Source: Candidatus Nanoarchaeia archaeon | Lineage (GTDB): Archaea; Nanobdellota; Nanobdellia; Woesearchaeales; SM23-78 | Direction: 5' to 3' | NCBI GenBank assembly: GCA_035289665.1 | Contig: DATDWO010000043.1 | Span: forward strand, 611 to 64,610 | DNA length: 64,000 bases | In this document: piece by piece, positions 1 to 64,000 of the stretch | Layout of the letters: each line of letters opens with the position of its first letter | How positions within the stretch are numbered: the stretch's first letter is position 1 | Program-made: the position numbers and the translations under genes | Notes under the pieces: generated by a model | The model's database searches: none | Told to the model about the DNA's origin: nothing | The model's input: only the letters and a program-made list of their open reading frames with translations

Positions 1-156
1 CCTCATTCTGGGACTGTCTCCGACATGGTCTAGAAAGATGGATTCTTCCGTCATAGAATCAGGTAAGATGAACCGCTTTTTAAACCTTTCTAAATTATAT
101 ATTGATGTATACTTAGGGAAGGAAACTATTATGAATGTATTCTGAATTCTAACTCT

Positions 157-441
157 ATGGATGATACCTATTCACTAAAAAAGCTCATTCTCCAGAAGCT
201 GGTCCGAGCCAATGTTTGGGGCGGAAAACATACCCCTGTGGATTTTATTATCAAAGGAATGCCCGAGCATTACAGAAATACTCATCCAGGAAAGAAAACC
301 ATTGAAAAAACAATAAAAGAATTAGTGAATCATGGGCGGGTTATCGTTACGCTAAAAAGAACAGGAAAAAGCTCGGATCAGCACCTTTCTTTAAACCCTA
401 GAAAGACAAACGATATAAAACAGTTTCTTGAAGAAGGGTAA
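157..441 (+). CDS. Small hypothetical protein, member of a 2-copy paralogous family in this window (shares GGKH(T/I)P and K(R)TGKxSxxHxSLNPRKTxE motifs with 14586..14867)
   Basis: 94-aa ORF; conserved motifs shared with second ORF in window; no recognisable domain. Confidence 0.4.
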   Translation: MDDTYSLKKLILQKLVRANVWGGKHTPVDFIIKGMPEHYRNTHPGKKTIEKTIKELVNHGRVIVTLKRTGKSSDQHLSLNPRKTNDIKQFLEEG

Positions 442-491
442 GCTCCTTTTAGACAGTAATAATCTACTCTGACCTACTGCCGTGGTGGTTA

Positions 492-1235
492 TTGTTCCGT
501 AAAGCTTTAATAGGATTAAGCGTTATTGGAAAGATGCCTCAAAATCGTCCTAAAACAATTCTTTTCATGCTCATGTCCCTAGATGGTAAGATCTCCACAG
601 GTGATTGCGATGCTTTGGATATGGACCAAGACTTTCCTAACATAAAAGGGGTTCGTGAAGGACTTTACCAATATTACGACTTAGAAAAACACACTGACAT
701 CCACTCGCTGAATACTGGAAAAGTCCAGGCCAAAATTGGTATGAATCAAAGAAAAGGATCTGTACAAAAAATCCCTGTTCGGTTTATCCTGATTGATAAT
801 AAGCCCCACTTGAAATCATCTGGTGTGAACTACTTCCTTAAGCGTGGAAAGATGATTTACCTTATAACGACAAACCCAAGACATCCTGCTTTTCAGATTA
901 AGAAGTGCCCTGAGTTGAATATTCTTTATTATCCCAATAAAATTGATTTCAAGAAACTGTTCATGCGGTTTAGACAAGAATTTGGCATCAGGCGCATAAC
1001 GATTCAATCTGGAGGTACGCTCAATGCTTTGCTATTGCGCCAAGGACTTATCGATCGTGTTTCCATTGTTGTGGCACCGATTCTGATCGGCGGGAAAACT
1101 ACACCCACGCTTATTGATGGAGAGTCTTTGCACACCCTAAAAGATTTAAAATGTGTGAGAGCACTGAAATTACAAACTTCCAGAAAACTAAAAAATTCTT
1201 ACCTTCACTTGATCTATAAAGTTTTGAATCGATGA
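492..1235 (+). CDS. RibD C-terminal-domain reductase (diaminohydroxyphosphoribosylaminopyrimidine reductase-like, riboflavin/F420 pathway); true start probably the internal Met near 534
   Basis: N-terminal MLMSLDGKISTG motif typical of RibD_C/DHFR-like reductases; ~240 aa size. Confidence 0.55.
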   Translation: MFRKALIGLSVIGKMPQNRPKTILFMLMSLDGKISTGDCDALDMDQDFPNIKGVREGLYQYYDLEKHTDIHSLNTGKVQAKIGMNQRKGSVQKIPVRFILIDNKPHLKSSGVNYFLKRGKMIYLITTNPRHPAFQIKKCPELNILYYPNKIDFKKLFMRFRQEFGIRRITIQSGGTLNALLLRQGLIDRVSIVVAPILIGGKTTPTLIDGESLHTLKDLKCVRALKLQTSRKLKNSYLHLIYKVLNR

Positions 1236-1237
1236 CC

Positions 1238-3031
1238 TCAATGCTTGCTTACTTCTTCCAGTAATTCTATGAGCGTCGCGGCACTCCAAGCCTGCGCTAA
1301 GCAGCCAAATGAAGTGCGGGAAGAGGCGCTACTGATCTCCGCGCAATGCCCTAGCCAGCCATCCATTAACATCTCATTCATGCTGGCTTCGATGATCTTA
1401 TAGATTTTTTCTTTATACTTCATTTTGTTTAGCCGTAATAGACTTAAGGCGGCGAGGTTATTGATCCAATACCAACTATCACCTTGGTGATAACTTTGAT
1501 CGTCCTGACCGGTATGCTCAACCTTGAATGCGGGATGAGAGCGATCCAAGGTTGCCAAGCCACCCCAGGGCAACCAGATTCTTTCTAACGCCTTGTCCAA
1601 AGCTCGTTCCCACTCTTCCTGAGAAAGCAATTCAGGGTAAATATAATAGGCCAAGAAAATGTTCGGCCTGACTGTGAAATCAGCCTTTCCATCTACGAAT
1701 CCGTCCGCCAGATGCCCATCAAAGAACTTGTTCTTTATGGCTTGAGCCAGTTGTTTTTCCTGCCAGCCATGTTTTTCGCTATAACTTGAAGTAAGTTCAT
1801 CCAACAACTGCGCTGTCCGATACATACTCAACTGCAATGCCTGGATTTCAATCCGCGCACCTTCCCTCCCTATAGTGTCCATCCACGTCTCTTTTGGATT
1901 GTTGACGATCAAATTATCTTTTTGGTGCTCCTTATGCAAGCGCTGCAAACAAAGCTCTATTTTTTCTTTCAACCGCATTAAATCCGACTTGCTTAAGACA
2001 TTGGAGAGCTGCTTTCTCAATTGCAACAGTCGAATCCAATCGTGAACCCGCTTCCATAGCCAGCCAACCCCGTCTGCGGAACCCAATGGTGAGCCTGAAT
2101 ATACTGGAGAGACATTGGGTAAACGTCCATCTTCTAGAATGTTGTCCATATATGAGAAAATGATTTTCTTAACGAATTCAGCCTTCCCTTGCAAAGCAAA
2201 TGCATGCAGGGAAATCAACGTGTCTCTACTCCAAAACTGGTGGAACCAAGGCAAACCTGCTAAGATGCCCTTACTGTCTTTAACCAAGCTGTGCAAAGCA
2301 TGTACGGCTGGAAGCAACCTGGCTGAAGAATACCGCTGCTCGGTTTCGAGCTCTGCTTGTCTCACTTCTTGATCAAACCCAGTAAAAAACTTTTTGCTTT
2401 GACTTAGAGCTGATTCGATGTCCTGATGCACTGTAAACACTAAACGCAATTTTCCCTGACTGCGGAGTCGCAGCGTCTGATAAATGAAGAAATCAGACTT
2501 GGCCTTTCTTCGACGATCGTATGCATAGTTGCGCTGAGCCCAGTTTTTTACCGGAACAAAACTTTCAACCCCTTCAATGACTATATAATAGGAGCCTTTC
2601 AGTTCTTTTAGCGACTGATCGGAGTATTTTTTATACTCCATGATCAAGGTATTCTCTTGCTTGTAAACTTGGTAGATGCGACCTTGATCGCTGTAATCGT
2701 ACAACTCCCTACAATCCAAGTCCACATTTACAAAGCCTTCATAATTCATTACTTCATATAAGATCGAATTTCCTTTTAAGACAAAACGCTCTTGAGCTTT
2801 ACTGCTTTTTCGCAGAACACTATGGAAATGATTCTCTACGATCTCTACGGGTGAATCTAGATAGATGTTTTCAACTGACTTGAACAAGGTTTCTGTTCCT
2901 AGCTTGAATAACACCAACCCTTCGTAATTCGAACGACACTCTGGTTGGTTCGGCAACGCCAAATATCCCCCTGAAGCGTTGGTCAGCAAAAAGCCTGCCT
3001 TTCCATGCCCCTCCAATTTATGGCCTTTCAC
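1238..3031 (-). CDS. Glycogen debranching enzyme-like (amylo-alpha-1,6-glucosidase, GDE_C family)
   Basis: 597 aa; WFHQFWSRDTLISL motif characteristic of GDE_C amylo-1,6-glucosidase domain. Confidence 0.5.
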   Translation of the reverse strand: MKGHKLEGHGKAGFLLTNASGGYLALPNQPECRSNYEGLVLFKLGTETLFKSVENIYLDSPVEIVENHFHSVLRKSSKAQERFVLKGNSILYEVMNYEGFVNVDLDCRELYDYSDQGRIYQVYKQENTLIMEYKKYSDQSLKELKGSYYIVIEGVESFVPVKNWAQRNYAYDRRRKAKSDFFIYQTLRLRSQGKLRLVFTVHQDIESALSQSKKFFTGFDQEVRQAELETEQRYSSARLLPAVHALHSLVKDSKGILAGLPWFHQFWSRDTLISLHAFALQGKAEFVKKIIFSYMDNILEDGRLPNVSPVYSGSPLGSADGVGWLWKRVHDWIRLLQLRKQLSNVLSKSDLMRLKEKIELCLQRLHKEHQKDNLIVNNPKETWMDTIGREGARIEIQALQLSMYRTAQLLDELTSSYSEKHGWQEKQLAQAIKNKFFDGHLADGFVDGKADFTVRPNIFLAYYIYPELLSQEEWERALDKALERIWLPWGGLATLDRSHPAFKVEHTGQDDQSYHQGDSWYWINNLAALSLLRLNKMKYKEKIYKIIEASMNEMLMDGWLGHCAEISSASSRTSFGCLAQAWSAATLIELLEEVSKH

Positions 3032-3172
3032 CTTATGCAGAATACGAATAGGAACCTCACCTCTCCAGACAGAAGACGATTCGACGTTTATAACTTTTTC
3101 CTCAATAACCTGTCAAGAATCGCCAATATTAAACGATAGCGATTCTTGATCACATCAGAATTCCACAGATGA

Positions 3173-4129
3173 GTGATAATATTTCACTTTTATACAGCAC
3201 AGTGGAATTCAGAATGTTTAAATACCCAAACGATTCAGGAAAGCCTAATGACTAAAATCCATTGGGACCGGCTGAACTACCCTTGGTCGTACTCCAAAGA
3301 CCCGGTCAAGTTCTGGCTCAGCGTGGGAGGATTGGGAGTGTTCTTATTCAGCTTTGCCGTACTCCACAGCATTAGCCTAGACTTAGGATTGACTCCTAAA
3401 AACGTAGGTGGGCAAGCCACTCAATACCCTGCTTATTATGATCCGAATAGTCCTATCATGAGCGGACAATACTTCGGCTATCGATCACAAGATTACTATA
3501 GTCCATCCCAATATGGGTATTATCAACAGTCTGGTTACCCGCAATCTGGCTATCAGCAATCCGGCTATGCACAAGCCCCTATTTATTACGGTAACAATCA
3601 ATATGGTGGCTACCCTAATTCCCCCTATGGAGCCGGCTACAACCAATATCAAGGACAATACCCTACTCAAGGTGCATACAACCCTGCGCAAGGCTATGGT
3701 CCTATGTATAGTGGATACGACCCGATGAACTCCTATTACAACCCTCGCGGAGTTCCTGTCTTTCAAGGCATAAAAGCCCCCAGCCAAGCTAGCTACTCTC
3801 CTCCCACTCAAGGTGTTGTTGAAGAACCCTACACCCCCCAACCCCCTCAAGAACAACCCCTTGCAGATATTCAAATTGAACGCTCGAACAGTCCCCCACC
3901 CAATACTGTATTTGAACCTTCTGCACCTAAGAAAAAAACATGGAAACTCAGCCCCACTTTCTTGTACATTGTACTCGTCCTTGCCATCCTCATCTGGCTC
4001 TACTTAATCTATGTCATGTTCAAACCCAAATCCCATCCCGCTGCTCCTAGTAAACCCTTAGGAATTGAGCACACACCCGTTAAAGAAACCAAACCACATA
4101 ACAAACCCCGCAAACCTAGAAAAAAATAA
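3173..4129 (+). CDS. Low-complexity Q/Y/G/P-rich (prion-like) protein with C-terminal transmembrane helix and Lys-rich tail; start may be internal Met near 3248
   Basis: Long run of YGYYQQSGYPQSGYQQSGY... repeats, then hydrophobic LYIVLVLAILIWLYLIYVMF segment and KPRKPRKK tail. Confidence 0.45.
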   Translation: MIIFHFYTAQWNSECLNTQTIQESLMTKIHWDRLNYPWSYSKDPVKFWLSVGGLGVFLFSFAVLHSISLDLGLTPKNVGGQATQYPAYYDPNSPIMSGQYFGYRSQDYYSPSQYGYYQQSGYPQSGYQQSGYAQAPIYYGNNQYGGYPNSPYGAGYNQYQGQYPTQGAYNPAQGYGPMYSGYDPMNSYYNPRGVPVFQGIKAPSQASYSPPTQGVVEEPYTPQPPQEQPLADIQIERSNSPPPNTVFEPSAPKKKTWKLSPTFLYIVLVLAILIWLYLIYVMFKPKSHPAAPSKPLGIEHTPVKETKPHNKPRKPRKK

Positions 4130-4139
4130 TTCAGAACTT

Positions 4140-4349
4140 CTAACGATTGGCTAGTTTGATGTCTTCTGCCTTCACTGTTTTTCTACCGGCGTGAGCCGCT
4201 AACTCAGAAGCCTTCTTTGCTAATTCGATGCCGTACTCTTCCAAAGCATCTCTCAACTCTGCCTTGCCATCCTCTCCCACGCGATCAGCACCGCCTTTCT
4301 TCAGAATACGCTCCATAGCAGCGAGCGGAAGTTCGTTTGTTTTTGGCAT
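4140..4349 (-). CDS. Archaeal histone (HMfA/B family)
   Basis: 69 aa; [19 protein letters not shown]...[24 protein letters not shown] matches archaeal histone fold signature. Confidence 0.85.
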
Positions 4350-4514
4350 GTTCCTATCTAATGGAGCGAACTATATAAACGTTTCTAACCTTTCCCCCTC
4401 TATATTTAATTGAAACGAATCCGACTGTCGTCTTGAACTTTTCATTCTCCACTGCTTGAATATAGAAAGCTTTATTAAGGACTACTGTCCAGAATAGACG
4501 ATAGGTGAGCGGTT

Positions 4515-5495
4515 TTGAAAACAAAGATATCCCTTATTATCCTCATCGGTTTTCTACTCCTTTCTTCTTGCACAACTAAAAAAGAAAGCGATAAACTTGA
4601 CATCACCCAAGCCTTTATCGGCGGAAACGTAGGCTTAAACGTCTTTTTACTTGAGGGACTGCCTCCCCCCGTTGTTTATGATAAAGGTACTTATCCTTTT
4701 GGCGTGGGCGTCACCATTGAGAATGTAGGTGAAGGCGATGTAGGACCTGGGACACCCAATCCCTTTGTTCGCGTACGTTTGGAAGGCATTAACCCTACTG
4801 AATTTGGCACCACGGATGCAGCGGTTGTCCAAGACCTTGCCGTTCCCTTACGAAGCGCCAAACGAAACTTTGACGGCACCATCCTACCTGGAGAAGTTAC
4901 CACGGCTGTATTTGAGCCTTTGAACTACTTACCTGACCTTCGAGGCAATCATGAATTCACGATTCGCGCTGATGTTTGCTATGATTATACTAACTTAGCA
5001 ACTGCTAAGATCTGCATCAAAGATGAAGTCTTAGAAAACATCCAAGATGACAGCATCTGCAGCTTGGTCGGAGAGAAATTCCCCCAAAACAGTGGTGGAC
5101 CGGTACAGATCACTTCATTAGTAGAAAACCCATTGTCTGACAACAAGATTCAAATCAGCTTTGTCCTTGAACACGTTGGCAAAGGAGAATTTTTCGGCCG
5201 AGACACCAATGAAATCTGCGACTTTAGCGTACGAAACTTCAACAAATATTTCATCGATGTCATCATACGACCCTTGGCTGCGCCTGATTTAGCGGTAAGC
5301 TGCACTCGATTTGGTGGAACCAACCAAGGAAGAATCAAACTCTTCCAAGGAGCCCCAGCTACCATCCAATGCGTTGTTCAACGCACAGGGCCTAGCAAGC
5401 GACGCATCTACCAAGAAATCATGGAAATTGAACTTAGATACCGTTATGGACAGTTCATTGAAACCCCGATCCTCATTCAAGATGTTACTAATTAA
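4515..5495 (+). CDS. Secreted lipoprotein, paralog 1 of tandem pair, unknown function
   Basis: Signal peptide with LLSSC lipobox; shares FIGGNxGL..LEGxPPPV..NVGExxVGP..NPFV..RxNFDGTILPGE..DVCYDYTN..KIC.KD motifs with next gene. Confidence 0.55.
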   Translation: MKTKISLIILIGFLLLSSCTTKKESDKLDITQAFIGGNVGLNVFLLEGLPPPVVYDKGTYPFGVGVTIENVGEGDVGPGTPNPFVRVRLEGINPTEFGTTDAAVVQDLAVPLRSAKRNFDGTILPGEVTTAVFEPLNYLPDLRGNHEFTIRADVCYDYTNLATAKICIKDEVLENIQDDSICSLVGEKFPQNSGGPVQITSLVENPLSDNKIQISFVLEHVGKGEFFGRDTNEICDFSVRNFNKYFIDVIIRPLAAPDLAVSCTRFGGTNQGRIKLFQGAPATIQCVVQRTGPSKRRIYQEIMEIELRYRYGQFIETPILIQDVTN

Positions 5496-5506
5496 CTCTT
5501 CTTATT

Positions 5507-6499
5507 ATGAAATCAAAGACGCTCTGGATCCTTTTGTTCCTTGTTCTCCTTACTTGGTCTTGCAAAAAACAAGACTCGGGAGTTATCCAGCAGACGTTCA
5601 TCGGAGGCAACCAAGGACTTTCTTTTAAGATACTCGAAGGAGCCCCGCCCCCCGTGATTCAAGATGAGGGCAGCAGCCCCTTTTCTGTTTCTACTACCCT
5701 TTCCAATGTCGGTGAGGCTGAAGTGGGACCTGACACCGAAAACCCTTTTGTACTGGTTCGACTCCTTGGGATTGTACCTGCACAATTCGGAACTAAACCT
5801 GAAAACCTCTACCAAACCCTGAGCCACAAACTCAACGGTGCGAGAAGAAACTTTGACGGCACCATCCTACCTGGAGAGATTGAAATCGCCACGTTTGAAC
5901 CCTTGACTTTTTTAGGTAATGTGCTGGAAACGAACGTCATCACCCTGCGACTCGACGTTTGCTACGACTATACCAATTATGCCACTGTGAAAATCTGCTT
6001 GAAAGATGACATCATAGAAAATGCCCAAGATTCCAGCCTTTGCAATTTACGTGATTTGAACCTTCTTGTAGGCAACAGTGCAGGACCTTTACATATCGTA
6101 TCGGCCGATCAAAGCCCTGCTGGATTTGATCGCATCCAAGTCAACCTTGTGGTTGGGCATGTTGGAAGAGGAATGAATTTCCGAAGAGGCACGGAAGACC
6201 CGCAAAAAGCTTGCGACTTTAGTCAACAAAACCGCGACGCGTTCTTTGCTACGCTTAATGTTAAGTATGAAGACCCTCACTTTAAACTCAGCTGTCAAGG
6301 CTTAACTCAACAAGGGCCGGATGGAAGCACCTTTGGCGAGATCCGGTTGTTTGACAATGCTCCCACGACTGTGACGTGCTACTTGAAGCGCGCCGAACCG
6401 ATTAAAAATAGGGTTTATCAAAGCATAATGAATGTGAAAATCAAGTATCGGTACGGGGAGTTTGCCGAGATACCGATTGCGGTACAGGATGTGCATTAG
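5507..6499 (+). CDS. Secreted lipoprotein, paralog 2 of tandem pair, unknown function
   Basis: Signal peptide LTWSC; collinear similarity over full length with 4515..5495. Confidence 0.55.
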   Translation: MKSKTLWILLFLVLLTWSCKKQDSGVIQQTFIGGNQGLSFKILEGAPPPVIQDEGSSPFSVSTTLSNVGEAEVGPDTENPFVLVRLLGIVPAQFGTKPENLYQTLSHKLNGARRNFDGTILPGEIEIATFEPLTFLGNVLETNVITLRLDVCYDYTNYATVKICLKDDIIENAQDSSLCNLRDLNLLVGNSAGPLHIVSADQSPAGFDRIQVNLVVGHVGRGMNFRRGTEDPQKACDFSQQNRDAFFATLNVKYEDPHFKLSCQGLTQQGPDGSTFGEIRLFDNAPTTVTCYLKRAEPIKNRVYQSIMNVKIKYRYGEFAEIPIAVQDVH

Positions 6500-6663
6500 A
6501 ACTTTGAATGACTTTATTTTAGAATTTTAACAATATCCTTACTTGAGAGAATAGGAAGTTTCATAAGAATAAACGAGTAGCGAGAGGAGACATTAACCTT
6601 TCAGCTGCTTTAGGAGCCTTTTCAGGACATTCCTCTAAATAAAGCTCGATCGCATCTTTTATG

Positions 6664-6966
6664 TTATTCAATGCTTCCTCGTAGTTCATGTTTTCTCTTA
6701 CGCACCCGATCCATTAATTCCTTTGTCGAAATCACTTCGCCCCTCTGAACAGCATTAAGCCTTTCCTTAATTATCTCACGAGTTTCATCATTGAGCGGAA
6801 GTTTATCCTCTTGATCATGTTCCACATAATTTTTTATGATCCGCTGTATAACGTTGTCGTAAGGCTCTTGATTAACAAGCTTAAGTTGGTCTAAACACTG
6901 TTTTGTTCCCTCTTTCACTCTTATTTGCTTTGATTCCTCCCCCTCAATCATTTCTTCTTGTTCCAT
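6664..6966 (-). CDS. Ribbon-helix-helix (CopG/Arc-like) DNA-binding protein, candidate regulator/antitoxin; start placed at MEQEEM (ORF extends to 7020)
   Basis: KQIRVKEGTKQCLDQLKLV..YDNVIQRIIKNYVEH fits beta-strand + two helices of RHH; divergent from toxSAS-like gene; shared intergenic region carries operator-like repeats. Confidence 0.45.
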   Translation of the reverse strand: MEQEEMIEGEESKQIRVKEGTKQCLDQLKLVNQEPYDNVIQRIIKNYVEHDQEDKLPLNDETREIIKERLNAVQRGEVISTKELMDRVRKRKHELRGSIE

Positions 6967-7084
6967 AGCCACCCTCTTTTCTGTCAACGCAAGTTGACAG
7001 CAGTAAACTACTGTATACAAAGCGGTTATTTAAACTTTTCGTTTAGATACCGCGCAAATCAGATTAGATATATAATATTTCCAA

Positions 7085-7111
7085 TTTTAAGCTTAAATAT
7101 GACCGCGCAAA
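7085..7111. repeat. 27-bp perfect direct repeat copy 1 (TTTTAAGCTTAAATATGACCGCGCAAA)
   Basis: Identical to 7168..7194. Confidence 0.9.
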
Positions 7112-7167
7112 GTACAAATTTGAAAGACGTACCGCGCAAATTATCATTTATTACTAAATATCTCATG

Positions 7168-7194
7168 TTTTAAGCTTAAATATGACCGCGCAAA
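7168..7194. repeat. 27-bp perfect direct repeat copy 2
   Basis: Identical to 7085..7111; ~40 bp upstream of 7232 start. Confidence 0.9.
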
Positions 7195-7231
7195 AGATAA
7201 GTTTAAATATACATGCTCCTATTCTTACTTC

Positions 7232-8299
7232 ATGGCATGGACAAAACCAGAAGGACACTCTAAGAGAAAAATTGATTTTGCAGGGACTATTCTAACTGGA
7301 GTTAAGAGTTCAGAAGAGAAAGAAGAAGCAATAAAAATATTGAACAATTGGCGAGCCGTTCATAGTTACCCTATGCATATATTCAAAATGAGGCTAAAAA
7401 GAGTATCAGAGAAACTAGATAAAGAATCATTATCTGTTCAGCGCCTTAAACGTGTCCCTTCAATTATTAAAAAATTACAGAGAGGATATCATGGAAACAG
7501 ACCCACTATGAAACTCTCGCAAATGCAAGATATCGCCGGTTGTAGAGTGGTCATGTCAAACGTCTCATTAGCAAAACAACTTTACAAAGATTCTTATATT
7601 AAAGGAGATCTAAAGCATACAAAAGTAAAAGAAAAAGACTACATCGCGAACCCAAAAGAAGACGGATACAGGAGTATTCATCTGATTTATAGGTACAATA
7701 GTGATAAAGAAGGTAAGAAAGAATATAATGGACTACTTGTAGAAGTGCAGATAAGATCAAAGCTACAACATTTATGGGCTACAGCTATAGAGACAGTAGA
7801 TTTTTTTACAAGACAAGCTATTAAGTCTAACGAAGGCGAAAAAGATTGGATGGATTTTTTTAGATTAATGAGCTCAGCATTTGCTATACTAGAAAATTGT
7901 CCATGCGTTCCAAATACTCCCACTGACGAAAAAGAATTGTTCTCTCAAATAAAAACTAAAGAAAGAGAGTTAAACGTTATAAAAATAATGACTGGATGGA
8001 CAAGAGCAATTAGGGTATTTGAGCAAGAAGTAAAAAAGAAATCTGAACTACAGTTTTTCTTATTAGAGCTAGATATTTTAGGAGAAAAGCTAACTATCAG
8101 CGAATATACAAAAGATCAGGAAAAAAAAGCGATAGCAGACTACGCAAAAGCTGAAAAAAGAAATGAAGGAAAAAAAGAATTTGACGTGGTTCTTGTTGGA
8201 GCTGATACAAGCAATGATTTAAAAAAAGCTTATCCGAACTACTTCGTAGATACTGGAGAATTCTTAATAAATCTTAAGAAGATTTTAGATAAGTATTAA
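7232..8299 (+). CDS. RelA/SpoT-family nucleotidyltransferase (small alarmone synthetase fold; toxSAS/CapRel-like single-chain architecture with ~140-aa C-terminal extension)
   Basis: Synthetase-domain motifs: LKRVPSIIKKL..DIAGCRVV..DYIANPKEDGYRSIHL..LLVEVQIRSKLQHLWA; 355 aa. Confidence 0.75.
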   Translation: MAWTKPEGHSKRKIDFAGTILTGVKSSEEKEEAIKILNNWRAVHSYPMHIFKMRLKRVSEKLDKESLSVQRLKRVPSIIKKLQRGYHGNRPTMKLSQMQDIAGCRVVMSNVSLAKQLYKDSYIKGDLKHTKVKEKDYIANPKEDGYRSIHLIYRYNSDKEGKKEYNGLLVEVQIRSKLQHLWATAIETVDFFTRQAIKSNEGEKDWMDFFRLMSSAFAILENCPCVPNTPTDEKELFSQIKTKERELNVIKIMTGWTRAIRVFEQEVKKKSELQFFLLELDILGEKLTISEYTKDQEKKAIADYAKAEKRNEGKKEFDVVLVGADTSNDLKKAYPNYFVDTGEFLINLKKILDKY

Positions 8300-8386
8300 T
8301 TCACAATATTAATAGAAAAGTATTGTGCAGGGTTAATTACTTGAGAATCTTTAAAAAGAGGGTTCAGCCACTTAGAATGTTATGGG

Positions 8387-8689
8387 GTGCTTTTTTTGAA
8401 TCGTCAAGGTTTAGGATATTATACTGAGATCATCGTCGTAAGCCTTATAGCTGTGGTCGTTGTAGGGGCTATCATTGGGGGTTTAGTCTACGTTTTTAAG
8501 ACCGTACCGATGGATTCTCTGCTCTCTATTTTACCCCATACAGAAACAAGAGCACAGCAAAGTACGGTAGCGTCTCCTGCTCATTTAGAAGAGCCTACTC
8601 CACAGCCACCAAAGTATACGCTAGTAGAAACTCCTCCCCCCCCGTACAGGAACCAGAACCTCAACCACAAAATCCACCACCAGTTGTAA
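8387..8689 (+). CDS. N-terminal part (TM anchor + Pro-rich linker) of a membrane-anchored transglutaminase-like protein, interrupted by frameshift at C8 tract (8636..8643)
   Basis: TM helix IIVVSLIAVVVVGAIIGGLVYVF; Pro-rich linker continues in frame +1 after poly-C into next ORF. Confidence 0.5.
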   Translation: MLFLNRQGLGYYTEIIVVSLIAVVVVGAIIGGLVYVFKTVPMDSLLSILPHTETRAQQSTVASPAHLEEPTPQPPKYTLVETPPPPYRNQNLNHKIHHQL

Positions 8690-8790
8690 CCACCCCAGAA
8701 CCACCTCCTAAACCTGTAGATCCAAATGATGCATACGCTAATGTAAAAAGCTATGACTCATACAAAACTGATCCAAAGAGAGTTACCTTC

Positions 8791-9558
8791 TTGTATAAAG
8801 TGAATAGTTCTACTTTCTCATGGGAATATACAGTCTATAAAGGAATTTACGACTATAAAAAAAAACTTGACATGAGTTACCATCTCACACCAAGTGAACA
8901 CCCAACTCAAGAAGAAGTCAACACCAAAATCATAATGAGACAACTTGCTGACCCCATACAATTGAATACTGTCGCCCACATAATACTTTCCTACAGAGAT
9001 CAAATTTTAAAAGAAGGCTGGACTAGAGACCAAACAGCTCGCGCTATAATTTCGCTAGTACAAAGCATCCCTTACGACTCTGAGTCTGTTGAGCAAGGAA
9101 TCATTGTTGGAAGACTACCCTATCAAGTACTTTACGATAACAAAGGTATATGTGAAGAAAAATCGCTTCTTCTTGCACTAATGTTGAAACATCTAGGCTA
9201 TGGTGTGGCGCTACTCAGATTTCCTCAGGAAAACCATATGGCTGTAGGCATTAAATGTCCAAAAGAATATGGCTACGCAGACACAGAATACTGCTTTATT
9301 GAAACAACCTCTCCAGCTTTTATAACTGATGCAGATGCAGAGTATGCGGGAGGTGTAAAGCTCACCAACAAGCCAGAAGTCATAGTCATATCGGAAGGGG
9401 AGACATATACAGATTTGTCAAATGAATTATCTGATCTTGCCACTTGGCGTACACTTTGGGCTAAAGATGATGATACTGCGAGTTGGCAAGATTGTGATAC
9501 AATAAATAAACTAGCCGAGAAATATGGACTCAAATCTAACTGTAAAAGAGGATTCTAA
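8791..9558 (+). CDS. Transglutaminase-like (papain-fold) putative cysteine protease domain; likely C-terminal part of 8387.. gene
   Basis: GICEEKSLLLALMLKHLGYGVALLRF...NHMAVGIK resembles transglutaminase-like Cys/His core; upstream frame open through Pro-rich linker back to the C8 tract. Confidence 0.5.
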   Translation: MYKVNSSTFSWEYTVYKGIYDYKKKLDMSYHLTPSEHPTQEEVNTKIIMRQLADPIQLNTVAHIILSYRDQILKEGWTRDQTARAIISLVQSIPYDSESVEQGIIVGRLPYQVLYDNKGICEEKSLLLALMLKHLGYGVALLRFPQENHMAVGIKCPKEYGYADTEYCFIETTSPAFITDADAEYAGGVKLTNKPEVIVISEGETYTDLSNELSDLATWRTLWAKDDDTASWQDCDTINKLAEKYGLKSNCKRGF

Positions 9559-9668
9559 TTAATGTGCAAAACTCCTTTATTCATGTGCAGCTTAGTATTT
9601 ATGTGCAAAGCTAAAGGAAGGAAAAGCTTTATAAATACTTTCGCCTTCTTTGAGTAGTAACATACATA

Positions 9669-10130
9669 TTGGAGGCAATCATGAAAAACATCGTCGGAAT
9701 CCTGGTTTTGAGCATCACCCTACTTATTGGAATGGAAGCGGTAAGCGCTTTCCAACTGAACTACGGCTTTCCGCCTAGTCATCCCCTAGTGTATGGAAGT
9801 CAACGCGTGCCTGGCATTGCTACTCCTATCATTCCATTGACTGCTTATACGGATCCTACTGTCCGCATTGGCGGCTTCTTCGGCAACAGCGAATTGTACT
9901 TAGCTGGACTCCGACAAGGCGTACTTCAAGAGCCTTACCCTGGCATGAAATACAGCCAACGCGTACAATTGGCCAGCGCCTACTACCCTCACTACCCTAT
10001 TGGAGCCATCCGAGAAGGCGGCTACTATGGTGAAAGAGGTGTAAACCTCAAAGGCAGCCCTAACGCTCCTGGAACCTTTATCTTTGGAGCCAGCAAAGGC
10101 CGCTTTAATGTTTATTCAGGCTTTAACTAA
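9669..10130 (+). CDS. Small secreted Tyr/Gly/Pro-rich protein
   Basis: N-terminal signal peptide; no domain recognised. Confidence 0.45.
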   Translation: MEAIMKNIVGILVLSITLLIGMEAVSAFQLNYGFPPSHPLVYGSQRVPGIATPIIPLTAYTDPTVRIGGFFGNSELYLAGLRQGVLQEPYPGMKYSQRVQLASAYYPHYPIGAIREGGYYGERGVNLKGSPNAPGTFIFGASKGRFNVYSGFN

Positions 10131-10213
10131 GCCTTTTTTCTTTGTTTTTTTCTTTCTTACTCTCATTAAACGAAAGCTTTAAATACTAGTTTTGTTATTA
10201 TAGAGTAGTTAAA

Positions 10214-10702
10214 ATGAAGCTTAAATTGGTTATGGTGATCGTCTTAGGCCTTCTTATGATAGGCATGACTTTAGCCTTTGACGGTTACGTTCAGCAAAGC
10301 ACCCAAGGTACACCTGGCAGTGGTTTACTCTACCGAAACGGTCGCGTAGCGGTGTACCAAAACCCGAATGCCTTCTATGGCTCAGGAGTTTATCAGAAAC
10401 GGACCACTCAACGAGGCCCTGCTTACAACCCATTCCCTATGCCGAATACTCCAGCAAGCGGACGCGATGGAAGATATAGTTCATACATCTACTTAGACAA
10501 CCCATTGGCTGCTGAGATTTACAGCAACCCCTCGCTCCTGCAACCTCGCTACATGACCAACAACCAACGATTCCTTGCTGCTTACCCGTACACGCATGGC
10601 TTCTACGGCCCTGCCAGTCGAAGAGATAAACGTGCGCCGTTGTTGGATGTGAGCTCAAGTGATAAACGCAACTATGGAAATGTTATGGGATATAAGATTT
10701 AG
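10214..10702 (+). CDS. Small secreted Tyr/Gly/Pro-rich protein
   Basis: N-terminal signal peptide MKLKLVMVIVLGLLMIGMTLA; compositionally similar to 9669..10130. Confidence 0.45.
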   Translation: MKLKLVMVIVLGLLMIGMTLAFDGYVQQSTQGTPGSGLLYRNGRVAVYQNPNAFYGSGVYQKRTTQRGPAYNPFPMPNTPASGRDGRYSSYIYLDNPLAAEIYSNPSLLQPRYMTNNQRFLAAYPYTHGFYGPASRRDKRAPLLDVSSSDKRNYGNVMGYKI

Positions 10703-10711
10703 GAGTATAAA

Positions 10712-11482
10712 ATGCCTAGAGTCTTTCAATATGGTTCTAATCTGGATAAAACTCGGCTAGAGAAGCGAGTAGGTTCTGTTAAAGATTTAGGAAGACATGA
10801 ATTGCCTGGCTTTCGCTTAACCTTTGATATATTCAGTACTGGAAACAATTGTGCAGCTGCGAATATAACGCCCGATCATGATGGTCGAGTTGTCGGTAGA
10901 GTTTATGAATTAACACCTGAACAGTTAGCGAGGTTAGACCGTGTTGAAGGCGTATTAGGAGAAGTTGGAAATTATAAAAGAATCTCTCTTGCAGGAGGCC
11001 TTGAGACGTATGTAGCTACCGAAAGTCGTCGAGATGTAGCACGTTGCAGAGCTTACCCCCCTTCTGATGAATATTTAAATCATATTATTCGGGGCTTAGG
11101 AGAAATCGGTGCCGAAGAAGACTATGTTCGCCAAGTACGAGAGGCTGCTGGCAGAACTACCTGCCCGTCTACTGTTACGGTTTTTGCTGCTTATGATAAT
11201 CCTTCTACTTACTTACCTGATGCCATTGGCTTAAATGCTAAACTTAGAAAGCAACTTGGAATTCATGAAGATGACCTTGTTGAAATAGAATATGAAGGTA
11301 GAACACAGCGTATGCGTGTCAAGAAAGTTCATGAAGAGCTTATTCGCGGACCCTCCAAGACTACAGATCCTATAACTATATCTAGAGCTGCCCGAGAAGC
11401 TTTAGGTCTTCCTCTAAAAGATCGAAGAGATACACCTAAGTACAATGCTAGGTACGTAGGATTTACTATAAGAAAAGTTTAG
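10712..11482 (+). CDS. Gamma-glutamyl cyclotransferase-like (AIG2/GGCT fold) protein with extra C-terminal domain
   Basis: YGSNLDKTRLEKR...GRVYELTPEQLARLDRVEG...YKR pattern of GGCT-like family; C-terminal ~90 aa unassigned. Confidence 0.5.
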   Translation: MPRVFQYGSNLDKTRLEKRVGSVKDLGRHELPGFRLTFDIFSTGNNCAAANITPDHDGRVVGRVYELTPEQLARLDRVEGVLGEVGNYKRISLAGGLETYVATESRRDVARCRAYPPSDEYLNHIIRGLGEIGAEEDYVRQVREAAGRTTCPSTVTVFAAYDNPSTYLPDAIGLNAKLRKQLGIHEDDLVEIEYEGRTQRMRVKKVHEELIRGPSKTTDPITISRAAREALGLPLKDRRDTPKYNARYVGFTIRKV

Positions 11483-12867
11483 GTCTTTTTTACCTTCACT
11501 CCTTCTTTGGTATCTTCCAAAATGTATCCTTTGGCTTCAATTTCCTTCCGGACAGCGTCGGACTCAGCGTATTTTTTCTCTTTGCGAAGTGACTCTCGTT
11601 TGTCAATTAAGGCTTGGATGTTTGTAGGGACGTGGACGTCTTCCACTTCTAAAAGCTTTAAGCCGAGTACCTGATCGAACTTTGCCAGAGCATCTAACTT
11701 TTCCTTGTTGCCTATAGAGTCGTCTTTCACCAAGCCCCATAGTGTGGCCAAGGCCTTCGGCATGTTGAGATCGTCATTGATGTCCTCTATGAAATCTGCT
11801 TCGTATTTTTTCGTGTCGCCTTTGCTTGTTGGGTGTTTTTTCATCTCCAAGATGCGGTCTTTCAAACCTGAGAAAGCATTCTTGGCGGCCTGCAAGGCTT
11901 CCATGGTGAAGGCCATGGGGATTCGGTAATGAGTGTTTAGGCAGAGATAACGATACTCCAGCGGATCAAAGCCCTGCTCTTGCAGAGAGGATAAAGTAAC
12001 TAAGTTGCCTAAACTCTTGCTCATCTTTTCCTTGTCCAAGACCAAGAATTCACCATGCATCCAGTACTTCACCCAGGGGTGCTTGCCTGTTGCGGCTTCA
12101 GACTGCGCGATTTCGTTGGTGTGATGCACGGGAATGTGATCGATCCCGCCACAATGAATATCAAACTGCTCGCCTAAGTATTTGATCGACATGGCTGAAC
12201 ATTCGATATGCCATCCCGGATATCCCTCCTCACCCCAGGGACTTTTCCAGTTCAAGAGATGATGTTTGAATTTCGACTCGGTGAACCACAGGACGAAATC
12301 ATGAGGGTTTCTTTTTTCTGTGTCCACTTCGATGCGTGCGCCGGCTTCTAAGCCTTCCATCTTCAACTTAGCTAGTTCACCATATTGTTTGAATTTAGCA
12401 ATGTCAAAGTAGACATTACCCCCTGCGAGATACGCGTAGCCGTTTTTTTCAATGCGTTGAATCAGTTCAATTATTTCTTTTATGTGTTCCGTGGCTTTGC
12501 AGATGGTATGTGGCATTAAGGTGTTTATTTTTTTCATATCCTCAAAAAAGACTTGAGTATAGAACTGTGCGATTTCCATGACTGACTTGCCTTCCTTTTT
12601 TGCGGCCTTGTCCATCTTATCCTCGCCTTCATCGGCATCGGAAGTTAGGTGGCCGACATCCGTGATGTTCATCACATGCTTGACTTTGTATTGGTTGTAT
12701 TCCAGGACTCTACGTAGGATGTCTTCGAATAGGTATGTACGAGCGTGACCGACGTGCGTGTAGAAGTAAACCGTAGGGCCGCACGTGTAGAGCTTTACTT
12801 CCTTAAGATCTAAGGGCTGGAAAGGCTCTTTTTTACGAGTTAAGGTGTTGAATAGCTTTAGCGCCAT
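11479..12867 (-). CDS. cysS: Cysteinyl-tRNA synthetase
   Basis: HIGH-type motif HVGHARTY, KMSKSLGN motif, 462 aa. Confidence 0.9.
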   Translation of the reverse strand: MALKLFNTLTRKKEPFQPLDLKEVKLYTCGPTVYFYTHVGHARTYLFEDILRRVLEYNQYKVKHVMNITDVGHLTSDADEGEDKMDKAAKKEGKSVMEIAQFYTQVFFEDMKKINTLMPHTICKATEHIKEIIELIQRIEKNGYAYLAGGNVYFDIAKFKQYGELAKLKMEGLEAGARIEVDTEKRNPHDFVLWFTESKFKHHLLNWKSPWGEEGYPGWHIECSAMSIKYLGEQFDIHCGGIDHIPVHHTNEIAQSEAATGKHPWVKYWMHGEFLVLDKEKMSKSLGNLVTLSSLQEQGFDPLEYRYLCLNTHYRIPMAFTMEALQAAKNAFSGLKDRILEMKKHPTSKGDTKKYEADFIEDINDDLNMPKALATLWGLVKDDSIGNKEKLDALAKFDQVLGLKLLEVEDVHVPTNIQALIDKRESLRKEKKYAESDAVRKEIEAKGYILEDTKEGVKVKKT

Positions 12868-12968
12868 TAAGGTTCGTTGGCGTCGAGAAGTTTATAATGG
12901 TTTTGTGCAGGGGAAATTAGTTTCTATATAGAAGATAATATCTGGTTTATACACAGTATGCCCTTTCC

Positions 12969-14165
12969 TTAAGTCCGCTGACTCAATACCAATCGCTTAA
13001 ACACAATCGGAGAAATGATCGTTGTGACCAATGACATCATCACCAACGCTGTAAATAAACCCCCTGATAAAATCCCTGCCCTTAATGCCAAAGCTGCGAT
13101 CACCAGCTCTACATCTCCTTTTGGATTCAATCCCCAACCCAATAACCAACCTTCTTTCCATTTTCCCCCATCCAGGCGAATCGCAATAGCGGTTCCAAGA
13201 ACAGTCCCCACGGTTGCGAGAACCACTAACAAGACAATTAACCCTGCATTCGGTATAATTGCACTTAAATCCACATTCACTCCAATCCAAACCGAAAACA
13301 ACGGAATCAAAAATCCAAATGCGATGATATGGATGGATCGGGAGATGTCGTGCTCTTCCCACTTAGGCAACGTAACATCTCTAAAAATGGTCTGACGAAT
13401 GACAATCCCTGCCACCATCGCCCCAATCATCGCTCCAACGGAAAGGTACTCTGCTAGTGAAGCAATCAACAAGACAATAATCATCGCTCCGGTAAACCGA
13501 GCTGTGCTTGAATTCTCTCTATTGAATAATTTTAGTGTCCAAGGCACCACCCACAACTTCGCTAGCACAATTAATAGAAGAAAAAATCCCATATCCAGCA
13601 ATAAACGGTCCACTGTAAAATTGGTCACGGCTATGTGGAGCACGGACAACAATACACTGATCATCACTAATTCTACTACGTCGTCTACAGCACCGGCCGT
13701 TACAATCAAGTTTCCAATCTTTGATTTTAACATTTTCAATTCTTCCAATAAGTCAACTGAGACGGCTTGTGCACTTACAGACAACGAAATCCCAACAATG
13801 ACACTCACCAATGCAGAGGCACCAAAAAAAATATGCATGGCAAAATACCCCATTATAAATGGAAGCGAAGTATTAAACACTGAAATCAAGAAAGACTTCC
13901 TCATGTTCTGTGTAAACGCTAAAAAATTAGTTTCCAACCCGATATAATAGAACAACAATATAATCCCCAGATTCGCCAAAAATGACAACACCTCCATGTT
14001 TTCTGCACCAAAGATGTAAGACTTAAAGCTACCTATCCCTAATATTAATCCAGCCAAAATTTGGCCTACCACTCTAGGCAAACCCAACTGCTTAAATGCC
14101 TCTGCCAGCAGATAAGCTAATAATAAACAGATCAAGACCATCAATAAAACAGAGACCATTCTCAT
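12969..14165 (-). CDS. Cation:proton antiporter (CPA/NhaP-KefB-like sodium/hydrogen exchanger family)
   Basis: 398 aa, ~11 predicted TM helices, Na+/H+ exchanger-like composition. Confidence 0.55.
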   Translation of the reverse strand: MRMVSVLLMVLICLLLAYLLAEAFKQLGLPRVVGQILAGLILGIGSFKSYIFGAENMEVLSFLANLGIILLFYYIGLETNFLAFTQNMRKSFLISVFNTSLPFIMGYFAMHIFFGASALVSVIVGISLSVSAQAVSVDLLEELKMLKSKIGNLIVTAGAVDDVVELVMISVLLSVLHIAVTNFTVDRLLLDMGFFLLLIVLAKLWVVPWTLKLFNRENSSTARFTGAMIIVLLIASLAEYLSVGAMIGAMVAGIVIRQTIFRDVTLPKWEEHDISRSIHIIAFGFLIPLFSVWIGVNVDLSAIIPNAGLIVLLVVLATVGTVLGTAIAIRLDGGKWKEGWLLGWGLNPKGDVELVIAALALRAGILSGGLFTALVMMSLVTTIISPIVFKRLVLSQRT

Positions 14166-14232
14166 TACTCCTTATATTTATATATAAATCTAATGGTGCG
14201 CCATTCCTTGTTGGTGGTTTTGGAAACGGCCG

Positions 14233-14595
14233 TTACTTGACCATAACCATTGGCTTTGTTTTTTCTTTTTTGATGTATTCATCCATAACCATGTTGAGGC
14301 AGTCGTTGAAGGCCCTTAAAAGGACTTTGACGTGCGGGTTTTCCTTATTGAGGATATACAATTGTGTTTTACTGATGACTCGGTGCTTTTTCACATACCT
14401 TTTTTCCTCTAGTTCATAGATTGCTTGGTAGGCTTTTGGACGGGAAATTTCCAAGTCTCTAGCCATGTCACCTATGGAGATACCCAATTCTGCAGCTTCT
14501 AAAAGGTATTCTAAAATGCGGTTGTCGGTCGTAATTCCAAAGACTTCGCAAAAGACTCCTGGTGTTGCAAGACTAACGGTTTCATCTATCTCCAT
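14233..14595 (-). CDS. Winged-helix transcription regulator (start placed at MEIDE)
   Basis: ILEYLLEAAELGISIGDMARDLEISRPKAYQAIYELEEKRYV HTH pattern; directly downstream of family paralog 14586..14867. Confidence 0.5.
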   Translation of the reverse strand: MEIDETVSLATPGVFCEVFGITTDNRILEYLLEAAELGISIGDMARDLEISRPKAYQAIYELEEKRYVKKHRVISKTQLYILNKENPHVKVLLRAFNDCLNMVMDEYIKKEKTKPMVMVK

Positions 14596-14867
14596 TTTTC
14601 TTCCTCTTCCATTTTCTCTTTTAGCTCTTCTGTTTTTCTTGGATTTAGACTTATATGCCATTCTGACCCTTTTCCAGTTCTTTTTTTCATTCGTAAAATA
14701 AATATTTCATTTATAATTTCAGTATATCCTTTTTGAAATTCTTTCCATTCTTCCTTTGTCAGGAGATTTCTTACTCTCGTCAATAGTCTTTTTTCTGGGA
14801 TGTGTTTTCCACCTATGTATCTTCTGGCGAATAGTATTCCCAGAAACCTTTTTAGCGCTCTGTCCAT
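14586..14867 (-). CDS. Small hypothetical protein, paralog of 157..441
   Basis: Shares GGKHIP and KRTGKGSEWHISLNPRKTEE motifs with 157..441. Confidence 0.45.
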   Translation of the reverse strand: MDRALKRFLGILFARRYIGGKHIPEKRLLTRVRNLLTKEEWKEFQKGYTEIINEIFILRMKKRTGKGSEWHISLNPRKTEELKEKMEEEEKWR

Positions 14868-15043
14868 CTTTATACCTTTTACATTTTATCTTCCCTTGGA
14901 TTTTCATACAGATCGCCTTGTTAACTATTATTTACTAACAAAATTTTTTTGGTTAAACCAAATTTTGGGAGTTCCAAAAATTTACTACTACTTATTATTT
15001 ATTGTAAATTTTTGTTAACGATCTGTAAATTATTATTAACTAT

Positions 15044-15295
15044 TTAAATGTTTTCCTTTGTCTTACTCTCACGATAAACCACTTGAACTCCTTTCTCTTC
15101 TAGTCGTTGAACCGCTGTTTGATACGCCTCCCCTGAACCTTGGTATTGACCAAACAACCCTTCTGTGTACTTCATCGGAATCACTCTGAATCCTGCTTCT
15201 TCTACCCTCTTAATTGCTTCTTCCTTTGTCAGCTCATCGTATTCAAAACGAACCTTTCTGTCTAAACTCATCCTAACCTCAACTCCTGCACCCAT
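15044..15295 (-). CDS. Small acidic protein, last gene of GC-rich cassette
   Basis: 83 aa; overlaps subtilase gene end; no domain recognised. Confidence 0.4.
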   Translation of the reverse strand: MGAGVEVRMSLDRKVRFEYDELTKEEAIKRVEEAGFRVIPMKYTEGLFGQYQGSGEAYQTAVQRLEEKGVQVVYRESKTKENI

Positions 15296-16497
15296 TCTTG
15301 TTGGCTTGCTTTTCCACTGACTAATTTGTCTGCCCTCACCAAACCCACCCCATACTTTTTTCGATTCTCTGGATCCAAACTTGATCCTAACTCGTCTGCT
15401 GAAGACTTCAAACGCTCCTCTAACTCTTTGGGTGAGCCTTGTTTAACTGATTTACCTAATGCGAGGCTCCCAGTTACATGAGGGGTCGCCATGCTTGTCC
15501 CTGAGAATTCCTGATAACCCCCAGGGACAGAAGAATAGATGCTCACTCCCGGAGCAGAGATGTCATTGGTCTCATAAATATTGCTAAACTCAGCGTGCTC
15601 GTTGTTACGATCCACCGCTGCTACGGCAACCACATTGTTCAATGCTGCGGGATAGCTCGGACCATAATATTCGTTCCCAGCTGCCGCCACTACAGTGATT
15701 CCTCGCTTTACGGCCTCTTGAATTACTTGATCCTCAAAATAGGAATATTGGGAACTCCCCAGGCTCATGTTGATAACTTCCATCTTATTATCGATGGCCC
15801 ACTCAATCCCCCGTAACACATCTGCTTCACTCCCATACCCTTCATCACTTAATACTTTTATTGCATATAAACTACACGCTGGAGCAACCCCTGTTTCCTC
15901 TCCAGCGACGGTACCGGCTACATGCGTTCCATGCCCATTCCCATCATAAGGATCTGCGTTATCCTCTACAAAATTATATCCCTTATTTCCCCCAAAGCGA
16001 TTTTTTACTTCTTCATGAGTGTAATCCACGCCAGTATCGATGATCCCTACTTTCACGCCCTTTCCCTGCGTTGTTTTGTTAGCTATGTCTGCACCGATGT
16101 TGTTCAAATTCCATGCACTCCCTGGTCGGCTGTTTAACTTTACTGAAACTGGAAAGCCGCCTTGAATCAACTCCGGAATGTACAAAACCCTTGCCGGAGA
16201 AATATGGCCTGCCCAAGACAGGCGTTGCTTTAGATAAGAACAGATTTTTTCCTCCTCTCTTCCCCCACACTCCACAGCAACAAAAGGGACATACTTGAAT
16301 GAGTAACTGGGTAGTTTCAACTCTTTCTCCAATGCTTCCCGACCTTTTTCTGAACAGATACCTCTTCCTCGGATCTGAACTAAAACCCGAGATCTCTTCT
16401 TTTCTATCTTTTCCACCCATTTATCTTTCTCTGGGGTTTTTTTCTCTGTGAATATCTCCTTAAACAACTTCCTTGCAAACTGACTTCGATAGCTCAA
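15268..16497 (-). CDS. Subtilisin-like serine protease (peptidase S8) with I9-like propeptide and no signal peptide
   Basis: Catalytic triad motifs GIIDTGVD, HGTHVAGT, GTSMATPHV; N-terminus hydrophilic (MSYRSQFARKLFKE...). Confidence 0.85.
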   Translation of the reverse strand: MSYRSQFARKLFKEIFTEKKTPEKDKWVEKIEKKRSRVLVQIRGRGICSEKGREALEKELKLPSYSFKYVPFVAVECGGREEEKICSYLKQRLSWAGHISPARVLYIPELIQGGFPVSVKLNSRPGSAWNLNNIGADIANKTTQGKGVKVGIIDTGVDYTHEEVKNRFGGNKGYNFVEDNADPYDGNGHGTHVAGTVAGEETGVAPACSLYAIKVLSDEGYGSEADVLRGIEWAIDNKMEVINMSLGSSQYSYFEDQVIQEAVKRGITVVAAAGNEYYGPSYPAALNNVVAVAAVDRNNEHAEFSNIYETNDISAPGVSIYSSVPGGYQEFSGTSMATPHVTGSLALGKSVKQGSPKELEERLKSSADELGSSLDPENRKKYGVGLVRADKLVSGKASQQEWVQELRLG

Positions 16498-17888
16498 ACG
16501 CCCACCCCCACGTTCTCCCTTAAGGTGTCGTACGATTCCAGTACCTCTAAGAAATCAGCCTCTTTCGGTAGTTCGTAATGATCCCTGTCTAAATCCCTTC
16601 GAAAGCAGGCTTCAAATGCACGATTCACAATTTCTGCTACATCTGCTCCTACCAGCCTAGGTTTACCTGCTTGCTCTAACTCCTCTGATTTTCTCGCTAA
16701 CCCTTTAACCAATACTCTGAAATCTTCTTCGCTCCCTCCTTCTCCCACCCTTCTGAAACGCTTTTCCCAATGAATCTGAGCGACTTCCTCTAGTTCAATC
16801 GGACCTGGATAATGAAACGGAATGATCTTTGAAAAACGATGTGGCGAGCGCAACTTTTTATCTATACACTTTATTTCATTAGTGGCTCCTACATACAATG
16901 TGAAGTTATTTTCTTCGGTTTCACACATCTTTAACGCTAAAATATTGGTTACATTTACCCCGATGTCGGAATGTACCCACTCTCGGTTCCGACCGATCGA
17001 GTCTATTTCATCCAGGAAGAAAACCCGGTCTTTACCTGATAAGACTTGCTCCAATTGCCTTTCGGTCTCTCCTGCCCACTTACTCAAAAAATCCGTTAAA
17101 TGCACTTCTACAAATTCGCAATCCAACTCGGATGCTAAAACTCTGGCTAGTAAGGTTTTTCCTGTACCTGAGGGGCCGTAAAACAAAAGACCTCTAGGAA
17201 ATGAGTACCCCCAACGTTCGCACTTCTTTACGCTTCTATACGCCTTGATCAGGTAATTCACTTCCTCCTTTGCCTCTCGATTGCCCCCTACCTCTGCCAA
17301 AGAAACCTTTGCGTGGTTTGGGCGAACTCTATATGTAGAAAATCCATCATATCGAAGCCCTTCGTATGAAAGACTAAGATCCTTTACCCTTTCTAACAAC
17401 GGCTTATACGCCTCTTTCGAACCCTCTGATTCTGCACGCTCTGCTACCCACAACAAAAATCCTCTCCCATAATCAAAAACCCTTTCTGAGGAAACTTGGC
17501 TTACCATCCCCTGCGCTTCACGCGCCAGTTCCTTAGCCAGTACTTGGGCTGAGCTGTCAAAATAAATAGGGAACTTTCTTCCCATGCCTACTCCTTGCCC
17601 TCCCATGAGCTCAGCTGGAGCCAGTCGCTCCAATTCGTTTAAACCCGCTTTTGCAGCTACATACAAGCTTTGTGCGTTCAAAAATGCAGACCTTCCTTTG
17701 TCATTGCCTTCTACACTCCCCTCTAATGCTTGGTGAGCTGCATCGTATACTCCTAAAAAGCGCGCACTGACTTCCAGCACATTTCTTTGCTCGCTGGTTA
17801 ACCCTTTACCATCCTCCGTCAGTTTACGTTGATATACTCCGACATGAGCTTCTACCTTCTTAGGATTCAGCTGTACCATATTCCTCAC
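16494..17888 (-). CDS. AAA+ ATPase (classic AAA clade) with ~200-aa unrecognised N-terminal domain
   Basis: Walker A GPSGTGKT, Walker B FFLDEIDSIG, SRH-like VGATNEIKCIDKKLRSPHRF; 4-bp overlaps with both neighbours. Confidence 0.8.
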   Translation of the reverse strand: MRNMVQLNPKKVEAHVGVYQRKLTEDGKGLTSEQRNVLEVSARFLGVYDAAHQALEGSVEGNDKGRSAFLNAQSLYVAAKAGLNELERLAPAELMGGQGVGMGRKFPIYFDSSAQVLAKELAREAQGMVSQVSSERVFDYGRGFLLWVAERAESEGSKEAYKPLLERVKDLSLSYEGLRYDGFSTYRVRPNHAKVSLAEVGGNREAKEEVNYLIKAYRSVKKCERWGYSFPRGLLFYGPSGTGKTLLARVLASELDCEFVEVHLTDFLSKWAGETERQLEQVLSGKDRVFFLDEIDSIGRNREWVHSDIGVNVTNILALKMCETEENNFTLYVGATNEIKCIDKKLRSPHRFSKIIPFHYPGPIELEEVAQIHWEKRFRRVGEGGSEEDFRVLVKGLARKSEELEQAGKPRLVGADVAEIVNRAFEACFRRDLDRDHYELPKEADFLEVLESYDTLRENVGVGV

Positions 17889-18913
17889 CGGCTACGACGC
17901 TCTTCTTCCAAGATCCTATCTGCCAAATCCTCCAGCTGGTTATCAAACAACCTTCCCTTCTGCTTTAATTCCCTCATTCTCCGGTCTGAACGCGGACTGT
18001 ACGAGAAGCTTTCTTCTGGAAGATTCAATGCTGCTTGCAACCCCTCCAATTGAATGCTTGAGGCTGCCTCTGCAAAATGCCCTGCTTCTTGCGTTACTTG
18101 AGTCGTTTCCCTCAACACTTCCATTGTACCTACCGGATCCAACCCATTCTGCGCAACGCCTGCTAACCTCGTTTCTAGTAAACGGTTTGCTAAGTACTTT
18201 TGACGCAAAGCCTTCATGTACAGGTCCAACTTTGCCTTGTTGTGTTCCAAACCCTGAACTTGGTGATGGTAACCCACCAAACACCCTGTGGCTGCAGACC
18301 TTTCCTCCAACACTTTACTCATGTCTGCTTCGTAATCCTCCAATTCCTCTTCAGCCCGATCCAATTCGTCCATCGCTCGATGGTCTTCCGGGCTCTTAGC
18401 CAAATTCTGACGAATGGACGCTGTTCGCTCTGACAACTCTTGCTCCTTCTCCACTAAACTTGCTTCCATAGCACTGTACTGGCTTCGTAATTTCATCGCC
18501 CCCCGCTTCAGCTTCTTTTTTTCTCGCAACTTATCCCGCGTGTCCTCAACCATTCCTTCATACTTATTCAGCCGATACTCCAATGCTTTTTTTGCCTGGT
18601 CCACTGCTCGTTGCTGCCTCTTAACCCGATAATCAAATGAAGTAACTCCTAGCAACTTATCGGCTAACCTATACACAAAACGAACAGGCTTAGACAAGTG
18701 TTCGCGGCCAATCTCATTCAAACGCCGCTCCTGTTCCTGCAAATCCTTAATGGCGGCTTCGTATATATCCAATTCACTTGAGTCTCCAGACAAAATGACT
18801 CTTTTTGTACGCTCATCCACATCCGAAGACTGATATGAACTCATCATCTCCTTCATGGAATCTGACTTGTATCTTGCTCTCAACTTAATCACCCCCCTTA
18901 GAAACCCAATCAA
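17885..18913 (-). CDS. Coiled-coil protein (342 aa), unknown function
   Basis: Long heptad-like charged/helical sequence (EQELSERTASIRQNLAKSPEDHRAMDELDRAEEELEDYE...). Confidence 0.55.
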   Translation of the reverse strand: MIGFLRGVIKLRARYKSDSMKEMMSSYQSSDVDERTKRVILSGDSSELDIYEAAIKDLQEQERRLNEIGREHLSKPVRFVYRLADKLLGVTSFDYRVKRQQRAVDQAKKALEYRLNKYEGMVEDTRDKLREKKKLKRGAMKLRSQYSAMEASLVEKEQELSERTASIRQNLAKSPEDHRAMDELDRAEEELEDYEADMSKVLEERSAATGCLVGYHHQVQGLEHNKAKLDLYMKALRQKYLANRLLETRLAGVAQNGLDPVGTMEVLRETTQVTQEAGHFAEAASSIQLEGLQAALNLPEESFSYSPRSDRRMRELKQKGRLFDNQLEDLADRILEEERRSR

Positions 18914-19289
18914 AACGTTCCTTCAACCCATCTTGCCTTATTGCATATTCATGGCCACTGCGCAACTGAACCAGCGCATAATCTTTCCCCTTGTCTTCTG
19001 CCCATATCAGGCGTACGTCTTTTGGGTGAATAAAACCCTCCAACGTTGGGTGGTGACGATGTGCACGACTCTTCAATCCATGCAACTCATCTGCCTCTTT
19101 GTCGGTCAAACTTTCGTACTTTGTTGGCCTACTTGCTATTTCCCTGTTTAGCCGGTATGCTAATGTTTCTGGTTTTTCCACACACCCCCTAAACGCCCAC
19201 CCTCCGTAAATTAAGATGATTGCTGTTGCTAGACTCCGGATAGGGTGCGAAAGCAACCCCCTCCTTGGCCGCGGATAATATTCTCTCAT
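18885..19289 (-). CDS. Small membrane protein
   Basis: Hydrophobic segment LATAIILIYGGWAFRG; coupled within cassette. Confidence 0.45.
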   Translation of the reverse strand: MREYYPRPRRGLLSHPIRSLATAIILIYGGWAFRGCVEKPETLAYRLNREIASRPTKYESLTDKEADELHGLKSRAHRHHPTLEGFIHPKDVRLIWAEDKGKDYALVQLRSGHEYAIRQDGLKERFDWVSKGGD

Positions 19290-19912
19290 TCTTCATCCCC
19301 CCTCAATGCCCAATCCCCTGCATCTTTCAATGAATGACGCACGTCCTCATACGCATTTGACAATAACTTCTTCGCCACCGAACCTGGATGATCCAACAAA
19401 CATTGCTCTGCAACTGCAACCCGCGTATTCACTTCTGAACTTCTATACAACTCCAGCAAAAGCTCTCGCTGAGCTTCCTCCCCTAAGTTGCCAAAGCCCT
19501 GAGAAACAACATACTGTGTGTCTTTTTCGCTTAATCTATTGCTTTCAATGCCCCTCTTCGCTAACTCCCCTAACCATCCCTGATCTTGAACCAGATAACC
19601 TTCCACTCCATGCAACAAACGAGCTCTCCTCTCCACTGAACTGTGTTCCAATACCTTAGACACCACTTGATCCAAGAAGGGTCCTTGCCACTCCACTCCT
19701 TTTGAATCATCCATACTTTTTACCAAACCCTCTGCTGCTTGCTCAGGTGTTTGATTCCACGAAAAAGACATGTACTCCAAACCCTTATTCCCCTGCGCGT
19801 CTTCTAGACGAACCCAATTTTTACTGTACACTAGAGCTGCTGCACCTGCCAGAACAGCACCGACTGTTACCAACTTAAATCGCAAAAACCTTTTTTGAGC
19901 ATCCATCATCAT
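19286..19912 (-). CDS. Membrane-anchored protein (N-terminal TM/signal anchor), first gene of cassette
   Basis: LVTVGAVLAGAAALVY hydrophobic N-terminus; 4-bp overlap with next gene. Confidence 0.5.
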   Translation of the reverse strand: MMMDAQKRFLRFKLVTVGAVLAGAAALVYSKNWVRLEDAQGNKGLEYMSFSWNQTPEQAAEGLVKSMDDSKGVEWQGPFLDQVVSKVLEHSSVERRARLLHGVEGYLVQDQGWLGELAKRGIESNRLSEKDTQYVVSQGFGNLGEEAQRELLLELYRSSEVNTRVAVAEQCLLDHPGSVAKKLLSNAYEDVRHSLKDAGDWALRGDEE

Positions 19913-20025
19913 CCACCTCTAGAAAACACAATACGCCTGAACTATAAGAAAAATAGGTGTACAAAAAAGGACACCACGTATTTATATAGTCTTAATATAG
20001 AAGGAGCCACGAAATTTATTAAAAA

Positions 20026-20424
20026 TTATTCGATCAAAAACTCATGAATACTCGCGTTGGCGAACTCTCTGCGCTCTTTTTGAGGAAACACTTGATGCAT
20101 GTAATACATGACCCCTGCATGCCCTACGATTAAGATTGTCTTTCCGTTGTATTCTGATTTAAGACCCTCTATCAATTCTTTTACACGTTTTTTCATGTCT
20201 TCCTCGGATTCTCCTCCATAGGTTCTGACATCCACCGTTTTTAACTGTTCGCCTATGTCTGATTTCGTTTTGTCCAGTCCCGGAAGGTCGTTTATCTTCC
20301 ATCCGGCCAATCTTCCGAAATCCCTTTCTTTTAATGAGTCTTTGTATATGATTGGTACCTTTCGGTATTTTGCGATGATTTCAGCTGATTGCGCTGCGCG
20401 CTTTAAGGGTGATGAAAGGATCAC
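20026..20424 (-). pseudogene. Histidine phosphatase (phosphoglycerate mutase family) fragment lacking the N-terminal RHG catalytic motif
   Basis: Begins at the ...SSPLKRAAQSAEII segment; ends with GHAGVMYY; no upstream in-frame RHG; inverted repeats immediately upstream. Confidence 0.4.
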
Positions 20425-20440
20425 GTCAAAATGAGGAGGT

Positions 20441-20531
20441 ATAGATAACTGCGTAGCTTATGCTACTCTATTGTACGCAGCTATCTATATGTGAACTGCG
20501 CTAATCATGTTCTCTAAGTCGCGCAGTTCAC
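20441..20531. repeat. Two adjacent inverted repeats (imperfect 17-bp pair 20441..20488; perfect 11-bp GTGAACTGCGC/GCGCAGTTCAC 20491..20531)
   Basis: Read directly; lie between truncated phosphatase gene and next gene. Confidence 0.7.
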
Positions 20532-20712
20532 TATAAGAATTGGATTAACTCGTTGACTTGCTGCACTCCTATTTCTGATAATGGCTCATCGATCGTCTGG
20601 CCTTGGACCTTTTTTTCCTTGTTTGAATTGGTTTGGCCGTGTCGGACGAAGAAGATTCGCATAGAGCAAGAAAAATAACACTGTTTAAAAAGACATAGGA
20701 TTTCTTTTTTTC

Positions 20713-21315
20713 ATGAAAGCCCTTCTCCTCCTCAGCGGCGGCATTGACAGCCCTGTGGCTGGGAAACTGATGATTGATCAAGGCGTTGAGTTGGTTGCAG
20801 TGCACTTCAGCAATCAACCCTTTGTGGATGAGAAAACCGAACAGAAATCAGCTGAGCTGGCTCGGAAGATTGGGGCTATAAAGTTTTTGATTGTACCTCA
20901 CGGACCCCAACAAGCTGAGATTCACAAGCACTGCAATCCTCGCTATTACTATATATTGACTCGACGCATCATGTTTCGCACGGCAGAGAAACTAGCTCAG
21001 CAAGAAGGCTGCGAAGTGTTGATTACTGGCGAGAACTTGGGACAGGTTGGCAGTCAGACGCTGACCAACCTGAGCGTGATTAGCCGCGCTGTGAAGCTGC
21101 CTATCCTTAGACCGATCCTATGCAACGACAAAAATGACACCATCAGACTTGCTGAACGGTATGAAACTTTTGAACTCAGCAAAGGACCTGAGATTTGCTG
21201 CACCCTCGGGCCGAAAAACCCGACGACTCGGGCGAAGCTTGAAGTGGTGGAGAGAGAAGAAGAGAAGATTGATGTGAAAGAACTTGTTCAGCAAGCGCTT
21301 AATCATACTAAATAA
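20713..21315 (+). CDS. PP-loop ATPase, ThiI-like tRNA sulfurtransferase catalytic domain (stand-alone)
   Basis: LLLSGGIDSPVAG PP-loop (SGGxDS) motif; ~200 aa. Confidence 0.55.
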   Translation: MKALLLLSGGIDSPVAGKLMIDQGVELVAVHFSNQPFVDEKTEQKSAELARKIGAIKFLIVPHGPQQAEIHKHCNPRYYYILTRRIMFRTAEKLAQQEGCEVLITGENLGQVGSQTLTNLSVISRAVKLPILRPILCNDKNDTIRLAERYETFELSKGPEICCTLGPKNPTTRAKLEVVEREEEKIDVKELVQQALNHTK

Positions 21316-21334
21316 AACAGACTTCTGCTTTCAC

Positions 21335-22276
21335 TTAGAAATACCCTCTGCGTTTGAAATACCACATCAGGAAGACACCGGAAAAGAACATTAGACCCAG
21401 TGCCCAGACATATCCTAAAGGCCAGTTGAACTCGGGCAGGTACTTGAAATTCATCCCGTAAATGCCTGCGATAAGCGTTGGGACCAAGACGAGTGAGCCC
21501 AAGGCGGTCATGCGCTTCATGATGACGTTTAAGTTGTTAGATACGGTGCTGCTGTATAGCTCCAAGGTTCCTGAAAGGCCGTCCCGATAGGCCCCAATCA
21601 GATCAATCAACTCCATGAAATCATTGTACTGGTTCCTAAAATGCGGCGTATATTTCTTGTTGATGTTTTTTATAAGGCCATCCTCCAATGATAGAACAAT
21701 ATTCCTGTTATGATTCAAAGAACGGTGTAATACCGTAATGGATTTTTTTAACCTGAAAATGGACTGCACCAACTCATGGGTTTGATGAAGAAGGACCTCT
21801 TCCTCCAATCGATTGCAGCTTTCATCCAAGTCCTCAATGATTGAGAAATATTCACTCAGAATGCCTTCGATGAGGGTGAAAAGGATGAATGTAGGGCCAT
21901 TTTGCAATATTTTTTTCCACTCCGCCTCCTCCCAATCCTTCCACTTCAATCCATGCTCATTTGCTGAGTAGGTTAGGATTTCCTTCTTTCCAATAAAAAC
22001 ATATAATCTCTGAGAATGGTACTGATCTTTTGAGAGGGTTACAGGGAATTTAATCACTAGTACTTCTTTGTCCTTAACTTCTTTTAACCTACGTAGAAGG
22101 CTAGGATTGTGCATCGACCCACTTAAGGCCTTGAATGGAATCTTGAACTTCCGCTCCCAGGCATGCAAGTCGGCAGAAGAGGAGCCACCCATGTGAATCC
22201 ATCGAGCTGAGAACGAATCAGGCGCTTGTTGCCCTATCACTAACTTCCTATTCGTTAACGAGATGCAGCGAATCAC
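21335..22276 (-). CDS. corA: CorA-family Mg2+/Co2+ transporter
   Basis: YGMNF motif (IYGMNFKYLPE) between two C-terminal TM helices; 313 aa. Confidence 0.85.
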   Translation of the reverse strand: MIRCISLTNRKLVIGQQAPDSFSARWIHMGGSSSADLHAWERKFKIPFKALSGSMHNPSLLRRLKEVKDKEVLVIKFPVTLSKDQYHSQRLYVFIGKKEILTYSANEHGLKWKDWEEAEWKKILQNGPTFILFTLIEGILSEYFSIIEDLDESCNRLEEEVLLHQTHELVQSIFRLKKSITVLHRSLNHNRNIVLSLEDGLIKNINKKYTPHFRNQYNDFMELIDLIGAYRDGLSGTLELYSSTVSNNLNVIMKRMTALGSLVLVPTLIAGIYGMNFKYLPEFNWPLGYVWALGLMFFSGVFLMWYFKRRGYF

Positions 22277-22438
22277 CCTTTAACTTTTACAAACTGCCTA
22301 TATAAATATTCCGCGTCCTGCCAAAAGGATAACCTTTTTAAATAGAAATATATTAATCCGATTATTATGTTCCTCTCCATTCAATCGCTTCAAGCGCTTG
22401 TTCTAATGAGGAATGCGTAAGACCGAGGAAATTACGAA

Positions 22439-23923
22439 ATGATGACCCACGCACACTCCTCTCTCGAATCGCTTTCACCCCGCTACTCAAAAAAGCGATG
22501 GAATGACTTTTTAACCCAGGACAAAGACGGCGTTTTGCACGTGGAAGGCGTATCGGTTGAACACTTAGCTCGCAAGTACGGAACACCTCATTTTATTCTT
22601 ATTGAACGTGAAATTCGTGAGCGACTCCGAGCATTCAAACAAGCTTTCCCCTACCCTAAATTAAGACCCCAATTTGCTTGTAAAGTCAATTCCAACCTTG
22701 AAATCATTCGAATTGCCAAAGAAGAAGGATTTGAACTGGATGCAAGCAGCGTTGGTGAGATCATTCTTGGTCTACTTGCAGACTATAAACCCAACCAAAT
22801 TACTTTTACCAACTTATACAAAAGTCACCAAGACATTACCTTTGCCGCTATGATTGGCGTGCAGGCCATTACTGCAGATAGCATGGAAGAACTCGAGAAA
22901 ATCGCCTTTGTCGGCGAGAAATTAGGCCTTAAAATCAACTTATTCTTACGCTTGAACCCCCTTATCGACTTAGGTAATTATACTACTCGTTACCAACAAT
23001 ATGGCATTCCCTACCCAGATGCTAAAAAAGCAGTAGACTACGCTATGAAGCATCCCCACCTGGAATTAACCGGGTTCCACTTCCACGGCAGCTACATCAG
23101 TGATCCGCAAGTCTATGTGATGGCGGCGCAGAAACTCCTTAAAGTCGTTCGGTATGCCACGGACCTTGGGGCTAAGATTAAGTACTTGGATCTGGGCGGA
23201 GGTTTCCCCCCTAATGATAATAGTCATCCACAATACGGAAAAATGTATGACCTTCCAGAGGGCGGAAAGAAAATCGTTGAAGGCATCCAAAAACTTCTCC
23301 AGAAATACCAACTAGCTGCTCCTTACCTCATCTTTGAACCTGGAAAACACATCGTAAGTAACGCAATGATGGCCCTCACCAAAATTGTTTCTGAAAAAAA
23401 CATGGGCAAGAACAAGATGGTCATTCTGAACGGATCAGTCTATAACTTAGTAGCTGACATCTTTGTCAGCAAGCTGACGTATCACTTCTTGCCTGCCAAC
23501 AAAATGAGACAGCCCCGCACGGAACGATACCGCATCACAGGCAGCACCTGCGACTGCATTGATGTCTTCAGCAAAGGAGAGGCCATGCCTAAATTGGAGA
23601 AAGACGACCTTCTCATGATCATGGATTGCGGGGCTTACAGCGAAGTCTTCGCCAGCAACTTCAATAGCTTGAAAAGAGCTCCGATCATCCTCATCAGCCC
23701 AGATGGCACCACCAAATTGGTTCGACGAAGAGACCGCTACGCGGAGATGTTTGCACCCCAACTCGATGCGCTCAAAGTAGCTGATCCAAATGAGCTCAAA
23801 TTCTTCTATAACCTACATCGTATTAATATTGAGAAGATCTGGAACGATAAGCCTGAACTGGAGAAACTAAAAAAACCGATTAAGGCTCTGCTTCAAAGCT
23901 TGCAGAAAAACTCAGCGACATAA
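22439..23923 (+). CDS. PLP-dependent decarboxylase, Orn/DAP/Arg decarboxylase family (fold type III); substrate not assignable
   Basis: FACKVNSNLEII..DASSVGEI Lys-PLP region and overall length 494 aa. Confidence 0.6.
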   Translation: MMTHAHSSLESLSPRYSKKRWNDFLTQDKDGVLHVEGVSVEHLARKYGTPHFILIEREIRERLRAFKQAFPYPKLRPQFACKVNSNLEIIRIAKEEGFELDASSVGEIILGLLADYKPNQITFTNLYKSHQDITFAAMIGVQAITADSMEELEKIAFVGEKLGLKINLFLRLNPLIDLGNYTTRYQQYGIPYPDAKKAVDYAMKHPHLELTGFHFHGSYISDPQVYVMAAQKLLKVVRYATDLGAKIKYLDLGGGFPPNDNSHPQYGKMYDLPEGGKKIVEGIQKLLQKYQLAAPYLIFEPGKHIVSNAMMALTKIVSEKNMGKNKMVILNGSVYNLVADIFVSKLTYHFLPANKMRQPRTERYRITGSTCDCIDVFSKGEAMPKLEKDDLLMIMDCGAYSEVFASNFNSLKRAPIILISPDGTTKLVRRRDRYAEMFAPQLDALKVADPNELKFFYNLHRINIEKIWNDKPELEKLKKPIKALLQSLQKNSAT

Positions 23924-24038
23924 ATAAAGAATAAAAATAGTTTCTATCGCTGACATTAGTGAAGGAAAAATAGGATAATAGATATCCTCCACTAAAAAAC
24001 AACAATCTTTAAAGCCTAAAAGATGATTTCTCCTTCTT

Positions 24039-24884
24039 ATGAAGATTCTCTGCATTGGATGCCTACACGGAACGTTTCCTTCTAAGGCTTATGCGATCGC
24101 CAAGAAAGAAGGTATCCAACTGATCTTATGCCCTGGTGATTTAGCAGATGGCGGTTACATGCGCAACCTTGAATTTAAATACTGGCACAAGCTCCATGAA
24201 GGACTCTCTCTTGAGACTTTGGTTGGCAAGAAAAAACTAAAACAAGCTGGAGAACACAGCTTAAAAAGTCAAGCTATTATGGCAAAAAAATTGGAAAAAT
24301 TCAAACTACCGGTTCTTGTTATTGCGGGTAACCATGATTATATGATGGAAGATCTGAGCGCTAAGAACAAGAATAAGTACAAGAAATACACCCTCGAACA
24401 CCTTGCCAGCCACTCCAAACACTTACACTTTGTCCAGATGGGAGTGGGGAATTTTCACGGACAAGAAATTGGATGCATCAGTGGATATCGAGTACCCAGC
24501 CTGAAAGAGTTCACCCGACCCTCTGGAAAGGTTCCTGCCCAGATCCGACTTATGAACCACTTCTGGGACCTGCAACTCAAAACGATTTTTAAGAGCTTTA
24601 CCCATAAGAAAGAAGCCATCTTTATGTGCCACGATCCGCCTTATCATACGAAGCTGGACAAGATCCGTAACAAGTCCAGCCCCTTGGATGGGAAACACTT
24701 AGGAGATGAGTATGTGCTGAAGTACATTAAGAAGTATCAGCCTAGGTATGTTGTGTGTAGCCATATGCATGAAAATCAAGGTATGATCAAGATCGGAAAG
24801 ACGACCGTGGTGAACTGCGGACCGGCGTACAAAGGAAGGTTTGCGATCGTGGATCTAAATAACGGCAAGATTAAGTTTTACTAA
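24039..24884 (+). CDS. Calcineurin-like metallophosphoesterase
   Basis: CIGCLHG...CPGDLAD...IAGNHD motifs. Confidence 0.65.
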   Translation: MKILCIGCLHGTFPSKAYAIAKKEGIQLILCPGDLADGGYMRNLEFKYWHKLHEGLSLETLVGKKKLKQAGEHSLKSQAIMAKKLEKFKLPVLVIAGNHDYMMEDLSAKNKNKYKKYTLEHLASHSKHLHFVQMGVGNFHGQEIGCISGYRVPSLKEFTRPSGKVPAQIRLMNHFWDLQLKTIFKSFTHKKEAIFMCHDPPYHTKLDKIRNKSSPLDGKHLGDEYVLKYIKKYQPRYVVCSHMHENQGMIKIGKTTVVNCGPAYKGRFAIVDLNNGKIKFY

Positions 24885-25720
24885 GGTGCTAACCAACACA
24901 CCAGACGCTCCCATTCTGATGGTTCATGTTCATACAGGATTTGCCACTCACCAAAATACTTAGCGAGTGATGCTTTGTCGTTGTATACTAGTTTTACCTG
25001 GATGTCTAACTCTGGCTTAAAACCATACTGCTTTAATACTTCTTTTACTAGCCTTTTGCTTATCGCCTTCCCTAGATGTAAGCTTAATTCAGTTATCATC
25101 CGCTCTTTTTCTTTTAGAATGCTTGGCCGGCCTTTAATGATTAAGATCAGATCATCGTCTACGATTCGATGCAACAGCTTTCCAGAGACGTAGACTTTTT
25201 CTAACCATTTCCTTAAACGAGGTTCCTCTAGGAGCCTCTTAGTAAATTCTTGCAGCTCTTTTTGACACACGCTCTCTGTGTCCTTACGATGAAGCGTCCG
25301 AGCCAAACCAACTAAAACATCTTTTAGGTGATGGTTTACCGCTCCGATGATGATGTTTAGTCGCTCCGCTTCCTCTTCTTGATTTATATCATTTAATTGC
25401 CTGTCCCGAATCCTGCTTAAATCTGAAGAAAACCTTGATAAAGACTGGATAACTCCTTTTATTTTATTCAATTCAGACCCCAGGTGCTGCATCAGCTCGT
25501 AGGCGTTTGAGGCCTCCAAGGGCTGAATCCACTTTTCTTGGTATAAGTCTAAAATATCTTGAACGATGGCATCGTCTAACTCTGAAAGTTTCTTGAACTT
25601 TTTTCCTTTACGATCCCACCACGCCCAGTTAGAAGGAATCTGAGTGAACTGGTTCAGCTCTTGGATGTGCTTCTCAAAACGCGTTATGATGGCTTCTTGA
25701 ATCCCCATCCTGTTTCTCAC
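24881..25720 (-). CDS. Hypothetical protein
   Basis: 279-aa ORF, 4-bp overlap with upstream gene; no domain recognised. Confidence 0.4.
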   Translation of the reverse strand: MRNRMGIQEAIITRFEKHIQELNQFTQIPSNWAWWDRKGKKFKKLSELDDAIVQDILDLYQEKWIQPLEASNAYELMQHLGSELNKIKGVIQSLSRFSSDLSRIRDRQLNDINQEEEAERLNIIIGAVNHHLKDVLVGLARTLHRKDTESVCQKELQEFTKRLLEEPRLRKWLEKVYVSGKLLHRIVDDDLILIIKGRPSILKEKERMITELSLHLGKAISKRLVKEVLKQYGFKPELDIQVKLVYNDKASLAKYFGEWQILYEHEPSEWERLVCWLAP

Positions 25721-25759
25721 GTAAATCCCTATAAAAAGCTATAGCAAAAATGGCAAAAT

Positions 25760-25825
25760 TTCGCATATTTTTATGCCATTTTTGGATATAGCAAATGTGG
25801 ACTTATACATTTGCTATATTCCCCA
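25760..25825. promoter_or_regulatory. Divergent promoter region with palindromes (ATATAGCAAATGT/ACATTTGCTATAT; AAAAATGGCA/TGCCATTTTT)
   Basis: Perfect inverted repeats read between 24881..25720(-) and 25860..26456(+). Confidence 0.35.
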
Positions 25826-25859
25826 CAATACATAAAAAGAGACAGGGCTTCTACCCTTT

Positions 25860-26456
25860 ATGATTGTTATTGACCTTGAAACTTCTGGCCCTTATCCGGA
25901 TGTAAACGGCATTGTTAGCATTGGCGCGCTCGAGTTTGAAAATCCAGAAAATTGCTTTTATGAAGAATGTCGACTGGAGCATGGCAAACAGATCGATCCT
26001 ATTGCGATCGAGGTGACGGGCTTCAGTGAGGGGCAGATGCGAGACCATAAGAAGAAAACTGTGAAGGGAATTCTCTTGGATTTTCTCGATTGGCTGTCTA
26101 CAGCCCGGGAGAAGACCTTTGCTGCTCACAATACCCCATTTGATTGGAAATTCATGGAATGGGAGTTTAGACAGAATAAGCTGGAATGGCCCTTTCACTT
26201 TCGAAGTGTTGACATCCACGGATTGACCTATGGTCACATGCGGCAACGCGGCATCCAACCCCCCCTCCTTAATGACGTCAGTGCACTTGGACTTGGTAAG
26301 ATTCTTTCCTATTGTGGCCTCGAAGACCCCCGCCAAATTCACAACGCATTGGAAGATGCTAAGCTTGAAGCTGAATGCTTTCATCGTATCCTGCATGGAA
26401 AGCCGATGTTTTCTGAATACTCAGATCAGAAGATACCGGAATATTTACGGAAATAG
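25860..26456 (+). CDS. DEDDh 3'-5' exonuclease (DnaQ-like)
   Basis: Exo motifs VIDLETSG, HNTPFDWKF, HNALEDAKLEAE. Confidence 0.8.
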   Translation: MIVIDLETSGPYPDVNGIVSIGALEFENPENCFYEECRLEHGKQIDPIAIEVTGFSEGQMRDHKKKTVKGILLDFLDWLSTAREKTFAAHNTPFDWKFMEWEFRQNKLEWPFHFRSVDIHGLTYGHMRQRGIQPPLLNDVSALGLGKILSYCGLEDPRQIHNALEDAKLEAECFHRILHGKPMFSEYSDQKIPEYLRK

Positions 26457-29345
26457 TTATTCTACCAGAATCGCCGGCTTTCCGGGTGAGGCTTGCTTGG
26501 CCTTGGGATGAGGGCTGTCTTCAGCCTTTTCTATCTCGATATCACAACCCAACTCTTCTTTTAAGCTTTCTTTGCTTTCTTCTAAGCGGCTTAACTCAAG
26601 CTCCTGGCTTAGCACGATTTCCGGCAATTTTGAAGGATCGTTCACAAATTTAGGTGTTAATTTGGTTATTTCCTGTCCATACTTCTTGAGATCCGAAGCC
26701 ATCAATGCTTTTAATAATTCGCCCAGGTTGCGAGTCTTTGTCAATTCCTCTTTTAACTTCTTCATGTAAGCATATTTCCAGCTTTCAGCAACAAATAGCT
26801 TCACTTTCTTTGGCTGTATCTTTGCCAATTCAAATACAGCTCTGACGTCCTTTACGGTCTCTTCGATGCACTTTTCACTTGCCTCTGCGTCCAGATCTAT
26901 TTTAGATTCATCATACTGTGGCCATTCGGCTAAGCTAACAAATCCTTTTTCTTTAAGCATCTCCCATAGCTCTTCGGCCATGTGGGGAGCTACTGGCGTT
27001 AATAGCCTCACCCACCTACTAGCGATTAAGTCATATATGTTATACTGCTCGCCTTCTTCCACTCGTTTTTGCATCCTTTTTATATTGGTGAGAATGTGAT
27101 GAATTGCGATATTTCCATATTGTCTTAATTTCATTTCTTCTAAATTCCCTGTTGCCTCTTTAACTAGGCTTTCAAACCTTGAGATAAACGCCTTAGCTGC
27201 TTTGGTCCTTATTTCTCCTTTTTTTCTCTTGCCAATCATTTCTATGATATTGTTGTACAGGTTCAGAAGGGTGCTATTCATACTCGTTGCGTCTTTCTCT
27301 TTCCAGTCGAATGTTCCATCTAAGCTTGTGGCTGTGGACAGGTAAGCTCTGAATGTATCGGGACCAAAGCTGTTTTTAACGTCTAGTAAGGTGATCACGT
27401 TTCCTTTTGATTTGCTCATCTTTGAACCTTCACTTACTACAAATCCATGTAATGAGATCTTCTTTGGCCAGTACTCCTCGGGAAAGATGGCTGCATGGGC
27501 AAGAATGAAGAACGAGAGATGATTTGATAAGTGGGCTTGATACGTATGTCTATGATCGTTTGGGTACCAGTAAGCAAAGGCCTCCCTTAACTCTTCAAGC
27601 ACTTCCTTTGCTATACCTACTTTGCTGCTTACCTCTTCCAAGCTGCCTTTGTTTAGGTACACATAGTCGAAAAATTCCAACGACATTTGATCTGATTTAA
27701 TCCCGTATTTGTTAATCAGGTTTTTTATGGTGTAGAACGACATGTATATGGTCGAGTCGGACAATGATTCGATGATCCAGTCCTTACTGAATGGTAGAGG
27801 CGTACCAATCCCTCGCTTTCTCGCGGCCGGCCTTTTGTCCAACCATTCAAAGGCGTCTAAATAGAGCTTTCTTGAGGATTCCGGAACCAACTGCATCTTT
27901 TCAAGGCATGCCCTTCCCAAGTCCTTCCAGCCTGGAGCATTGAAATCTAGGAACCATTGGTCTTTTAACACGGCGACTGTCACTGGAGTACCGCACCTAC
28001 AAATGGCAGGGCGAGAGGTTTCATAGAACATGATGGCCTCGCCTTGCTCGATTAACTTCTTTTTCAAGTGTTTTTGTGCTTTTTGTACACTCATTCCAGC
28101 ACATTCACCGCAATTCTCTTTCATCAAGCCTTTTCTAAATACACGTTTGTTTAATTCATTCTTAGCTAGCTCTATCTTCTCTTTATCCTGAGGAGATTTT
28201 ACTCCAAACTCTTTCCCGATTTCCTCTCCTAAGTTTTCTCCCATACCTGGAATGCGGATTATGGATATTGGTTTTAGCTGCGCGACGATGTTTTTATCCA
28301 AGTTGTACTGATCCAGCAACTTCATATCGTCGTGAATTCTCTTTAATTCGAACAGATCCACAGGGTCTTCCAGGGCAGAATACACAATTCCCGAGCCTAC
28401 ATTGGCATCTATAAACCACGCAGGAACGATGTATACATCATAGTTCACTAAGGGCCCTTTTGCCCATTTACCAATTAACTCGGTTGCTTTTATATCTCCG
28501 ACCACTTCAGGCTTTGCATACTGCTGCTCTATTTTCTTTACAGCTGCTTCTCCCACAACCCATTTTTCATCATTGACTTGGACTATCTTATAGGTCGCTT
28601 CGGGGTCTAGCCATATATGGGTTTGCCCATAAAATGCATCCGGCCTTGTAGTTCCGGCCATCAGTATCAAGTCAGAATCTTTTAGCTTGAATTTTCCCCA
28701 GATAAAATCTTGCTTGGAGACGGGATTTGTATCTGCATCCTGAATGTCATCTTCTCCTACTGCATTTTCACAGTTCGGACAATAAAGTACGGGGTAGGAA
28801 CCCTTTATTAAGTAATTTTTATCCTTGTATTTATGGAATTGCCAAGTGATTAGCTTTTGATAGTCCAGATCTCCAGTTGTGAACCTTCTACTCCAGTCTA
28901 TGCTCGTTCCCAGTGAGCTATATTCCGAAAGCATCTTCGGGATGAAAAAGTTAACTAAATTCCAAGGATCCTTGAAAGACTCCACTGTTTTTTCGACTTC
29001 TTTTTCATCTGATACATAATTCCTGACATAGTTTTTGTAGAGTTCGATCTTTTTTTTATCTCCAGATGCAATAGCTAAAGAAATACCTAGAATGGGGGTT
29101 CCTGTTATGTGAAACGCCAGGGGGTAGAGAACATTAAAGCCTTTCATTCTTAAAAATCGGACATAGATATCGCTCTCCACTACTGCCCTTCCATGACCAA
29201 TATGCAGAGAGCCGCTTATATACGGGTAAGGGGTGGTGAAGAAAAACTTCTTCTTGGATTTATCTATTTGAGGCTCGAAGGCCTTCGCCTCTGCCCACTT
29301 CTTTTGCCACTTCTCTGCGACCGCTTTGACATCCATGTTTTTCAC
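26457..29345 (-). CDS. leuS: Leucyl-tRNA synthetase (archaeal/eukaryotic type)
   Basis: HIGH (SLHIGHGRA), FHITGTPI, KMSKSKGN motifs; 962 aa. Confidence 0.85.
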   Translation of the reverse strand: MKNMDVKAVAEKWQKKWAEAKAFEPQIDKSKKKFFFTTPYPYISGSLHIGHGRAVVESDIYVRFLRMKGFNVLYPLAFHITGTPILGISLAIASGDKKKIELYKNYVRNYVSDEKEVEKTVESFKDPWNLVNFFIPKMLSEYSSLGTSIDWSRRFTTGDLDYQKLITWQFHKYKDKNYLIKGSYPVLYCPNCENAVGEDDIQDADTNPVSKQDFIWGKFKLKDSDLILMAGTTRPDAFYGQTHIWLDPEATYKIVQVNDEKWVVGEAAVKKIEQQYAKPEVVGDIKATELIGKWAKGPLVNYDVYIVPAWFIDANVGSGIVYSALEDPVDLFELKRIHDDMKLLDQYNLDKNIVAQLKPISIIRIPGMGENLGEEIGKEFGVKSPQDKEKIELAKNELNKRVFRKGLMKENCGECAGMSVQKAQKHLKKKLIEQGEAIMFYETSRPAICRCGTPVTVAVLKDQWFLDFNAPGWKDLGRACLEKMQLVPESSRKLYLDAFEWLDKRPAARKRGIGTPLPFSKDWIIESLSDSTIYMSFYTIKNLINKYGIKSDQMSLEFFDYVYLNKGSLEEVSSKVGIAKEVLEELREAFAYWYPNDHRHTYQAHLSNHLSFFILAHAAIFPEEYWPKKISLHGFVVSEGSKMSKSKGNVITLLDVKNSFGPDTFRAYLSTATSLDGTFDWKEKDATSMNSTLLNLYNNIIEMIGKRKKGEIRTKAAKAFISRFESLVKEATGNLEEMKLRQYGNIAIHHILTNIKRMQKRVEEGEQYNIYDLIASRWVRLLTPVAPHMAEELWEMLKEKGFVSLAEWPQYDESKIDLDAEASEKCIEETVKDVRAVFELAKIQPKKVKLFVAESWKYAYMKKLKEELTKTRNLGELLKALMASDLKKYGQEITKLTPKFVNDPSKLPEIVLSQELELSRLEESKESLKEELGCDIEIEKAEDSPHPKAKQASPGKPAILVE

Positions 29346-29476
29346 CGGAGTTGGGACTGGTCTGTATCCTTCCAGCCCCTTAAAAGATAGGGCTATTTAA
29401 CGTAACAACAACAGAAGCCCCAATGAACGACTATGCATAGTTCAAGTTAGATAGGTATTTTATATAAAGGTTTTGG

Positions 29477-29983
29477 TCAATCCAGCCGATCTGGAAGCTG
29501 TACTACCCCTTGGTTTCCTGACCGTGTTCCGGTGAATGTTCTTAGAAACCCTTTACCTTTATCGAGTCCATCTTTCCAATAAACGCAATGTCCATCCCGT
29601 ATCGGTTCGTAACCATTTGGGCGAAGGATTTGCGCTACTTGATCTAGTAAACGGCTAGGTTGCTTAGCTTGGAATCTTCTAACCGATTCTACCCTAGCAG
29701 GGGCGTGTCTAAGCAGAACACTGATTGCATGTACTAAGCCAGGCCTTGCAACATCTGCCTCTTGTATAACCAACAAGCCTAAATCTTGGGCATTCAACGG
29801 CTGATCTGGAAAAAGAGTATGCACCTCATCTTCTGCATCACCTAAAATAAACATAAGCGCTCTGCCATATTGGTCGCGTTCGACCCAGAATTCTCTTCTG
29901 CGGATTTGATCGATGAAACCGCTCCCTCTAAAAGGGCCTGTCGGGATGGGGGATAAAACTCGTACTTCATAACTGTCCATCAC
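29477..29983 (-). CDS. Hypothetical protein, GC-richer than surroundings
   Basis: 168-aa ORF; no domain recognised. Confidence 0.4.
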   Translation of the reverse strand: MMDSYEVRVLSPIPTGPFRGSGFIDQIRRREFWVERDQYGRALMFILGDAEDEVHTLFPDQPLNAQDLGLLVIQEADVARPGLVHAISVLLRHAPARVESVRRFQAKQPSRLLDQVAQILRPNGYEPIRDGHCVYWKDGLDKGKGFLRTFTGTRSGNQGVVQLPDRLD

Positions 29984-30042
29984 TTTTGAGAGTATGCTCT
30001 TCTTAAAATACCTTACTATAAGGTATTATAGATAAAACGCTT

Positions 30043-30648
30043 TTACCACTCCGTTGCTTCATACGTTTTTACTTGGAAAGGGCCTGCCTTTCTTAAGGTT
30101 CGAAGCATGGACTTGGTTAAGATCTTGGTGTGGGGTACGTCACACAGGTACTCAGGGATGTACCAGATGTCATCTTTTGACGTCATCCAATTAAGCCTAT
30201 CGAAACGTGAGAGGTTGATGGGTTTTGAATAGGTTCTGAGATTCTTTTTCCCTTTGCTGTCAAAGTATTCATCGAAATATGACATGACCAGTTCCCGCAC
30301 GGTTCTATAGATAGGGTCTCGGTATCTTAAAACGGCATGATTGGTCTTGCTGATCGCACCCCAATGATTGTGCTCTTTGAAGAGGGCAATGACATGGTCA
30401 AAGTCATCTTTTGTTGATTCTAAACTAAGAACCAAGGGAGGACGGCCCTGAACACGCAGAATTGCGGCTGCGAGCATCGCTCCTTCCATGCACTGTGCCT
30501 TGTTCTCTTGCAGTACTTTGCGAGGAGACATACAGGTGTCGCCATTTTTTTCCTTGTTAATCGGCATTTTGTCTAAGAAGTCCTGTACTTTTTGAGGTGT
30601 GCTTAATGAGCGGAAGAGCTTGAGCTCGTGAGGGGATAAGTTGAACAT
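30043..30648 (-). CDS. Hypothetical protein, possibly transglutaminase-like/papain-fold (QCMEGAMLAAAILR...H)
   Basis: Cys-containing motif resembling transglutaminase-like core; weak. Confidence 0.35.
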   Translation of the reverse strand: MFNLSPHELKLFRSLSTPQKVQDFLDKMPINKEKNGDTCMSPRKVLQENKAQCMEGAMLAAAILRVQGRPPLVLSLESTKDDFDHVIALFKEHNHWGAISKTNHAVLRYRDPIYRTVRELVMSYFDEYFDSKGKKNLRTYSKPINLSRFDRLNWMTSKDDIWYIPEYLCDVPHTKILTKSMLRTLRKAGPFQVKTYEATEW

Positions 30649-30718
30649 GTGCTTCTATTTGAGCATAGAACTTATAAGCTTTTTCGCTAAGCTATTTAAA
30701 GTTACTCCGTTTTCGCTA

Positions 30719-31306
30719 GGTATGCCCCCTTTATATCGCCCAAAACATAGACTAACGCTTGACGTGATGGCCCTTGCAGATAGAACACTCCAGAGCGTTG
30801 ACTCTTCTGATGATTCTTCTTGCTTTACTGACTACTCTGACCTTTCTGAACGAGTCTTTGAGTATTGTGCTCGTAGGCTGTGGATATCTAGCAAAACCGA
30901 TTCTTTCCGATTTACTGGTTTCGGAAAAGGAAGAGGAAACATCCATGTGATAAGCGAAGCAGGTCTTAGCGATGATGATTTACGTCATGAGGGTTTACGT
31001 AATGAGGTTGTACCCCCCAGTACATTGCAGATTCGAGGGCCTGATCAATACCGAATTCTTTGTGCCTCTGATAACTTAGAGACTGCTAGGCAATGGAGTG
31101 CCAGATTTGAACGCCTTGTATCAAGAACAGTATCTAAAGATATTAAAGCGCAATATGAGTACGATGAAAATATGACAAGACTTGCTGATGAAGAAGCAAG
31201 CAGAAAAAGACGAGAGGAAATGGATAGGTTATTTCCAAAACCAAGTTTATATGAGCTTACTACTACATGCGCTAGTGAACAACCTTTTTATGGCAAAAGC
31301 CCATAA
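30719..31306 (+). CDS. Hypothetical protein (start uncertain; ORF opens at 30641)
   Basis: Long ORF, GC-richer; no domain recognised. Confidence 0.35.
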   Translation, partial: GMPPLYRPKHRLTLDVMALADRTLQSVDSSDDSSCFTDYSDLSERVFEYCARRLWISSKTDSFRFTGFGKGRGNIHVISEAGLSDDDLRHEGLRNEVVPPSTLQIRGPDQYRILCASDNLETARQWSARFERLVSRTVSKDIKAQYEYDENMTRLADEEASRKRREEMDRLFPKPSLYELTTTCASEQPFYGKSP

Positions 31307-31336
31307 ACTGTATTTTGAGTTTTAATTTCTGGCAGT

Positions 31337-31636
31337 TTACACTTCTACTTCAATTTTTCTCCCTTGTACTAAATTCCAGTCCAGCTTTATGAGTTGCTGA
31401 ACGGCGGGGTTTTTCGTGTTGAGCTGGTATAGGTTTGATTTCCCGATTCGCCTTGTTTTGATGACGATGCGATTTTTTACTAACTTATCCCATGAGGTTT
31501 GGAGGGTGGAGTAGCTAACGCCGGATTTTTTGGCGATTTCGGTCAAGGGGTAGTCGAAGAGCTGATAGGTGATGAGAAAGTCGAGTACTTTGATGAAGGG
31601 ATTCTTACCGAAGAGTTCGATGAATGGAGTTTTCAT
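31337..31636 (-). CDS. Winged-helix DNA-binding protein
   Basis: LTEIAKKSGVSYSTLQTSWDKLVKNRIV HTH pattern. Confidence 0.5.
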   Translation of the reverse strand: MKTPFIELFGKNPFIKVLDFLITYQLFDYPLTEIAKKSGVSYSTLQTSWDKLVKNRIVIKTRRIGKSNLYQLNTKNPAVQQLIKLDWNLVQGRKIEVEV

Positions 31637-31639
31637 CTT

Positions 31640-31840
31640 TCAGAACTTCTTAAACTGTGCAGCGATGTCGATTAATTCCGTGGTACCCATCATCTGTGCT
31701 CGGCAGCAATAGCGTTCGAGGCCCATGCTGTCCAAGACTTTTTTACGGTCTTCTTTCTTCTTGGTTGTTCGCTCTACATAGCCTTCCCAGAATTGGCCGA
31801 TGGGCTTGCCGCAACTCATGCAACGTACCGGAACTAACAT
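31640..31840 (-). CDS. rpoN: DNA-directed RNA polymerase subunit N (Rpb10)
   Basis: MLVPVRCMSCGKPIGQFWEGY... zinc-bundle signature, 66 aa, downstream of rps9. Confidence 0.85.
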   Translation of the reverse strand: MLVPVRCMSCGKPIGQFWEGYVERTTKKKEDRKKVLDSMGLERYCCRAQMMGTTELIDIAAQFKKF

Positions 31841-31983
31841 GGGTTTAGGGTGAATGGGGTGGTTTATAAAGCTTAGGTTTTAGGTTGGAGTGAATAAATT
31901 TCTATATAGAAAATATTTATATTTAATCACTTATTAGTGATAAAAATAGAAATATTTAAATAGAGTATTCCCTGCCCTTCATC

Positions 31984-33198
31984 ATGGGATGGTTTACTCG
32001 CGGACCCAAAAGTGCTCAAGAACTTGAAGAACTAGTAGAGCAAGCTAAACAGATCGAGAATCCCTATGAAGCTTCTGAACATTGGAATGAAATTTTAGAA
32101 CACGCCACGCAACTCCGGCTTCAACTTGATCAATATATCACTAAGGCACGAAACGATACCGTGCCTAAATTTTTAGACCAAGTATTAGTCCAGCGACCCA
32201 CTCGAGGAACCCTTAAAGCAACGCTTGAAACTCTCTTTCAACAAGGAACGTCTGAAGCTCAGCCCATTGTTAGTCGAACTAGCGCATTTTTAGACCTCCA
32301 ACGATTTATACAAGGCTGCTATAATCTTGGGGGCGCACAACGCTTAACAGCTATGAATCCATTTGCACAAAGATTGTATGGTGAATTCACTGAAACTGGA
32401 CCCACGATAGAAGCTCTAAGCCATTTTGATCAAGCCTTGAACCAAGTCACGCAAACAGTAAGTGAATGGAACCATGAATTTGGGCTACCCCCTGCCACAC
32501 CTGATCAAGTCCTAAGCCGATTAAAATCCGGCCAAGAACCTGTCGCATTCAAAGCTCTTGATTTAGGCGTTGGCATTTTGCGTAAATTGGCCGGACAAAC
32601 CCCTCAAGACATTCAACAACTCAAAACCCAACTCAACCAACATTATTGGATAAAACACTTAGTTATGGGATACCATCGAACGCTCGGAGTCCCTATTCAG
32701 ATTCCTATAGAAGGAAGCCAGCCTATAGAGCTTTCTCAATTTGTTCAAGCACTGGAAGAAACGATCACCCAAAAAATTACTCCGTACGTTAACCTTCAAA
32801 ACCAAGCATTCAATGAATTCGTTCGTCCTATTGAAGAAAAACAAGACCAATTGTATGATGAGGCAGTCAGACAATTCCGCGCTTTTATGAAAGACAAAAA
32901 ACCTACTGATTTTGAACCCTTACTTCAAGACCCTCGGGTTGCCATATTTTCTGAAAAGAGTCGTCGATCCCATGCTGCTGTATTATACGCGTCCACTCAC
33001 TGCCCTGAATTTGAGCAAGCAATGGTCCTTTATGGAAATTTCAGCACACACTATGCTGGAATTCTCCAAGAAGACACTTCATCTCTATTTGCCTCTTACG
33101 CAGAAATTCCTAGTCGAGCAGCAGAACTTATCGATGTAGAAGAAAGTTCGGCTCTGAACCCAGAAGTAGATTCTAGAGAGCCTGAGCAGACTGCATAA
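31984..33198 (+). CDS. Hypothetical protein
   Basis: 404-aa ORF; no domain recognised. Confidence 0.4.
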   Translation: MGWFTRGPKSAQELEELVEQAKQIENPYEASEHWNEILEHATQLRLQLDQYITKARNDTVPKFLDQVLVQRPTRGTLKATLETLFQQGTSEAQPIVSRTSAFLDLQRFIQGCYNLGGAQRLTAMNPFAQRLYGEFTETGPTIEALSHFDQALNQVTQTVSEWNHEFGLPPATPDQVLSRLKSGQEPVAFKALDLGVGILRKLAGQTPQDIQQLKTQLNQHYWIKHLVMGYHRTLGVPIQIPIEGSQPIELSQFVQALEETITQKITPYVNLQNQAFNEFVRPIEEKQDQLYDEAVRQFRAFMKDKKPTDFEPLLQDPRVAIFSEKSRRSHAAVLYASTHCPEFEQAMVLYGNFSTHYAGILQEDTSSLFASYAEIPSRAAELIDVEESSALNPEVDSREPEQTA

Positions 33199-33603
33199 TC
33201 ATCTATACGACTTCTGACGCTTCGCTCGTGCCTGACCATGACGGCCGGGTTTAGCACTTTCTTTACGGCGAACGTCTGCAATCAAGAGATGACGATCGTA
33301 GGATTCAAATGTGGGTTTTAGTTTTTTATCAAATTGCGCTAGGCAACGGGCAATGGCTAGACGAGAAGCCTCGGTCTGGCTCATGATCCCGCCCCCTTCT
33401 ACCATCACAGAAATATCCACTTTTTTTATCACGTCTTCCCCAGCAAGCAACAAAGGCTCCATGACTTTCATACGAGCCATCTTGGGTTCAAAATGATCCA
33501 ATAAAAGATTATTAATACGGATAATCCCCTTACCCTCCTTCAGGGTTGCGCGTGCAATCGATCGCTTTCTCTTGCCGCTCACATGAATCAGCTTTGCCAT
33601 CAT
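33199..33603 (-). CDS. rps9: 30S ribosomal protein S9 (uS9)
   Basis: C-terminal ...GRHGQARAKRQKSYR and overall S9 pattern; operon context. Confidence 0.9.
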   Translation of the reverse strand: MMAKLIHVSGKRKRSIARATLKEGKGIIRINNLLLDHFEPKMARMKVMEPLLLAGEDVIKKVDISVMVEGGGIMSQTEASRLAIARCLAQFDKKLKPTFESYDRHLLIADVRRKESAKPGRHGQARAKRQKSYR

Positions 33604-34037
33604 TCATCACCTTTCACTGCTGAAATTCTACTTCCACCGATTAACTTACTCAATTCCCCTACATGTAAAAATTTAGGAGTGCTTAACTTAGACAGGTGAG
33701 CCTCTTCAATGCTTACCTTCTTTTGATCCTTTAACACCACCGGAACACCTCGGAAACACATGATGCGCTCAAACGCCGCCTTACCACGAGGCTGTTTGTA
33801 TGGCAACATGCCTCGGATCATGCGACGCACAATACGATCTGATAACCGTCCATAATACGGTCCTCGATACGTACCTATACCTCGCTTCCACTTCCAATCC
33901 TCTAAGATGTGTACAGGATCTCCACTGATCACTGCCTTTTCGCAGTTCACAATCTCTACTTTTTCCCCTAGCAAAGCCTTCTTCGCTGCTACAGTAGCCA
34001 AACGGCCCACCACTAGGTCTGTTGCGTCGATGATCAT
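33600..34037 (-). CDS. rpl13: 50S ribosomal protein L13 (uL13)
   Basis: IIDATDLVVGRLATVAAKKALLGEKVEIVNCEK signature. Confidence 0.9.
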   Translation of the reverse strand: MIIDATDLVVGRLATVAAKKALLGEKVEIVNCEKAVISGDPVHILEDWKWKRGIGTYRGPYYGRLSDRIVRRMIRGMLPYKQPRGKAAFERIMCFRGVPVVLKDQKKVSIEEAHLSKLSTPKFLHVGELSKLIGGSRISAVKGDE

Positions 34038-34390
34038 CCTAAAATCCTCACACCCTTACCTTTCGGGTTTTTTTCTACTAATTCCATGATTGTAATTGCC
34101 GTACCCTTACCATTGATTTTTTGCTTAGCTTCGTCACTGAATGAATATGCCGCTACGGTTACCTTCTTGCTCAATTCTCCAGTACCTAAGACCTTACCCG
34201 GCACAAGTACGATCTCATTCGGCTTAGCGTATTGCTCGATCTTGTATACATTCACGATTCGCTTACTTCGCGTGGGCTTTTCCAAGTCGGATGCGATTCG
34301 TTTCCATAGAGCTACATCTTGCTCAATCGCACACTTCCTCAATACCTGAATCAGTGCTCCAAGCTCCGGGTTCTTGTAATTTTGTTTCAT
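34034..34390 (-). CDS. rpl18e: 50S ribosomal protein L18e
   Basis: Size and position upstream of L13 in archaeal operon; L18e-like sequence. Confidence 0.75.
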   Translation of the reverse strand: MKQNYKNPELGALIQVLRKCAIEQDVALWKRIASDLEKPTRSKRIVNVYKIEQYAKPNEIVLVPGKVLGTGELSKKVTVAAYSFSDEAKQKINGKGTAITIMELVEKNPKGKGVRILG

Positions 34391-34421
34391 CTTTTCACTT
34401 TATTGGTAGTTTCGGTCCTTG

Positions 34422-34445
34422 ATGCGGGGGGAATGGGTTCCCACC
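34422..34445 (-). repeat. Degenerate direct copy of tRNA-Leu 3' end (T-arm/acceptor)
   Basis: ATGCGGGGGGAATGGGTTCCCACC vs ATGCGGGGGAAGGGATTCGAACCC... at 34504. Confidence 0.35.
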
Positions 34446-34492
34446 TAAGGGTTTCACCCTTAGGATCCCGCAGCGGATTCCTTTCGGAATCC
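34445..34492 (-). terminator. Two perfect hairpins (34445..34463, 8-bp stem; 34475..34492, 7-bp stem) between tRNA-Leu and rpl18e
   Basis: CTAAGGGT-TTC-ACCCTTAG and GGATTCC-TTTC-GGAATCC read directly. Confidence 0.4.
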
Positions 34493-34505
34493 ACTATTCC
34501 CTCAA

Positions 34506-34683
34506 TGCGGGGGAAGGGATTCGAACCCTCGCACCCACTAAGGGACTACCCGTTTGATTGCGCTTGAATGAGACGAGCTTTGCTCGCCAACATTTTTACA
34601 GCGGCTTGAACCGCTGAATGTCGAAAAGCTTCGCTTTCCGACTCCTCAAGGTAGCGCATTTGACCAGGCTCTGCCACCCCCGC
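34506..34683 (-). tRNA. tRNA-Leu(GAG) with ~90-nt intron in anticodon loop
   Basis: 5' GCGGGGGUGGCAGAGCCUGGUCAAAUGCG-CUACC-UUGAGG..., 3' GGUAG + long variable arm + GAGGG-UUCGAAU-CCCUU-CCCCCGC-A; acceptor pairs perfectly. Confidence 0.6.
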
Positions 34684-34689
34684 GTGAAT

Positions 34690-35484
34690 TTATTTGGCTT
34701 TCTCTTTGCCCTTGAACTGATCTCTCAATTCTTTTATCATCAAATTGCAACGCTCGATGGCATTGCTTACGATTTCTTTGTGATCCAATTGACCCCAAGC
34801 TTCAATATAAAATAGGAAGTCATCTTCTTTTTTGACGTGTACGTCTTCGTTGGTGAGCTCGGCGCATTCACCACACCAGATGCACGCCTCTTCATTCACG
34901 ACCTTCAATTGGCCTCCTTTAGCATCAAATACTTTTGTCGGACAGCGCTCCTTAATCCACTCAGGATCCTGAGGTTGCTTCTTAATGGTCACATGAGGAT
35001 AATACTTGTAAAAAGCCAAACACGGGCTCCACTTGGCATGGACTCTGCCCACGCCCATCTTTGCCGTCATCTCAGCCTCTATTTCTTGGCCTTCCAATAA
35101 TTTAGTGATGGGAGTGTCACCATAAACGGGTTTACACTTTGGATCCTTACTTCGAATGTCACTGGCATACACATAACCTGGACCTTTTGCCTTTAGCGTG
35201 AGCTTCAGTGTACACTGCGCGCAACCAGCGCCATTGCACTTGCATTCAGATTGGATGTTATAACTTTCAGCGTCTGTCTTCAACACCAGTAAACCCAAAC
35301 GATGTGCTACCATTTCGTCATACAAGATGCCGTTGTTTTTTTGGAATTCAATGTCCTCAATCGCCAAAACAGGCACTTCTTCCATCATCAATCGACGCAA
35401 GGCATTCATGTAGGTCGCATCTGTATCTTGGATATGCAACGTCAATTTCTCCTTTTTTTCCTCAACGATTTTTACCTTCACCAT
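34690..35484 (-). CDS. rpoD: DNA-directed RNA polymerase subunit D (Rpb3 homolog) with 4Fe-4S cluster motifs
   Basis: CKCNGAGCAQC and CIWCGECAE cysteine clusters; 264 aa; operon context. Confidence 0.85.
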   Translation of the reverse strand: MVKVKIVEEKKEKLTLHIQDTDATYMNALRRLMMEEVPVLAIEDIEFQKNNGILYDEMVAHRLGLLVLKTDAESYNIQSECKCNGAGCAQCTLKLTLKAKGPGYVYASDIRSKDPKCKPVYGDTPITKLLEGQEIEAEMTAKMGVGRVHAKWSPCLAFYKYYPHVTIKKQPQDPEWIKERCPTKVFDAKGGQLKVVNEEACIWCGECAELTNEDVHVKKEDDFLFYIEAWGQLDHKEIVSNAIERCNLMIKELRDQFKGKEKAK

Positions 35485-35618
35485 GCAAACACCTCAATAA
35501 GATATTGGTTACAATGGTGAGACCCAAACGCACGAAATACATGGTATTTCGGCGCGCCAAAAGCTTTGGCTTTTGAGCGAATCTTTGATTTTTGTTGTTT
35601 GACCATGTTCTCGCCTCT

Positions 35619-36014
35619 TTATACTCGTCTACCTCGTTTACCGCCTTTCTTTCTGCAACCACCATGAGGGATCGGAGTCACATCTTCAATAATACCAATT
35701 TTCAAGCCCATCCTGGACAAGCTGCGAACCGCTGCTTGCGCACCTGGACCTGGAGCCATAGGACCATTGTGGCCTCCTGGTGCTCTGATTTTGATGTGTA
35801 AACCCTGAATGCCTTTTTCCAAGACACTCTCTGCAACTCGCTTAGAGGCTACCATGGCCGCTGTAGGAGAAGACTCCAAACGATCTGCCTTGACTACTTG
35901 ACCTCCTGAGCAAATGGCCAAGGTTTCCGTACCCGTTATGTCAGTCACATGAATGATCGTATCATTATACGAAGCAAAGATATGGCAAATACCCCAGCGA
36001 AGATTGTCATTCAT
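35619..36014 (-). CDS. rps11: 30S ribosomal protein S11 (uS11)
   Basis: [18 protein letters not shown]...KIRAPGG...[14 protein letters not shown] signature. Confidence 0.9.
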
Positions 36015-36628
36015 GAGGGCGTCACCTGCACTTCAGGATCCACGATTTCTTCCGCTTTATACGCGATCGTTTCTTCCTCTTTCTTCTCCACCTTTTCTTC
36101 TGCCTTCTCTTTTTTCACCACGACACGTTCTGGATGCATATTATCTCCGAAAGGACTGCTGGTGTGGAAATTGATGGAACCTTCCTCGGCAATGTCCACT
36201 AAGTAAGAAGGCGCTGTGATTTTTTTAGTACCTACCAAGACGTGTTCATGCGTAATCATCTGGCGGGCCTGTTTCATGGTTCGGGCCAAGCCCTTTTTTA
36301 CTAGCAAACTCTGCAACCTGCGATCCAACACATTTTTCAAGGTCAGACTTAAGACTTTATCCAAGCCGTCGCCGGTCTGCAATAAAGACAGAGACAACAA
36401 CTTAGCGAGTAATTGTGCCTTCTCCACTTCAGCCTGCTTGCCTACTTGAGGAGCTAGCTTTTTTACCCGATCCTTGAAATCCTTTAACTTGGAAACCATC
36501 TTCCAAATCTCGGTGTTGGAAGGAATGCCGAACTCTTTTTTGAGCTCTGCTTCTTCATCGATTCTTACCTTCTGCCACGGATGACTAGGCGAACTATACT
36601 TTTTACGGAAATGTCTTGGATCTCCCAT
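36011..36628 (-). CDS. rps4: 30S ribosomal protein S4 (uS4) with acidic C-terminal extension
   Basis: [18 protein letters not shown] archaeal S4 N-terminus. Confidence 0.85.
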
Positions 36629-37188
36629 TATACTCTACCTGCCTTGGCACTGGCCTTTTTCTTAACACCCATGCCTTTACCCTTATTCCTTCTAAAGTTG
36701 GACTTGGTTCTCTGACCCCGTACCGGTTGACCCCAAGCATGACGCAAGCCCTTGTAACTCTTGATCTTCTTCATCCTTCGAATATCGGTTTCAATAGCAA
36801 ATTCTAAATCCCCTGTTAATAGATGAGCGGTTTTACCCGTCTCGTAATCCTTCCTGCGATTCACCATCCACTCCGGAATACCATGATGCAAAGGATCCTT
36901 CAAGACACCCTCAATCTTTTGAATTTCATCCTCTTTCACATAACCTGCCTTTTGAGAAGGATTCGCACCTGTGACTCCGCAAACCGCGTGGGCCATGGCA
37001 TAACTGACGCCCTTTACTTTTCGCATGGCATACTGAAGCTGCTTGTTGCCATCACAGTCCGTGTTGCCGATGCGAACCAGATACTTAAAATTAGGATCGG
37101 TATTTCGAGGAGCTGCAGGAGCCTGTTTCTGAGGTGCAACCTTAGGCTTTAAATGAGCGTCTTCTGGATATGATTTTTCTTTTGCCAT
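36628..37188 (-). CDS. rps13: 30S ribosomal protein S13 (uS13) with N-terminal extension
   Basis: RIGNTDCDGNKQLQYAM...RHAWGQPVRGQRTKSN signature. Confidence 0.85.
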   Translation of the reverse strand: MAKEKSYPEDAHLKPKVAPQKQAPAAPRNTDPNFKYLVRIGNTDCDGNKQLQYAMRKVKGVSYAMAHAVCGVTGANPSQKAGYVKEDEIQKIEGVLKDPLHHGIPEWMVNRRKDYETGKTAHLLTGDLEFAIETDIRRMKKIKSYKGLRHAWGQPVRGQRTKSNFRRNKGKGMGVKKKASAKAGRV

Positions 37189-37297
37189 TGTATCAATCCG
37201 GGTAATAGAGCTTAGAATTGTCCTTAAGACAAACCCTATACGCTCTTCACTCGGGCTTTACGCTTGAGAAACGGGAGGGGTTTATAAAGATTTGGCT

Positions 37298-37606
37298 TTA
37301 GAAAGATCTAAGATTCAATGGACCACGGCTTGGAACGCCTTCGATTGCTACAGGAACCTGATCGGGTCCAAGAACTGTGTATCCTGCACGGGCCCCTTCA
37401 TCAACTAAAGATTTCATATCCCCCGAAAGTTCTTCGTAAGGTACACTAAGGAAAACATGCTGTGCATATTCTGCAACCTTGAATACAGGACGTCCGTCTT
37501 TTATGACTTCATGAAATGTTTCCAGGCCAATGCTACTGTCTCTTCCCATCATTTGGACGATTTTTACGTCTAAAGAAGCACTAAATGAGTCTCTTTCTTC
37601 ATGCAT
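37298..37606 (-). CDS. Hypothetical protein upstream of rps13
   Basis: 102-aa ORF; no domain recognised. Confidence 0.35.
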   Translation of the reverse strand: MHEERDSFSASLDVKIVQMMGRDSSIGLETFHEVIKDGRPVFKVAEYAQHVFLSVPYEELSGDMKSLVDEGARAGYTVLGPDQVPVAIEGVPSRGPLNLRSF

Positions 37607-37693
37607 TGTCGAAGAAAATGATCCCTGAGTTATAAATCTTTCTCCTCGTTTGGAATTGGTTCTGGATAGCGAAGCATGCTACTTCCGCTTCTG

Positions 37694-38023
37694 TCAAACC
37701 TTCAACTCCTTTGCCTTCACCGGTTTAATCAAAATACCTTCTGGCCGTTCCTCGAAGACACCGAAGTCTCCTGGCTTGATGTGGTACTCTTGTAGCAATT
37801 CCGGCGGGAAGCGCATGATGGTTGAGTCACCCAACACCCCGAACTTGCGGACTTGCCTTTGTCTGCCCGTTAAGATGTCAAATCGTACGAGTTCGCTGGA
37901 GGTGAAGTACTCCTCATTGCATTTGGGGCATTTTAAACAGTTTAGGTTGATTCCTTCTTTTAAAATACTGGCTTCCTTTACGTTTGTTCCGCACTTATAA
38001 CACGTTTTCATGAACTTTTTCAT
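37694..38023 (-). CDS. Zn-ribbon + AbrB/SpoVT-like (swapped-hairpin) DNA-binding protein; candidate antitoxin/regulator
   Basis: CYKCG...CLKCPKC zinc ribbon then IMRFPPELLQEYHIKPGD swapped-hairpin-like segment. Confidence 0.45.
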   Translation of the reverse strand: MKKFMKTCYKCGTNVKEASILKEGINLNCLKCPKCNEEYFTSSELVRFDILTGRQRQVRKFGVLGDSTIMRFPPELLQEYHIKPGDFGVFEERPEGILIKPVKAKELKV

Positions 38024-38024
38024 T

Positions 38025-38300
38025 TTATCTTTCCCTCCTCTTTTTTGTAACTGGTTTGATATGGATCAAGATGATGTTTTCGTGTTCCACGTACGATAAA
38101 CATATGTATTTTCTTCGGAAGGGGTAAAATACATTGTATTTCTTCTGATTTTTTGAGGCAAGTTTATGCTCTCCTTTGTCGAGGATGTCGATCACGAATT
38201 CGAGCGGCTTGTTGAACTTTTCGAACTCTTCCTTGAAGTGCCAGGTAAACACGAGCAACTTCCTCTTCCAGTATAAGTCTTCGATGTATATCTTAATCAC
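38025..38300 (-). CDS. Small protein immediately upstream of ZnR-AbrB gene; candidate toxin partner
   Basis: 91 aa, 1-bp gap to downstream gene; no confident family. Confidence 0.3.
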   Translation of the reverse strand: MIKIYIEDLYWKRKLLVFTWHFKEEFEKFNKPLEFVIDILDKGEHKLASKNQKKYNVFYPFRRKYICLSYVEHENIILIHIKPVTKKRRER

Positions 38301-38368
38301 CTTAAAGATATCTATTAGAATGAAAAGATATTTATAAGCTTTTCTATGATTCCGGCCATCTCCTTGGT

Positions 38369-38695
38369 CTAAATTTTAGCACTCAATCTTTCCTTTAAAA
38401 TTGTCACCAGTTCCAGATCATTCCGTTGGTAAATATCAAGGATGTTCAGCACCATGATCTTCTTCTCCAGTTCTGGGTATAAATAAGTAATGTAGAGCTT
38501 ATGTTCTTCCTCCATGCAGAAGATCTTGCCAGCCCATTGGAGTAATTGGTAGGTGATGCGGTTCGGGGCGTCGGGCGCAACGCCCGCCGACTTTACATTG
38601 CCTTTTTTCTTGTTTTCCTTGAGCATCTTACGGAAGACTTTTTCGGCTGTAGGACTTCGTATCTCGTTGTTGGTGCAGATGAAGAGGTAGTTCAT
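38369..38695 (-). CDS. Low-molecular-weight protein tyrosine phosphatase / ArsC-like
   Basis: N-terminal CX5R P-loop (CTNNEIRS) at residue 7; 108 aa. Confidence 0.65.
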   Translation of the reverse strand: MNYLFICTNNEIRSPTAEKVFRKMLKENKKKGNVKSAGVAPDAPNRITYQLLQWAGKIFCMEEEHKLYITYLYPELEKKIMVLNILDIYQRNDLELVTILKERLSAKI

Positions 38696-39048
38696 TTTTT
38701 GTGATAACCAAATTTTTCATTGTAAATATTATGGTCCAGTATATCGGTGATGAAGCAGATGATTTCTTGTTCATTGCCCTTTATCGTGTATATCATTCTC
38801 CAATATTGAACCAACTCTGCTCTCCATAAATTATGGACATGGTATTCTTTTGGAACCTTATTCTTAGAGATGTTGCATCCATAGAATGGATTGGAGCGTA
38901 TGAATTCTATCTTTTGCCGTATGGATTTAAGCAACTGCATTTCTGGATGGAATTCTTTGTCTTCTTTTATGTTTTGTTCTAATTCTTTCAATTTTTTGAA
39001 TTCTTGCTCTGCGTTTCCTATAAGAACGATCCGCACCTTTCTGTTCAT
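38692..39048 (-). CDS. RelE/ParE-superfamily toxin-like protein
   Basis: C-terminal LWRAELVQYWRMIYTIKGNEQEIICFITDILDH..Y pattern typical of ParE/RelE fold; 4-bp overlap with LMW-PTP gene. Confidence 0.5.
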   Translation of the reverse strand: MNRKVRIVLIGNAEQEFKKLKELEQNIKEDKEFHPEMQLLKSIRQKIEFIRSNPFYGCNISKNKVPKEYHVHNLWRAELVQYWRMIYTIKGNEQEIICFITDILDHNIYNEKFGYHKK

Positions 39049-39132
39049 TTGCTTCCATCTTTGTAGGTAGAATATAAGTGTTATCTAAGAAAATCCGGAA
39101 AGTTTTCGGTTAAATCGGAAGCTATGAAAAGA

Positions 39133-39402
39133 TCACACTTCGGTTCCTTGTCGGATCAATTTATCGAGCTCTTTCTTTTCAGCGAAAATCCAAAGAATAC
39201 CCTTTGTGCCGATCAAGATCTTACCGCTTACTTGTAAGTAATCCAGTGTTTGGATCAACGTTTGGTGCATGACTTTTTTGGGTAGCCTTCGTTTGAGCTC
39301 TGCAATCGTTAATAATTCATTGGCTTTTTTTAATGTGTCTTCTACCATAAGAATCGTACTAAGCGTGGGCATATGTTTTTTTGTTATTGTGATTTGCTTC
39401 AT
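39133..39402 (-). CDS. Small hypothetical protein (possible DNA-binding/antitoxin partner)
   Basis: 89 aa upstream of RelE/ParE-like gene. Confidence 0.3.
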   Translation of the reverse strand: MKQITITKKHMPTLSTILMVEDTLKKANELLTIAELKRRLPKKVMHQTLIQTLDYLQVSGKILIGTKGILWIFAEKKELDKLIRQGTEV

Positions 39403-39451
39403 TTTATATAAAATAGATATAAATTTATCTATAATAAGGATGGACTTATAT

Positions 39452-39763
39452 TTAAACTTTGCTACTCTTCCTCTTCGTCATCACATCCACAATCTTAAAC
39501 GCTGGCGCTTGGATGCGTTCATGACGGCAATGGGGGCATTTAGAGGGGTTCTTTACCTTGCCACGCTCCTTGAAGACAAAGCCACACGCCTTACAGAAGG
39601 GGGGGTTCATGACCAAGCGCTTCTTATGATGTGCCACGATGCGCTTGATGTGCTCTATTTCGTCTAGAATTTCCCACATCTCTACTCGGTAGATATGACA
39701 GAACTCTTGCGCTGAGATTTCATGCTGCAGCAGCATCTCGATCATTTCCTGGCGACGGGTCAT
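39452..39763 (-). CDS. Zinc-ribbon protein
   Basis: CKACG...CPHC Cys pairs near C-terminus. Confidence 0.4.
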   Translation of the reverse strand: MTRRQEMIEMLLQHEISAQEFCHIYRVEMWEILDEIEHIKRIVAHHKKRLVMNPPFCKACGFVFKERGKVKNPSKCPHCRHERIQAPAFKIVDVMTKRKSSKV

Positions 39764-39777
39764 GTTAAGGTTTGTAT

Positions 39778-39969
39778 TTACAAAACTTTCCTAGCTGTTT
39801 TTAGAGCTTGCTCGATGTCTTCCTTCTCCAGATTTAGATAGACATTGTGTTCCTTAAGCAAGTTGATGAATTCGCTTAGTGTTATACCTGCGAGCCTTGC
39901 TCCTAAACCCAGACTCACCTTTTTTCCTTTGTATAATTCGACGGCTTTGTTTCTTGTGGACGCTTGCAT
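39778..39969 (-). CDS. UPF0175-family small HTH protein (antitoxin-like), orphan
   Basis: AVELYKGKKVSLGLGARLAGITLSEFINLLKEHNV matches UPF0175 pattern. Confidence 0.55.
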   Translation of the reverse strand: MQASTRNKAVELYKGKKVSLGLGARLAGITLSEFINLLKEHNVYLNLEKEDIEQALKTARKVL

Positions 39970-40020
39970 TTGCGATAATGCTGTTTTGTTTGTTTATAAG
40001 CTTTCTGAACTTAAATTGTC

Positions 40021-40860
40021 TTATGCTTTTGTTTTACTGTATTTCTGATGATGGAAAACAATCCTTACTTTTAACTTTAGCTCTTTGACTTTCTTCTTAA
40101 TTCGTGCCTCTACTTTATCCCAGTAGTCGTTTTTCGTGAAGAAAATGCGTTCGTATTCCTTAGCTAGACCAGGGTACTTTTTCTGGATGATCTCAAACAC
40201 TTGCGGCCAAGTGCCTGCTTTATGGTTTAGGTTTTCTGCCCAGACCATGTCCACACCGAGTTCTTTGAATTTTTTCAGCATTTCTTCGATGTTCGTTAAG
40301 TATGGGAAAATAGGGCCCATGAAGGCGTAGACCTTAATGCCTGCTTTCTTTAACTTTTTCATCGCCTCCAAACGCCGCTCTGGAGAAGCAGCTACGGGTT
40401 CGAAATCCTTCCGATGCTGATCGTTAAAGCTAAGAAACGAGAAGCCGACTTCACAGCTCTTGAATCGTTTCAATACGTCAATGTCTCTTGTGACGAGGTC
40501 GGACTTCGTCAGAACTGAGATGGGGAATTGGTATTTTAAGAGAATCTCCAGTAGCCTTCTTGTCAGTTTGTATCGTATCTCCAGCGGGTGATAGGCGTCT
40601 GTGACACTGCTCATGAGAACAAGACCTTTCTTTGCTTTCTTAATCTCTTTCTCTAAAAGCTCAGGGGCATTCATTTTTACATCGACAAACTTCCCCCAAG
40701 GCTCTTTATGCTTGGTTACTCGCTTCATGAAAACAGCGTAACAGTAAGGGCAGGCGTGCATGCAACCAACATAAGGGTTAATGACGTAGTCAGCGCCCGG
40801 GAGGCCACTTTTCGTGAGAATGCTTTTGGATTGGATTTCTTTCAGTTGGAATTGGTCCAT
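40021..40860 (-). CDS. Radical SAM protein (SplB/DNA-repair photolyase-like family)
   Basis: CMHACPYC CxxxCxxC cluster near N-terminus. Confidence 0.65.
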   Translation of the reverse strand: MDQFQLKEIQSKSILTKSGLPGADYVINPYVGCMHACPYCYAVFMKRVTKHKEPWGKFVDVKMNAPELLEKEIKKAKKGLVLMSSVTDAYHPLEIRYKLTRRLLEILLKYQFPISVLTKSDLVTRDIDVLKRFKSCEVGFSFLSFNDQHRKDFEPVAASPERRLEAMKKLKKAGIKVYAFMGPIFPYLTNIEEMLKKFKELGVDMVWAENLNHKAGTWPQVFEIIQKKYPGLAKEYERIFFTKNDYWDKVEARIKKKVKELKLKVRIVFHHQKYSKTKA

Positions 40861-40865
40861 GAATA

Positions 40866-42185
40866 TTAAGGTGTTAACCGTTCTGGATCTCTTGGGAGCA
40901 AGATGGCTTCTCGCACGTTTTCTAGATTGAGCATCTGTTGGGTGATTCGGTCCAATCCGAGACCGACCCCTCCATGAGGTGGACAGCCATATCGGAAAAT
41001 ATCTCGGTAGAAAGCCATCTTTTTGAAATCAATACTCTTCTCTGCACACTGAGCTTCTAGGATGTCGAGGCGATGCTCTCGCTGAGCGCCTGTGCCAATC
41101 TCGACCCCTTTGTAGAGTAAGTCAAACGATTTTGTTACGTTCTTGTTGTTATCTGGTCGCATGTGGTAGAATGGGCGCTTTTTCCAGGGGTAATCCAACA
41201 TAAAGACAAAATCAGAGTTGTACTTTTCCTTTACATGGTCTCCAATCATCTTTTCCCCTTCCGCGTCCAAGTCTTCATCTTCAGGAATGATTTTTCCCTT
41301 TTCCTTCAACCACTTTCGCATCTCAATCAAAGAAAGACGTGGGATCTCCTTAGGAACTTCGATTGTAACACTTAATTCAGCCAGCTCTGTCTTGCATGAA
41401 TCTTTCATTTTGGTTAGCAGGAATTTAACATATTTTTCGATTAAGTCCATCACATCGTGCTCGTCCTTGATGAAACCCATTTCAAAGTCAATGCCGATGA
41501 ACTCAGTTAGATGCCTGGTAGTATGGGACTTTTCTGCTCGAAAGATCGGAGCGATTTCGTACACTTTTTCCAGTCCTGAGACGACAAACATCTGCTTATA
41601 GACTTGTGGAGACTGGGCCAAAGAAGCTGTTTTCCCAAAGTAAGGGATCTTGAATTCTTCCGCGCCGGATTCTACGCCGGAAGCTGTGAGCTTGGGTGTT
41701 TGAATGGCCACAAATTCTTCTTGATCAAAGAACTGGATTGTGGTGCTGTAAATCTTTGAGCGAACCCTAAAAATATTTTTAACTTTGTCCCTGCGTACGT
41801 CTAAAAAGCGATAATCCAAGCGCTTATCCATATGGGTCGTTGTTTCCTCCTGCACCTCAATCGGAAGAGGCGTTTCTGCCAGATTTATCAACTCGACTCG
41901 TGTAGCACCTAATTCAATGGTACCAGTCGCCATCTCTTTTTTTACCTGGTTCTCTGGACGCTTATTCACGACCCCTTCTACTAAAACAATAGACTCTTTT
42001 TTCAAAGACTGAGCTTGTTCGGTTAAGTTCTTATCTAAAAAGACCTGAGTTATCCCATTCCTATCTCTTAATAACATAAAAGAGATCTTGCCTGAGATTC
42101 GTAAGGTGTCCAGCCAGCCGCATAAGGTGACGGTTTTCCCCGCATTGGTCTCTCTCAACTCCCCACACGTATGCGTTCTTAACAT
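40866..42185 (-). CDS. aspS: Aspartyl-tRNA synthetase (class IIb; could be non-discriminating AspRS); start placed at MLRTHTCGELR
   Basis: FRAEKSHTTRHLTEF motif 2 and GGVGLGLDRITQQ motif 3. Confidence 0.8.
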   Translation of the reverse strand: MLRTHTCGELRETNAGKTVTLCGWLDTLRISGKISFMLLRDRNGITQVFLDKNLTEQAQSLKKESIVLVEGVVNKRPENQVKKEMATGTIELGATRVELINLAETPLPIEVQEETTTHMDKRLDYRFLDVRRDKVKNIFRVRSKIYSTTIQFFDQEEFVAIQTPKLTASGVESGAEEFKIPYFGKTASLAQSPQVYKQMFVVSGLEKVYEIAPIFRAEKSHTTRHLTEFIGIDFEMGFIKDEHDVMDLIEKYVKFLLTKMKDSCKTELAELSVTIEVPKEIPRLSLIEMRKWLKEKGKIIPEDEDLDAEGEKMIGDHVKEKYNSDFVFMLDYPWKKRPFYHMRPDNNKNVTKSFDLLYKGVEIGTGAQREHRLDILEAQCAEKSIDFKKMAFYRDIFRYGCPPHGGVGLGLDRITQQMLNLENVREAILLPRDPERLTP

Positions 42186-42274
42186 GGTTTGCTGGACAAA
42201 GACGAGATATATAAATTTACTGTACAGAAGGGCCATTTCAAAAGCTATATATACTCCTGGATGATTGTTCAAGC

Positions 42275-42694
42275 ATGGCTACCGATCAACTCTTAGGCTA
42301 CCTCTTAGGCGGAGCCGTGAGTGGACTGATTTTCGCTTCGGTTATGATCTTTTTCCTGTTCGTTGTAGTAGCTTATCTTTACACGTCTTATGCTTGGATG
42401 ATCCTTGGCCAAAAACTCAAGTACGACAAGCCCTGGCTAGCCTGGATTCCCTTTGCCGGCACCTCGATGGTACTACAAATGGGAGGATTTCACTGGGCAT
42501 GGGTTTTCCTTTACCTTATTCCTATCTTAGGCTGGATTGCCATTGGCGTTCTTTACATTATCTCTAACTGGAGAGTCTTTGAAAAAAGAAAATACCCTGG
42601 ATGGTATAGCTTATCTTTGATCCTACCCAAAGTGGGTGGCATTCTTTACTTGGTCGCACTTGGATTTGTCACGTTTAAAGACAAGAGAAAATAG
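42275..42694 (+). CDS. Small integral membrane protein
   Basis: 139 aa, 4 hydrophobic segments. Confidence 0.45.
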   Translation: MATDQLLGYLLGGAVSGLIFASVMIFFLFVVVAYLYTSYAWMILGQKLKYDKPWLAWIPFAGTSMVLQMGGFHWAWVFLYLIPILGWIAIGVLYIISNWRVFEKRKYPGWYSLSLILPKVGGILYLVALGFVTFKDKRK

Positions 42695-42742
42695 TTTTCT
42701 GACTAAACCTTTAAATACCTAAGGCTGTTTTATCGACGATGT

Positions 42743-42867
42743 GGACCCGTAGCCTAGCCTGGATAGGGCACCAGCCTTCTATCTTCGGATGATAGCTGGT
42801 GATCGTGGGTTCGAACACGGTCCTTTGCGAATCAAACGCTGATCGTTCGAAAGTCCCACCGGGTCCG
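42743..42867 (+). tRNA. tRNA-Arg(UCU) with two introns: 12 nt at 37/38 and 38 nt in the T-loop (59/60)
   Basis: GGACCCG-UA-GCCU..GGGC-A-CCAGC-CUUCUA[12 nt]A-GCUGG-UGAUC-GUGGG-UUCGAA[38 nt]U-CCCAC-CGGGUCC-G; duplicated UUCGAA at intron borders. Confidence 0.6.
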
Positions 42868-42883
42868 CTCTTTTCTTTATACT

Positions 42884-42920
42884 CAGCGACAGAAAGAATT
42901 GGGCAAATAATCTGTCGCTG
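42884..42920 (+). other. Perfect 10-bp stem hairpin (CAGCGACAGA...TCTGTCGCTG) between the two tRNAs
   Basis: Read directly. Confidence 0.5.
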
Positions 42921-43005
42921 GTATATCGCGGAGAAAGCATATACAAAATAAGTGTCCCTCCGCCATAGAAACCCATAAAAAGAGGACTTCGTTTCATCGA
43001 CTTAA

Positions 43006-43077
43006 GCGCTGGTCGCCAAGCGGTAAGGCACGAGGCTGCAACCCTCCCATTCCCCGGTTCAAATCCGGGCCAGCGCT
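43006..43077 (+). tRNA. tRNA-Cys(GCA), intron-less, U73 discriminator
   Basis: GCGCUGG...CUGCAAC anticodon loop...CCCGG-UUCAAAU-CCGGG-CCAGCGC-U. Confidence 0.75.
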
Positions 43078-43105
43078 TAATCTTCCAAACCTTTTTAACC
43101 CTCTC

Positions 43106-43897
43106 TTGGTTTCGTTTTTCATGGCCAAAAAAATCCTTCTCAAACTCCCCCGAACCACGTACGTGGCGGAAGTAAACCGAGAAATTACGCTCTCTGACTT
43201 TGAAAAACACCTAGTGGATGTTGACAAAGACTTTCACTCTAAATATGGCATTATCCCTAAAAAAGAGCTTGCCAAGAAACCCGGCGCTGTGTTGAGAGCA
43301 GGTAAGGAGGAATTCCATTTACTGGACACCTCTTTTTTGGACCTATATAAGAATCTTAAGCGCAGCGCCCAAATCATTGGGTTGAAAGACATCGGAATTA
43401 TCATCGGACGCACCGGCATTCACCGCGAAAGCATTGTGATGGACGCTGGAACAGGAAGCGGAGCCTTTGCCTGCTTTGTAGCTGCGATTGCCAAACAAGT
43501 GGTTTCTTATGATATCGATTCAGAGCGCACATCACTCGGTCAGAAAAATGCATGCGACTTAGGATTGGTAAATGTCGAATTCAAAAAAGGAGATGTGTAC
43601 AAAACAGAAACGGTTAAAGAAAAAGACATTGATGTATTCTTACTTGATGTGCCGGAACCTTCTAAAGCGTTGAAAACAGCGGAAAAAATACTGAATGTTG
43701 GAGGGTACCTTGTTGCTTACACCCCCCAAATTCACCAAGCCCAAAAAGTCGTAATTTCTTTGCCTAAGAATATGTTGCATGAATGCACTATTGAAGTCAT
43801 GGAACGCGAATGGCTCGTGGATGAAATGAGGCTTAGACCGAATTCTGGAGATATGCTGCATACAGCGTTCTTGACGTTTGTGAGGAAACTTTCCTAA
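43106..43897 (+). CDS. tRNA (adenine-N1)-methyltransferase TrmI/Gcd14-like SAM-dependent methyltransferase
   Basis: VMDAGTGSGAF SAM-binding motif and N-terminal TrmI-like beta domain. Confidence 0.65.
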   Translation: MVSFFMAKKILLKLPRTTYVAEVNREITLSDFEKHLVDVDKDFHSKYGIIPKKELAKKPGAVLRAGKEEFHLLDTSFLDLYKNLKRSAQIIGLKDIGIIIGRTGIHRESIVMDAGTGSGAFACFVAAIAKQVVSYDIDSERTSLGQKNACDLGLVNVEFKKGDVYKTETVKEKDIDVFLLDVPEPSKALKTAEKILNVGGYLVAYTPQIHQAQKVVISLPKNMLHECTIEVMEREWLVDEMRLRPNSGDMLHTAFLTFVRKLS

Positions 43898-45069
43898 GCA
43901 GTTTTATGCTTATACATGTAGAGAAGAGCGATGAGTCCTAAAAATAAGGAAATTCCTCCTGATACAAAGAAAGCCAGGCGCAATGAGTAGACGTCCATGA
44001 TCCAACCCAAAAACGGACCTAGAGCAACGTAGAGAAGCCGGCTGACCATCGTTCTTGTGGACAACACGGTTGCTCTTCGATCGGATGAGACCAATCGATT
44101 AATGTAATCTTTAAACACCGGTTCGCTAAAACCCCGAACAGAATAAAATAGTAATAAGAACACAATCCCCCATACTGATTGGAAAACAGCCGCTAACACA
44201 CAACCCGCTACAGTTCCTATAAGAAGGCTTATCAAAGAAGCTCTTCTACCTAAATAAGTTTCCAAACGATGCGCCCACCATGAGCATGCGGCCATGGATA
44301 CTTTCATGATCGCCCAAATGATACCAAACCAAAATAAAGGAATCCCTACCATTTTTAAGTAGGGTTGAACAAACCAGATCGTGATCAATGTCGCTGCGTA
44401 AATTATCGCTGAATACAGGATTAACCATTTTATTTCGATGTGTTCATGTAGGGCATATTTTACTGTTTTTATCGCGAACTTTACTGCTTTTACTCGTCGG
44501 AAGCTATGTCGTTTTGGTTCTATTAATGAGAGGGCTAAAGGGATTGTCAATAACTCAAGACCCACCTGTGAATAGATTGTCCATCGCAGACTGATTAAAG
44601 CCACTCCCCCACCTATTACGCTGGCCATCGCTTCTGAAAAGTATCCCAAACCGGAGAGACGGCCTTCATATTTTTTATATTGCTTCTCCTTGCCTGCCTG
44701 CACTAAACTATCATAAATCAAAGCTGAATCTGCACCGGATATGAGGCTGGAACTTATCCCGAGCAATACTTCCGCCATCAAGAAGCCGAGAAAATTATAA
44801 GAGAATGAATAGGTTATGAATCCAAAAAGCCCCATTATGCAGGCTAAAAGAATTATAGGTTTTCGGCCGAAGCGATCCGCAAGAAAACCCGTTGGCACAT
44901 CAAACACGAGCAGGATTATAGAGAAAATCGCCTGAAGCAGGAAAATGTCCCTCATCGATAAGCCGTTCTCTTGATAAAACAAGACAATGATCGGGGCCCA
45001 TAACATGAACCAACGGAACGACTTTAAAATATACAACTTCCAGATATTGGAAAGAATGGGATCCTTCAT
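43894..45069 (-). CDS. MFS transporter
   Basis: 391 aa, 12 TM segments, GxLaDrfGrk-like motif (GFLADRFGRKPI). Confidence 0.7.
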   Translation of the reverse strand: MKDPILSNIWKLYILKSFRWFMLWAPIIVLFYQENGLSMRDIFLLQAIFSIILLVFDVPTGFLADRFGRKPIILLACIMGLFGFITYSFSYNFLGFLMAEVLLGISSSLISGADSALIYDSLVQAGKEKQYKKYEGRLSGLGYFSEAMASVIGGGVALISLRWTIYSQVGLELLTIPLALSLIEPKRHSFRRVKAVKFAIKTVKYALHEHIEIKWLILYSAIIYAATLITIWFVQPYLKMVGIPLFWFGIIWAIMKVSMAACSWWAHRLETYLGRRASLISLLIGTVAGCVLAAVFQSVWGIVFLLLFYSVRGFSEPVFKDYINRLVSSDRRATVLSTRTMVSRLLYVALGPFLGWIMDVYSLRLAFFVSGGISLFLGLIALLYMYKHKTA

Positions 45070-45145
45070 TTTTTCTTGTTTGTAAGAGTCGACTTATAAA
45101 GTTGCTGTGCAGAACATTTAAGTATCTCCCCTCTTTTCTTTTTTC

Positions 45146-45742
45146 ATGGCTTCCGTCGCCCGTCCCAAACAGCAGATCAAGAAACAAGTTAGAGTTCTAG
45201 GAATAGACGATGCGCCGTTTGATAAATTTAACCCTCTACAACGACAAGTGTTGGTGATTGGGACTGTGTATAGAGGAGGGGATTATATGGATGGTGTCCT
45301 TTCTACTTATGTGGAAAAAGATGGGATTGATGCGACCATGAAGATTGTGGAGATGGTGAATGCTTGCAAGTTCAAATCCCAGCTGCAAGCGATTTTTCTG
45401 AATGGAATTTCTGTTGCCGGTTTTAATGTCATCAACCTCCCTAAGTTGCATGAGCTAACGTCTATACCTGTCATTGCCGTTGTCCGCGATTACCCTAATT
45501 TTGAAGAATTCTATGGTGCCATGGAAAAATTACAGATGACTGAAAAAATGGCTTGGGTGAAAAAGCTGCCTAAACCGGTCAAAGCAGAAAAGGTCTATAT
45601 TCAGCCTGTTGGCATTTCGTTGCCCAAAGCGACCGAGCTGCTCAAGATCTGCACTTCCCACGCTGAAGTGCCTGAGTGCCTGCGCATTGCCCACATCATT
45701 GCCTCCGGACTGGTTGATGGAGAGAGCCGAGGAAGGGCGTAG
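45146..45742 (+). CDS. UPF0215/DUF99 family protein
   Basis: VRVLGIDDAPF N-terminal signature of archaeal DUF99 family. Confidence 0.55.
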   Translation: MASVARPKQQIKKQVRVLGIDDAPFDKFNPLQRQVLVIGTVYRGGDYMDGVLSTYVEKDGIDATMKIVEMVNACKFKSQLQAIFLNGISVAGFNVINLPKLHELTSIPVIAVVRDYPNFEEFYGAMEKLQMTEKMAWVKKLPKPVKAEKVYIQPVGISLPKATELLKICTSHAEVPECLRIAHIIASGLVDGESRGRA

Positions 45743-45767
45743 TTTCTACTTTATGATGCTAAGCCAA

Positions 45768-45866
45768 TATAGAGAGGTTTGAATAACCCCTATGAGTAGT
45801 GTCCTATAGGCGAAGTAGCTCGTCGATAGCCTAGTGTGCGCCGGAGGTTATTCAAAGTCCTCTATA
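45768..45866. other. Long imperfect inverted repeat (21-nt arms, 18/21 match, 57-nt spacer) downstream of DUF99 gene; possible structured RNA/terminator
   Basis: TATAGAGAGGTTTGAATAACC vs GGTTATTCAAAGTCCTCTATA. Confidence 0.3.
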
Positions 45867-46036
45867 CTCTAAGTATAAATCCTTCCTTTTTTTCTTAATT
45901 CCTGCGGGTGCTTTTCATCTAGATAGCTCTTAAAGAAGAACATGGCCGCTTCCATCGTGAGGTGAAAGATGAACTGCGCAATGACCATGAACAATAAGAA
46001 CCTAAACATCCAACTTACGAAGCCTTCTAACATGAT

Positions 46037-46933
46037 TCACCCCAGCTGCATATCAAACTGATTTGTTTTTGACTCCAATTCTCCCACATGTCCCTTCAGC
46101 GAGAGCGTATTTTGATTGTTCTTTAACTCAGAGGTTACACTTCCTCGATACTGCTGCAGACTCAGCTCATCTTTCTCTGTTTTTAATGTCAACTTGTTTC
46201 CAATCTGAATAGGGCCTGAACTCAAGCCCGCTAATGAAGCAATTTCTGCGTTTTCAATGGAAACAATTCCCTCTTCTAATAGAAGCGTATACTCCTCCTT
46301 ACTTTTCCACCGGACTTCTGTGTTGGCGTTTTGATAGCCTGCCATCTCGCCTTCCAACTTGAGTTGGTTGTTCTTCCAACTGAGGGTTCCTGTGAAACCT
46401 TGAATGTCGGCTTGCCCCCCTGTTTCTAAAATAAGCTCTTCAGTCGAACCTTTCAACTCGTGTTTTGTTGTCTCAATATGTAGGTTTACATTACTTAAGG
46501 CAATGGAGTACTCTGAGAGTTGAAGTTCGCTTTGAATGTCCATATCTTTTGCTTGATAGGCTTGCTTGCTATTTGCTTCGGAAGCTGTTTCGGAAGCCGA
46601 CGCATCGGATGCTTCCGACATAGGGTTTTTTCCGAACAAAATGGCTTTTGCCTTTCCTAGAAAACCTTCTTCCCCTGAAGCGGGAGCATCTTCTTCTGCG
46701 CTTCTACTTGATTGAAAATTTGATGGTGCATTTGGATCCAGAACCTCATTGCCTGTGATCTGTGTGAAATGCTCTTCAAAACCCCATAATCCAAGGGCTA
46801 AAACCGCTAAGGCTACACTCCCAACTAAGATAAGCCAACCACACATTTTTTTCCGATCAGACACTTCTTCCTGATGTGGTTTAAAGAACTCTCTTGTTTC
46901 TTTCATCTTTGTCACATCGATAAAATCTGCCAT
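46037..46933 (-). CDS. Membrane-anchored hypothetical protein (N-terminal TM, extracytoplasmic beta-rich domain)
   Basis: TM helix GWLILVGSVALAVLALGLW; no domain recognised. Confidence 0.45.
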   Translation of the reverse strand: MADFIDVTKMKETREFFKPHQEEVSDRKKMCGWLILVGSVALAVLALGLWGFEEHFTQITGNEVLDPNAPSNFQSSRSAEEDAPASGEEGFLGKAKAILFGKNPMSEASDASASETASEANSKQAYQAKDMDIQSELQLSEYSIALSNVNLHIETTKHELKGSTEELILETGGQADIQGFTGTLSWKNNQLKLEGEMAGYQNANTEVRWKSKEEYTLLLEEGIVSIENAEIASLAGLSSGPIQIGNKLTLKTEKDELSLQQYRGSVTSELKNNQNTLSLKGHVGELESKTNQFDMQLG

Positions 46934-47066
46934 AAAAATGTATACTGATATAGTCTTTTATAATATTTTTTCTTATAAAATATAAGGATTCTTATAGATT
47001 CAATTTATAAACTACCTTATATTTTCTTCTTTGCATGAGGGAACTTTTTTATAAGGAAGTGCTCCG

Positions 47067-48008
47067 ATGAAACGCAAAGTTATCCAACTTGCCCACTCCA
47101 CTGCGGTCATTTCGCTCCCCAGCAAATGGGTAAAAAAGTACGGCGTCAAAAAAGGCGACGAGATAGAAGTAGGTGAAGAGGAAAGCAGACTGATTGTCAC
47201 GGCTGAACAAACTGGCTCCCCCAAAAAACAAGAAATTGAAGTTGATATGGCTGGAATGGCCCCTCGCGCACTCATGTGGACTTTAGTAGGCCTGTACCGC
47301 GCTGGTTACGATCGCATCCGCATTCTCTATGATGACACCATTCAATTCGAACAGATCCACCTTTACGTTGGAAACCTATTGGAAGGATTTCAGCTAACAG
47401 AAGAAGGCAAAGGATACTGTGTAGTGGAAAGTGTTTCTAAAGGAATGGAAGCAGATTTTCTTCCTCTCTTTCGCAAAACATTACGATTGGTCTCAGCTAT
47501 GGGTCAGAGTAGCTTAGAAGCCATTCGCAACAATGATCTTCAGCAACTGAAAGAAGTGCTTGTATTGGAAGACACCAACAATCGCCTTAGCATCCTATGC
47601 GAGCGCATGCTTACTAAAGGGGCCTGCGTTCCCTCTAATGTGAAGTCGTACTTCTTTGTCATGGCCTGGCATAGCCAAAAGATGTGCAATCTCTACCGAG
47701 ACCTTTGCAGATACTTAGTAGAAAAACAAAAATTAAAACTAAGCAAAAAGTTGTTCGAGCTCTATGCGTACACGAACCAGGTCGTGCAGTCCTACGAAGA
47801 ACAGTACAACCACACTGAAATCTCAAGACTTGTAGAACTCTTCACAGAGACCCGTCGCAGAGCAATGGATGTCGACATTGCGGTTTATTCCAAAGAGGAA
47901 CAGCGTGTTGTGTTTTATTTACTCTCTATTCTTCATCGAGTTTCGGACATATCGACCGTCTTGATCGGGATCCATGAAAGTCTGCGCCAAAAAAAAGATT
48001 TAGCCTAA
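47067..48008 (+). CDS. AbrB/SpoVT-domain + PhoU-like domain protein (archaeal phosphate-uptake-regulator-type architecture)
   Basis: N-terminal KVIQLAHSTAVISLPSKWVKKYGVKKGDEIEV swapped-hairpin; helical C-terminal remainder. Confidence 0.45.
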   Translation: MKRKVIQLAHSTAVISLPSKWVKKYGVKKGDEIEVGEEESRLIVTAEQTGSPKKQEIEVDMAGMAPRALMWTLVGLYRAGYDRIRILYDDTIQFEQIHLYVGNLLEGFQLTEEGKGYCVVESVSKGMEADFLPLFRKTLRLVSAMGQSSLEAIRNNDLQQLKEVLVLEDTNNRLSILCERMLTKGACVPSNVKSYFFVMAWHSQKMCNLYRDLCRYLVEKQKLKLSKKLFELYAYTNQVVQSYEEQYNHTEISRLVELFTETRRRAMDVDIAVYSKEEQRVVFYLLSILHRVSDISTVLIGIHESLRQKKDLA

Positions 48009-50525
48009 TGAATGAAGGCCTTCGTAAAGGATTGTTAAACGAGCTCTTTCTGCTCCGCTCTCTGCATTCATACAACTTTCTGTGAAACCCTCAGCCCACC
48101 TTCGCGCTCTTTTTAAACTATACACATCCTTTTCTGTACCTCCCAAGCCCTTGATGACCCGTATAGGGGGTAAGAACTGGCGCAAAGCAACACTTCGCAA
48201 CACATGACTTGGCATGAATTGGGCTGAGTAAGGATTTTCTGGAGGACGAATGTTACTTGCCAACTGACTGCCAAAGGATCTAGCATCGACCTCGCTTACT
48301 CCAATGAGGGTAAACCATTCTATTGCTTGGCTTTTCACATATGATCGCAATGATTCATGGTCTGTTCCATCCAGTAGGGCTAAACGACTTTCTCTAGCAG
48401 GATTTATATATTGTGTTACCACTCTTTTAACGGCTTCTTCGATTACTCCAACTTCGGATGGTAAATTCGGGAGTACTCCTGTTACGATTTCTTCCATCGT
48501 TCCTACTCTCAAATACGGATCGAAGAACGAAGTTCTACCTGCATTGCGTAAAGTCAGGTCCCAATCTACTACGGTAGGCGTTCCTTCTCGGATGCGAAGG
48601 GTCTCTGCTAGCGCCTTTGTAAAAGCCTCTCGATTTGGAAGTTCACGCTGATAAACCTGTTCCAAGCCCGCTGTGATTTCCACTGCAAAACGATCTAGCT
48701 CCTCTTCTCTATACTTGCGAACGCAGAGAGAATCGGTTTTTTTAGGTGTCCTTCCTAAAAGAGTTCCTGCCACTTTTAACGTATCTTCTAACTCTGCTTT
48801 CAGCACCGGATGTTCCCCATTGAAGAATAGACTGTTTCTCAATGCACGCTCTTCTCTTGTGTTATGCCCCAAGAACTGAATCACTAGGTAACCTGGTTTC
48901 ACAAATTGGTATTGTGGCCTTTGAATGCCGGTTTCCGGAGCGAGCACGGAAGCTAAGTACAAGGCCTCCATGGTCTGCCTTTGCTCACGCTCTTTTGGAA
49001 GATACTTAACCACTCGGTGCTCCACCCGCAATGCTCTTGAATTTGGATTTTTCACGTAAAACGTTCCCAACCAAACATCGGGTTGCTGAGGGGTTGTTCC
49101 TTTCTTTAGCAATCGTGTTCTCATTAAGGCCCCCTCCAAATCAATTCCTTGGAGGAAGGAGTCATATGCGTCTTTTCCTCCTTGTTCCATGATGCGCATA
49201 GCTAGACCCCTTTCCGAAAGAAGCCGCTCAAAGGAAAACCTTCTGTGAGCAAACGAATACTCACTTGCTGCCTCACTTACCCCATGTAGATCCCTCAGCC
49301 ACCGAACGACTTCCGGAGGCAGAGAACCAAACGATTCTGGGAGTTTACCTCTTGCTTTTGCTGCTACTTCCACCATGCCCAGCACTTCGTCTTCTGTAGG
49401 TGCTCGTCGTCCCCCTTCTCTTTGAATCAGCAAACTCGGTCGATGCAACAATTCTTCGGGATCGATGGTTCGTTTTCCATCCTTTCCTATTTCTAGACTT
49501 GAGTGAATATGGAATCTACGCCGTTCTCGATCTCCTGTATGAACAAGCACATCCACTCCATATTTTGGTTGATGGCCTTCATCTGAACTGTCTGCATGAT
49601 ACCCTCTTACTTTTCCGGGGAACAGATTCCAAAACCTCTCTAGTAAAAGGTTTGCAATGAAGCCTGATCGCGTCGTGTAAGCGGGAAGCTCATGATCTCC
49701 ATTCGATGTCAATATAGGATTGGAGAAGAAAGTTTCAACCACTTCATCCAGATCCACCGGCTGCAACTCAGCTGAGAGAAAGTAACACAACCCTTGACTC
49801 CACGTTATGAGATGATGTGCTGCTTCGTAAACATTGCCTTCACCTAGCTGAAATTTAAACCGTGAAAGAGGTTCATGAAGTGTTTGCCGGATTCTTTCAA
49901 AACTCGGGCTGACCTTTGAGCTGGAAGCTTTACTTACAAAAAGAAGATTGGGAAGCTCTAAAACTCCTCTCAAGTTCATTAATCTTTTATACTCTTTTTT
50001 TAATCGGCTTTTTTCTGTTGGTGAGATGTTTCCTTGCTCGAATAGGTAATTCACCATTTCTGCTACTTGAATTTCAGAAGTGTCTAAAGGAAGTACGGGC
50101 ATTCCTCTTAATTCTGCCATTACTCGTTCATGCAACCCCTTTGCTTGATGAAACAACGTTCCAATCATGCGCCTTGTTAACTTTGGCTCTTGAAAAGAAG
50201 TGCCATCCAGATCCCTAAATAAAACGATGTCATACGGCTTTTCTTCTGGACTTTCGTATCTTCTCCAAACCCTCCTTGCTAATTCTTCCTTTCCTTCCAA
50301 TGCTGTGTTTAACAACACTAGAAAATGATCCTGTGCGGGCTTGCAATTGTAAATCCTCTTGAAAAGAAGGTCATCTAATAGTAAGCAATGCCCTCCTGTA
50401 AAATGAGTATCGATTGGAGTAAGAGAAGGCTGCCGAGGGCGTATAAGGTCTCGATCTAGTAAGACACCTGCTTCTGAAACAATTGCGTCTAATTCACTTT
50501 TTCCCATTCTATCCCTGAACGTCAA
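48000..50525 (-). CDS. Large hypothetical protein (841 aa), GC-rich
   Basis: Long uninterrupted ORF; no domain recognised. Confidence 0.5.
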   Translation of the reverse strand: MTFRDRMGKSELDAIVSEAGVLLDRDLIRPRQPSLTPIDTHFTGGHCLLLDDLLFKRIYNCKPAQDHFLVLLNTALEGKEELARRVWRRYESPEEKPYDIVLFRDLDGTSFQEPKLTRRMIGTLFHQAKGLHERVMAELRGMPVLPLDTSEIQVAEMVNYLFEQGNISPTEKSRLKKEYKRLMNLRGVLELPNLLFVSKASSSKVSPSFERIRQTLHEPLSRFKFQLGEGNVYEAAHHLITWSQGLCYFLSAELQPVDLDEVVETFFSNPILTSNGDHELPAYTTRSGFIANLLLERFWNLFPGKVRGYHADSSDEGHQPKYGVDVLVHTGDRERRRFHIHSSLEIGKDGKRTIDPEELLHRPSLLIQREGGRRAPTEDEVLGMVEVAAKARGKLPESFGSLPPEVVRWLRDLHGVSEAASEYSFAHRRFSFERLLSERGLAMRIMEQGGKDAYDSFLQGIDLEGALMRTRLLKKGTTPQQPDVWLGTFYVKNPNSRALRVEHRVVKYLPKEREQRQTMEALYLASVLAPETGIQRPQYQFVKPGYLVIQFLGHNTREERALRNSLFFNGEHPVLKAELEDTLKVAGTLLGRTPKKTDSLCVRKYREEELDRFAVEITAGLEQVYQRELPNREAFTKALAETLRIREGTPTVVDWDLTLRNAGRTSFFDPYLRVGTMEEIVTGVLPNLPSEVGVIEEAVKRVVTQYINPARESRLALLDGTDHESLRSYVKSQAIEWFTLIGVSEVDARSFGSQLASNIRPPENPYSAQFMPSHVLRSVALRQFLPPIRVIKGLGGTEKDVYSLKRARRWAEGFTESCMNAESGAERARLTILYEGLHSLG

Positions 50526-50640
50526 GAATCCCGCGATCCTTATAAACCTGCGCCGATTGGTTTTGCTTTATTAACCAAATCGGGCCCTCGTCGATGGGAA
50601 ATGCAAACTTTTATATATTTTATAAGACTTCGATGCTACC

Positions 50641-52278
50641 ATGCCGAAACCGCGGGTTCTTCTCTACCATTCTGAGGCAGATCATTTGGCATCTCCTGCT
50701 GTTCTAGGAACCGAGTTTAGTGCCTTTTCAGCTCCCAAAGTGGTTAATGCTTCGGTTCCTTCCAGTGAACTTAGCCTTTTAGAGATTCATCGTGCTCTAG
50801 GGCAGGTAGCTCCTAAAGTCGTTGTAGTGGACGGTAGCATGGATGGAAAACAAGGAGGTGTTGACTGGAAAGAACTCATTCTTTACTTTGCTTTACAAGG
50901 AGCTCCTGTGATTGTTGCCGGAGAAGGTAATGGGGGACTTGATGAACTGGTAGATGCCAAGCGAGAAGGAGCCATTGCAGACCATGTTGAGAACGGTGCG
51001 GATTCTACTTCAAGACTGCAAGAAGCTGTTCGAAAGGCTTTGAATCATCGAATCAACATGATGTTTTTGCCAGAACATGTGACCTATCCCGTTCGATCAG
51101 AAGAGTTTGTTTTTGACCCTCAACGGGTTAGTCAACTAGGGGCTCATTGGCGTAATACCATCCATAATCCGGAAGGCGTCTTTGATTTAAGGGAATTGCT
51201 TATTCAAGTCAGTGGTACCGCTAACCTTGCACAAAATTTATTTGATTCTGGCGAAGTTCAAACAGCAGTAAACGTATGGGCCCGTACCTTAAACATGCTT
51301 GAGTATGCTAAACAAGAAGAGGCAGGATTAAATTTAGTGAATTACCTATTAACCAACTCTTCTTCCGTTCAGTTACTCGGACGCGACAAAAAGAGGGCTC
51401 TTGCTATACAAGCTGAACTTAAAAGAAACCCTAATTATCTTGGAAGCGCAGCGGATTCGCTTTCCTTTTCCCAATTAGAAACGTTGATGCGAATGTCTAA
51501 GGCTCTTGAATCCGCTGCATCTGCTTATTCTTCCTCAGCAGGTATTATCCGCAAAGAAGACCGAGATGAAGTATTGAACGGAATCTATACTCAACTGGAA
51601 AGCCTCTGGGGTTCTATGCGCACTGTACTCGGATCGAGCTCTTCTGATACTTACTGGCGAGCGGAATTTACGGGTCGTATTGGCTTGACTGAAGCTACAC
51701 AACGCCGCATGTTTGAAGAAGATGATGACAAACTTACTCGCCTTACTGCCCTTGAAGCGGAGATGCTCACTCCTGCAGATCGTGTTCGCTTGTTAAAAGA
51801 GCGAGTGTTTGCTTACATTGGAAGAGCTGAACGAACCGAGCGAGGAGCCAACCCTGGAGCTGCTCATCATCTTGACCCTGCTTCGGCCGTAGCTCATCTA
51901 CTTCACGGAATGATTCCCGATTTAGACGCTTCTGCTACGGGAGCTGTCTTTTCTGGGATTGGTGCTTATCAACTCGCTCGGGTGGTTTATGATCATGGAC
52001 ATCAAGATAGAACCCTTTCTGACTGTGAACAAGCCTTTGTCACTGCGGGTGAGCGGGCTCTTGCCGTTGGATCTCCTGTTGAAATTGGTCGATACCTCGC
52101 TGCCCAACAAAATTTAGTTACTTACATAGCCTTAACCACTCCGTCACGAGAAACTCGCGCTGATCAAGTCCTTGATCGATTAAGAGCAACTCAAGAACAC
52201 GCTGATAAAAGTCCTTTAGGTCAAAGAGCGAATGAACTCTATCGAAGAGCATGCTTTGCTTTCGATCGAGAACGGTGA
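50641..52278 (+). CDS. Large hypothetical protein (545 aa), GC-rich, divergent from 48000..50525
   Basis: Long ORF; no domain recognised. Confidence 0.5.
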   Translation: MPKPRVLLYHSEADHLASPAVLGTEFSAFSAPKVVNASVPSSELSLLEIHRALGQVAPKVVVVDGSMDGKQGGVDWKELILYFALQGAPVIVAGEGNGGLDELVDAKREGAIADHVENGADSTSRLQEAVRKALNHRINMMFLPEHVTYPVRSEEFVFDPQRVSQLGAHWRNTIHNPEGVFDLRELLIQVSGTANLAQNLFDSGEVQTAVNVWARTLNMLEYAKQEEAGLNLVNYLLTNSSSVQLLGRDKKRALAIQAELKRNPNYLGSAADSLSFSQLETLMRMSKALESAASAYSSSAGIIRKEDRDEVLNGIYTQLESLWGSMRTVLGSSSSDTYWRAEFTGRIGLTEATQRRMFEEDDDKLTRLTALEAEMLTPADRVRLLKERVFAYIGRAERTERGANPGAAHHLDPASAVAHLLHGMIPDLDASATGAVFSGIGAYQLARVVYDHGHQDRTLSDCEQAFVTAGERALAVGSPVEIGRYLAAQQNLVTYIALTTPSRETRADQVLDRLRATQEHADKSPLGQRANELYRRACFAFDRER

Positions 52279-52318
52279 CGAAATGCATATAAACCTAAAA
52301 ATATTGCAGGAGGCCAAG

Positions 52319-52894
52319 ATGAAACAATTAATTATAGGAATGTTTTTGGTAGGATTGTTTTTGTTAGGTAGTATACTTTCCCTAGCCGTCTCTGCCTCTT
52401 CCTCTAGCGGTAGCTCTATTTCATCCGGCGGCAATTATATTTACTCCAGCATGACTGGCACCTTATCCTGGACCCCAAATGCGATCGGATTCTATGACCT
52501 GCCGAGCGCTCCCTCTTCTACTTCGTTGACACTGGATATCCATCAAAGAAAAAATATAAACAACCGAGCGAATGAAGTTTTGGTTCTCCTGGGTGAAGAA
52601 TACTTTAAAAATCAAGTATTGAACCAAGTGGTTAGCAATAGTTTTATGGCCAGCACCAACCTCCTTGCAACTGTAATTAATAGTAACATCCTTGTTTGGG
52701 ACCCTAACTTTGGAGAGATCTACAACCCTACACATGTTCAACTGACCCAAACGACCTTAAACTGCATGACTGGAAGCGTTTGCTTCTCGGCCCGTATGTA
52801 CGGCTCTAACGGGGTGGTCATCCAAGCGCAGCGCATCATCGTCTTTCCAGGCAACACCAATAATCTTATTGTAATGGAACCTGAGAGTGGCTAA
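52319..52894 (+). CDS. Secreted Ser-rich hypothetical protein (start at MKQLIIG)
   Basis: Signal peptide LIIGMFLVGLFLLGSILSLAVSA. Confidence 0.4.
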   Translation: MKQLIIGMFLVGLFLLGSILSLAVSASSSSGSSISSGGNYIYSSMTGTLSWTPNAIGFYDLPSAPSSTSLTLDIHQRKNINNRANEVLVLLGEEYFKNQVLNQVVSNSFMASTNLLATVINSNILVWDPNFGEIYNPTHVQLTQTTLNCMTGSVCFSARMYGSNGVVIQAQRIIVFPGNTNNLIVMEPESG

Positions 52895-53029
52895 GCTGAG
52901 ATAATCGTGCCTATTTTTTCTATTTGTTTGCCGGTCCCCCTCCTGTTCCGATCACTTCTACTCCTAATTTTGCTACCATTTCCTCCAACTTGGAGCCTGC
53001 AGGTAGCTCTTGAGTGACCCAAGTCAGCT

Positions 53030-53506
53030 TCATTCGATCGAACCTAGATTCGGCAGATAGATAGACTGGACTGATGCGGTTTTTTTTTCTTGATAGCACC
53101 CATTGTTTTCTGCGAAGAATACTTCTTTCGTTACTGGGTTGTATGCCACCCCAAGGACTGGAATGTTTTGCCGAGCGATTCCAATTAACATCCAAAATTT
53201 CTCCGTTCCCTTCACAAATTCTTCTGTCCCATCAATCGGATCTACCCAGGCAATGCCTGCTTCTGGGATTTGAGTGGAAACACATTCAGCTTCCTCTTCG
53301 TTCACAACTAGATATCTTCTTTCTCGTAACCCAGCTGAAATGATCCTTCCTGCGGTTTCATCTGCTATAGTGCTTGGAGTGCCATCGCTTTTTACTGTAC
53401 TCTTGCAATTTCCATGATAACCTAAGATAGCCTCTCCAGCATTTTTTGCTAGAGAAATTAGAGTCAATAATTCGTTAGAAACGATGGGCGATTTAGACGG
53501 TGACAT
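53030..53506 (-). pseudogene. Inositol monophosphatase-family (IMPase/SuhB/CysQ-like) N-terminal part, apparently truncated/frameshifted at A9 tract (53084..53092, + strand T9)
   Basis: ADETAGRIISAGL...WVDPIDGTEEFVKG metal-binding motifs; C-terminal continuation in another frame (52920..53195). Confidence 0.45.
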
Positions 53507-53547
53507 TAGATTAGAAATTTGATGAGATATTTAAACGCTTGGGAAAA

Positions 53548-54399
53548 CTACTCCAACGTTTCTTTTAATCGGACCTTTGCCTTAGCTAATTCGTTTATTT
53601 TTGAGAGGATCTTATTTTTTTCATCTTGACTCTGTGCTGCGTTCAACGTTTCTTCTTTTTCACGGATCAGGCGATCTAATTCTGCTATGCTTGCTAAGAC
53701 CTGCTTCTGCTCCTTTTCCTTGAGTAGGCTCTCTTTTTCTTCCTCGAGCTCTGCCTTTAACTCTTCTAGGTTTGCTTGATGCTCTTCCATACGCTGATGC
53801 ACTTTTTGCAAACGGTTGTCCAGGTTTTCCTGATCGGAGTATAACTCCTCCAACTGCTGCTTTAAGTCTTCTTTTACTTGAGTAGAAACGGTTTGCTGGA
53901 TGGCTTCCCGCATCTTTTCTATACGGAAACGATTGTCACTAATTTTTTCCTTTAATTCTGCTTCCTCTCGGGCTAGGTTGTTCAACACTTCCTGAAGCTC
54001 TTCCTCCCCCTGTTTAGCTCTGCGATCGATTCGAATCTGCTGAATCTGGTTTTCTAAGCTTTTGATTTCGTCTATTAACGAATCCCTTCTATGATACAAT
54101 CTCCTTATTTGGTTCTCTATGCTTTTCTGCTCGGATACCTTCCAACTGTTTTCTAATTCCCTTATCCTGACGCGTACTTCATTGTAGTCTGCGTAGACTT
54201 GAAGCTGTTGCTCTTGCAAGGAGACCAAAGGATCTTGAGGGATAAGAGGTTGAGTTTCCTGGACAGGCTCTTGGACGATCGTTACGTTGGTTGTGTTCTC
54301 CACTTCCAGAACCACTTGACCGGTGGGGGAGGTGGTTTCTTCTCTTGCACTGCACCCGATTAAGAACAAAACCAAGAACACTAAGATTCCTTTCTTCAT
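53548..54399 (-). CDS. Coiled-coil lipoprotein
   Basis: Signal peptide with LIGCS lipobox; E/K/Q-rich heptad sequence. Confidence 0.5.
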   Translation of the reverse strand: MKKGILVFLVLFLIGCSAREETTSPTGQVVLEVENTTNVTIVQEPVQETQPLIPQDPLVSLQEQQLQVYADYNEVRVRIRELENSWKVSEQKSIENQIRRLYHRRDSLIDEIKSLENQIQQIRIDRRAKQGEEELQEVLNNLAREEAELKEKISDNRFRIEKMREAIQQTVSTQVKEDLKQQLEELYSDQENLDNRLQKVHQRMEEHQANLEELKAELEEEKESLLKEKEQKQVLASIAELDRLIREKEETLNAAQSQDEKNKILSKINELAKAKVRLKETLE

Positions 54400-54536
54400 A
54401 AGCGATGGGACTGAAACTGAGTTTTTAAACCTAGGGATTTCCCTTTTAAAGCCAAAACCCTGTATTTGGCGAGCACCTTATGAGGATTTCGCCTTGAGGA
54501 TGCTAACCAAACGCCAGGAAAGCCAAAACCTTTATA

Positions 54537-55064
54537 TTGCTAGAAACAAAAAAGCACTCTATGACTCAAGTACAGGTTACGATTGGAATTGTCCTCATCT
54601 TACTCATCTTCATTGCTGGAGGGTTGGCGATTGTTGTTGTTTCTGACCAAAAGCTGGTGAATGATGCCAAATCCCTTGGGCAGGCCACAATGGATTACTT
54701 CAAAAAAGTCGGGTATAAATGTGAGACTCGCGCGAACGAGTTTGCCAAAATCACCACTTGTTTGAAAAACTTAAACCAACAATTGGGTGTGATTGGGACT
54801 CTTAAAGAGCAAAGCTTTATGGACTACAGTGCCAAGCGCAATGATACAGGCTTCCTTGTCCTTGAAAACAAAGGCCGCACGACTCTGGAATCCGTTCAAT
54901 TCGCGCTTTACAAAAACCACGAAGTTACCGATGAAGGCTGTGTGATTGAAGGCTCTATTGACCCAGGCTACCTGTGCCGATTGGAATTTAATACGCCCTG
55001 CGAGAAAGGGGATGTCTTGGAAGCCATGTATGCTGGAAAGAGAGCGTTCTTGAAGACGTGCTGA
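54537..55064 (+). CDS. Membrane-anchored/pilin-like small protein
   Basis: Single N-terminal hydrophobic helix after short charged segment. Confidence 0.35.
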   Translation: MLETKKHSMTQVQVTIGIVLILLIFIAGGLAIVVVSDQKLVNDAKSLGQATMDYFKKVGYKCETRANEFAKITTCLKNLNQQLGVIGTLKEQSFMDYSAKRNDTGFLVLENKGRTTLESVQFALYKNHEVTDEGCVIEGSIDPGYLCRLEFNTPCEKGDVLEAMYAGKRAFLKTC

Positions 55065-55080
55065 GTTCATTGGCTTAATG

Positions 55081-56436
55081 TCAATATATGCCTCCAAAGA
55101 GGCTGCTGAAAAAGTTAGTAACGGCCTGAATGATTGCATTCATTGTTGTTTTTGGTTGTGCAGGTGGTTGTTCAACTAGGCCCTCATCGCTATCAGGCAA
55201 CGGCAATTCAAGGGTTTTCTCTTCTGCGCTAAGGCTCTCATCTGATTTCTCTGATAGAGACAATTCAGGAGTTGGAGTTTCCAATGGTGATGGTGTACTT
55301 GGACTGTTTTCGTCTGAGGTTGAAGGCCGAAGCGAATGGTGTGGGGGTTCCATAAATCGGCTGGGACCATAATCTTCGGTTTCTCCAAAACCAAATGCTC
55401 CCCTTCCATTCCAAGACAAATCAACCTTTTGATCATACGTCAACGTTGCCCGAACCCAAATGTACTGGGTTACCGGGCCACTAATCAAAGGAATCAAAAC
55501 CGTATTTGTTGTCATTCCTGCAGGCCATGAGCTCACATCGATTGGATAATTCTGAACTGCATGCTCTTGCGCGATCAAGCCACAATCGACTGCACCTTGC
55601 CATCTTCCATTCATGTCCCAATCGAAAAGCATGTTCAGGTAAAGCGGTTTATTATTGGAATAAGTGTGGACGGGATCTTCCCTGCTCTTTACCGAAATAA
55701 TAACTGGCAGCATTACTTGAGAGCAAGGATGCAAACTGTACAAGTTAGAAAGCGTAATGCCGTCGTCCTTGTCATCTGCATCTACTTGCCGCGAATCAGA
55801 CTCCTTACTCACATCAATACCAAGCCATTCGTGTTCTGTATTTACATGCCTTGCTCCATTGCTTGATTTCCAACTTGGAAAGGTCGGGTCTGGGGCGTCC
55901 CCATAATCGATGGGTTGATTTTCTTCTGAAACCTGACTTTCATCCTGAGAAGATTCTGCAGCGCATTGATCCCAGCATGCCCATAAGTCTTTGTTACACT
56001 GATTTACGTCTGCGCCGCTGCTACTGCAAGATTTTTTAGCATCCATGTCGCACTGATGCATGCACTCCACTAGCTCAGGAGACTCCTGCGGCTGAGAAGG
56101 AGGAGGTGGGACATTGGTTGGCGCAGGCAAAGGAGGCGTTGGATTCCCATTTATGGCACATTGCTCGTAGCATTTAGGGATTTCTGAAGAGCATATTGGT
56201 TCAGCGGTTCCTTGGTATATGCACTGCTTTCCGTTAACCTCACACTGGTGCTGGCATTCCATCAATGGCGAGGGTATTTCTTCTTGTGGAGGAGCATCTT
56301 CTTTTGGGGGCAGATTTTCAGTGGACGAAGTTCCTGACGAGGTATCATCATCTGTGGTGGTTGAGCTGGCGTGAACTGTCTGATATGTGAACAGGAAGAG
56401 AATTATTAAGATCAGCCACGCGGTTCTAACTGTCAT
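55081..56436 (-). CDS. Secreted Cys-repeat, Ser/Thr/Pro-rich protein
   Basis: Signal peptide; repeated CxHQC(E/D)...C modules; low-complexity P/S/T tracts. Confidence 0.5.
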   Translation of the reverse strand: MTVRTAWLILIILFLFTYQTVHASSTTTDDDTSSGTSSTENLPPKEDAPPQEEIPSPLMECQHQCEVNGKQCIYQGTAEPICSSEIPKCYEQCAINGNPTPPLPAPTNVPPPPSQPQESPELVECMHQCDMDAKKSCSSSGADVNQCNKDLWACWDQCAAESSQDESQVSEENQPIDYGDAPDPTFPSWKSSNGARHVNTEHEWLGIDVSKESDSRQVDADDKDDGITLSNLYSLHPCSQVMLPVIISVKSREDPVHTYSNNKPLYLNMLFDWDMNGRWQGAVDCGLIAQEHAVQNYPIDVSSWPAGMTTNTVLIPLISGPVTQYIWVRATLTYDQKVDLSWNGRGAFGFGETEDYGPSRFMEPPHHSLRPSTSDENSPSTPSPLETPTPELSLSEKSDESLSAEEKTLELPLPDSDEGLVEQPPAQPKTTMNAIIQAVTNFFSSLFGGIY

Positions 56437-56491
56437 ATTCTTTATAAATTACTTATTAGAAGAGTATTTATAGCTTTCTATTGAGTTGAGA

Positions 56492-56947
56492 TTAATCAAA
56501 TAGATGAAGTTTACCTATTCTCTCAAAGTGTTTTTTGTTGTTTGTTTTAATGCCAAAACCTTCTGTTTGTGCTATGCATGCGATCAACAAGTCTTTGGAT
56601 TCGACTGTGAGTCCTTTTTTCTCTAGCTCGGCTCCGATCTGGCCAGCTTGCCGAACCGCCTCTTCCGAAAGATTCAGTAAGATAAGCCTGTCCTGCAACT
56701 CATACACATGCCTAACATGCTCTAATGAACCTGACTTGTAGGCTCCGAGATATAGCTCAAACAAGTTTATAAAGGTGGTGGCGAAGAAAGCTCGACTTCT
56801 ATGCTCTTTGATGAAAGCAACTTCTTCTTTCTGGTTGCGTAAAAGCTTGATTAAGAAGTCACTGTCTAAACAGATGTTTTCCAATTCTTCCACCCGCGCC
56901 GTATACTCTTCATGATTTCTGTTTCCTCTTTGTCGCTCATCTTCCAT
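56492..56947 (-). CDS. PIN-domain ribonuclease (VapC-like toxin); true start probably downstream (GTG near VEELENICLD)
   Basis: Conserved acidic residues in LDSDFLI, NLFELY, DLLIACIA, TNN..HF. Confidence 0.7.
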   Translation of the reverse strand: MEDERQRGNRNHEEYTARVEELENICLDSDFLIKLLRNQKEEVAFIKEHRSRAFFATTFINLFELYLGAYKSGSLEHVRHVYELQDRLILLNLSEEAVRQAGQIGAELEKKGLTVESKDLLIACIAQTEGFGIKTNNKKHFERIGKLHLFD

Positions 56948-57102
56948 CCGCCCGCTACATCCAGCAAATCCCCCTTTCTGAGAAGATGATTGAGCGCTTT
57001 GTCTACCGAGACGGGTTTACCTACTTTTTTCTGCAACTCACCCGCCAGCTCGTTCAACCGCTTGTAATTGGCTGCACTGATCTTGATTGTTTTTGCTTCC
57101 AT
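56866..57102 (-). CDS. VapB-like antitoxin
   Basis: 78-aa ORF immediately upstream of and overlapping PIN gene. Confidence 0.5.
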   Translation of the reverse strand: MEAKTIKISAANYKRLNELAGELQKKVGKPVSVDKALNHLLRKGDLLDVAGGWKMSDKEETEIMKSIRRGWKNWKTSV

Positions 57103-57219
57103 ATTACCACTTATTCTACTAAGTAGTAAAGGTGGTATTTAAAGATTGCGGTAATACAGTGTTTACCTTAGAATATTCTCGGCAGCTTTTTAAATTATTA
57201 GCGCTTATCCAAGCTTGTA

Positions 57220-57673
57220 GGACCGCCCTTAGCTGTCGGTGAATGTAGCTTTACACCTTAACTGGTTGAAGATGCCTTTGCTGAGGAAAGTCCGCCCACA
57301 CCTCGCAAGAGGAAGCAGTTCCTCATGGAAATGAGATCCTGAAAAGGATGGCAACCACTCCGAAACGAGACCCCCAACGTGCAGGATGAAAGTCATGAAG
57401 TTCCAGGCGACTGGAATAAGTTAATTGGCTGACGTTGCGTTGCCCACAGAAGCTTTGGCTTCTGGGGCGCTAGAAAGCTTAGCTTTCTATGCGGAATGGA
57501 TGAAACGGTGAGCCCGAACTTGTGCAAGTCTGTTACAGACGCTCAGTAGAATGCTAAGACATCCATCGGTGTTTCTTTTAGAAATGTGCTCAGAAATCAA
57601 TGATTTCTGGCACGCGAGCAAGCAACACTTGCTCTGCGCTTTGGGATGCACAAAAGGCGGCTTATACCGGTCC
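57220..57673 (+). ncRNA. rnpB: RNase P RNA
   Basis: ORF-free GC-rich stretch; GAGGAAAGUCCGCCCACA (CR-I/P4 5' strand) and ACAAAAGGCGGCUUAUACCGGUCC (P4 3' strand/P1 closing) with P1 GGACCG...CGGUCC pairing. Confidence 0.7.
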
Positions 57674-58240
57674 TACACTTTTTAAACTTAAAACGATCTG
57701 ATCTAAATTGATTTCTGGAGTGTGACGTCCAAAATTCCTTTTTACACGCTCAGATACAGAAAGCGACCTTCTTTTTCCTGTTTCTCCCCCTAATAATCGG
57801 GTCAGTTTTTCACTACGCCTAAGCTGAGGACTTGCCTTTACCACAAAAATCGCGATTGAAGGAGCGAATTCACAAAATTGTTGGTGAACCAAATCGATCC
57901 ATAACCCTCGTTCACTGTCGAAGTTCCAGCTATGTCGTGTTTTGCCTGGATCATAAAACCCGGCTACTTCTTGAAGAGGCGTTAGCTGAGCTACAATATA
58001 GGAAGCGGCATCACACAAACTATAAGGAAACCCTGGAAGGCCCATCATCTCGTCATATGCGCGTTCCAATCTTCGGTAATAAGGAAGCTCTGCTATGACT
58101 TCATTAGGAAGTAAACCTTGTTGCCATTCAGGAATCATTCTATAGGTTCTTGGCGCAAGTTTTTTAAACGCTACGGTTTTTCTACTTATCATGGCGAAAG
58201 ACAACCGCATTACTCTGCCCAGTTCAGGCGCAGGCATCAC
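57662..58240 (-). CDS. Hypothetical protein, GC-rich
   Basis: 192-aa ORF; no domain recognised; 3' end abuts RNase P RNA. Confidence 0.4.
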   Translation of the reverse strand: MMPAPELGRVMRLSFAMISRKTVAFKKLAPRTYRMIPEWQQGLLPNEVIAELPYYRRLERAYDEMMGLPGFPYSLCDAASYIVAQLTPLQEVAGFYDPGKTRHSWNFDSERGLWIDLVHQQFCEFAPSIAIFVVKASPQLRRSEKLTRLLGGETGKRRSLSVSERVKRNFGRHTPEINLDQIVLSLKSVGPV

Positions 58241-58364
58241 CCGATACTTTGAAGATTACAAAAGTAAGATCGTGATGAAACCCCAGCATGTTATTATCCT
58301 TGCGATTGTCATCATCCTTCTGATCGTGTTTTTACACTTGCAAGGAAGCTTGTTTGGTTAATCA

Positions 58365-58739
58365 TTACCGTGTGCGATTGTGACCTAAGCCTGTTTCGTT
58401 TAACAATTCATGCAGACGAATTTCTGGCATTAGTCCACGCCGGTCTATTAGAAAGTTATCTTCTGGGAAGGATACACAGATATTGTATATTGCAGGCACA
58501 GCGGTGGAGTTTCGTTCAAAAACAAAGTAACCTTTCTCATATTCTTCTCTATATCTCCCTTGTAGTCTAGCTTTTATTTTTTCAGCTTCCTTTGCCGAAA
58601 CATCTGAAAGTATGAAACCACCCAACTGCTCTGTTTTGCGTGTATTTACCCAGTTGTTTTCGTAATGGCGTACTACTCCATCTGGGGTATAGGGGGAACA
58701 CCCTAAAATAAGAGCCAATCCCACTATCTGTTTTTTCAT
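58365..58739 (-). CDS. Small lipoprotein
   Basis: Signal peptide with LILGCS lipobox. Confidence 0.45.
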   Translation of the reverse strand: MKKQIVGLALILGCSPYTPDGVVRHYENNWVNTRKTEQLGGFILSDVSAKEAEKIKARLQGRYREEYEKGYFVFERNSTAVPAIYNICVSFPEDNFLIDRRGLMPEIRLHELLNETGLGHNRTR

Positions 58740-58815
58740 CGTCCTTGGAAAGGACCCTACATTTTAAACCTTTACCACTCACAAACCTTTTAAATCATGT
58801 CTCGTTCTCAATACT

Positions 58816-59154
58816 ATGTTTCCCGGCGTTAACCCTCGACAGATGAAGCAGATGATGAAGCAGATGGGCATCCAACAGCAAGACATTGAAGCCACAGAAG
58901 TCATCATCCGCTGTCCAGACAAAGAAATTGTTATTACAAATCCTCAAGTCGCCAAAGTCAACATGATGGGACAGAAGACCTGGCAGATTGTTGGCGAGGA
59001 AGAAGAACGCTCCTTGAACACAAAACCAGAGATCGGTGAAGAGGATGTCAAGACGGTGGTGGAGCAGACTGGTGCTAGCGAAGAAAAGGCAAGAGTAGCC
59101 ATTGAAGAAGCGAATGGGGACTTAGCGCAGGCGATTTTGAGTTTGAAATCTTAG
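58816..59154 (+). CDS. nac: Nascent polypeptide-associated complex alpha subunit (NAC domain + C-terminal UBA)
   Basis: MFPGVNPRQMKQMMKQMGI...VITNPQV...EEANGDLAQAILSL signature. Confidence 0.85.
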   Translation: MFPGVNPRQMKQMMKQMGIQQQDIEATEVIIRCPDKEIVITNPQVAKVNMMGQKTWQIVGEEEERSLNTKPEIGEEDVKTVVEQTGASEEKARVAIEEANGDLAQAILSLKS

Positions 59155-59201
59155 TTTTATTTTCACTTAGCTTTATATATTCTTGATGATTTCTTTTCTT
59201 T

Positions 59202-59432
59202 ATGGGAGGATCTGAATCTAAGGATTGTAGCTTGGAAATAAGAGCAGGCCCGGGAGGGGAAAACTCGGATGTGTATGCTTATGTTCATTCCACCCTTCCC
59301 AGCTGGATAAGAACAGTGGACGACCCTCTTTATCGATTACCTGTGGGATTGGCATTAGAAGCTGCAAAGCAACTAGCAAGAGACACTGGAAGAGATCTTA
59401 CCCTGAATTTTAGTTTAACTTACCGACTTTAA
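59202..59432 (+). CDS. Small hypothetical protein
   Basis: 76-aa ORF. Confidence 0.3.
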   Translation: MGGSESKDCSLEIRAGPGGENSDVYAYVHSTLPSWIRTVDDPLYRLPVGLALEAAKQLARDTGRDLTLNFSLTYRL

Positions 59433-59500
59433 ATGAAGGTTCTATCTAGCAACTTACCTGGTGCAAAGACTTTAAAAACCCACTCTAGTTCACTTTTTTC

Positions 59501-60979
59501 ATGAGGTGGACGATCTGGCGGATGTTACTGGCTGTTCTTGTACTTAGCGTCTTTATCTTTCGCCTCTGGCTTGCCTTTCAAACCCCTAGTTTTTCGTATG
59601 ACGCTTATTTTCACCTTCGACAAATTGAATCGATCAGTGAAACCGGAAAACCTCTTTTTAATGACCCACTTAGCTATCAAGGAAGAACCTACGTGTTTGC
59701 CCCTCTCTTTTACTATGTCCTTGCCTTCTTCTCTAAATTAATTTCCACTGAAATGGTTGCCAAGATTATTCCTAACCTATTCTTTTCTATTAGTATTCTC
59801 TTAGTCTATCTCATTGTATTGAGACGCGCTAAAAAAGAATGGGCAGCCTTGCTTGCTGCTTTTTTCACTGCACTCATCCCTCAATCCTATGCCTATCTCA
59901 TCAATGTAAGCCCGGTTTCCCTTGCCATTCCTCTCGGATTGTTTATGATCTATTGTCTCATGGATCTGGACAATAAAAAAAATGTTTATTATGCCATCCT
60001 CTGTGCTGTTTTCCTTACTTTAACTCATGCCTTGATTTTTTTATTTGTATTTGGATTCATCCTTTATTTTTGCCTCCTTGCCTTACTAAAACATCCTAGA
60101 AGTTCTAAAGAGGTAGAATTCACTCTTTTCTTGTTCTTCCTTGCCGCTTGGTTTAACTTTATACTCTATAAGAAAGCCTTTCTTGCCCAAGGCCTATTCT
60201 TTCTCTGGCAGAATGTTCCTGCCCCTCTTCGCGCCGAGATTTTTGGCGAGGCCACTTTCCTTACTGCTCTTTATGCCATCAATTTCATTCCCTTTCTTTT
60301 TGGTATTTATACAGTATATCATACTCTTGTTGTCCGCGAAACCACCCAGTATTTTTTATTCGTAGGACTTGTTTTAGGCGTATGCACCCTATTGCTTTTT
60401 AGTTGGATTCAAATCAACACAGGCCTCTTATTCTTAGGATACTTCGTAGTTATCCTCAGCAGCCGAACTTTCCTCCTATTTGTACGATACATTAAAAAAA
60501 CAAAGTTTCCTAGATTAGCCTATTCCTCCCTCGTTGCACTCTTCATCCTCTTCATCCTCACCACTTTTTTACCTATGTTCTTAACGGCCAGCCATCACTT
60601 GAAGGACACTCCTCAACCCGACCAGGTCGCTGCTTTCCAATGGATTCGTAACCATGCCCTTCTTGAAGCCACCGTGTTAGCGGCTGTAAAAGAAGGACAA
60701 GCTTTAAGCTATTACACTCACCGCAAAAACATCATTGACACAAACTTATTCCTTGCTCATGACATTCACCAACGATACAGTGACTTAACTAAAATCTACA
60801 CCAGCCGATTCCAATCAACTGCCTTACAGAAAATAAACCAATACCACATCAACTACATCTACTTCTCTAATGAATCCGTCCACACTTACGGAGTACAACA
60901 ACTCTATTTTACCGATAACCCTTGTTTTAGACTTCTTTACGAAAAAGGCGTTCAAATCTATGGGGTGATTTGCGCATGA
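59501..60979 (+). CDS. Polytopic membrane protein, GT-C-fold glycosyltransferase-like (PMT/ArnT/DUF2079-like), paralog 1
   Basis: ~12 TM helices with large C-terminal soluble domain; similar architecture to next gene. Confidence 0.4.
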   Translation: MRWTIWRMLLAVLVLSVFIFRLWLAFQTPSFSYDAYFHLRQIESISETGKPLFNDPLSYQGRTYVFAPLFYYVLAFFSKLISTEMVAKIIPNLFFSISILLVYLIVLRRAKKEWAALLAAFFTALIPQSYAYLINVSPVSLAIPLGLFMIYCLMDLDNKKNVYYAILCAVFLTLTHALIFLFVFGFILYFCLLALLKHPRSSKEVEFTLFLFFLAAWFNFILYKKAFLAQGLFFLWQNVPAPLRAEIFGEATFLTALYAINFIPFLFGIYTVYHTLVVRETTQYFLFVGLVLGVCTLLLFSWIQINTGLLFLGYFVVILSSRTFLLFVRYIKKTKFPRLAYSSLVALFILFILTTFLPMFLTASHHLKDTPQPDQVAAFQWIRNHALLEATVLAAVKEGQALSYYTHRKNIIDTNLFLAHDIHQRYSDLTKIYTSRFQSTALQKINQYHINYIYFSNESVHTYGVQQLYFTDNPCFRLLYEKGVQIYGVICA

Positions 60980-62331
60980 AAACCAAATATGTTTTCCTCA
61001 CCCTTTTTCTGGCTGCGCTTTTGATCTTGATATCTCTTCTTGCTTTGAGGCATTTCAATCACTACCCGACCCTGCACTCACCTGAAGCGTACACCCACTT
61101 ACGCATCGCACAATTAATCCATGAAAATGGGATCCTCCAATTTGACTCCCTTCTCAAACAACATTATACCTTTAACCTTTATGATTACCTTATCGCTGGA
61201 CTTTCACTCCTAGCTCCATTGTCACTACTCAGTTTATTGATTCCTCTGTTAATAGGTGTTGCGGTTGCGTTTCTTTTCTATCAAATCCTAATCAAATATT
61301 GCAACTCAGAGCGGACTTTTTACATCTTGTTTTTCTTCCTCCTCTCGCCTGCTTACCTATATAGTTTTACTACTCTAACCTCATTGGGCTTTATTGCTTT
61401 CCTCGCCCTACTTGGCTTTTGGCTCTTCCTCAAACAAAAAATGATCTGGGCTTATTTAACCTGGGCTTTACTTGTCCTCACTAGTTGGGTTGCCTTTATC
61501 ACGATTTGCCTCCTATTCCTTTGGTATCTTTACACTTATGAAAAAAATAAGATTCAATCTGCCCTTCACCTCTTTAGTTTAGGATTCCTTTTTTGGATTT
61601 TACTCATTGTCACTCATCCCTTTAATTTTCAAGATCAACTCCTACCCTTCCAATTAGGGCTTCGTTATTACCTCACTGACTTCGGAGCTATGGTTGGCTA
61701 CTCTTTTGTGACTTTTATCTTATGCCTTATCTGGCTTTTTAAATATTGGAATAAAAAACCTTTAGTGTTACTCCTGGTTTTCTTACTGTCTGCCATTAAC
61801 CTGCCCACCCGCATTTTGATGTCTTTTATGCTTTCCATTGGAGCCGGCCTTTATGTAGCCAACCTCTCTGAACGCAATTGGCAGCTCTCGCTCCTTAAAC
61901 AATTAACCCTTCTTCTCATCGGTTGCCTTATTCTTTTCTCCGCCCTCTCCTACATGCACCGTTTGGTTCAATCTCCCCCAGAACTCTCTCTTCAAAAAGC
62001 CCTTGAAAAACTCTCTTATGAAGAGAAAGGAGCTGTTTTAACTTCGCCTGAATATAGTAGCTTTACTGCTTATTTTGCCCATCAATCCCTGGCTAACCTC
62101 TCTCAACAAGACCTCTCTACGATCTACCATTCTCAGCGCCTTGACCTCACCAAAAAGATACTGGATCAATACGACGTGCGGTACATCCTTATTACTCCTT
62201 CCATGCGAAACGGCGGTGTTTGGAATGCCCCTAACCAAGGACTCCTTCTCCTACTCCCCTTCAGCGAAAGTTTTATTAAGCGAAACGCAGTCGATGATAT
62301 TGAAATTTGGCAGTACAGGGGGGGCTCATGA
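60970..62331 (+). CDS. Polytopic membrane protein, GT-C-fold glycosyltransferase-like, paralog 2
   Basis: 10-nt overlap with previous gene; same architecture. Confidence 0.4.
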   Translation: MRMKTKYVFLTLFLAALLILISLLALRHFNHYPTLHSPEAYTHLRIAQLIHENGILQFDSLLKQHYTFNLYDYLIAGLSLLAPLSLLSLLIPLLIGVAVAFLFYQILIKYCNSERTFYILFFFLLSPAYLYSFTTLTSLGFIAFLALLGFWLFLKQKMIWAYLTWALLVLTSWVAFITICLLFLWYLYTYEKNKIQSALHLFSLGFLFWILLIVTHPFNFQDQLLPFQLGLRYYLTDFGAMVGYSFVTFILCLIWLFKYWNKKPLVLLLVFLLSAINLPTRILMSFMLSIGAGLYVANLSERNWQLSLLKQLTLLLIGCLILFSALSYMHRLVQSPPELSLQKALEKLSYEEKGAVLTSPEYSSFTAYFAHQSLANLSQQDLSTIYHSQRLDLTKKILDQYDVRYILITPSMRNGGVWNAPNQGLLLLLPFSESFIKRNAVDDIEIWQYRGGS

Positions 62332-63578
62332 ATTTTGGAGATTTTCTCATTTATCTGGTCAGTTACTTCGGTCTTTATACCAGCTTATTTTTTCTCCTCA
62401 CCTTATTTGAAGATGCTCCTCCCAAGCGAAAGCCCTTGCGCCAAGCACCTAAAATAACGATTGCCATCCCTTGCTTTAATGAAGAACACACCGTCCTTAA
62501 AACAGTAAAATCCCTTCTTCGCTTGAATTACCCCCAAGAAAAACTAGACATTGTTGTTGTGGATGATGGCTCTACCGATCGGACGTACACGGTGGTTGAG
62601 TCCTTTGTCAACCAAAACAACATCAAAAATGTGCGGCTCTTTCATAAAGAAAATGGCGGAAAATACACTGCGATGAACTATGCTCTTGAGCGAAGCGACT
62701 CTGTTTTCTTCGGCCTACTTGACGCAGATAGCTTTGTAGATAAAGATGCCCTCAGAAATCAACTCCCCTACTTTAAAAATTCCGATGTGATGGCGGTCAC
62801 TCCCAGCATGCGGGTTCATAATCCTAAACGGGTTTTGGTTCGAGTACAATACGTGGAATACTTGATCGGGACTTTCCTACGCCGTGTTTTTTCCTTACTG
62901 GGAGCCGAGCATGTTGCGCCAGGTCCCTTCACCATTTACCGCAGAGAATTTTTTAAGAAACACGGAGGCTTTCGTAAAGCTTACCACACAGAAGACATTG
63001 AAAGCAGCTTGCGCATTCAGTCCTTTAACTACACCATTCAACATGCCCCTGACGCTAAAGTCTACACAGAAGGCGTACAAACTTGGAAGGCCCTTACTGC
63101 CCAACGCTTACGATGGTATCATGGCTTCCTACGCAATGCGGTGGATTACAAGCACTTGTTCAGTAACCGCCACGGCAACCTAGGACTTTTTATCCTTCCT
63201 GCTGCCTTCTTTTCGGTTTTCCTCGTCATGATCAGCATGTTCTATACGATTTACCAGTTTTCAGATACGCTCTGGAGAAAATGGCTGAACCTCGTTGCGG
63301 TGGACTTCGACATTTGGCGCATGCTCACGTTCAAATGGGATACTTTTTACATTAATAATACCAGCATCATGATCCTATCGGTTTTCACCCTTATCCTAAG
63401 CCTCTATTTCATCTGGCTTGCTAAACGCTTGTCTGAAGAAAAGCATCCTATCAAGTGGAGCTATTGCCTGTTCTTCCTATTCTACTGGCTCTTCTTCGGC
63501 TACTGGTGGCTGCGAGCGATCCTAGCGGCTGTCTTACGAATGAACGTACGCTGGGGACATAAGACAGGATTGGTGTAA
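62307..63578 (+). CDS. Family-2 glycosyltransferase, processive type (D, DxD, D, QxxRW), with flanking TM helices
   Basis: IPCFNEE, VVDDGSTD, LDADS, QRLRWYHG motifs. Confidence 0.8.
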   Translation: MAVQGGLMNFGDFLIYLVSYFGLYTSLFFLLTLFEDAPPKRKPLRQAPKITIAIPCFNEEHTVLKTVKSLLRLNYPQEKLDIVVVDDGSTDRTYTVVESFVNQNNIKNVRLFHKENGGKYTAMNYALERSDSVFFGLLDADSFVDKDALRNQLPYFKNSDVMAVTPSMRVHNPKRVLVRVQYVEYLIGTFLRRVFSLLGAEHVAPGPFTIYRREFFKKHGGFRKAYHTEDIESSLRIQSFNYTIQHAPDAKVYTEGVQTWKALTAQRLRWYHGFLRNAVDYKHLFSNRHGNLGLFILPAAFFSVFLVMISMFYTIYQFSDTLWRKWLNLVAVDFDIWRMLTFKWDTFYINNTSIMILSVFTLILSLYFIWLAKRLSEEKHPIKWSYCLFFLFYWLFFGYWWLRAILAAVLRMNVRWGHKTGLV

Positions 63579-63616
63579 ATTCATTACGTTTTTAAATTAG
63601 ATACTTAAACTTAAGT

Positions 63617-64000
63617 TATGGTCCTGTTCGAACGACGCCTTACTCCGAGTGAAGTAGACCTTCTTAGAAAAATATGTAAGCAGGGAGGTGAGCCTCTTAT
63701 TCATCGAAAGCCAGGACTTCGATTGGATACGCTCATCGAATGCTTGCAGTTCGACAGGAAAGAATACCAGCACTATCACGTTAAAATCCCCCCATCCGAA
63801 CAGAGTGCTCTGAAAGCCTTGCAGGATTTGTCCTCGTTGCTCAAAGGCAGCATTCGTAGTGTCCCTGCCCAAACTTTGGAAGTATGTCTGAAAAGCGCTC
63901 AAGAAGATGGATATATCTCAGATGGTGTTATTAACGAATTTGATACACCTATCCCCGTTCTCGTAACCCTAAAACTTTTCCATCGCATGCTAAATGGCAC
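63617..64000 (+). CDS. Hypothetical protein, 5' partial ORF running off window end
   Basis: Open + frame from ATG 63617 to window end (>125 codons); preferred over antisense 63597..63902. Confidence 0.35.

Follow-up and report, generated by a model that had tools for sequence, protein, structure and literature searches.

Promoter boxes of an archaeal CapRel-type toxSAS gene covary with the enzyme and are candidate operators for its own product

Gene content of the locus

The intergenic region described here lies within a window of 64 kb, by which we mean the whole stretch of DNA analysed, and separates an RHH-like gene on the minus strand from a RelA_SpoT gene on the plus strand, an arrangement that agrees with the preliminary description of this DNA (Table 1). 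The RelA_SpoT gene is predicted to encode a 355-aa protein with the Pfam domain RelA_SpoT (PF04607, 1.5e-20), residues 1–352 of which are matched by the PADLOC single-gene candidate PDC-S33 (1.5e-116). A profile built from 26 relatives matches the CapRel structures 7ZTB/9ERV over residues 8–353 of 355 (E = 3e-58), and the AlphaFold model of the protein (pLDDT 78) aligns with 7ZTB over its full length at a TM-score of 0.76 in Foldseek. The catalytic motifs of 7ZTB/9ERV are kept as GY146RSIH and E171-V-Q-I-R, in which Y146 corresponds to the G-loop tyrosine Y155 described for SJ46 (PMC9712102). The product has both the G-loop Tyr and the E-x-Q-x-R strand of a toxSYNTH catalytic domain, and the full-length profile, Foldseek and PADLOC matches also cover a fused C-terminal antitoxin/sensor domain, a pseudo-ZFD with anchors. 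Judged from these comparisons, the predicted protein is an archaeal member of the CapRel type of fused toxSAS. In bacteria, CapRel proteins pyrophosphorylate tRNA and act as sensors of phage proteins (PMC9712102). Neither Pfam nor the structure-profile comparison detected a recognisable DNA-binding domain in the 355-aa enzyme.

Table 1. Genes, promoter elements and boxes of the intergenic region and its flanking genes, in window coordinates
Feature	Position	Strand	Remark
RHH-like (VapB/DUF7557-like) antitoxin gene, 100 aa	6664..6966	-	Divergent neighbour of the toxSAS gene
Perfect palindrome CTGTCAAC-GCAA-GTTGACAG	6981..7000	.	Between TATA and ATG of the RHH gene
TATA-like element of the RHH gene (TTTAAATA on the minus strand)	7027..7034	-	Forms inverted repeat I1 with 7192-7209
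Tandem duplication, ~83-bp unit (box, AT-rich spacer, box, TATA)	7047..7212	+	From D1 and global alignment
Box 1, ACCGCGCAAA	7049..7058	+	Extra distal box, exact match, product of the 83-bp duplication
Box 2	7102..7111	+	Aligns with family box A (~-131), inside the first 27-bp repeat
Box 3	7131..7140	+	Aligns with family box B (~-99)
AT-rich spacer between boxes 3 and 4, includes AAGCTTAAATAT	7141..7184	+	Matches the conserved spacer of the orthologues
Box 4	7185..7194	+	Aligns with promoter-proximal box C (~-46), abuts BRE/TATA
Probable BRE/TATA of the CapRel-like gene	7195..7209	+	TATA TTTAAATA at 7202-7209
CapRel-type fused toxSAS toxin-antitoxin gene, 355 aa	7232..8299	+	From Pfam, PADLOC, profile and Foldseek
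Asp158 codon GAT	7703..7705	+	Residue tracks base 3 of the GC(G/C)C core of the boxes

The 100-aa RHH-like protein has no Pfam match of its own, and a word-indexed homologue search with it returned only the protein itself. An exhaustive search recovered 54 distant relatives, some of which reach VAPB_antitox or DUF7557 marginally, below threshold, and their alignment displays the strand-helix-helix pattern expected of RHH proteins. One of these homologues (locus L251) is followed by an overlapping RelE/ParE-like ORF, in place of which the window has a 42-aa HicB-like fragment. The label RHH antitoxin is a fair one on this evidence, and the gene is best read as part of a separate, decaying toxin-antitoxin pair. 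The window also encodes an archaeal histone.

Probable promoters of the two divergent genes

The motif AAGYTTAAATA occurs four times in the intergenic region (7027-7037 on the minus strand; 7089, 7172 and 7199 on the plus strand) and once outside this region in the window (0.13 expected). Directly before the CapRel-like gene lie a purine-rich BRE and a TATA-like octamer, TTTAAATA, which is 22 nt from the ATG, at the near end of the ~22–30 nt usual for archaeal promoters; the corresponding AAAGATTTAAATAG element is nearly invariant among orthologues. Many genes of the window are preceded by AAAGCTTTAAATA-like elements in which the TATA ends 21–23 nt before the ATG, a geometry that is characteristic of archaeal leaderless mRNAs. 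The preliminary description had proposed a leaderless or short-leader transcript starting from the TATA-like AAGCTTAAATAT inside the repeat. The leaderless mRNA is predicted here as well, because the TATA lies just 22 nt before the ATG, but the promoter of the toxSAS gene is most likely TTTAAATA and not AAGCTTAAATAT.

The RHH gene has an upstream region of its own, comprising in order the minus-strand TATA, the perfect palindrome and a Shine-Dalgarno-like stretch, GAGGGTGG. This palindrome would be the more likely candidate for the operator of the RHH gene.

A four-box array enlarged by tandem duplication

The exact box ACCGCGCAAA was found four times by scanning the 64-kb window, always on the plus strand and with spacings of 53, 29 and 54, and no fifth copy exists on either strand of the window. 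The chance expectation is 0.12 copies, and none of 100 shuffles reached four. When one mismatch was tolerated only two sites were added (4105 and 17308), which is the chance level. The two occurrences of the 27-mer TTTTAAGCTTAAATATGACCGCGCAAA, at 7085-7111 and 7168-7194, do not differ at any base. Both the boxes with their spacings and the exact 27-bp repeats had been reported in the preliminary description, and these observations hold. The 27-mers are part of a longer tandem duplication with a unit of ~83 bp, in which the units ~7047-7129 and ~7129-7212 share 76% identity in global alignment (65/86 columns); the repeat family D1 pairs 7074-7124 with 7157-7207 at 82%. Within the two units the perfect blocks are TACCGCGCAAAT and the 27-mer, while the stretches between these blocks are just ~50–60% identical. 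In the upstream unit the TATA has degenerated to TTTGAAAG, with the boxes and the 27-mer left unchanged.

Both copies of the repeat point to the toxSAS gene. The earlier proposal that each divergent gene had received one promoter-plus-operator unit therefore gives way to a tandem duplication of the upstream module of the toxSAS gene. The canonical module of the orthologues has three boxes, to none of which box 1 corresponds; the conserved spacer element of this module is aTTTTATACTAAAAAAT.GCTATTTTAcAc.TAAAatta. The four-box layout of the window is, as far as the alignments indicate, the family module enlarged by the 83-bp tandem duplication. Further duplications of the module are present at other loci (L039, L054, L032, L043, L064 and L157).

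Conservation of the boxes across orthologous loci

Conservation was assessed at 80 orthologous loci from species-representative genomes, whose proteins are 53–77% identical to that of the window and derive from Woese-, Pace-, Nano-, Aenigm-, Micr- and Iainarchaeota, from Methanoperedens and from a few CPR bins. The protein family as a whole has 2,000 or more members. Six metagenome assemblies contain this contig as well; their intergenic regions match the window at 100% identity and are uninformative for conservation. The box recurs upstream of the toxSAS orthologue at ~60 of the 80 loci, always on the coding strand and at nearly fixed positions of ~-131 (A), ~-99 (B) and ~-46 (C). Box C is the most conserved (83/91 loci); this last box is fused to the nearly invariant promoter element, and in the orthologues the stretch from TATA to ATG often holds a partial box, cCTGCGCAAt. 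The logo compiled from 200 boxes, tAACCGCGCAAAA, describes a 12-nt box in direct orientation. Matches to a degenerate box pattern number 152 in the 18.3 kb of upstream sequence (260 nt per locus), or 8.3 per kb, against 58 in the other 355 kb, or 0.16 per kb, which is the chance rate; this amounts to a 50-fold enrichment upstream of the gene, at fixed offsets.

The spacings between boxes peak across the family at 31–33 bp (46 cases) and 53–55 bp (51 cases), and the summed spacings cluster likewise, at 86–88 and 106–108 bp, all of them multiples of ~10.7 bp. The preliminary description had read the spacings of the window as whole or half helical turns compatible with cooperative binding of RHH dimers. 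Spacing classes of ~3 and ~5 turns do emerge from the family, but the RHH protein as the binder does not. The spacings at duplication junctions (29, 44, 51 and 76 bp) are not all in helical phase, and the phasing argument for duplex DNA as the ligand is a soft one.

No conserved neighbouring gene family was found among 81 loci, and the recurrent 'families' around the loci are only antisense ORFs inside the toxSAS gene itself. The neighbours differ from locus to locus, including a tRNA gene, VapBC, an AsnC-type regulator and Fic. Since the boxes travel with the gene while the neighbours differ, the array is part of the toxSAS gene's own upstream module. When metagenome and viral contigs were scanned for double boxes, most hits proved to be tandem repeats, high in GC or coding, that are unrelated to the array, and the low-GC intergenic double boxes with canonical spacing lie before a toxSAS gene or at contig ends, with the exception of one locus where the boxes remain and the gene has been lost (L154) and one in a tRNA cluster (L115). 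A search for further boxes found none in the window and only the chance rate in the 355 kb of flanks of the orthologous loci; together with the contig scans, these searches revealed no regulon beyond the toxSAS gene. Among the bacterial and prophage CapRel homologues (28–43% identity), SJ46 included, no box array was found before the gene, and some of these box-less homologues retain the S-D-K loop. The promoter sites are gene-specific and conserved, as would be expected of an autoregulatory operator, and the earlier label 'operator array' is apt in that the boxes form a gene-specific, conserved and selected cis-regulatory array at a promoter.

Covariation of residue 158 with the box core

At some loci the boxes read ACCGCCCAAA in place of ACCGCGCAAA, and then do so in all boxes of the locus. 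The difference goes along with one residue of the enzyme, residue 158, which is Asp at GCGC loci and Asn, Lys, Gln or His at GCCC loci. Over 91 loci, Asp accompanied GCGC at 71 and a residue other than Asp accompanied GCCC at 14; a single locus (L081) combined D158 with GCCC-like boxes, and five were untyped. Residue 158 and the box core were concordant at 85 of the 86 typed loci (Fisher p = 3e-15), and the runner-up protein column, 170 in the same hairpin, reached just 3e-5. Boxes A, B and C and the box before the ATG each track residue 158 separately. Other box variants exist at three or four divergent loci, and the remaining variation (CC, CT or TT before GCGC; AAAA versus ATTT after it) is confined to few independent clades.

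The GCCC loci are scattered across the protein tree. Parsimony on this tree gives 10–11 residue changes and 9–10 box changes, corresponding to ~10 independent switches, and the same numbers result when the tree is built from just the N-terminal or just the C-terminal half. These half-protein trees, together with the differing replacement residues, rule out a recombination block that links the boxes to residue 158, and the residues flanking position 158 follow the background of each clade. Both box types are present within Methanoperedens-labelled bins (L056 versus L031, L034 and L035) and within Iainarchaeum-labelled bins (L057 versus L030). In a prospective test, five proteins with N158 were picked by this residue before their DNA was seen, and all five carry ACCGCCCAAA boxes. 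Such co-evolution of site and residue is what a self-read operator would be expected to display. A direct RNA–RNA pairing between the box and codon 158 was also considered and rejected, in that the codon changes from GAT to AAT, CAT, AAA or CAA do not complement the change of G to C in the box.

According to the predicted secondary structure, residue 158 lies in a coil (155–162) within the hairpin that joins strand 149–154, which follows the G-loop Tyr146, to strand 169–176, which carries the catalytic E171-x-Q-x-R. The loop around it is lysine-rich (SDKEGKK). Predicted secondary structure and the RelA/SpoT fold place residue 158 beside the acceptor-substrate site. Asn, Lys, Gln and His are hydrogen-bond donors that favour guanine, whereas Asp favours cytosine or the N1/N2 edge of guanine. 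Because of these donor and acceptor preferences, the residue replacements would fit a direct contact to the base pair that is swapped from G:C to C:G.

Proposed mechanism and alternative explanations

With site and residue co-evolving in this way, it is probable that the toxSAS protein itself recognises the box. A narrower reading, towards which we lean modestly, is that the boxes are DNA operators of the CapRel-type toxSAS gene, read by its own product in autorepression. Residue 158 would make a base-specific contact with the box, and the protein would bind the double-stranded promoter DNA cooperatively on one helix face. Occupancy beside the BRE/TATA and over the start site would repress transcription, a negative feedback that could limit the amount of an enzyme with lethal potential, and competition with tRNA after viral activation could relieve the repression. 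Duplex DNA is the presumed ligand because the proximal box is fixed to the TATA, because the boxes lie outside the predicted leaderless mRNA, and because the spacings follow the helical repeat. The position of the covarying residue in the catalytic domain of a protein with no recognisable DNA-binding domain counts against self-reading. In the CapRel/toxSAS literature that we found, there was no report of binding to the own promoter and no biochemical evidence for binding of double-stranded DNA by any toxSAS.

Alternatively, the enzyme could read the boxes as RNA, either in a leader or small RNA that serves translational feedback or as a decoy/antitoxin RNA of a type III-like kind. We regard this as unlikely, although the covariation is equally compatible with it and toxSAS enzymes bind RNA and recognise tRNA by its acceptor end, as FaRel2, PhRel2 and CapRel do at the acceptor stem (bioRxiv 10.1101/2024.07.05.602228). 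TATA-like elements upstream of some boxes (AAGCTTAAATA in the window, TTTATACTAAAAA in orthologues) could likewise give rise to such transcripts. However, the proximal box is directly upstream of the BRE/TATA, a leaderless mRNA would exclude the boxes, the spacings are multiples of ~10.7 bp, and the unit lengths are irregular, unlike those of type III arrays. A structured cis-regulatory RNA or riboswitch is ruled out by three results: Rfam gave no match above noise, the fold stability is not unusual (z = -0.78), and RNAalifold returned four trivial pairs with no covariation. No terminator was found between the array and the gene by a sigma-70 promoter/terminator scan, which is uninformative for an archaeon.

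A host transcription factor encoded elsewhere might read the boxes, with residue 158 covarying indirectly through host lineage and tRNA. The boxes do occupy classical positions of archaeal regulators, beside the BRE/TATA and over the start site, and such a factor would make up for the lack of a recognisable DNA-binding domain in the enzyme. We nevertheless hold this to be quite improbable. There is no box elsewhere in the 64-kb window and none above chance in the 355 kb of flanks, and the gene passes between phyla without losing its boxes; both box types are found inside bins of the same genus-level label, and each of the ~10 independent matched switches would need a double coincidence.

The preliminary description had instead attributed the four boxes to the neighbouring RHH protein, which would autoregulate both divergent genes through one 27-bp unit each. 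The RHH-like gene is adjacent and divergent, box 1 is just 14 bp from its minus-strand TATA, and RHH proteins are known to bind arrays of short repeats. Nonetheless, this explanation is very unlikely. At ~60 loci the boxes precede the toxSAS gene with no RHH neighbour and no shared neighbour family, so that operator and RHH gene do not occur together in related genomes. The RHH protein is almost devoid of close relatives, and its distant homologue at L251 has GGTACC-type palindromes (TAGGTACCTA) at the promoter and no box. In the window both 27-bp copies face the toxSAS gene and the RHH gene has the palindrome of its own, and binding by an RHH protein leaves unexplained why the boxes covary with toxSAS residue 158. 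From these comparisons, the RHH gene is a neighbour and no conserved partner of the boxes. Finally, a functionless array produced by neutral, recent tandem duplication of AT-rich intergenic DNA has the 83-bp duplication itself in its favour but a practically negligible probability, given that the two units are perfectly identical exactly in the boxes and so much less alike between them, and that the same box is kept among proteins as divergent as those compared here.

Within the reading of the boxes as DNA operators of the toxSAS gene, the sequence of the box might in addition reproduce, as DNA, the tRNA that the enzyme targets. Read as ACCGCGC-A, the box resembles the 3' strand of an acceptor stem (positions 66–72) followed by the discriminator A73, and the G/C switch would fall at pair 2:71. 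We give this extension a low probability; the tRNAs within the compared DNA (n = 16) are few for a comparison of acceptor stem with box type. If it holds, the loop with residue 158 would inspect the target acceptor stem and read the promoter alike, and whenever specificity switched, under viral counter-measures or in a new host, all the boxes would have to follow. Free tRNA and promoter would be rivals for a single surface, which would couple expression to the activation state. Such mimicry of tRNA by the box would account for the repeated specificity switching of a closed feedback loop, and the promoter sequence could then predict the tRNA specificity of the enzyme. Specificity switching has been proposed as an evolutionary escape from viral tRNAs (bioRxiv 10.1101/2024.07.05.602228).

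Comparison with known systems

CapRel(SJ46) (7ZTB, 9ERV; PMC9712102) is the closest known relative in architecture, with full-length homology, the toxSYNTH domain, the pseudo-ZFD antitoxin/sensor domain with its anchors, and the G-loop Tyr, and it shares the organisation as a single-gene system in variable neighbourhoods rich in toxin-antitoxin genes. The window protein belongs to an archaeal (DPANN) subfamily and is just 32% identical to it, and the two groups differ upstream of the gene, where CapRel(SJ46) and the bacterial and prophage members have no box array and the archaeal subfamily has a conserved one. CapRel-type toxSAS are model single-protein antiviral sensors; the control of their level is not described in the CapRel/toxSAS literature found, and the archaeal members have been unstudied so far.

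A variable toxSYNTH surface that reads individual base pairs of a nucleic-acid duplex would be common to the tRNA reading of toxSAS and to the recognition proposed here. The ligand is tRNA in the former case, whereas the covarying ligand in our case is the DNA before the gene.

In type III systems (ToxIN and relatives), direct repeats likewise stand immediately upstream of the toxin gene and match the specificity of the toxin. Those repeats are regular, transcribed tandem units that a terminator sets off from the toxin gene and that are processed by an endoRNase toxin. The array described here alternates between spacings of ~32 and ~54 bp, is followed by a promoter, and precedes a RelA/SpoT-fold pyrophosphokinase. 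An assignment as a type III RNA repeat array was rejected on these three grounds, namely irregular spacing, a promoter in place of a terminator, and a RelA/SpoT toxin.

The autoregulation of type II toxin-antitoxin systems offers another parallel, in that repeated operators lie over the promoter of a toxin gene and negative feedback is the likely logic. In these systems the antitoxin supplies the domain, RHH, HTH or AbrB, that occupies operators within the promoter of its own gene, and the toxin serves as co-repressor. The present system differs in having no separate antitoxin and no DNA-binding domain, with the specificity residue located in the catalytic loop of the toxin; its sites repeat in one orientation at distances of 32 and 54 bp, whereas type II sites are adjacent palindromes. 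Enzymes that double as regulators of their own expression are known as trigger enzymes, among them E. coli AlaRS, which acts on its own promoter, ThrRS, which acts on a tRNA-mimicking mRNA operator, PutA and BirA. The likeness to these enzymes is proposed here on a comparative basis. To our knowledge, no RelA/SpoT-fold enzyme and no defence toxin has been described as regulating its own gene, and no such enzyme has been reported from archaea.

If the proposed mechanism is true, the toxin domain would act as a sequence-specific nucleic-acid reader for feedback, a new solution that dispenses with a DNA-binding antitoxin, and residue 158 together with base 5 of the box would constitute a ready-made specificity code. 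The array would also join the few cis-regulatory elements that are well defined in archaea, as one whose conservation spans DPANN phyla. As far as can be judged by comparative analysis, the array is a control element that is shared throughout the family of this archaeal CapRel-type defence toxin and matched to the enzyme itself, and it would represent a new variant of toxin-antitoxin autoregulation.

Distribution of the CapRel-like gene and its promoter module

Sequence identity of the CapRel-like protein is 60-77% in several archaeal phyla, in Methanoperedens and in a small number of CPR bacterial bins (orthologous loci L007-L086 from species-representative genomes). Its gene stands alone in every one of these loci, and the genes around it differ from locus to locus. 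This combination of identity across phyla, solitary occurrence and shifting gene context suggests that the gene and its promoter module have often been transferred horizontally as a unit. One copy of the gene lies on a contig (L212/L253) assigned by binning to a giant-virus MAG.

The covariation of residue 158 with the box core has an exception in L081 (CP060218.1), in which the boxes are GCCC-like yet D158 is retained. The 3′ half of the box also differs among clades, few in number, as seen from the variants CCCGCGTTT in L084 and L086, CCGCGCATTTTGACA in L053, and GCGCAATTTGA in L050 and L074. Boxes B and C are separated by an AT-rich spacer, aTTTTATACTAAAAAAT.GCTATTTTAcAc.TAAAatta, that is conserved too, with an equivalent in L008-L049; it may be a bend or serve as a second TATA-like element.

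Boxes without the CapRel-like gene

On the reverse strand of metagenome contig Ga0180009_10003851 (L154), the three canonical boxes are kept at spacings of 32 and 53, with neither a TATA element nor a CapRel-like gene around them. This box segment is flanked by imperfect direct repeats of ~35 nt, GAAGATGAAA..TTGAAGGTTTGG.., and an element resembling the flanking repeat, aAGtGGTTGGAGTTgATTA, is located upstream of box A in several orthologous loci. The repeat-like element could be the scar of an insertion or deletion, or else the terminal part of an ancestral ORF located upstream. A differently built array with a 28-nt box period, caagagaaACCGCGCAAAtatttt, was found on metagenome contig Ga0233444_10174236 (L106), a short, low-GC contig on which no CapRel-like gene is visible; here the same box might have been put to another use.

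Surroundings of the boxes in the window

The tRNA-Cys gene is the sole tRNA gene in the window, and its acceptor stem begins with G1-C2-G3-C4, the first four pairs of the box duplex, a single case that is of anecdotal value only. Next to the histone gene, the two adjacent proteins are paralogous to each other, have signal-peptide-like N-termini and are without a Pfam match.

In L251 (1757-2077), the homologue of the RHH-like antitoxin is followed by an overlapping RelE/ParE-like ORF of 106 aa, at the place of which the window has only a short HicB fragment-like ORF. The toxin-antitoxin pair adjoining the boxes in the window looks decayed. A perfect palindrome, CTGTCAAC-GCAA-GTTGACAG, is situated between the TATA element and the ATG of the RHH gene, and is likely the operator of this gene (or a 5′ hairpin).

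Features of the window and their positions
Feature	Position	Strand	Remark
Archaeal histone gene	4140-4349	-	adjoins the paralogues
Paralogous protein 1	4515-5495
Paralogous protein 2	5507-6499
HicB fragment-like ORF	6561-6689	-	42 aa
Palindrome	6981-7000		8+4+8
B-C spacer	7141-7184
tRNA-Cys	43005-43078

Follow-up and report, generated by a model that had tools for sequence, protein, structure and literature searches.

The DNA analysed here is a stretch of 64,000 nucleotides, referred to below as the window. It is archaeal, in agreement with the first-pass annotation, and of DPANN affiliation; an archaeal RNase P RNA, an intron-containing tRNA and an archaeal histone-fold gene are found in it, and a 100%-identical protein is named from a Nanoarchaeia MAG. 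The gene of interest (Table 1) is a real open reading frame that starts with ATG and encodes 355 aa, its end coordinate including the stop codon, and all four RelA/SpoT-synthetase motifs quoted in that annotation are present in its translation. The GC content of the gene is 33.3%, compared with 43.2% for the window, and comparable deficits are seen in GC-richer hosts. Conservation stops at the stop codon, and no conserved sequence was found 3′ of it.

Table 1. Features of the locus and of the surrounding window (positions counted from the first nucleotide of the window)
Feature	Position	Strand	Basis or remark
Fused CapRel-family toxSAS gene (predicted toxin domain plus cis-antitoxin/sensor)	7232..8299	+	ORF, PADLOC, phmmer, Foldseek
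toxSYNTH (RelA_SpoT) pyrophosphokinase core, aa 70-184	7439..7783	+	Pfam PF04607; R71, R105 and Y146 inside
Loop YNSD158KEGKKEYNGL, with strands 149-154 and 169-176 on either side	7694..7735	+	Translation, model secondary structure
D158 codon	7703-7705	+	Translation
Predicted pseudo-zinc-finger-like domain (pseudo-ZFD), beta-beta-alpha-beta, aa 273-323; putative sensor and cis-antitoxin	8048..8200	+	AF2, alignment, Foldseek
YPNY, corresponding to the YXXY neutralisation motif (Y334, Y337)	8231..8242	+	Translation, mapping to CapRelSJ46
Box 1, extra distal ACCGCGCAAA copy, -183 from ATG	7049..7058	+	Exact match
Box 2, ACCGCGCAAA, -130	7102..7111	+	~-131 position class common to homologous loci
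Box 3, ACCGCGCAAA, -101	7131..7140	+	~-99 position class common to homologous loci
Box 4, proximal ACCGCGCAAA, -47, TATA box 7 nt downstream	7185..7194	+	Proximal box common in the clade
TTTAAATA, archaeal TATA box 30 nt before ATG	7202..7209	+	Sequence; clade conservation
ORF divergent from the CapRel gene, 100 aa from ATG	6664-6966		265 nt gap to the CapRel gene
Archaeal histone-fold gene	4140-4349
YhaV-like ORF	38695-39048	-	Sub-threshold match
UPF0175 antitoxin-like ORF	39781-39969	-
PIN protein	56495-56947	-
Archaeal RNase P RNA	57217-57676

Domain architecture of the protein

Sequence and modelled structure strongly indicate that the protein is homologous to the fused CapRel proteins, in colinear order and over its full length. 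In the profile search for a RelA/SpoT synthetase domain, Pfam PF04607 aligned to aa 70-184 with E=1.5e-20 and 73.9 bits, the cut-off being 27, and the whole protein matches the PADLOC family PDC-S33 with E=1.5e-116, covering positions 1-342 of the 349 in the profile, a family that CapRelSJ46 itself matches at 1.9e-85. A phmmer comparison with the CapRelSJ46 chains 7ztb_A/9erv_A aligns query aa 9-349 to chain residues 15-367 (E=1.4e-47), and the AF2 model, with a pLDDT of 81.5 overall and roughly 60-85 in the pseudo-ZFD part, superimposes on 7ztb/9erv over its full length in Foldseek (E~2.5e-23, TM 0.70-0.75), far ahead of RelQ/RelP, which match the N-domain only (~2e-8). The earlier proposal of a CapRel-like single-chain architecture, that is, a stand-alone synthetase fold in an archaeon, is thus strongly backed by sequence, profile and fold comparison. 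CapRelSJ46, from the Salmonella prophage SJ46 (PDB 7ZTB, 9ERV), belongs to the same length class (373 aa against 355), is colinear along the whole chain at 36% identity with a fold like that predicted here (TM 0.73-0.75), and is likewise a single gene without a partner; however, its host is bacterial or phage, whereas the present one is a DPANN archaeon.

In the catalytic core, R71, R105 and Y146 align with R79, R116 and Y155 of CapRelSJ46 and do not vary among 48 members of the clade; in CapRelSJ46, R79 and R116 coordinate ATP, and Y155 is the G-loop tyrosine (PMC9712102). The C-terminal region of about 140 aa, which had been described as having no recognisable fold, corresponds position by position to CapRelSJ46, from the anchors through the pseudo-ZFD to the YXXY motif. 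Between helices, the model places beta273-281, beta286-293, alpha294-310 and beta317-323; this predicted pseudo-ZFD aligns with residues 270-339 of CapRelSJ46 at 25% identity, and there is no Cys in aa 262-321. The string LKKAYPNYF is the same in both proteins, and YXXY is the neutralisation motif of CapRelSJ46 (PMC9712102). Among the docking-interface residues compared (A77, V338, L339, A341, A351, Y352 and Y355 in CapRelSJ46 numbering), V338, L339 and A351 are retained as V320, L321 and A333, while A341 is replaced by G323 and A77 by V69; across the clade, Y334, P335, N336, Y337, V320, L321 and G323 are invariant. Pfam and NCBIfam searches yielded no hydrolase, TGS or ACT domain, and the C-terminus, for which an ordinary ACT/TGS-like region of housekeeping Rel proteins had been considered, is of the CapRel type instead. 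A putative toxic or defensive function is assigned to the archaeal protein by homology only.

Promoter boxes and their covariation with residue 158

The four direct repeats of ACCGCGCAAA upstream of the gene are the only exact copies in the 64 kb window. The first-pass annotation had placed four operator-like boxes in a region shared with the divergent ORF; the boxes are real and exact, but they lie within the CapRel gene's own promoter and are not shared. Boxes stand at fixed distances of about -46, -99 and -131 from the ATG in 67/72 clade loci, the proximal one lying at -52..-40 in 65/72, with spacing modes of 31-33 nt and 52-56 nt. Upstream of the gene their density is 11.7 per kb, as against 0.10 per kb in the remainder of these loci, 185 copies are in the sense orientation as opposed to 3 in antisense, and the core 7-mer is roughly 100-fold rarer in the flanks of the 72 loci (about 0.76 Mb, both strands) than upstream of the gene. 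These distances, density and strand bias, maintained in unrelated genomic contexts, argue that the boxes belong to the CapRel gene. A TATA-like octamer occupies -29/-30 in 60/72 clade loci, and is TTTAAATA in 51 of the 60; judged from usual archaeal TATA-to-start distances, a TATA box 30 nt before the ATG would imply a leaderless or near-leaderless CapRel mRNA.

In a scan of metagenome contigs for ACCGCGCAAA-N17-45-ACCGCGCAAA, aimed at a possible regulon, 10 of the 120 stretches among the matches listed carried the CapRel gene; tandem repeats from GC-rich bacterial DNA prevailed in the list, which also included one pair of tRNA genes. A type III-like RNA antitoxin array was also considered for the boxes and rejected, since only a core of ~10 nt is kept and the spacers are not, and the TATA box lies between the proximal box and the ATG.

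Position 6 of the box changes in all boxes of one locus together, and it is associated with a single residue of the protein: Asp158 occurs with G in 64/64 loci and Asn158 with C in 7/7, for a total of 71/71. Only at residue 158 does the alignment divide GCGC and GCCC loci without exception, the runner-up column scoring 0.67, and this residue is situated in a loop that is highly conserved in the clade and hypervariable over the wider family. The Asn158 loci are not mutual closest relatives; under parsimony, 3-6 switches are required, the number varying with the region analysed. However, the Asn158 lineages L070, L029 and L032 are closely related, and fully independent switches number perhaps only three. 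In a predictive test, four more Asn158 proteins were picked blind by protein sequence, and all four were found to have GCCC- or GCCT-type boxes. Pairing of box RNA with codon 158 does not account for the association, because the box changes from G to C and the codon from G to A, which are not complementary.

The covariation between residue 158 and box position 6 suggests that the CapRel protein itself most likely binds the boxes and thereby autoregulates its transcription. The most probable mode of this putative regulation is autorepression, as in type II toxin-antitoxin modules, except that it would be exerted through the toxin domain. In classical type II systems, the antitoxin or the toxin-antitoxin complex binds operator repeats in its own promoter, and there, as here, the repeats lie against the toxin gene's core promoter or extend into it, and they evolve along with the protein. 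The archaeal system differs in that no RHH, HTH or AbrB domain is present in the protein, whereas classical modules possess a separate DNA-binding antitoxin; moreover, it is the enzymatic toxin domain that holds the covarying residue, and the promoter has the archaeal TATA/BRE form. It also differs from other CapRels: its three to four direct-repeat boxes track residue 158, whereas none were found upstream of 62 phage or bacterial CapRels, and no autoregulation of CapRelSJ46 is described in PMC9712102. Toxin-antitoxin autoregulation without a separate DNA-binding antitoxin is suggested by this arrangement, and operator repeats that track one toxin-domain residue provide a hypothesis of one residue and one base pair for nucleic-acid recognition by toxSAS enzymes.

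Distribution of the clade and proposed mode of action

The clade has ~2000 members; a genome contig scan located it in 171 or more species genomes, from Woese-, Pace-, Aenigm-, Micr- and Iainarchaeota as well as Methanoperedens, with host GC contents of 26-60%, and it is tight, its members being 58-77% identical to the protein studied here. The homologues sit amid unrelated housekeeping genes (ribosomal, replication and surface-protein genes), the nearest upstream ORFs are heterogeneous, and an all-against-all BLASTP of ORFs within 1.5 kb yielded no conserved partner gene, the largest neighbour family being present at 6/87 distinct loci. Unrelated neighbours, occurrence in several DPANN phyla and Methanoperedens, and the GC deficit together indicate that the gene moves horizontally as a solo cassette and brings its own promoter along, which is a new description of the CapRel gene here. 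In the literature searched, there was no paper on PDC-S33, none on CapRel in DPANN archaea or on CapRel autoregulation, and no fused CapRel outside bacteria and phages. Fused CapRel is a leading model of direct viral-protein sensing in bacterial immunity. No viruses are known from these hosts. A large and well-conserved CapRel clade circulates in archaea about whose viruses and defences very little has been learned, and its conserved sensor domain could serve to capture triggers, whether from archaeal viruses or from the host. In archaea, proteins of the RelA/SpoT family are considered uncommon (PMC3153485).

The reading preferred here, and judged probable though by no means secure, is that the gene encodes a CapRel-type module, either for abortive infection or as a toxin, which targets tRNA and is autoregulated by reading its own operator. 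Comparison shows that its N-terminal toxSYNTH domain continues, within a single chain, into the helical anchors, the zinc-finger-like domain that has no cysteines and the C-terminal YXXY motif. By analogy with CapRelSJ46, the C-terminal module would fold back in the resting state, with YXXY plugging the ATP site; a trigger protein, most likely viral, would bind the pseudo-ZFD and open the enzyme, which would then transfer pyrophosphate from ATP to the tRNA 3′ CCA end, so that translation stops and the infection is aborted. At the promoter, three or four same-strand ACCGCGCAAA(A) boxes, with 3 and 5 helical turns between them, would serve as the operator, the proximal box lying directly upstream of the BRE/TATA of the putatively leaderless gene; under self-recognition, the Asp158 protein would favour ACCGCGCAAA and the Asn158 form ACCGCCCAAA. 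Bicistronic toxSAS systems (CapRel:ATcapRel of Mycobacterium, PhRel:ATphRel and FaRel2:ATfaRel2) likewise have a toxSYNTH toxin with a blocked ATP site, as is proposed here, and their translation-targeting members pyrophosphorylate tRNA CCA ends, as may also be the case for the archaeal enzyme. In these systems, a variable toxin surface reads the tRNA acceptor stem (PMC11559606). The antitoxin is encoded there by a separate gene, whereas in the present protein it would be fused in cis, with no conserved second gene.

Alternatively, the protein may be a CapRel-type toxSAS whose boxes are bound by a host, viral or plasmid factor, the link to residue 158 then reflecting linkage or host lineage; this is possible but rather unlikely, and if it holds, what is left of the finding is that a known defence family has an archaeal member. 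In archaea, dedicated regulators normally read operators that lie upstream of BRE/TATA, toxSYNTH domains are not known to bind double-stranded DNA, and the GCCC loci L070, L029 and L032 are close relatives within a single part of the tree, all of which are in its favour. However, the box follows the gene into distant hosts (DPANN phyla and Methanoperedens, across the whole range of GC contents) with no co-transferred gene, and it is all but confined to the CapRel promoter, in the window as in the clade flanks. Joint switching of the boxes in at least three independent events, perfect tracking by residue 158 alone and the blind prediction further argue for recognition by the CapRel protein itself.

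In a further explanation, to which a low probability is given, the module is a selfish addiction or stress-response cassette that arrests growth without a viral trigger and is not an antiviral sensor. The behaviour of the sensor domain is consistent with it: among the best 120 matches, a set biased to near relatives, mean column entropy was 0.99 in the pseudo-ZFD, 0.60 in the catalytic core and 1.06 in the N-terminal helices, and the fraction identical to the query was 0.69 in the pseudo-ZFD and 0.80 in the core, so that variability in this biased set is modestly above that of the core and similar to that of other non-catalytic parts. Because it is only modest, a fast arms race with viruses is not evident; in enterobacterial CapRels, the sensor is the least conserved region (PMC9712102), whereas in this clade, as judged from the same biased set of best 120 matches, it is not hypervariable. 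The cassette is moreover mobile, its position among core housekeeping genes is not that of a defence island, and the autoregulatory promoter layout is typical of toxin-antitoxin modules. On the other hand, CapRelSJ46 and CapRelEbc, which among characterised proteins are its nearest relatives, act in defence and are triggered by phage (PMC9712102; PMC13423816), and the family is a PADLOC defence candidate. The family is also frequent on phage contigs; against the viral trigger of the preferred reading, only one close relative was found on a contig labelled viral. Differential antitoxin decay, finally, is impossible in a single-chain toxin-antitoxin, and a ligand trigger is therefore needed.

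A housekeeping small alarmone synthetase, with (p)ppGpp or (pp)pApp as an archaeal second messenger, is very improbable. In its favour are the RelA_SpoT domain, the likeness of the N-domain to RelQ/RelP (E~1e-12 by sequence, next to the fold match given above) and the name '(p)ppGpp synthetase' that homologues carry in some databases; yet the scores are far below the curated NCBIfam cut-offs (61.2 against 320 bits for GTPPhKinYjbM and 27.1 against 499 for spoT_relA), and this identity was accordingly rejected. Full-length tRNA-pyrophosphokinase CapRel structures, autoinhibitory C-terminus included, match best by far, the distribution is patchy and transfer-like in variable contexts, and the hydrolase, TGS and ACT domains are missing. 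RelQ/RelP (SAS1/SAS2) have the synthetase fold in common with the N-terminal ~190 aa, but are without the C-terminal anchors, pseudo-ZFD and YXXY that the archaeal protein contains; they also differ in their (p)ppGpp product and oligomeric regulation, the product of the archaeal enzyme being a putative one.

The least credible explanation, a two-gene module in which a divergent RHH protein acts as antitoxin or regulator at four shared boxes, is largely refuted: although the genes are divergent with the boxes in the gap between them, and toxin-antitoxin-like genes lie near some homologues (an RHH-like 49-aa ORF at L007, VapBC and HicAB at L297, PIN/VapB at L015), the divergent ORF is an orphan that is absent from all other clade loci, where the boxes are still kept at the same distances from the ATG, and the CapRel protein has its own putative cis-antitoxin module. 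No RHH or other family match was obtained for this ORF in Pfam, NCBIfam or PADLOC, no homologue beyond its own population was found among 5.8e9 proteins, and its single-sequence AF2 model, all-helical with a pLDDT of 70.6, had no Foldseek match in the PDB at E<1. The neighbourhood consequently does not lend the support to a toxin-like role that had been drawn from it, the divergent ORF being neither demonstrably RHH nor a conserved partner. Further toxin-antitoxin modules had been noted in the window; PIN, UPF0175-like and sub-threshold YhaV-like ORFs do occur, but all are >30 kb away.

A possible tRNA likeness of the boxes

As an extension of the autoregulated CapRel module, and a quite doubtful one, the substrate surface of the toxin domain may double as the operator-reading surface, the boxes imitating the tRNA substrate. 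The box sequence ACCGCGC-A resembles the 3′ strand of a tRNA acceptor (nt 66-72) followed by the discriminator A73, so that the covarying position would equal nt 71, i.e., base pair 2:71. In FaRel2, a related toxSAS, this base pair has been proven to determine specificity (PMC11559606). The switch between Asp158 and Asn158 would then alter tRNA choice and operator sequence together. The mimic may act as promoter DNA or, from upstream starts, as RNA, the latter being analogous to threonyl-tRNA synthetase on the tRNA-like operator in its own mRNA. If this is true, control of toxin dosage would be coupled to substrate specificity, and a readable recognition code for toxSAS enzymes would be at hand. 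No tRNA ending in ACCGCGC-A was found by ARAGORN among 13 distinct tRNAs (14 records) of the archaeal loci, which is a small sample; the tRNA-Cys of the window has the acceptor GCGCTGG/CCAGCGC-T.

An archaeal member of the CapRel family

By sequence and by predicted fold, the 355-aa query protein is a fused CapRel, and three independent comparisons agree on this assignment. The PADLOC profile PDC-S33 spans the whole query (E=1.5e-116; aa 1–352 against profile positions 1–342 of 349) and also matches the characterised CapRelSJ46 (1.9e-85). In a phmmer search against the PDB, residues 9–349 align to 15–367 of the 7ZTB/9ERV chain, the Salmonella tRNA pyrophosphokinase CapRel (E=1.4e-47); the alignment to ordinary small alarmone synthetases is confined to aa ~69–191, at ~1e-12. 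Similarly, the top fold matches of an AF2 model built from 48 members of the clade of close archaeal relatives (pLDDT 81.5, pTM 0.75) are the same CapRel structures (E~2.5e-23, TM 0.70–0.75, ~357 columns), followed by RelQ/RelP over the N-domain alone (~2e-8). A RelA_SpoT domain lies at aa 70–184 (Pfam PF04607, E=1.5e-20), and the score stays below the curated thresholds of housekeeping alarmone synthetases (61 vs 320 bits). Identity to CapRelSJ46 is 36% overall; it is lowest in the pseudo-ZFD (25%), compared with 41% for the N-terminal toxSYNTH region and 43% for the C-terminal anchor. The first-pass annotation had proposed an archaeal fused toxSAS of the CapRel type, which the PDC-S33, 7ZTB and fold matches bear out; its description of a C-terminus without recognisable fold needs revision, because the predicted C-terminal part has a beta-beta-alpha-beta order and zero cysteines, and LKKAYPNYF is shared unchanged with CapRelSJ46.

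The window is archaeal, carrying an archaeal RNase P RNA and an intron-containing tRNA (Rfam) as well as a histone-fold gene, and an identical protein is on deposit from a Nanoarchaeia MAG. RSH proteins are treated as rare in archaea in the searchable papers, and no description of CapRel outside bacteria and phages was found in the searchable literature; taken by itself, the gene adds an archaeal member to a known family.

An exhaustive representative search with the query returned 5320 clusters at E<=1e-3, of which 1426 reach <=1e-30; the query clade accounts for just a few clusters at 50% identity, all others being 38–47% identical. In GTDB (one genome per species), relatives are encoded on 171 stretches; the best 80 of these are mostly from Woese-, Pace-, Nano-, Aenigmat-, Micr- and Iainarchaeota and include four Ca. 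Methanoperedens contigs, some bins labelled Methanosarcinales or Patescibacteria, and clearly bacterial matches (Sphingomicrobium, uncultured bacterium) only at 44% identity. Viral contigs yielded a single close relative (68%), from a bin labelled as a giant-virus MAG, and the remaining matches there are phage CapRels, 32–43% identical. The query gene has a GC content of 33.3% vs 43.2% for the window, and the deficit recurs in GC-richer hosts (e.g., 0.41 vs 0.57), which fits an AT-rich cassette spreading horizontally. Methanoperedens is a non-DPANN methanotrophic archaeon, and its contigs (loci L041, L044, L045 and L064; up to 311 kb) carry homologues 64–70% identical behind the same boxed promoter, which implies that the cassette has moved between phyla.

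Features of the query locus and of the wider window
Feature	Position	Strand	Remarks
Histone-fold gene	4140-4349
Tandem paralogues	4515-5495; 5507-6499	+	~330 aa each
42-aa ORF	6561-6689	-	MNYEEALNNIKDAIELYLEEC…; overlaps end of 100-aa orphan ORF
Orphan ORF	6664-6966	divergent from query gene	100 aa; taken for RHH in the first-pass annotation
Intergenic region	7021-7231
ACCGCGCAAA boxes	7049, 7102, 7131, 7185	same strand	four exact copies
51-nt repeat	7074-7124; 7157-7207		83-nt spacing, 82% identity
TATA octamer of query gene	7202-7209		7 nt past proximal box
Query ORF	7232-8299	+	ATG start, 355 aa; all four motifs of the first-pass annotation present
YhaV-like ORF, sub-threshold	38695-39048	-	E=0.001, 19.6 bits vs cut-off 35
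UPF0175 antitoxin-like protein	39781-39969	-	E=9.3e-13
PIN-domain protein	56495-56947	-	E=4.9e-10
RNase P RNA	57217-57676		archaeal

A solo cassette with its own boxed promoter

The homologues are flanked by unrelated, mostly housekeeping genes (e.g., PolD DP2 and eIF-2beta, ribosomal protein operons, PCNA and primase, giant surface proteins), and their nearest upstream ORFs vary. No recurrent partner was found, as no ORF family lies within 1.5 kb in more than 6 of 87 distinct loci, and DNA conservation ends at the stop codon; the CapRel gene is a solo cassette. The divergent orphan ORF, formerly read as a ribbon-helix-helix partner, gave no family match in Pfam, NCBIfam or PADLOC and no homologue outside its own population; its single-sequence model is all-helical with medium confidence and found no match in a fold search. 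The overlapping 42-aa ORF matches nothing in Pfam or NCBIfam at E<=0.1; it is reminiscent of the C-terminus of HicB-type antitoxin domains and may represent only a fragment of a gene. The tandem paralogues immediately upstream of the query locus have signal-peptide/lipobox-like N-termini and no recorded Pfam family.

Further toxin-antitoxin genes had been noted in the window, and a PIN, a UPF0175 and a weak YhaV-like gene are indeed present; lying more than 30 kb off, they are unrelated to the CapRel locus and uninformative about it. Several homologue loci on other contigs do have genes of TA or defence type close by: HicA/HicB plus PIN/VapB adjoin the gene at L297 (nt 1–1227), NTP_transf_2/HepT at L302 (nt 1–617), Fic at L299 (nt 2696–3559) and PIN/VapB at L015 (nt 11720–12321), so some copies sit in small TA clusters; no particular TA neighbour is kept. 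At L013/L014 (nt 1519–2751), a homologue has a gene of the phage-integrase family and a series of small ORFs 5–6 kb upstream; this may be an integrated element bearing the cassette.

The ACCGCGCAAA box has no further exact copy in the 64 kb window. It had been interpreted as an operator shared with the divergent gene, a reading overturned by homologues with unrelated surroundings, which carry the box 5' of the gene at constant distances from their ATG; the boxes are part of the CapRel gene's own promoter. At least two boxes occur at 67 of the 72 clade loci, with the proximal one at -52..-40 in 65, peaks at about -46, -100 and -131/-135, and spacings clustering at 31–33 nt and 52–56 nt, equivalent to about three and five turns of the helix. 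Box density is 11.7 per kb upstream vs 0.10 per kb elsewhere in the same loci, and orientation is 185 sense vs 3 antisense. A TATA octamer, mostly TTTAAATA, begins at -29/-30 in 60/72 loci, so that the mRNA is probably leaderless; by usual archaeal promoter geometry, the proximal box would abut BRE/TATA. Many loci have a partial box at -15..-5. An 8-mer occurring at least three times within 200 nt upstream was found in 39/81 of the archaeal clade and in 0/62 phage or bacterial CapRels; in remoter archaeal-type homologues (<=58% identity) the box is absent or another triple repeat takes its place, such as GGTACCATAAAA x3 at L091.

The 51-nt segment (TTTTAAGCTTAAATATGACCGCGCAAA…) occurs twice at the query locus, whose fourth box therefore arose by local duplication of a box-plus-TATA-like unit; large promoter duplications are likewise seen at L049, L063, L068 and L069. 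At L164 (metagenome contig Ga0180009_10003851, reverse-complement ~7700–8000), three ACCGCGCAAAA boxes at the typical 32 and 53 nt spacing have no CapRel gene downstream. The fragment is bordered by two ~40-nt direct repeats that resemble gene 3' ends present in duplicate (…YEDEILKVWKC* / …YEDETLKVWGCL*), and may be the trace left by a cassette that was lost or inserted.

Enzyme residues and putative role

The residues with assigned roles in CapRelSJ46 (PMC9712102) can be mapped onto the query: R79 and R116 (ATP coordination) correspond to R71 and R105, Y155 (G-loop) to Y146, V338, L339, A341 and A351 (docking interface) to V320, L321, G323 and A333, and Y352/Y355 (YXXY neutralisation motif) to Y334/Y337. 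The mapped catalytic, docking and YXXY residues are invariant across the clade. By analogy with CapRelSJ46 (PMC9712102) and toxSAS work (PMC11559606), the closed state would be autoinhibited by the YXXY motif until a protein trigger on the pseudo-ZFD opens the enzyme, which would then pyrophosphorylate tRNA 3' ends, arrest translation and lead to abortive infection. A selfish or stress-response role for the cassette is a live alternative to such a defence: the sensor domain of the clade is not markedly hypervariable, and a viral arms race is therefore not evident.

Covariation of residue 158 with the boxes

In some loci, ACCGCCCAAA replaces ACCGCGCAAA in all boxes, a change from G to C at box position 6 (GCGC and GCCC loci, respectively). 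When every protein alignment column was scanned for association with box type, the only perfect column was residue 158, which is Asp at all 64 loci of GCGC type and Asn at all 7 of GCCC type; the runner-up reached 0.67. The Asn158 proteins are not mutual nearest relatives; for example, that of L064 is 75–77% identical to GCGC-type Methanoperedens sequences and 55–66% to other Asn158 proteins. On neighbour-joining trees, built from the whole protein or from any of three sub-regions, parsimony counts 3–6 switches, and the independent ones may be as few as three, because several Asn158 lineages are closely related. In a blind test, four more Asn158 proteins were chosen from the protein list alone and their contigs then fetched; GCCC-type boxes were present in 4/4, one combining Asn158-Asp159 with GCCT boxes. 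Residue 158 belongs to the loop YNSDKEGKKEYNG, which joins two strands of the toxSYNTH sheet in the AF2 model; this loop is highly conserved in the clade and hypervariable across the wider family.

The boxes might be bound by a host transcription factor, but no other gene travels with them, so recognition by the CapRel-like protein itself is the most economical reading. The co-evolving operator boxes set this gene apart from the known family and yield a sharply testable hypothesis: the protein would bind the 3–4 boxes cooperatively, on one DNA face beside BRE/TATA, and control its own transcription, most likely by repression. More speculatively, ACCGCGC-A looks like the 3' strand of a tRNA acceptor stem followed by the discriminator base, and the covarying box position would correspond to base pair 2:71, which is among the specificity determinants of FaRel2 (PMC11559606); on that view, the tRNA-recognition surface could be reading the operator as a mimic of the substrate.

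There is also a weaker association, between C to T at box position 3 and D126N (9/14 vs 0/47), which may reflect few evolutionary events. Single loci with changes in both box and loop, namely L062 (all boxes GCGCATTTT, loop …KGRINF…), L091 (GGTACCATAAAA boxes, loop …SINKVGK…) and L300 (GCCT boxes, S-N-D159 in the loop), are suggestive of further recognition contacts.

Follow-up and report, generated by a model that had tools for sequence, protein, structure and literature searches.

A composite archaeal operon joining a coiled-coil/AAA+ module to a leaderless subtilisin-like protease

We analyzed a six-gene operon of Candidatus Nanoarchaeia archaeon within a window of 64,000 nt, the term referring to the whole stretch of contig DATDWO010000043.1 that was studied. 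The operon is chromosomal, vertically inherited and fast-evolving, and it is a composite of two modules that were joined: Module A consists of the membrane-associated genes 1 and 2, the ‘YKS’ coiled-coil gene 3 and the AAA+ gene 4, and Module B of a signal-less pro-subtilisin-like S8 gene and a small ORF (genes 5 and 6). The combination of a coiled-coil/AAA+ pair with membrane proteins and a signal-less subtilase corresponds to no described system, as the initial annotation had proposed, and four of the six proteins as well as the N-terminal domain of the ATPase have no assignment in Pfam, NCBIfam, PADLOC, PHROG or PDB. By analogy with known ATPase–protease pairs, we tentatively read it as an operon in which the AAA+ protein gates a potentially toxic S8 effector, perhaps with a conflict-related role.

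Operon architecture and flanking signals

Six consecutive ORFs on the minus strand span positions 15044–19912, as originally described, and the view that they form a single, translationally coupled and co-transcribed unit is supported by tight junctions, flanking signals and conserved gene order. Genes 1 and 2 overlap by 4 bp (ATGA, 19286–19289) and so do the AAA and S8 genes (TTGA, 16494–16497; ATGA in the L008 ortholog); both overlaps had been noted before and are backed by orthologs. A further 4-bp overlap proposed at 17885–17888 (GTGA) is possible, but the orthologs and a Shine-Dalgarno-like GGTGAGG favor ATG 17879 over GTG 17888 as the start of gene 4. The two longer overlaps, at 18885–18913 and 15268–15295, proved on ortholog alignment to be artefacts of taking the longest ORF. 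By the same alignment, gene 3 starts at TTG 18883 with a spacer of 1 nt, and gene 6 starts at ATG 15271, also by gene call, overlapping gene 5 by ATGA at 15268–15271. The start of gene 1 is probably the third ATG (19906), as in its gene call of 206 aa. In the rest of the window, 6 of 36 same-strand gene pairs could also overlap by 4 bp, and the overlap chain is ordinary packing for an operon.

The upstream intergenic region (19913..20025, minus strand) is a 113-bp gap after a His_Phos_1 remnant. It contains TATA-like AT-rich elements (TATATAAA at 19981–19988 and TTTTTCTTATA at 19943–19953) and a Shine-Dalgarno-like GAGGTGG upstream of gene 1 (19913–19919), and, as read from the sequence, may act as the promoter. 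An AT-rich region downstream (14940..15043, minus strand), with oligo-T runs at 14976–14980 and 14940–14943, probably marks where the transcription unit ends and is a putative terminator.

Membrane-associated and coiled-coil proteins

Gene 1 (19286..19912, minus strand; ORF of 208 aa, likely product of 206 aa) encodes an N-terminally anchored protein, the predicted anchor being a clear hydrophobic segment at residues ∼9–30 (KD19 of 1.78). Its cytoplasmic tail (MDAQKRFLRFKL) is invariant in the ortholog alignment, and its C-terminal domain is helical with a conserved DAGDW near the C-terminus. Gene 2 (18885..19289, minus strand; 134 aa) had been annotated as transmembrane. It does have a short hydrophobic segment, which terminates in an invariant GWAFRGC and precedes a conserved domain of ∼90 aa (HRHHP...GHEY.IR), but the transmembrane assignment is uncertain because the KD19 is only 1.40, a borderline value. 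The positive-inside rule predicts an N-in/C-out topology for gene 1 and perhaps gene 2. Neither protein had a match in Pfam, NCBIfam, PADLOC, PHROG or PDB family searches.

Gene 3 (17885..18883, minus strand), whose TTG start was set by orthologs, encodes a ‘YKS-motif’ protein that is a coiled coil as first described, with a length of 332 rather than 342 aa. It has conserved N-terminal motifs, a long antiparallel helical hairpin (residues 82–246) and an acidic helix at the C-terminus (LEDLADRILEEE); the pLDDT of its AF2 model was 65 overall and ∼90 within the hairpin. The family comprises five close clusters and 12 distant relatives, and no family assignment was obtained in Pfam, NCBIfam, PADLOC, PHROG or PDB.

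AAA+ ATPase

The N-terminal ∼200 aa of gene 4 (17289..17888, minus strand) form a domain specific to this family, made up of six helices and a small beta element and carrying the motifs FLNAQSLY, IDF and LNG..GF. This helical bundle matched no MIT, CDC48-N, OB or other structure and had no assignment in Pfam, NCBIfam, PADLOC, PHROG or PDB, in agreement with the earlier remark that it was unassignable and not obviously MIT- or PAN-like. The remainder (16494..17288, minus strand) is a classic-clade AAA+ module, an identification confirmed by PF00004 (residues 234–359 of 464 aa, 96.6 bits) and by intact motifs on the same strand: Walker A GPSGTGKT (17154–17177), the aromatic pore loop SKWAGE (17067–17084), Walker B FFLDEID (17001–17021), sensor-1 GATNE (16875–16889) and the SRH with two Arg fingers, SPHRFS (16830–16847). 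A conserved VGVGV (16497–16514) lies at the C-terminus. CDC48 ranked best among NCBIfam models, followed by FtsH and PAN, and the closest PDB chains were VAT/CDC48. The top PADLOC model was IetA (68.8 bits), which covers the generic AAA core only; IetA also ranked first when three distant AAA partners were scanned.

S8 protease and trailing small ORF

Gene 5 (15268..16497, minus strand; 409 aa), whose TTG start overlaps the AAA stop, encodes a leaderless S8 subtilase. Peptidase_S8 matched residues 145–385 with 185.7 bits, and the catalytic residues are all in place, the D/H/S triad as originally reported: D154 (DTGVD, 16024–16038), H189 (HGTHVAG, 15913–15933), N275 (AAAGNE, 15670–15687) and S335 (GTSMATPH, 15478–15501), all on the minus strand. 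The closest PDB entries were Savinase, subtilisin E and BPN' (E≈1e-50), with intracellular subtilisins (ISPs) at about 1e-42. The reported lack of a secretion signal held across the family, in which 0 of 113 members had an N-terminal hydrophobic run. The N-terminal extension of ∼128 aa (with ARVLYIPEL at 16168–16194) had been called an I9-like propeptide; its profile found the Tk-subtilisin propeptide as best natural PDB match (E≈0.1), but Pfam I9 matched none of the nine family members scanned, and an I9-like prodomain is a possible assignment.

The protease belongs to a DPANN-wide leaderless family trailed by a small ORF, a position that gene 6 (15044..15271, minus strand) holds here. Its product had been described as an acidic protein of 83 aa; it has 75 aa and is not acidic, since its net charge is −1. 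Gene 6 had no family match in Pfam, NCBIfam, PADLOC or PDB, its similarity to the S8 prodomain was unsupported (probability 2%), and homology to the small ORFs behind three related S8 genes (L011, L012 and L014) could not be demonstrated.

Chromosomal site, conservation and divergence

The host is a small groundwater DPANN (“Nanoarchaeota”) archaeon. The GC-rich island suggested by the initial annotation is absent and horizontal acquisition was not supported, as the cassette does not deviate in GC (0.464 versus 0.437±0.029 for other genes) or GC3 (0.449 versus 0.442) and its site, between ThiI/ODC/Metallophos and CysRS, is shared with related genomes; only coding-strand GC skew (0.33 versus 0.05±0.13) and purine content were outliers. 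The six ORFs, the AAA+ ATPase and the S8 protease of that annotation stood, and the GC island, the long overlaps and the acidic gene 6 did not. Some five related DPANN lineages carry the cassette in unchanged order and at an unchanged site on the chromosome; order and site are conserved in L004, L007 and L008. The co-occurrence check that had been called for found the gene order conserved in four other loci, and every contig of sufficient length keeps all six genes together. The AAA/S8 stop–start overlap is kept in three lineages with varying start codon (TTGA, TTGA and ATGA). A defence-island setting had also been raised, but the neighborhood is stable and housekeeping with no obvious defence island, and the cassette was absent from the viral contigs searched.

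Amino-acid identity to orthologs was 53–73% for the cassette versus 81–89% for the flanks, and dN was 0.24–0.42 versus 0.065–0.13 for the flanking housekeeping genes, which is 3–4 times higher, with dN/dS well below 1 wherever computable. The least diverged members were S8 (73%) and gene 6 (60% identity in L004), although S8 also outpaces its flanks (dN of 0.24 versus ∼0.1). Fast divergence is compatible with a conflict role, and also with surface or host-interaction proteins.

Separate occurrence of the two modules

Distant relatives of gene 3 (E-values of 6e-12 to 1e-3) were followed directly by an AAA gene in four of the five loci sampled, and the N-domains of these AAA partners aligned over their full length with that of gene 4. 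What lies downstream of the AAA gene differs: a DUF5906-like P-loop NTPase in two loci (L016 and L019), unrelated proteins in two others (L018 and L021) and the S8 gene at the present locus. Judging from these few cases among five distant loci, the downstream gene of the coiled-coil/AAA+ pair may be a variable effector. Conversely, the three more distant archaeal S8 genes noted above have a trailing small ORF and no AAA gene. As members of the S8 family usually have no such ATPase beside them, the AAA/S8 adjacency could be secondary.

Relation to known systems

AAA-ATPase antitoxins are encoded upstream of S8 toxins in IetAS (PMC13069673) and in Mycoplasma A132/T133 (PMC8562856); such AAA/S8 toxin–antitoxin modules are found in minimal-genome organisms (PMC8562856), and an accessory gene has been recruited in ietHAS (PMC13069673). 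IetA/IetS are also written IteA/IteS, and both modules are also anti-phage. The cassette shares with them an AAA gene immediately upstream of, and co-transcribed with, a signal-less S8 gene, and in PADLOC both gene 4 and its distant relatives match IetA best. These modules are the best functional analogy. Membership of the IetA/IetS family was rejected (IteA 55.8 against a cut-off of 510; IteS 19.1 against 900). The cassette S8 has 409 aa and a prodomain-like N-terminus, whereas T133 has 757 aa (PMC8562856) and the IetS/IteS profiles 747–826 positions. The cassette also differs from IetAS in the unique 200-aa helical N-domain of its AAA protein, in its four additional genes (two membrane-associated, one coiled-coil and one small) and in being archaeal, chromosomal and syntenic, with toxin and antitoxin roles that are here putative.

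The AAA module of gene 4 is most similar to VAT/CDC48/NVL/AFG2 domains and has in common with CDC48/VAT the Walker A/B motifs, the aromatic pore loop and the two-Arg SRH, but it is a single AAA domain rather than a D1–D2 tandem and bears the helical bundle instead of a double-psi-barrel N-domain. Of the true subtilisins, ISPs and Tk-subtilisin (MEROPS S8A, I9 prodomain), gene 5 matches the first two in its catalytic domain with intact D/H/N/S and Tk-subtilisin in the profile of its N-terminal extension (E≈0.1 only); it differs in lacking a signal peptide and a Pfam I9 match and in its leaderless, ORF-trailed DPANN family. A type VII secretion system was also considered and is not supported: the best NCBIfam model of the S8 protein was T7SS mycosin, at 157.7 bits against a cut-off of 278.75, and gene 4 weakly matched EccA (50 bits, cut-off 466.65), but the PDB similarity of gene 5 is to true subtilisins and not to mycosins, it has neither signal peptide nor C-terminal anchor, and gene calls on either side of the cassette included no EccC (FtsK-type), EccB, EccD or WXG100.

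Possible function

Two readings had been offered for the cassette, a machine of ESCRT/Vps4 or PAN form and a conflict cassette whose protease is gated by the ATPase. The second has the best precedent in IetAS and A132/T133, by analogy rather than demonstration, and is consistent with rapid divergence and with downstream genes that can be swapped; we favor it while rating it somewhat below an even chance. The S8 protease would be the effector and the AAA+ hexamer the gate, the ATPase restraining or licensing an intracellular, potentially toxic protease, in analogy to IetA/IetS and A132/T133. Its intact pore loop might engage either the putative inhibitory prodomain at the N-terminus of the protease or the product of gene 6, and the coiled-coil protein could be an adaptor or scaffold. 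Genes 1 and 2 might hold the complex at the membrane or pass on a signal that arises there, and gene 1 offers a candidate docking peptide in its invariant cytoplasmic tail. The role would then probably be conflict-related, whether toxin–antitoxin-like, abortive-infection-like or in host/virus interaction.

An alternative that we consider fairly unlikely is maturation, anchoring or export, with AAA+ and coiled-coil proteins as a dedicated chaperone/unfoldase for a leaderless pro-subtilase, genes 1 and 2 as the membrane part, and an extracellular protease with which an episymbiotic DPANN archaeon would scavenge nutrients or interact with its host cell. The proximity of the catalytic domain to secreted true subtilisins, the prodomain-like extension, the N-in/C-out topology and the fast divergence typical of surface-exposed proteins agree with this; however, ISPs are likewise among the PDB matches, no S8 family member (0/113) has a signal-like segment, most members are equally leaderless without any AAA/membrane module, and the cassette has no translocase-like polytopic membrane protein. 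It is unlikely that S8 and the small ORF are a passenger that landed downstream in the clade ancestor, leaving two independent modules on one transcript. Each module does exist separately elsewhere, genes in this compact genome often overlap by 4 bp, and S8 and gene 6 diverged least, but the AAA/S8 overlap was maintained in three lineages despite the changing start codon, the six genes stay together and S8 outpaces its flanks.

Regulated proteolysis in the sense of ClpXP or PAN–proteasome, the AAA+ protein unfolding membrane-selected substrates and feeding them to the subtilase, appears quite improbable. The intact aromatic pore loop and Arg fingers of a classic-clade AAA+, the translational coupling of the two genes and the conserved VGVGV tail, which could serve docking, speak for it. 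Yet subtilisins are monomeric endopeptidases with an open active site and no gated chamber, so that substrate feeding has no structural rationale; moreover, gene 4 lacks an HbYX motif and a CC-OB N-domain, the coiled-coil/AAA+ pair has non-protease partners elsewhere and S8 proteins of this family normally do without an ATPase. Membrane remodelling by an ESCRT-III/Vps4-like (Cdv-like) system, in which gene 3 polymerises, gene 4 disassembles and the subtilase is merely adjacent, is largely refuted and very improbable. As in ESCRT-III/Vps4 (CdvB/CdvC) and PspA/Vipp1, a helical-hairpin gene immediately precedes one for a classic-clade AAA+ protein in an operon with membrane proteins, the gene 4 pore loop SKWAGETER resembles that of Vps4 (SKWMGESEK), and, on sequence inspection, the C-terminal acidic helix of gene 3 (LxxRI) is loosely MIM1-like. 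Nevertheless, neither Snf7 nor PspA_IM30 was among the Pfam matches listed for 17 gene 3 family members, PDB profile searches with gene 3 returned no ESCRT-III or PspA chain, Foldseek gave generic coiled-coil hairpins alone (E≥2e-3) and gene 4 lacks an MIT domain, with NCBIfam CdvC at 65 bits (cut-off 650), under CDC48, FtsH and PAN. The hairpin helices of gene 3, at ∼80 residues, are longer than those of ESCRT-III. The coupled unit and the undescribed combination were thus upheld, and horizontal acquisition and the ESCRT and PAN forms were not.

Organization of the operon

The six consecutive minus-strand ORFs that constitute the cassette (15044–19912) were confirmed in the window, and we found them to form a conserved, compact and fast-evolving operon in which both enzymes are intact. 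The enzymes and the gene coupling proposed in the initial annotation were real, with matches to PF00004 and Peptidase_S8 and tight junctions between the genes. Gene starts were refined using ortholog alignments and independent gene calls. Gene 1, the first of the operon and one of two membrane-associated proteins, likely starts at its third ATG at 19906 behind GAGGTGG (206 aa). Gene 2, the other membrane-associated protein (134 aa), starts at 19289 with an ATGA overlap with its upstream gene, and gene 3, a coiled-coil protein (332 aa), starts from a TTG at 18883 after a 1-nt spacer, where its orthologs have 4-bp overlaps. For gene 4, the AAA+ ATPase, the ATG at 17879 behind GGTGAGG (461 aa, 5-nt spacer) is more likely the start than the GTG at 17888 (464 aa, GTGA overlap). 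Gene 5, the S8 subtilase (409 aa), starts from a TTG at 16497 in a TTGA overlap with gene 4, the corresponding junction in the related contig L008 being ATGA, and gene 6, a small trailing ORF (75 aa), starts from the ATG at 15271 in an ATGA overlap with gene 5.

According to the same alignments and gene calls, two longer overlaps that had been reported between cassette genes were longest-ORF artefacts. A 4-bp overlap was possible in 6 of the 36 other same-strand pairs in the same genome; such overlaps are therefore common, and those of the cassette are a sign of an operon but nothing exceptional. The unit is bounded by an AT-rich TATA-like gap upstream and oligo-T runs downstream. An N-terminal hydrophobic anchor is clear in gene 1 (KD19 1.78), which carries the tail sequence MDAQKRFLRFKL. 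The hydrophobic segment for which gene 2 had been described as a transmembrane protein is present but borderline (KD19 1.40), and gene 6, previously called acidic, is not so, its net charge being −1. Genes 1, 2, 3 and 6 had no assignment in Pfam, NCBIfam, PADLOC or PHROG.

The cassette had further been regarded as a GC-rich island. Its genes had a GC content of 0.464 and a GC3 of 0.449, compared with 0.437 ± 0.029 and 0.442 for the other genes of the window, both within about 1 SD of the latter. Only the coding-strand GC skew (0.33 against 0.05 ± 0.13) and purine content (0.61 against 0.53) deviated, which we infer to be the mark of charged, Glu/Lys/Arg/Gly-rich proteins. As a caution, the impression of an island arose from the purine- and G-rich codons of such proteins and not from foreign DNA. 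Overall, the observation behind the initial annotation was sound for the genes, the enzymes and their coupling, and did not hold for the island of high GC, for the longer overlaps or for several of the descriptors.

Conservation and evolutionary rate

The window is of archaeal origin, as its archaeal RNase P RNA shows. Its sequence was identical to a scaffold from the Rifle aquifer metagenome, and the gene order of the cassette was kept in contigs from other aquifers, namely L004/L010 (‘Nanoarchaeota archaeon H51-bin340_1’), L007 and L008. In these genomes the cassette occupies the same chromosomal site, between ThiI/ODC/Metallophos and CysRS. The flanking housekeeping proteins were 81–89% identical between genomes, whereas the cassette proteins were 53–73% identical and the N-domain of the AAA+ protein 40%, and dN was 0.24–0.42 for the cassette against 0.065–0.13 for the flanks. 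Where computable, dN/dS was well below 1, with dS saturated so that only the dN comparisons carry meaning. The shared site, the identity gap and the dN/dS values together indicate that the locus has been vertically inherited under purifying selection and is yet fast evolving, making it a clear case of a conserved chromosomal locus that evolves 3–4 times faster than its neighbors.

Divergence within the cassette was mosaic. Between L007 and L008, gene 3 was 91% identical while genes 1, 2 and 4 were 72–74% identical, and the lineages of L004, L007 and L008 were equidistant for genes 1 and 2 but not for genes 3 and 4, suggesting either recombination inside the cassette or strong rate heterogeneity. 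A metagenome scan with the close gene 3 alignment returned solely the known Hainich contig. No gene 3 relative was found in IMG/VR or a phage collection, and the PHROG matches were to generic AAA and P-loop families only. The interval from ThiI to the cassette varies between genomes, with a GDSL lipase and a hydrolase located there in L004. Just upstream of the cassette promoter in the window, an ORF at 20026–20424 (minus strand) matched positions 48–175 of the 194-position His_Phos_1 profile only, and is therefore an apparent N-terminally truncated remnant.

The AAA+ ATPase and its coiled-coil partner

Gene 4 belongs to the classic AAA clade as initially annotated (PF00004, 96.6 bits against a cut-off of 21.2, residues 234–359). 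It has a Walker A (GPSGTGKT), a Walker B (FFLDEID), a sensor-1 (GATNE), an SRH with two arginines (SPHRFS) and an aromatic pore loop 1 (SKWAGE), and these motifs are kept in the close orthologs. The AAA module was nearest to archaeal VAT/CDC48-type domains. The N-terminal 200 residues were confidently modeled by AF2 (pLDDT 85.5, pTM 0.85) as six helices with a small beta element, and a search of this model against BFVD gave nothing at E ≤ 0.001 (best E 0.85). The domain is not of the MIT, CDC48-N or PAN type. An ATPase from a Deinococcus plasmid, with coverage of 91% of gene 4, was a stand-alone gene with unrelated neighbors and hence uninformative.

For gene 3, the confidence of the AF2 model was confined to a long antiparallel hairpin of residues 82–246, the top 50 Foldseek matches of which were generic coiled-coil hairpins (SMC arms, chemoreceptors/MCP, EnvC and RipA-N; E ≥ 1.9e-3). 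Pfam scans of 17 family members and PDB profile searches with the family both yielded coiled-coil noise, with neither Snf7 nor PspA among the matches listed. A word-indexed search of 5.8 billion proteins retrieved five clusters only, and an exhaustive HMM search retrieved 12 distant relatives of 315–344 aa (E 6e-12 to 1e-3) that share the motifs YKS, ERExIL, YRxxDxxG[IL][TS]SP and LKRDA..KY. In four of the five examined loci with such a relative (L016, L018, L019 and L021, not L020), an AAA gene directly follows, and the N-domains of these AAA proteins align with that of gene 4 over the whole length with F69 and G182 invariant and with IDF and LNG..GF motifs. We defined a family as a protein of ~315–345 aa carrying these four N-terminal motifs, with an AAA gene immediately after it that encodes an N-domain containing FxNxxSLY ... 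LNGxxxxGF; in the alignments, genes 3 and 4 of the window carry all of these features. This newly defined two-protein family combines the YKS coiled-coil protein with an AAA+ protein whose helical N-domain matches no structure.

The gene after the AAA gene varies across the family. It is an S8 gene only in the clade of the window and encodes unrelated proteins in L018 and L021, while in L016 (4315–4968) and L019 (7732–8958) it encodes homologous P-loop NTPases (E 1.6e-13) that match DUF5906 and phrog_12057. The coiled-coil/AAA+ family thus has a fold-orphan N-domain and variable downstream partners. A faint Mrr_cat-like gene was seen upstream in L016. In L019, the coiled-coil gene lies downstream of a 178-aa gene (4860–5396) that appeared by eye to be its truncated duplicate, and the AAA gene (6442–7763) was split into ORFs of 271 and 166 aa, suggesting frameshift or decay.

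HMM searches of the distant coiled-coil/AAA loci gave no homolog of gene 1 or gene 2; the coiled-coil gene there is preceded by genes for different small proteins whose N-termini are hydrophobic. Such proteins are encoded at 7730–7972 in L018, 188–445 in L020 and 180–401 in L016, as well as at 18885–19289 in the window. In three of these four, a Cys comes right after the small residue that closes the hydrophobic segment (ISSC, ANGC and FRGC), an arrangement that is possibly a lipobox-like or anchoring motif. The Cys is absent from the L018 protein (L018_80), which is homologous to that of L020 (L020_85; E 5e-12).

The S8 subtilase and its small ORF

Gene 5 matched PF00082 with 185.7 bits, and the intact triad noted initially was confirmed as D154, H189 and S335 in D-H-S order; with the oxyanion asparagine N275, these residues are conserved across the S8 family alignment. 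The catalytic domain was nearest to true subtilisins (E ≈ 1e-50) and intracellular subtilisins. Besides three cassette orthologs, many of the closest matches were annotated S8 proteins of Woesearchaeota or Nanoarchaeota with 42–53% identity over 65–99% of the query, and the N-terminal extension was alignable in the six such relatives examined. The reported lack of a secretion signal also stands, since an N-terminal hydrophobic run was present in 0 of 113 family members. The best natural PDB match to the N-terminal profile was the Tk-subtilisin propeptide in the expected register (E 0.09–0.1), and Pfam Inhibitor_I9 had no match in nine family members at E ≤ 1.

In three more distant archaeal contigs with a leaderless S8 gene, L011 (1–9961), L012 (7001–8598) and L014 (7001–8613), the S8 context contained no cassette-type AAA gene, gene 3-like protein or homolog of genes 1 and 2, and the sole nearby AAA genes were LonB and RFC on the opposite strand. 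A small ORF of 84–103 aa directly follows the S8 gene in each of the three, which defines a recurrent pair of a leaderless pro-S8 and a small ORF at these Woesearchaeota-like genes. MAFFT and BLAST showed nothing significant between gene 6 and these trailing ORFs, with only a weak KYTEGLFG/KSTEGLY resemblance. With one module recurring as coiled-coil/AAA+ and the other as S8/small ORF, the operon is of composite, two-module origin. The same-strand array that holds the L011 pair also encodes two coiled-coil proteins, of which one bears a TM segment, alongside a PP2C phosphatase and a Ser/Thr kinase. A relationship of gene 6 to the S8 prodomain as a trans-acting I9-like inhibitor was not supported (hhalign probabilities of 2% and 0.4%).

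Comparison with known systems and possible function

We regard the AAA-ATPase/S8 pair of IetAS and of Mycoplasma A132/T133 as the nearest functional analogue of the cassette. In these systems the antitoxin is the ATPase, encoded upstream, and the toxin is the protease, and the anti-phage mechanism of the pair is still unknown (PMC13069673; PMC8562856). In the cassette, too, the AAA gene immediately precedes the S8 gene within a single operon, with a TTGA/ATGA stop-start overlap in three lineages. It is nevertheless not an IetAS member, because gene 4 scored 55.8 bits with the IteA (IetA) model NF042959 (cut-off 510) and gene 5 scored 19.1 bits with the IteS (IetS) model NF042956 (cut-off 900), and the architecture also differs, gene 5 having 409 aa compared with 747 positions in the IteS profile and 749–826 in the PADLOC IetS profiles. 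The PADLOC IetA match to gene 4 (68.8 bits) covered positions 94–264 of 374 only. Type VII secretion was rejected as well, with mycosin at 157.7 bits (cut-off 278.75) and EccA at 50.1 bits (cut-off 466.65); gene 5 has no detectable hydrophobic segments, unlike the signal peptide and C-terminal anchor expected of a mycosin, and no EccC FtsK-like gene was found among the called genes neighboring the cassette.

By analogy, we tentatively favor, at somewhat less than even confidence, a conflict-related role in which the AAA+ protein would gate the protease in an IetAS-like manner. Gating might act through the prodomain or gene 6, gene 3 could serve as an adaptor, and genes 1 and 2 could provide a membrane tether or sensor. 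If the AAA+ protein does gate the subtilase, the poorly understood ATPase-antitoxin/protease-toxin logic of IetAS would extend from bacteria to ultrasmall DPANN archaea, and the added coiled-coil and membrane parts could reveal how such systems sense their trigger. To our knowledge, little of the defence and conflict repertoire of DPANN archaea has been charted. The AAA+/S8 pairing itself is already known; there is a real, if modest, chance that the coiled-coil/AAA+ module beneath the cassette represents a modular system of a new kind. The conserved unit would then be the small hydrophobic-N protein, the YKS coiled-coil protein and the helical-N AAA+ protein rather than the AAA–S8 pair, acting as a membrane-coupled sensor or switch with interchangeable effectors, which would be S8 here and elsewhere the DUF5906-like P-loop NTPase (L016 and L019) or other proteins (L018 and L021). 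With the same modest probability, DPANN archaea would possess a conflict or defence system of a new, modular class, its ATPase licensing a toxic effector.

Other readings fall below these. It is rather unlikely that the cassette is a maturation or export route for the protease, whose N-terminus, possibly a propeptide, lacks a signal. Independent modules that are merely co-transcribed are also unlikely; each module does occur elsewhere without the other, and the full gene order is kept among the related contigs. An unfoldase feeding the protease, with the pore loop of gene 4 intact, seems improbable. The proteasome version of this idea did not hold, since the N-domain of gene 4 is a helical bundle and not the coiled-coil plus OB arrangement of PAN, its C-terminus (...NVGVGV) has no HbYX, and it scored 76 bits with TIGR01242 (cut-off 500). 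Least probable is an ESCRT-like system; the likeness to ESCRT-III/Vps4 lies in a coiled-coil protein next to an AAA+ ATPase, and gene 3 had no Snf7/PspA match among those listed while gene 4 had neither an MIT N-domain nor a fit to CdvC/Vps4 models. The interpretation in the initial annotation is supported in part.

Other features of the window

A better candidate than the cassette for foreign DNA is the region at 7001–9600, with the lowest GC content in the window (0.33–0.37), which encodes a RelA_SpoT-domain protein (7232–8299, GC3 0.26) as well as a protein with a weak likeness to transglutaminases (8791–9558). The compositional extreme opposite to the cassette was found at 59501–62331 (plus strand), where two overlapping genes, one PMT_2-like, have a strongly C-rich coding strand with a GC skew of about −0.28 and a purine content of 0.38–0.39. 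An Rfam tRNA match at 34506–34683 (minus strand), 178 nt long against a 71-position model and without an ARAGORN call, is probably an intron-containing archaeal tRNA. At 57217–57676 (plus strand), an archaeal RNase P RNA match extends over 460 nt against a 288-position model, which indicates large insertions.
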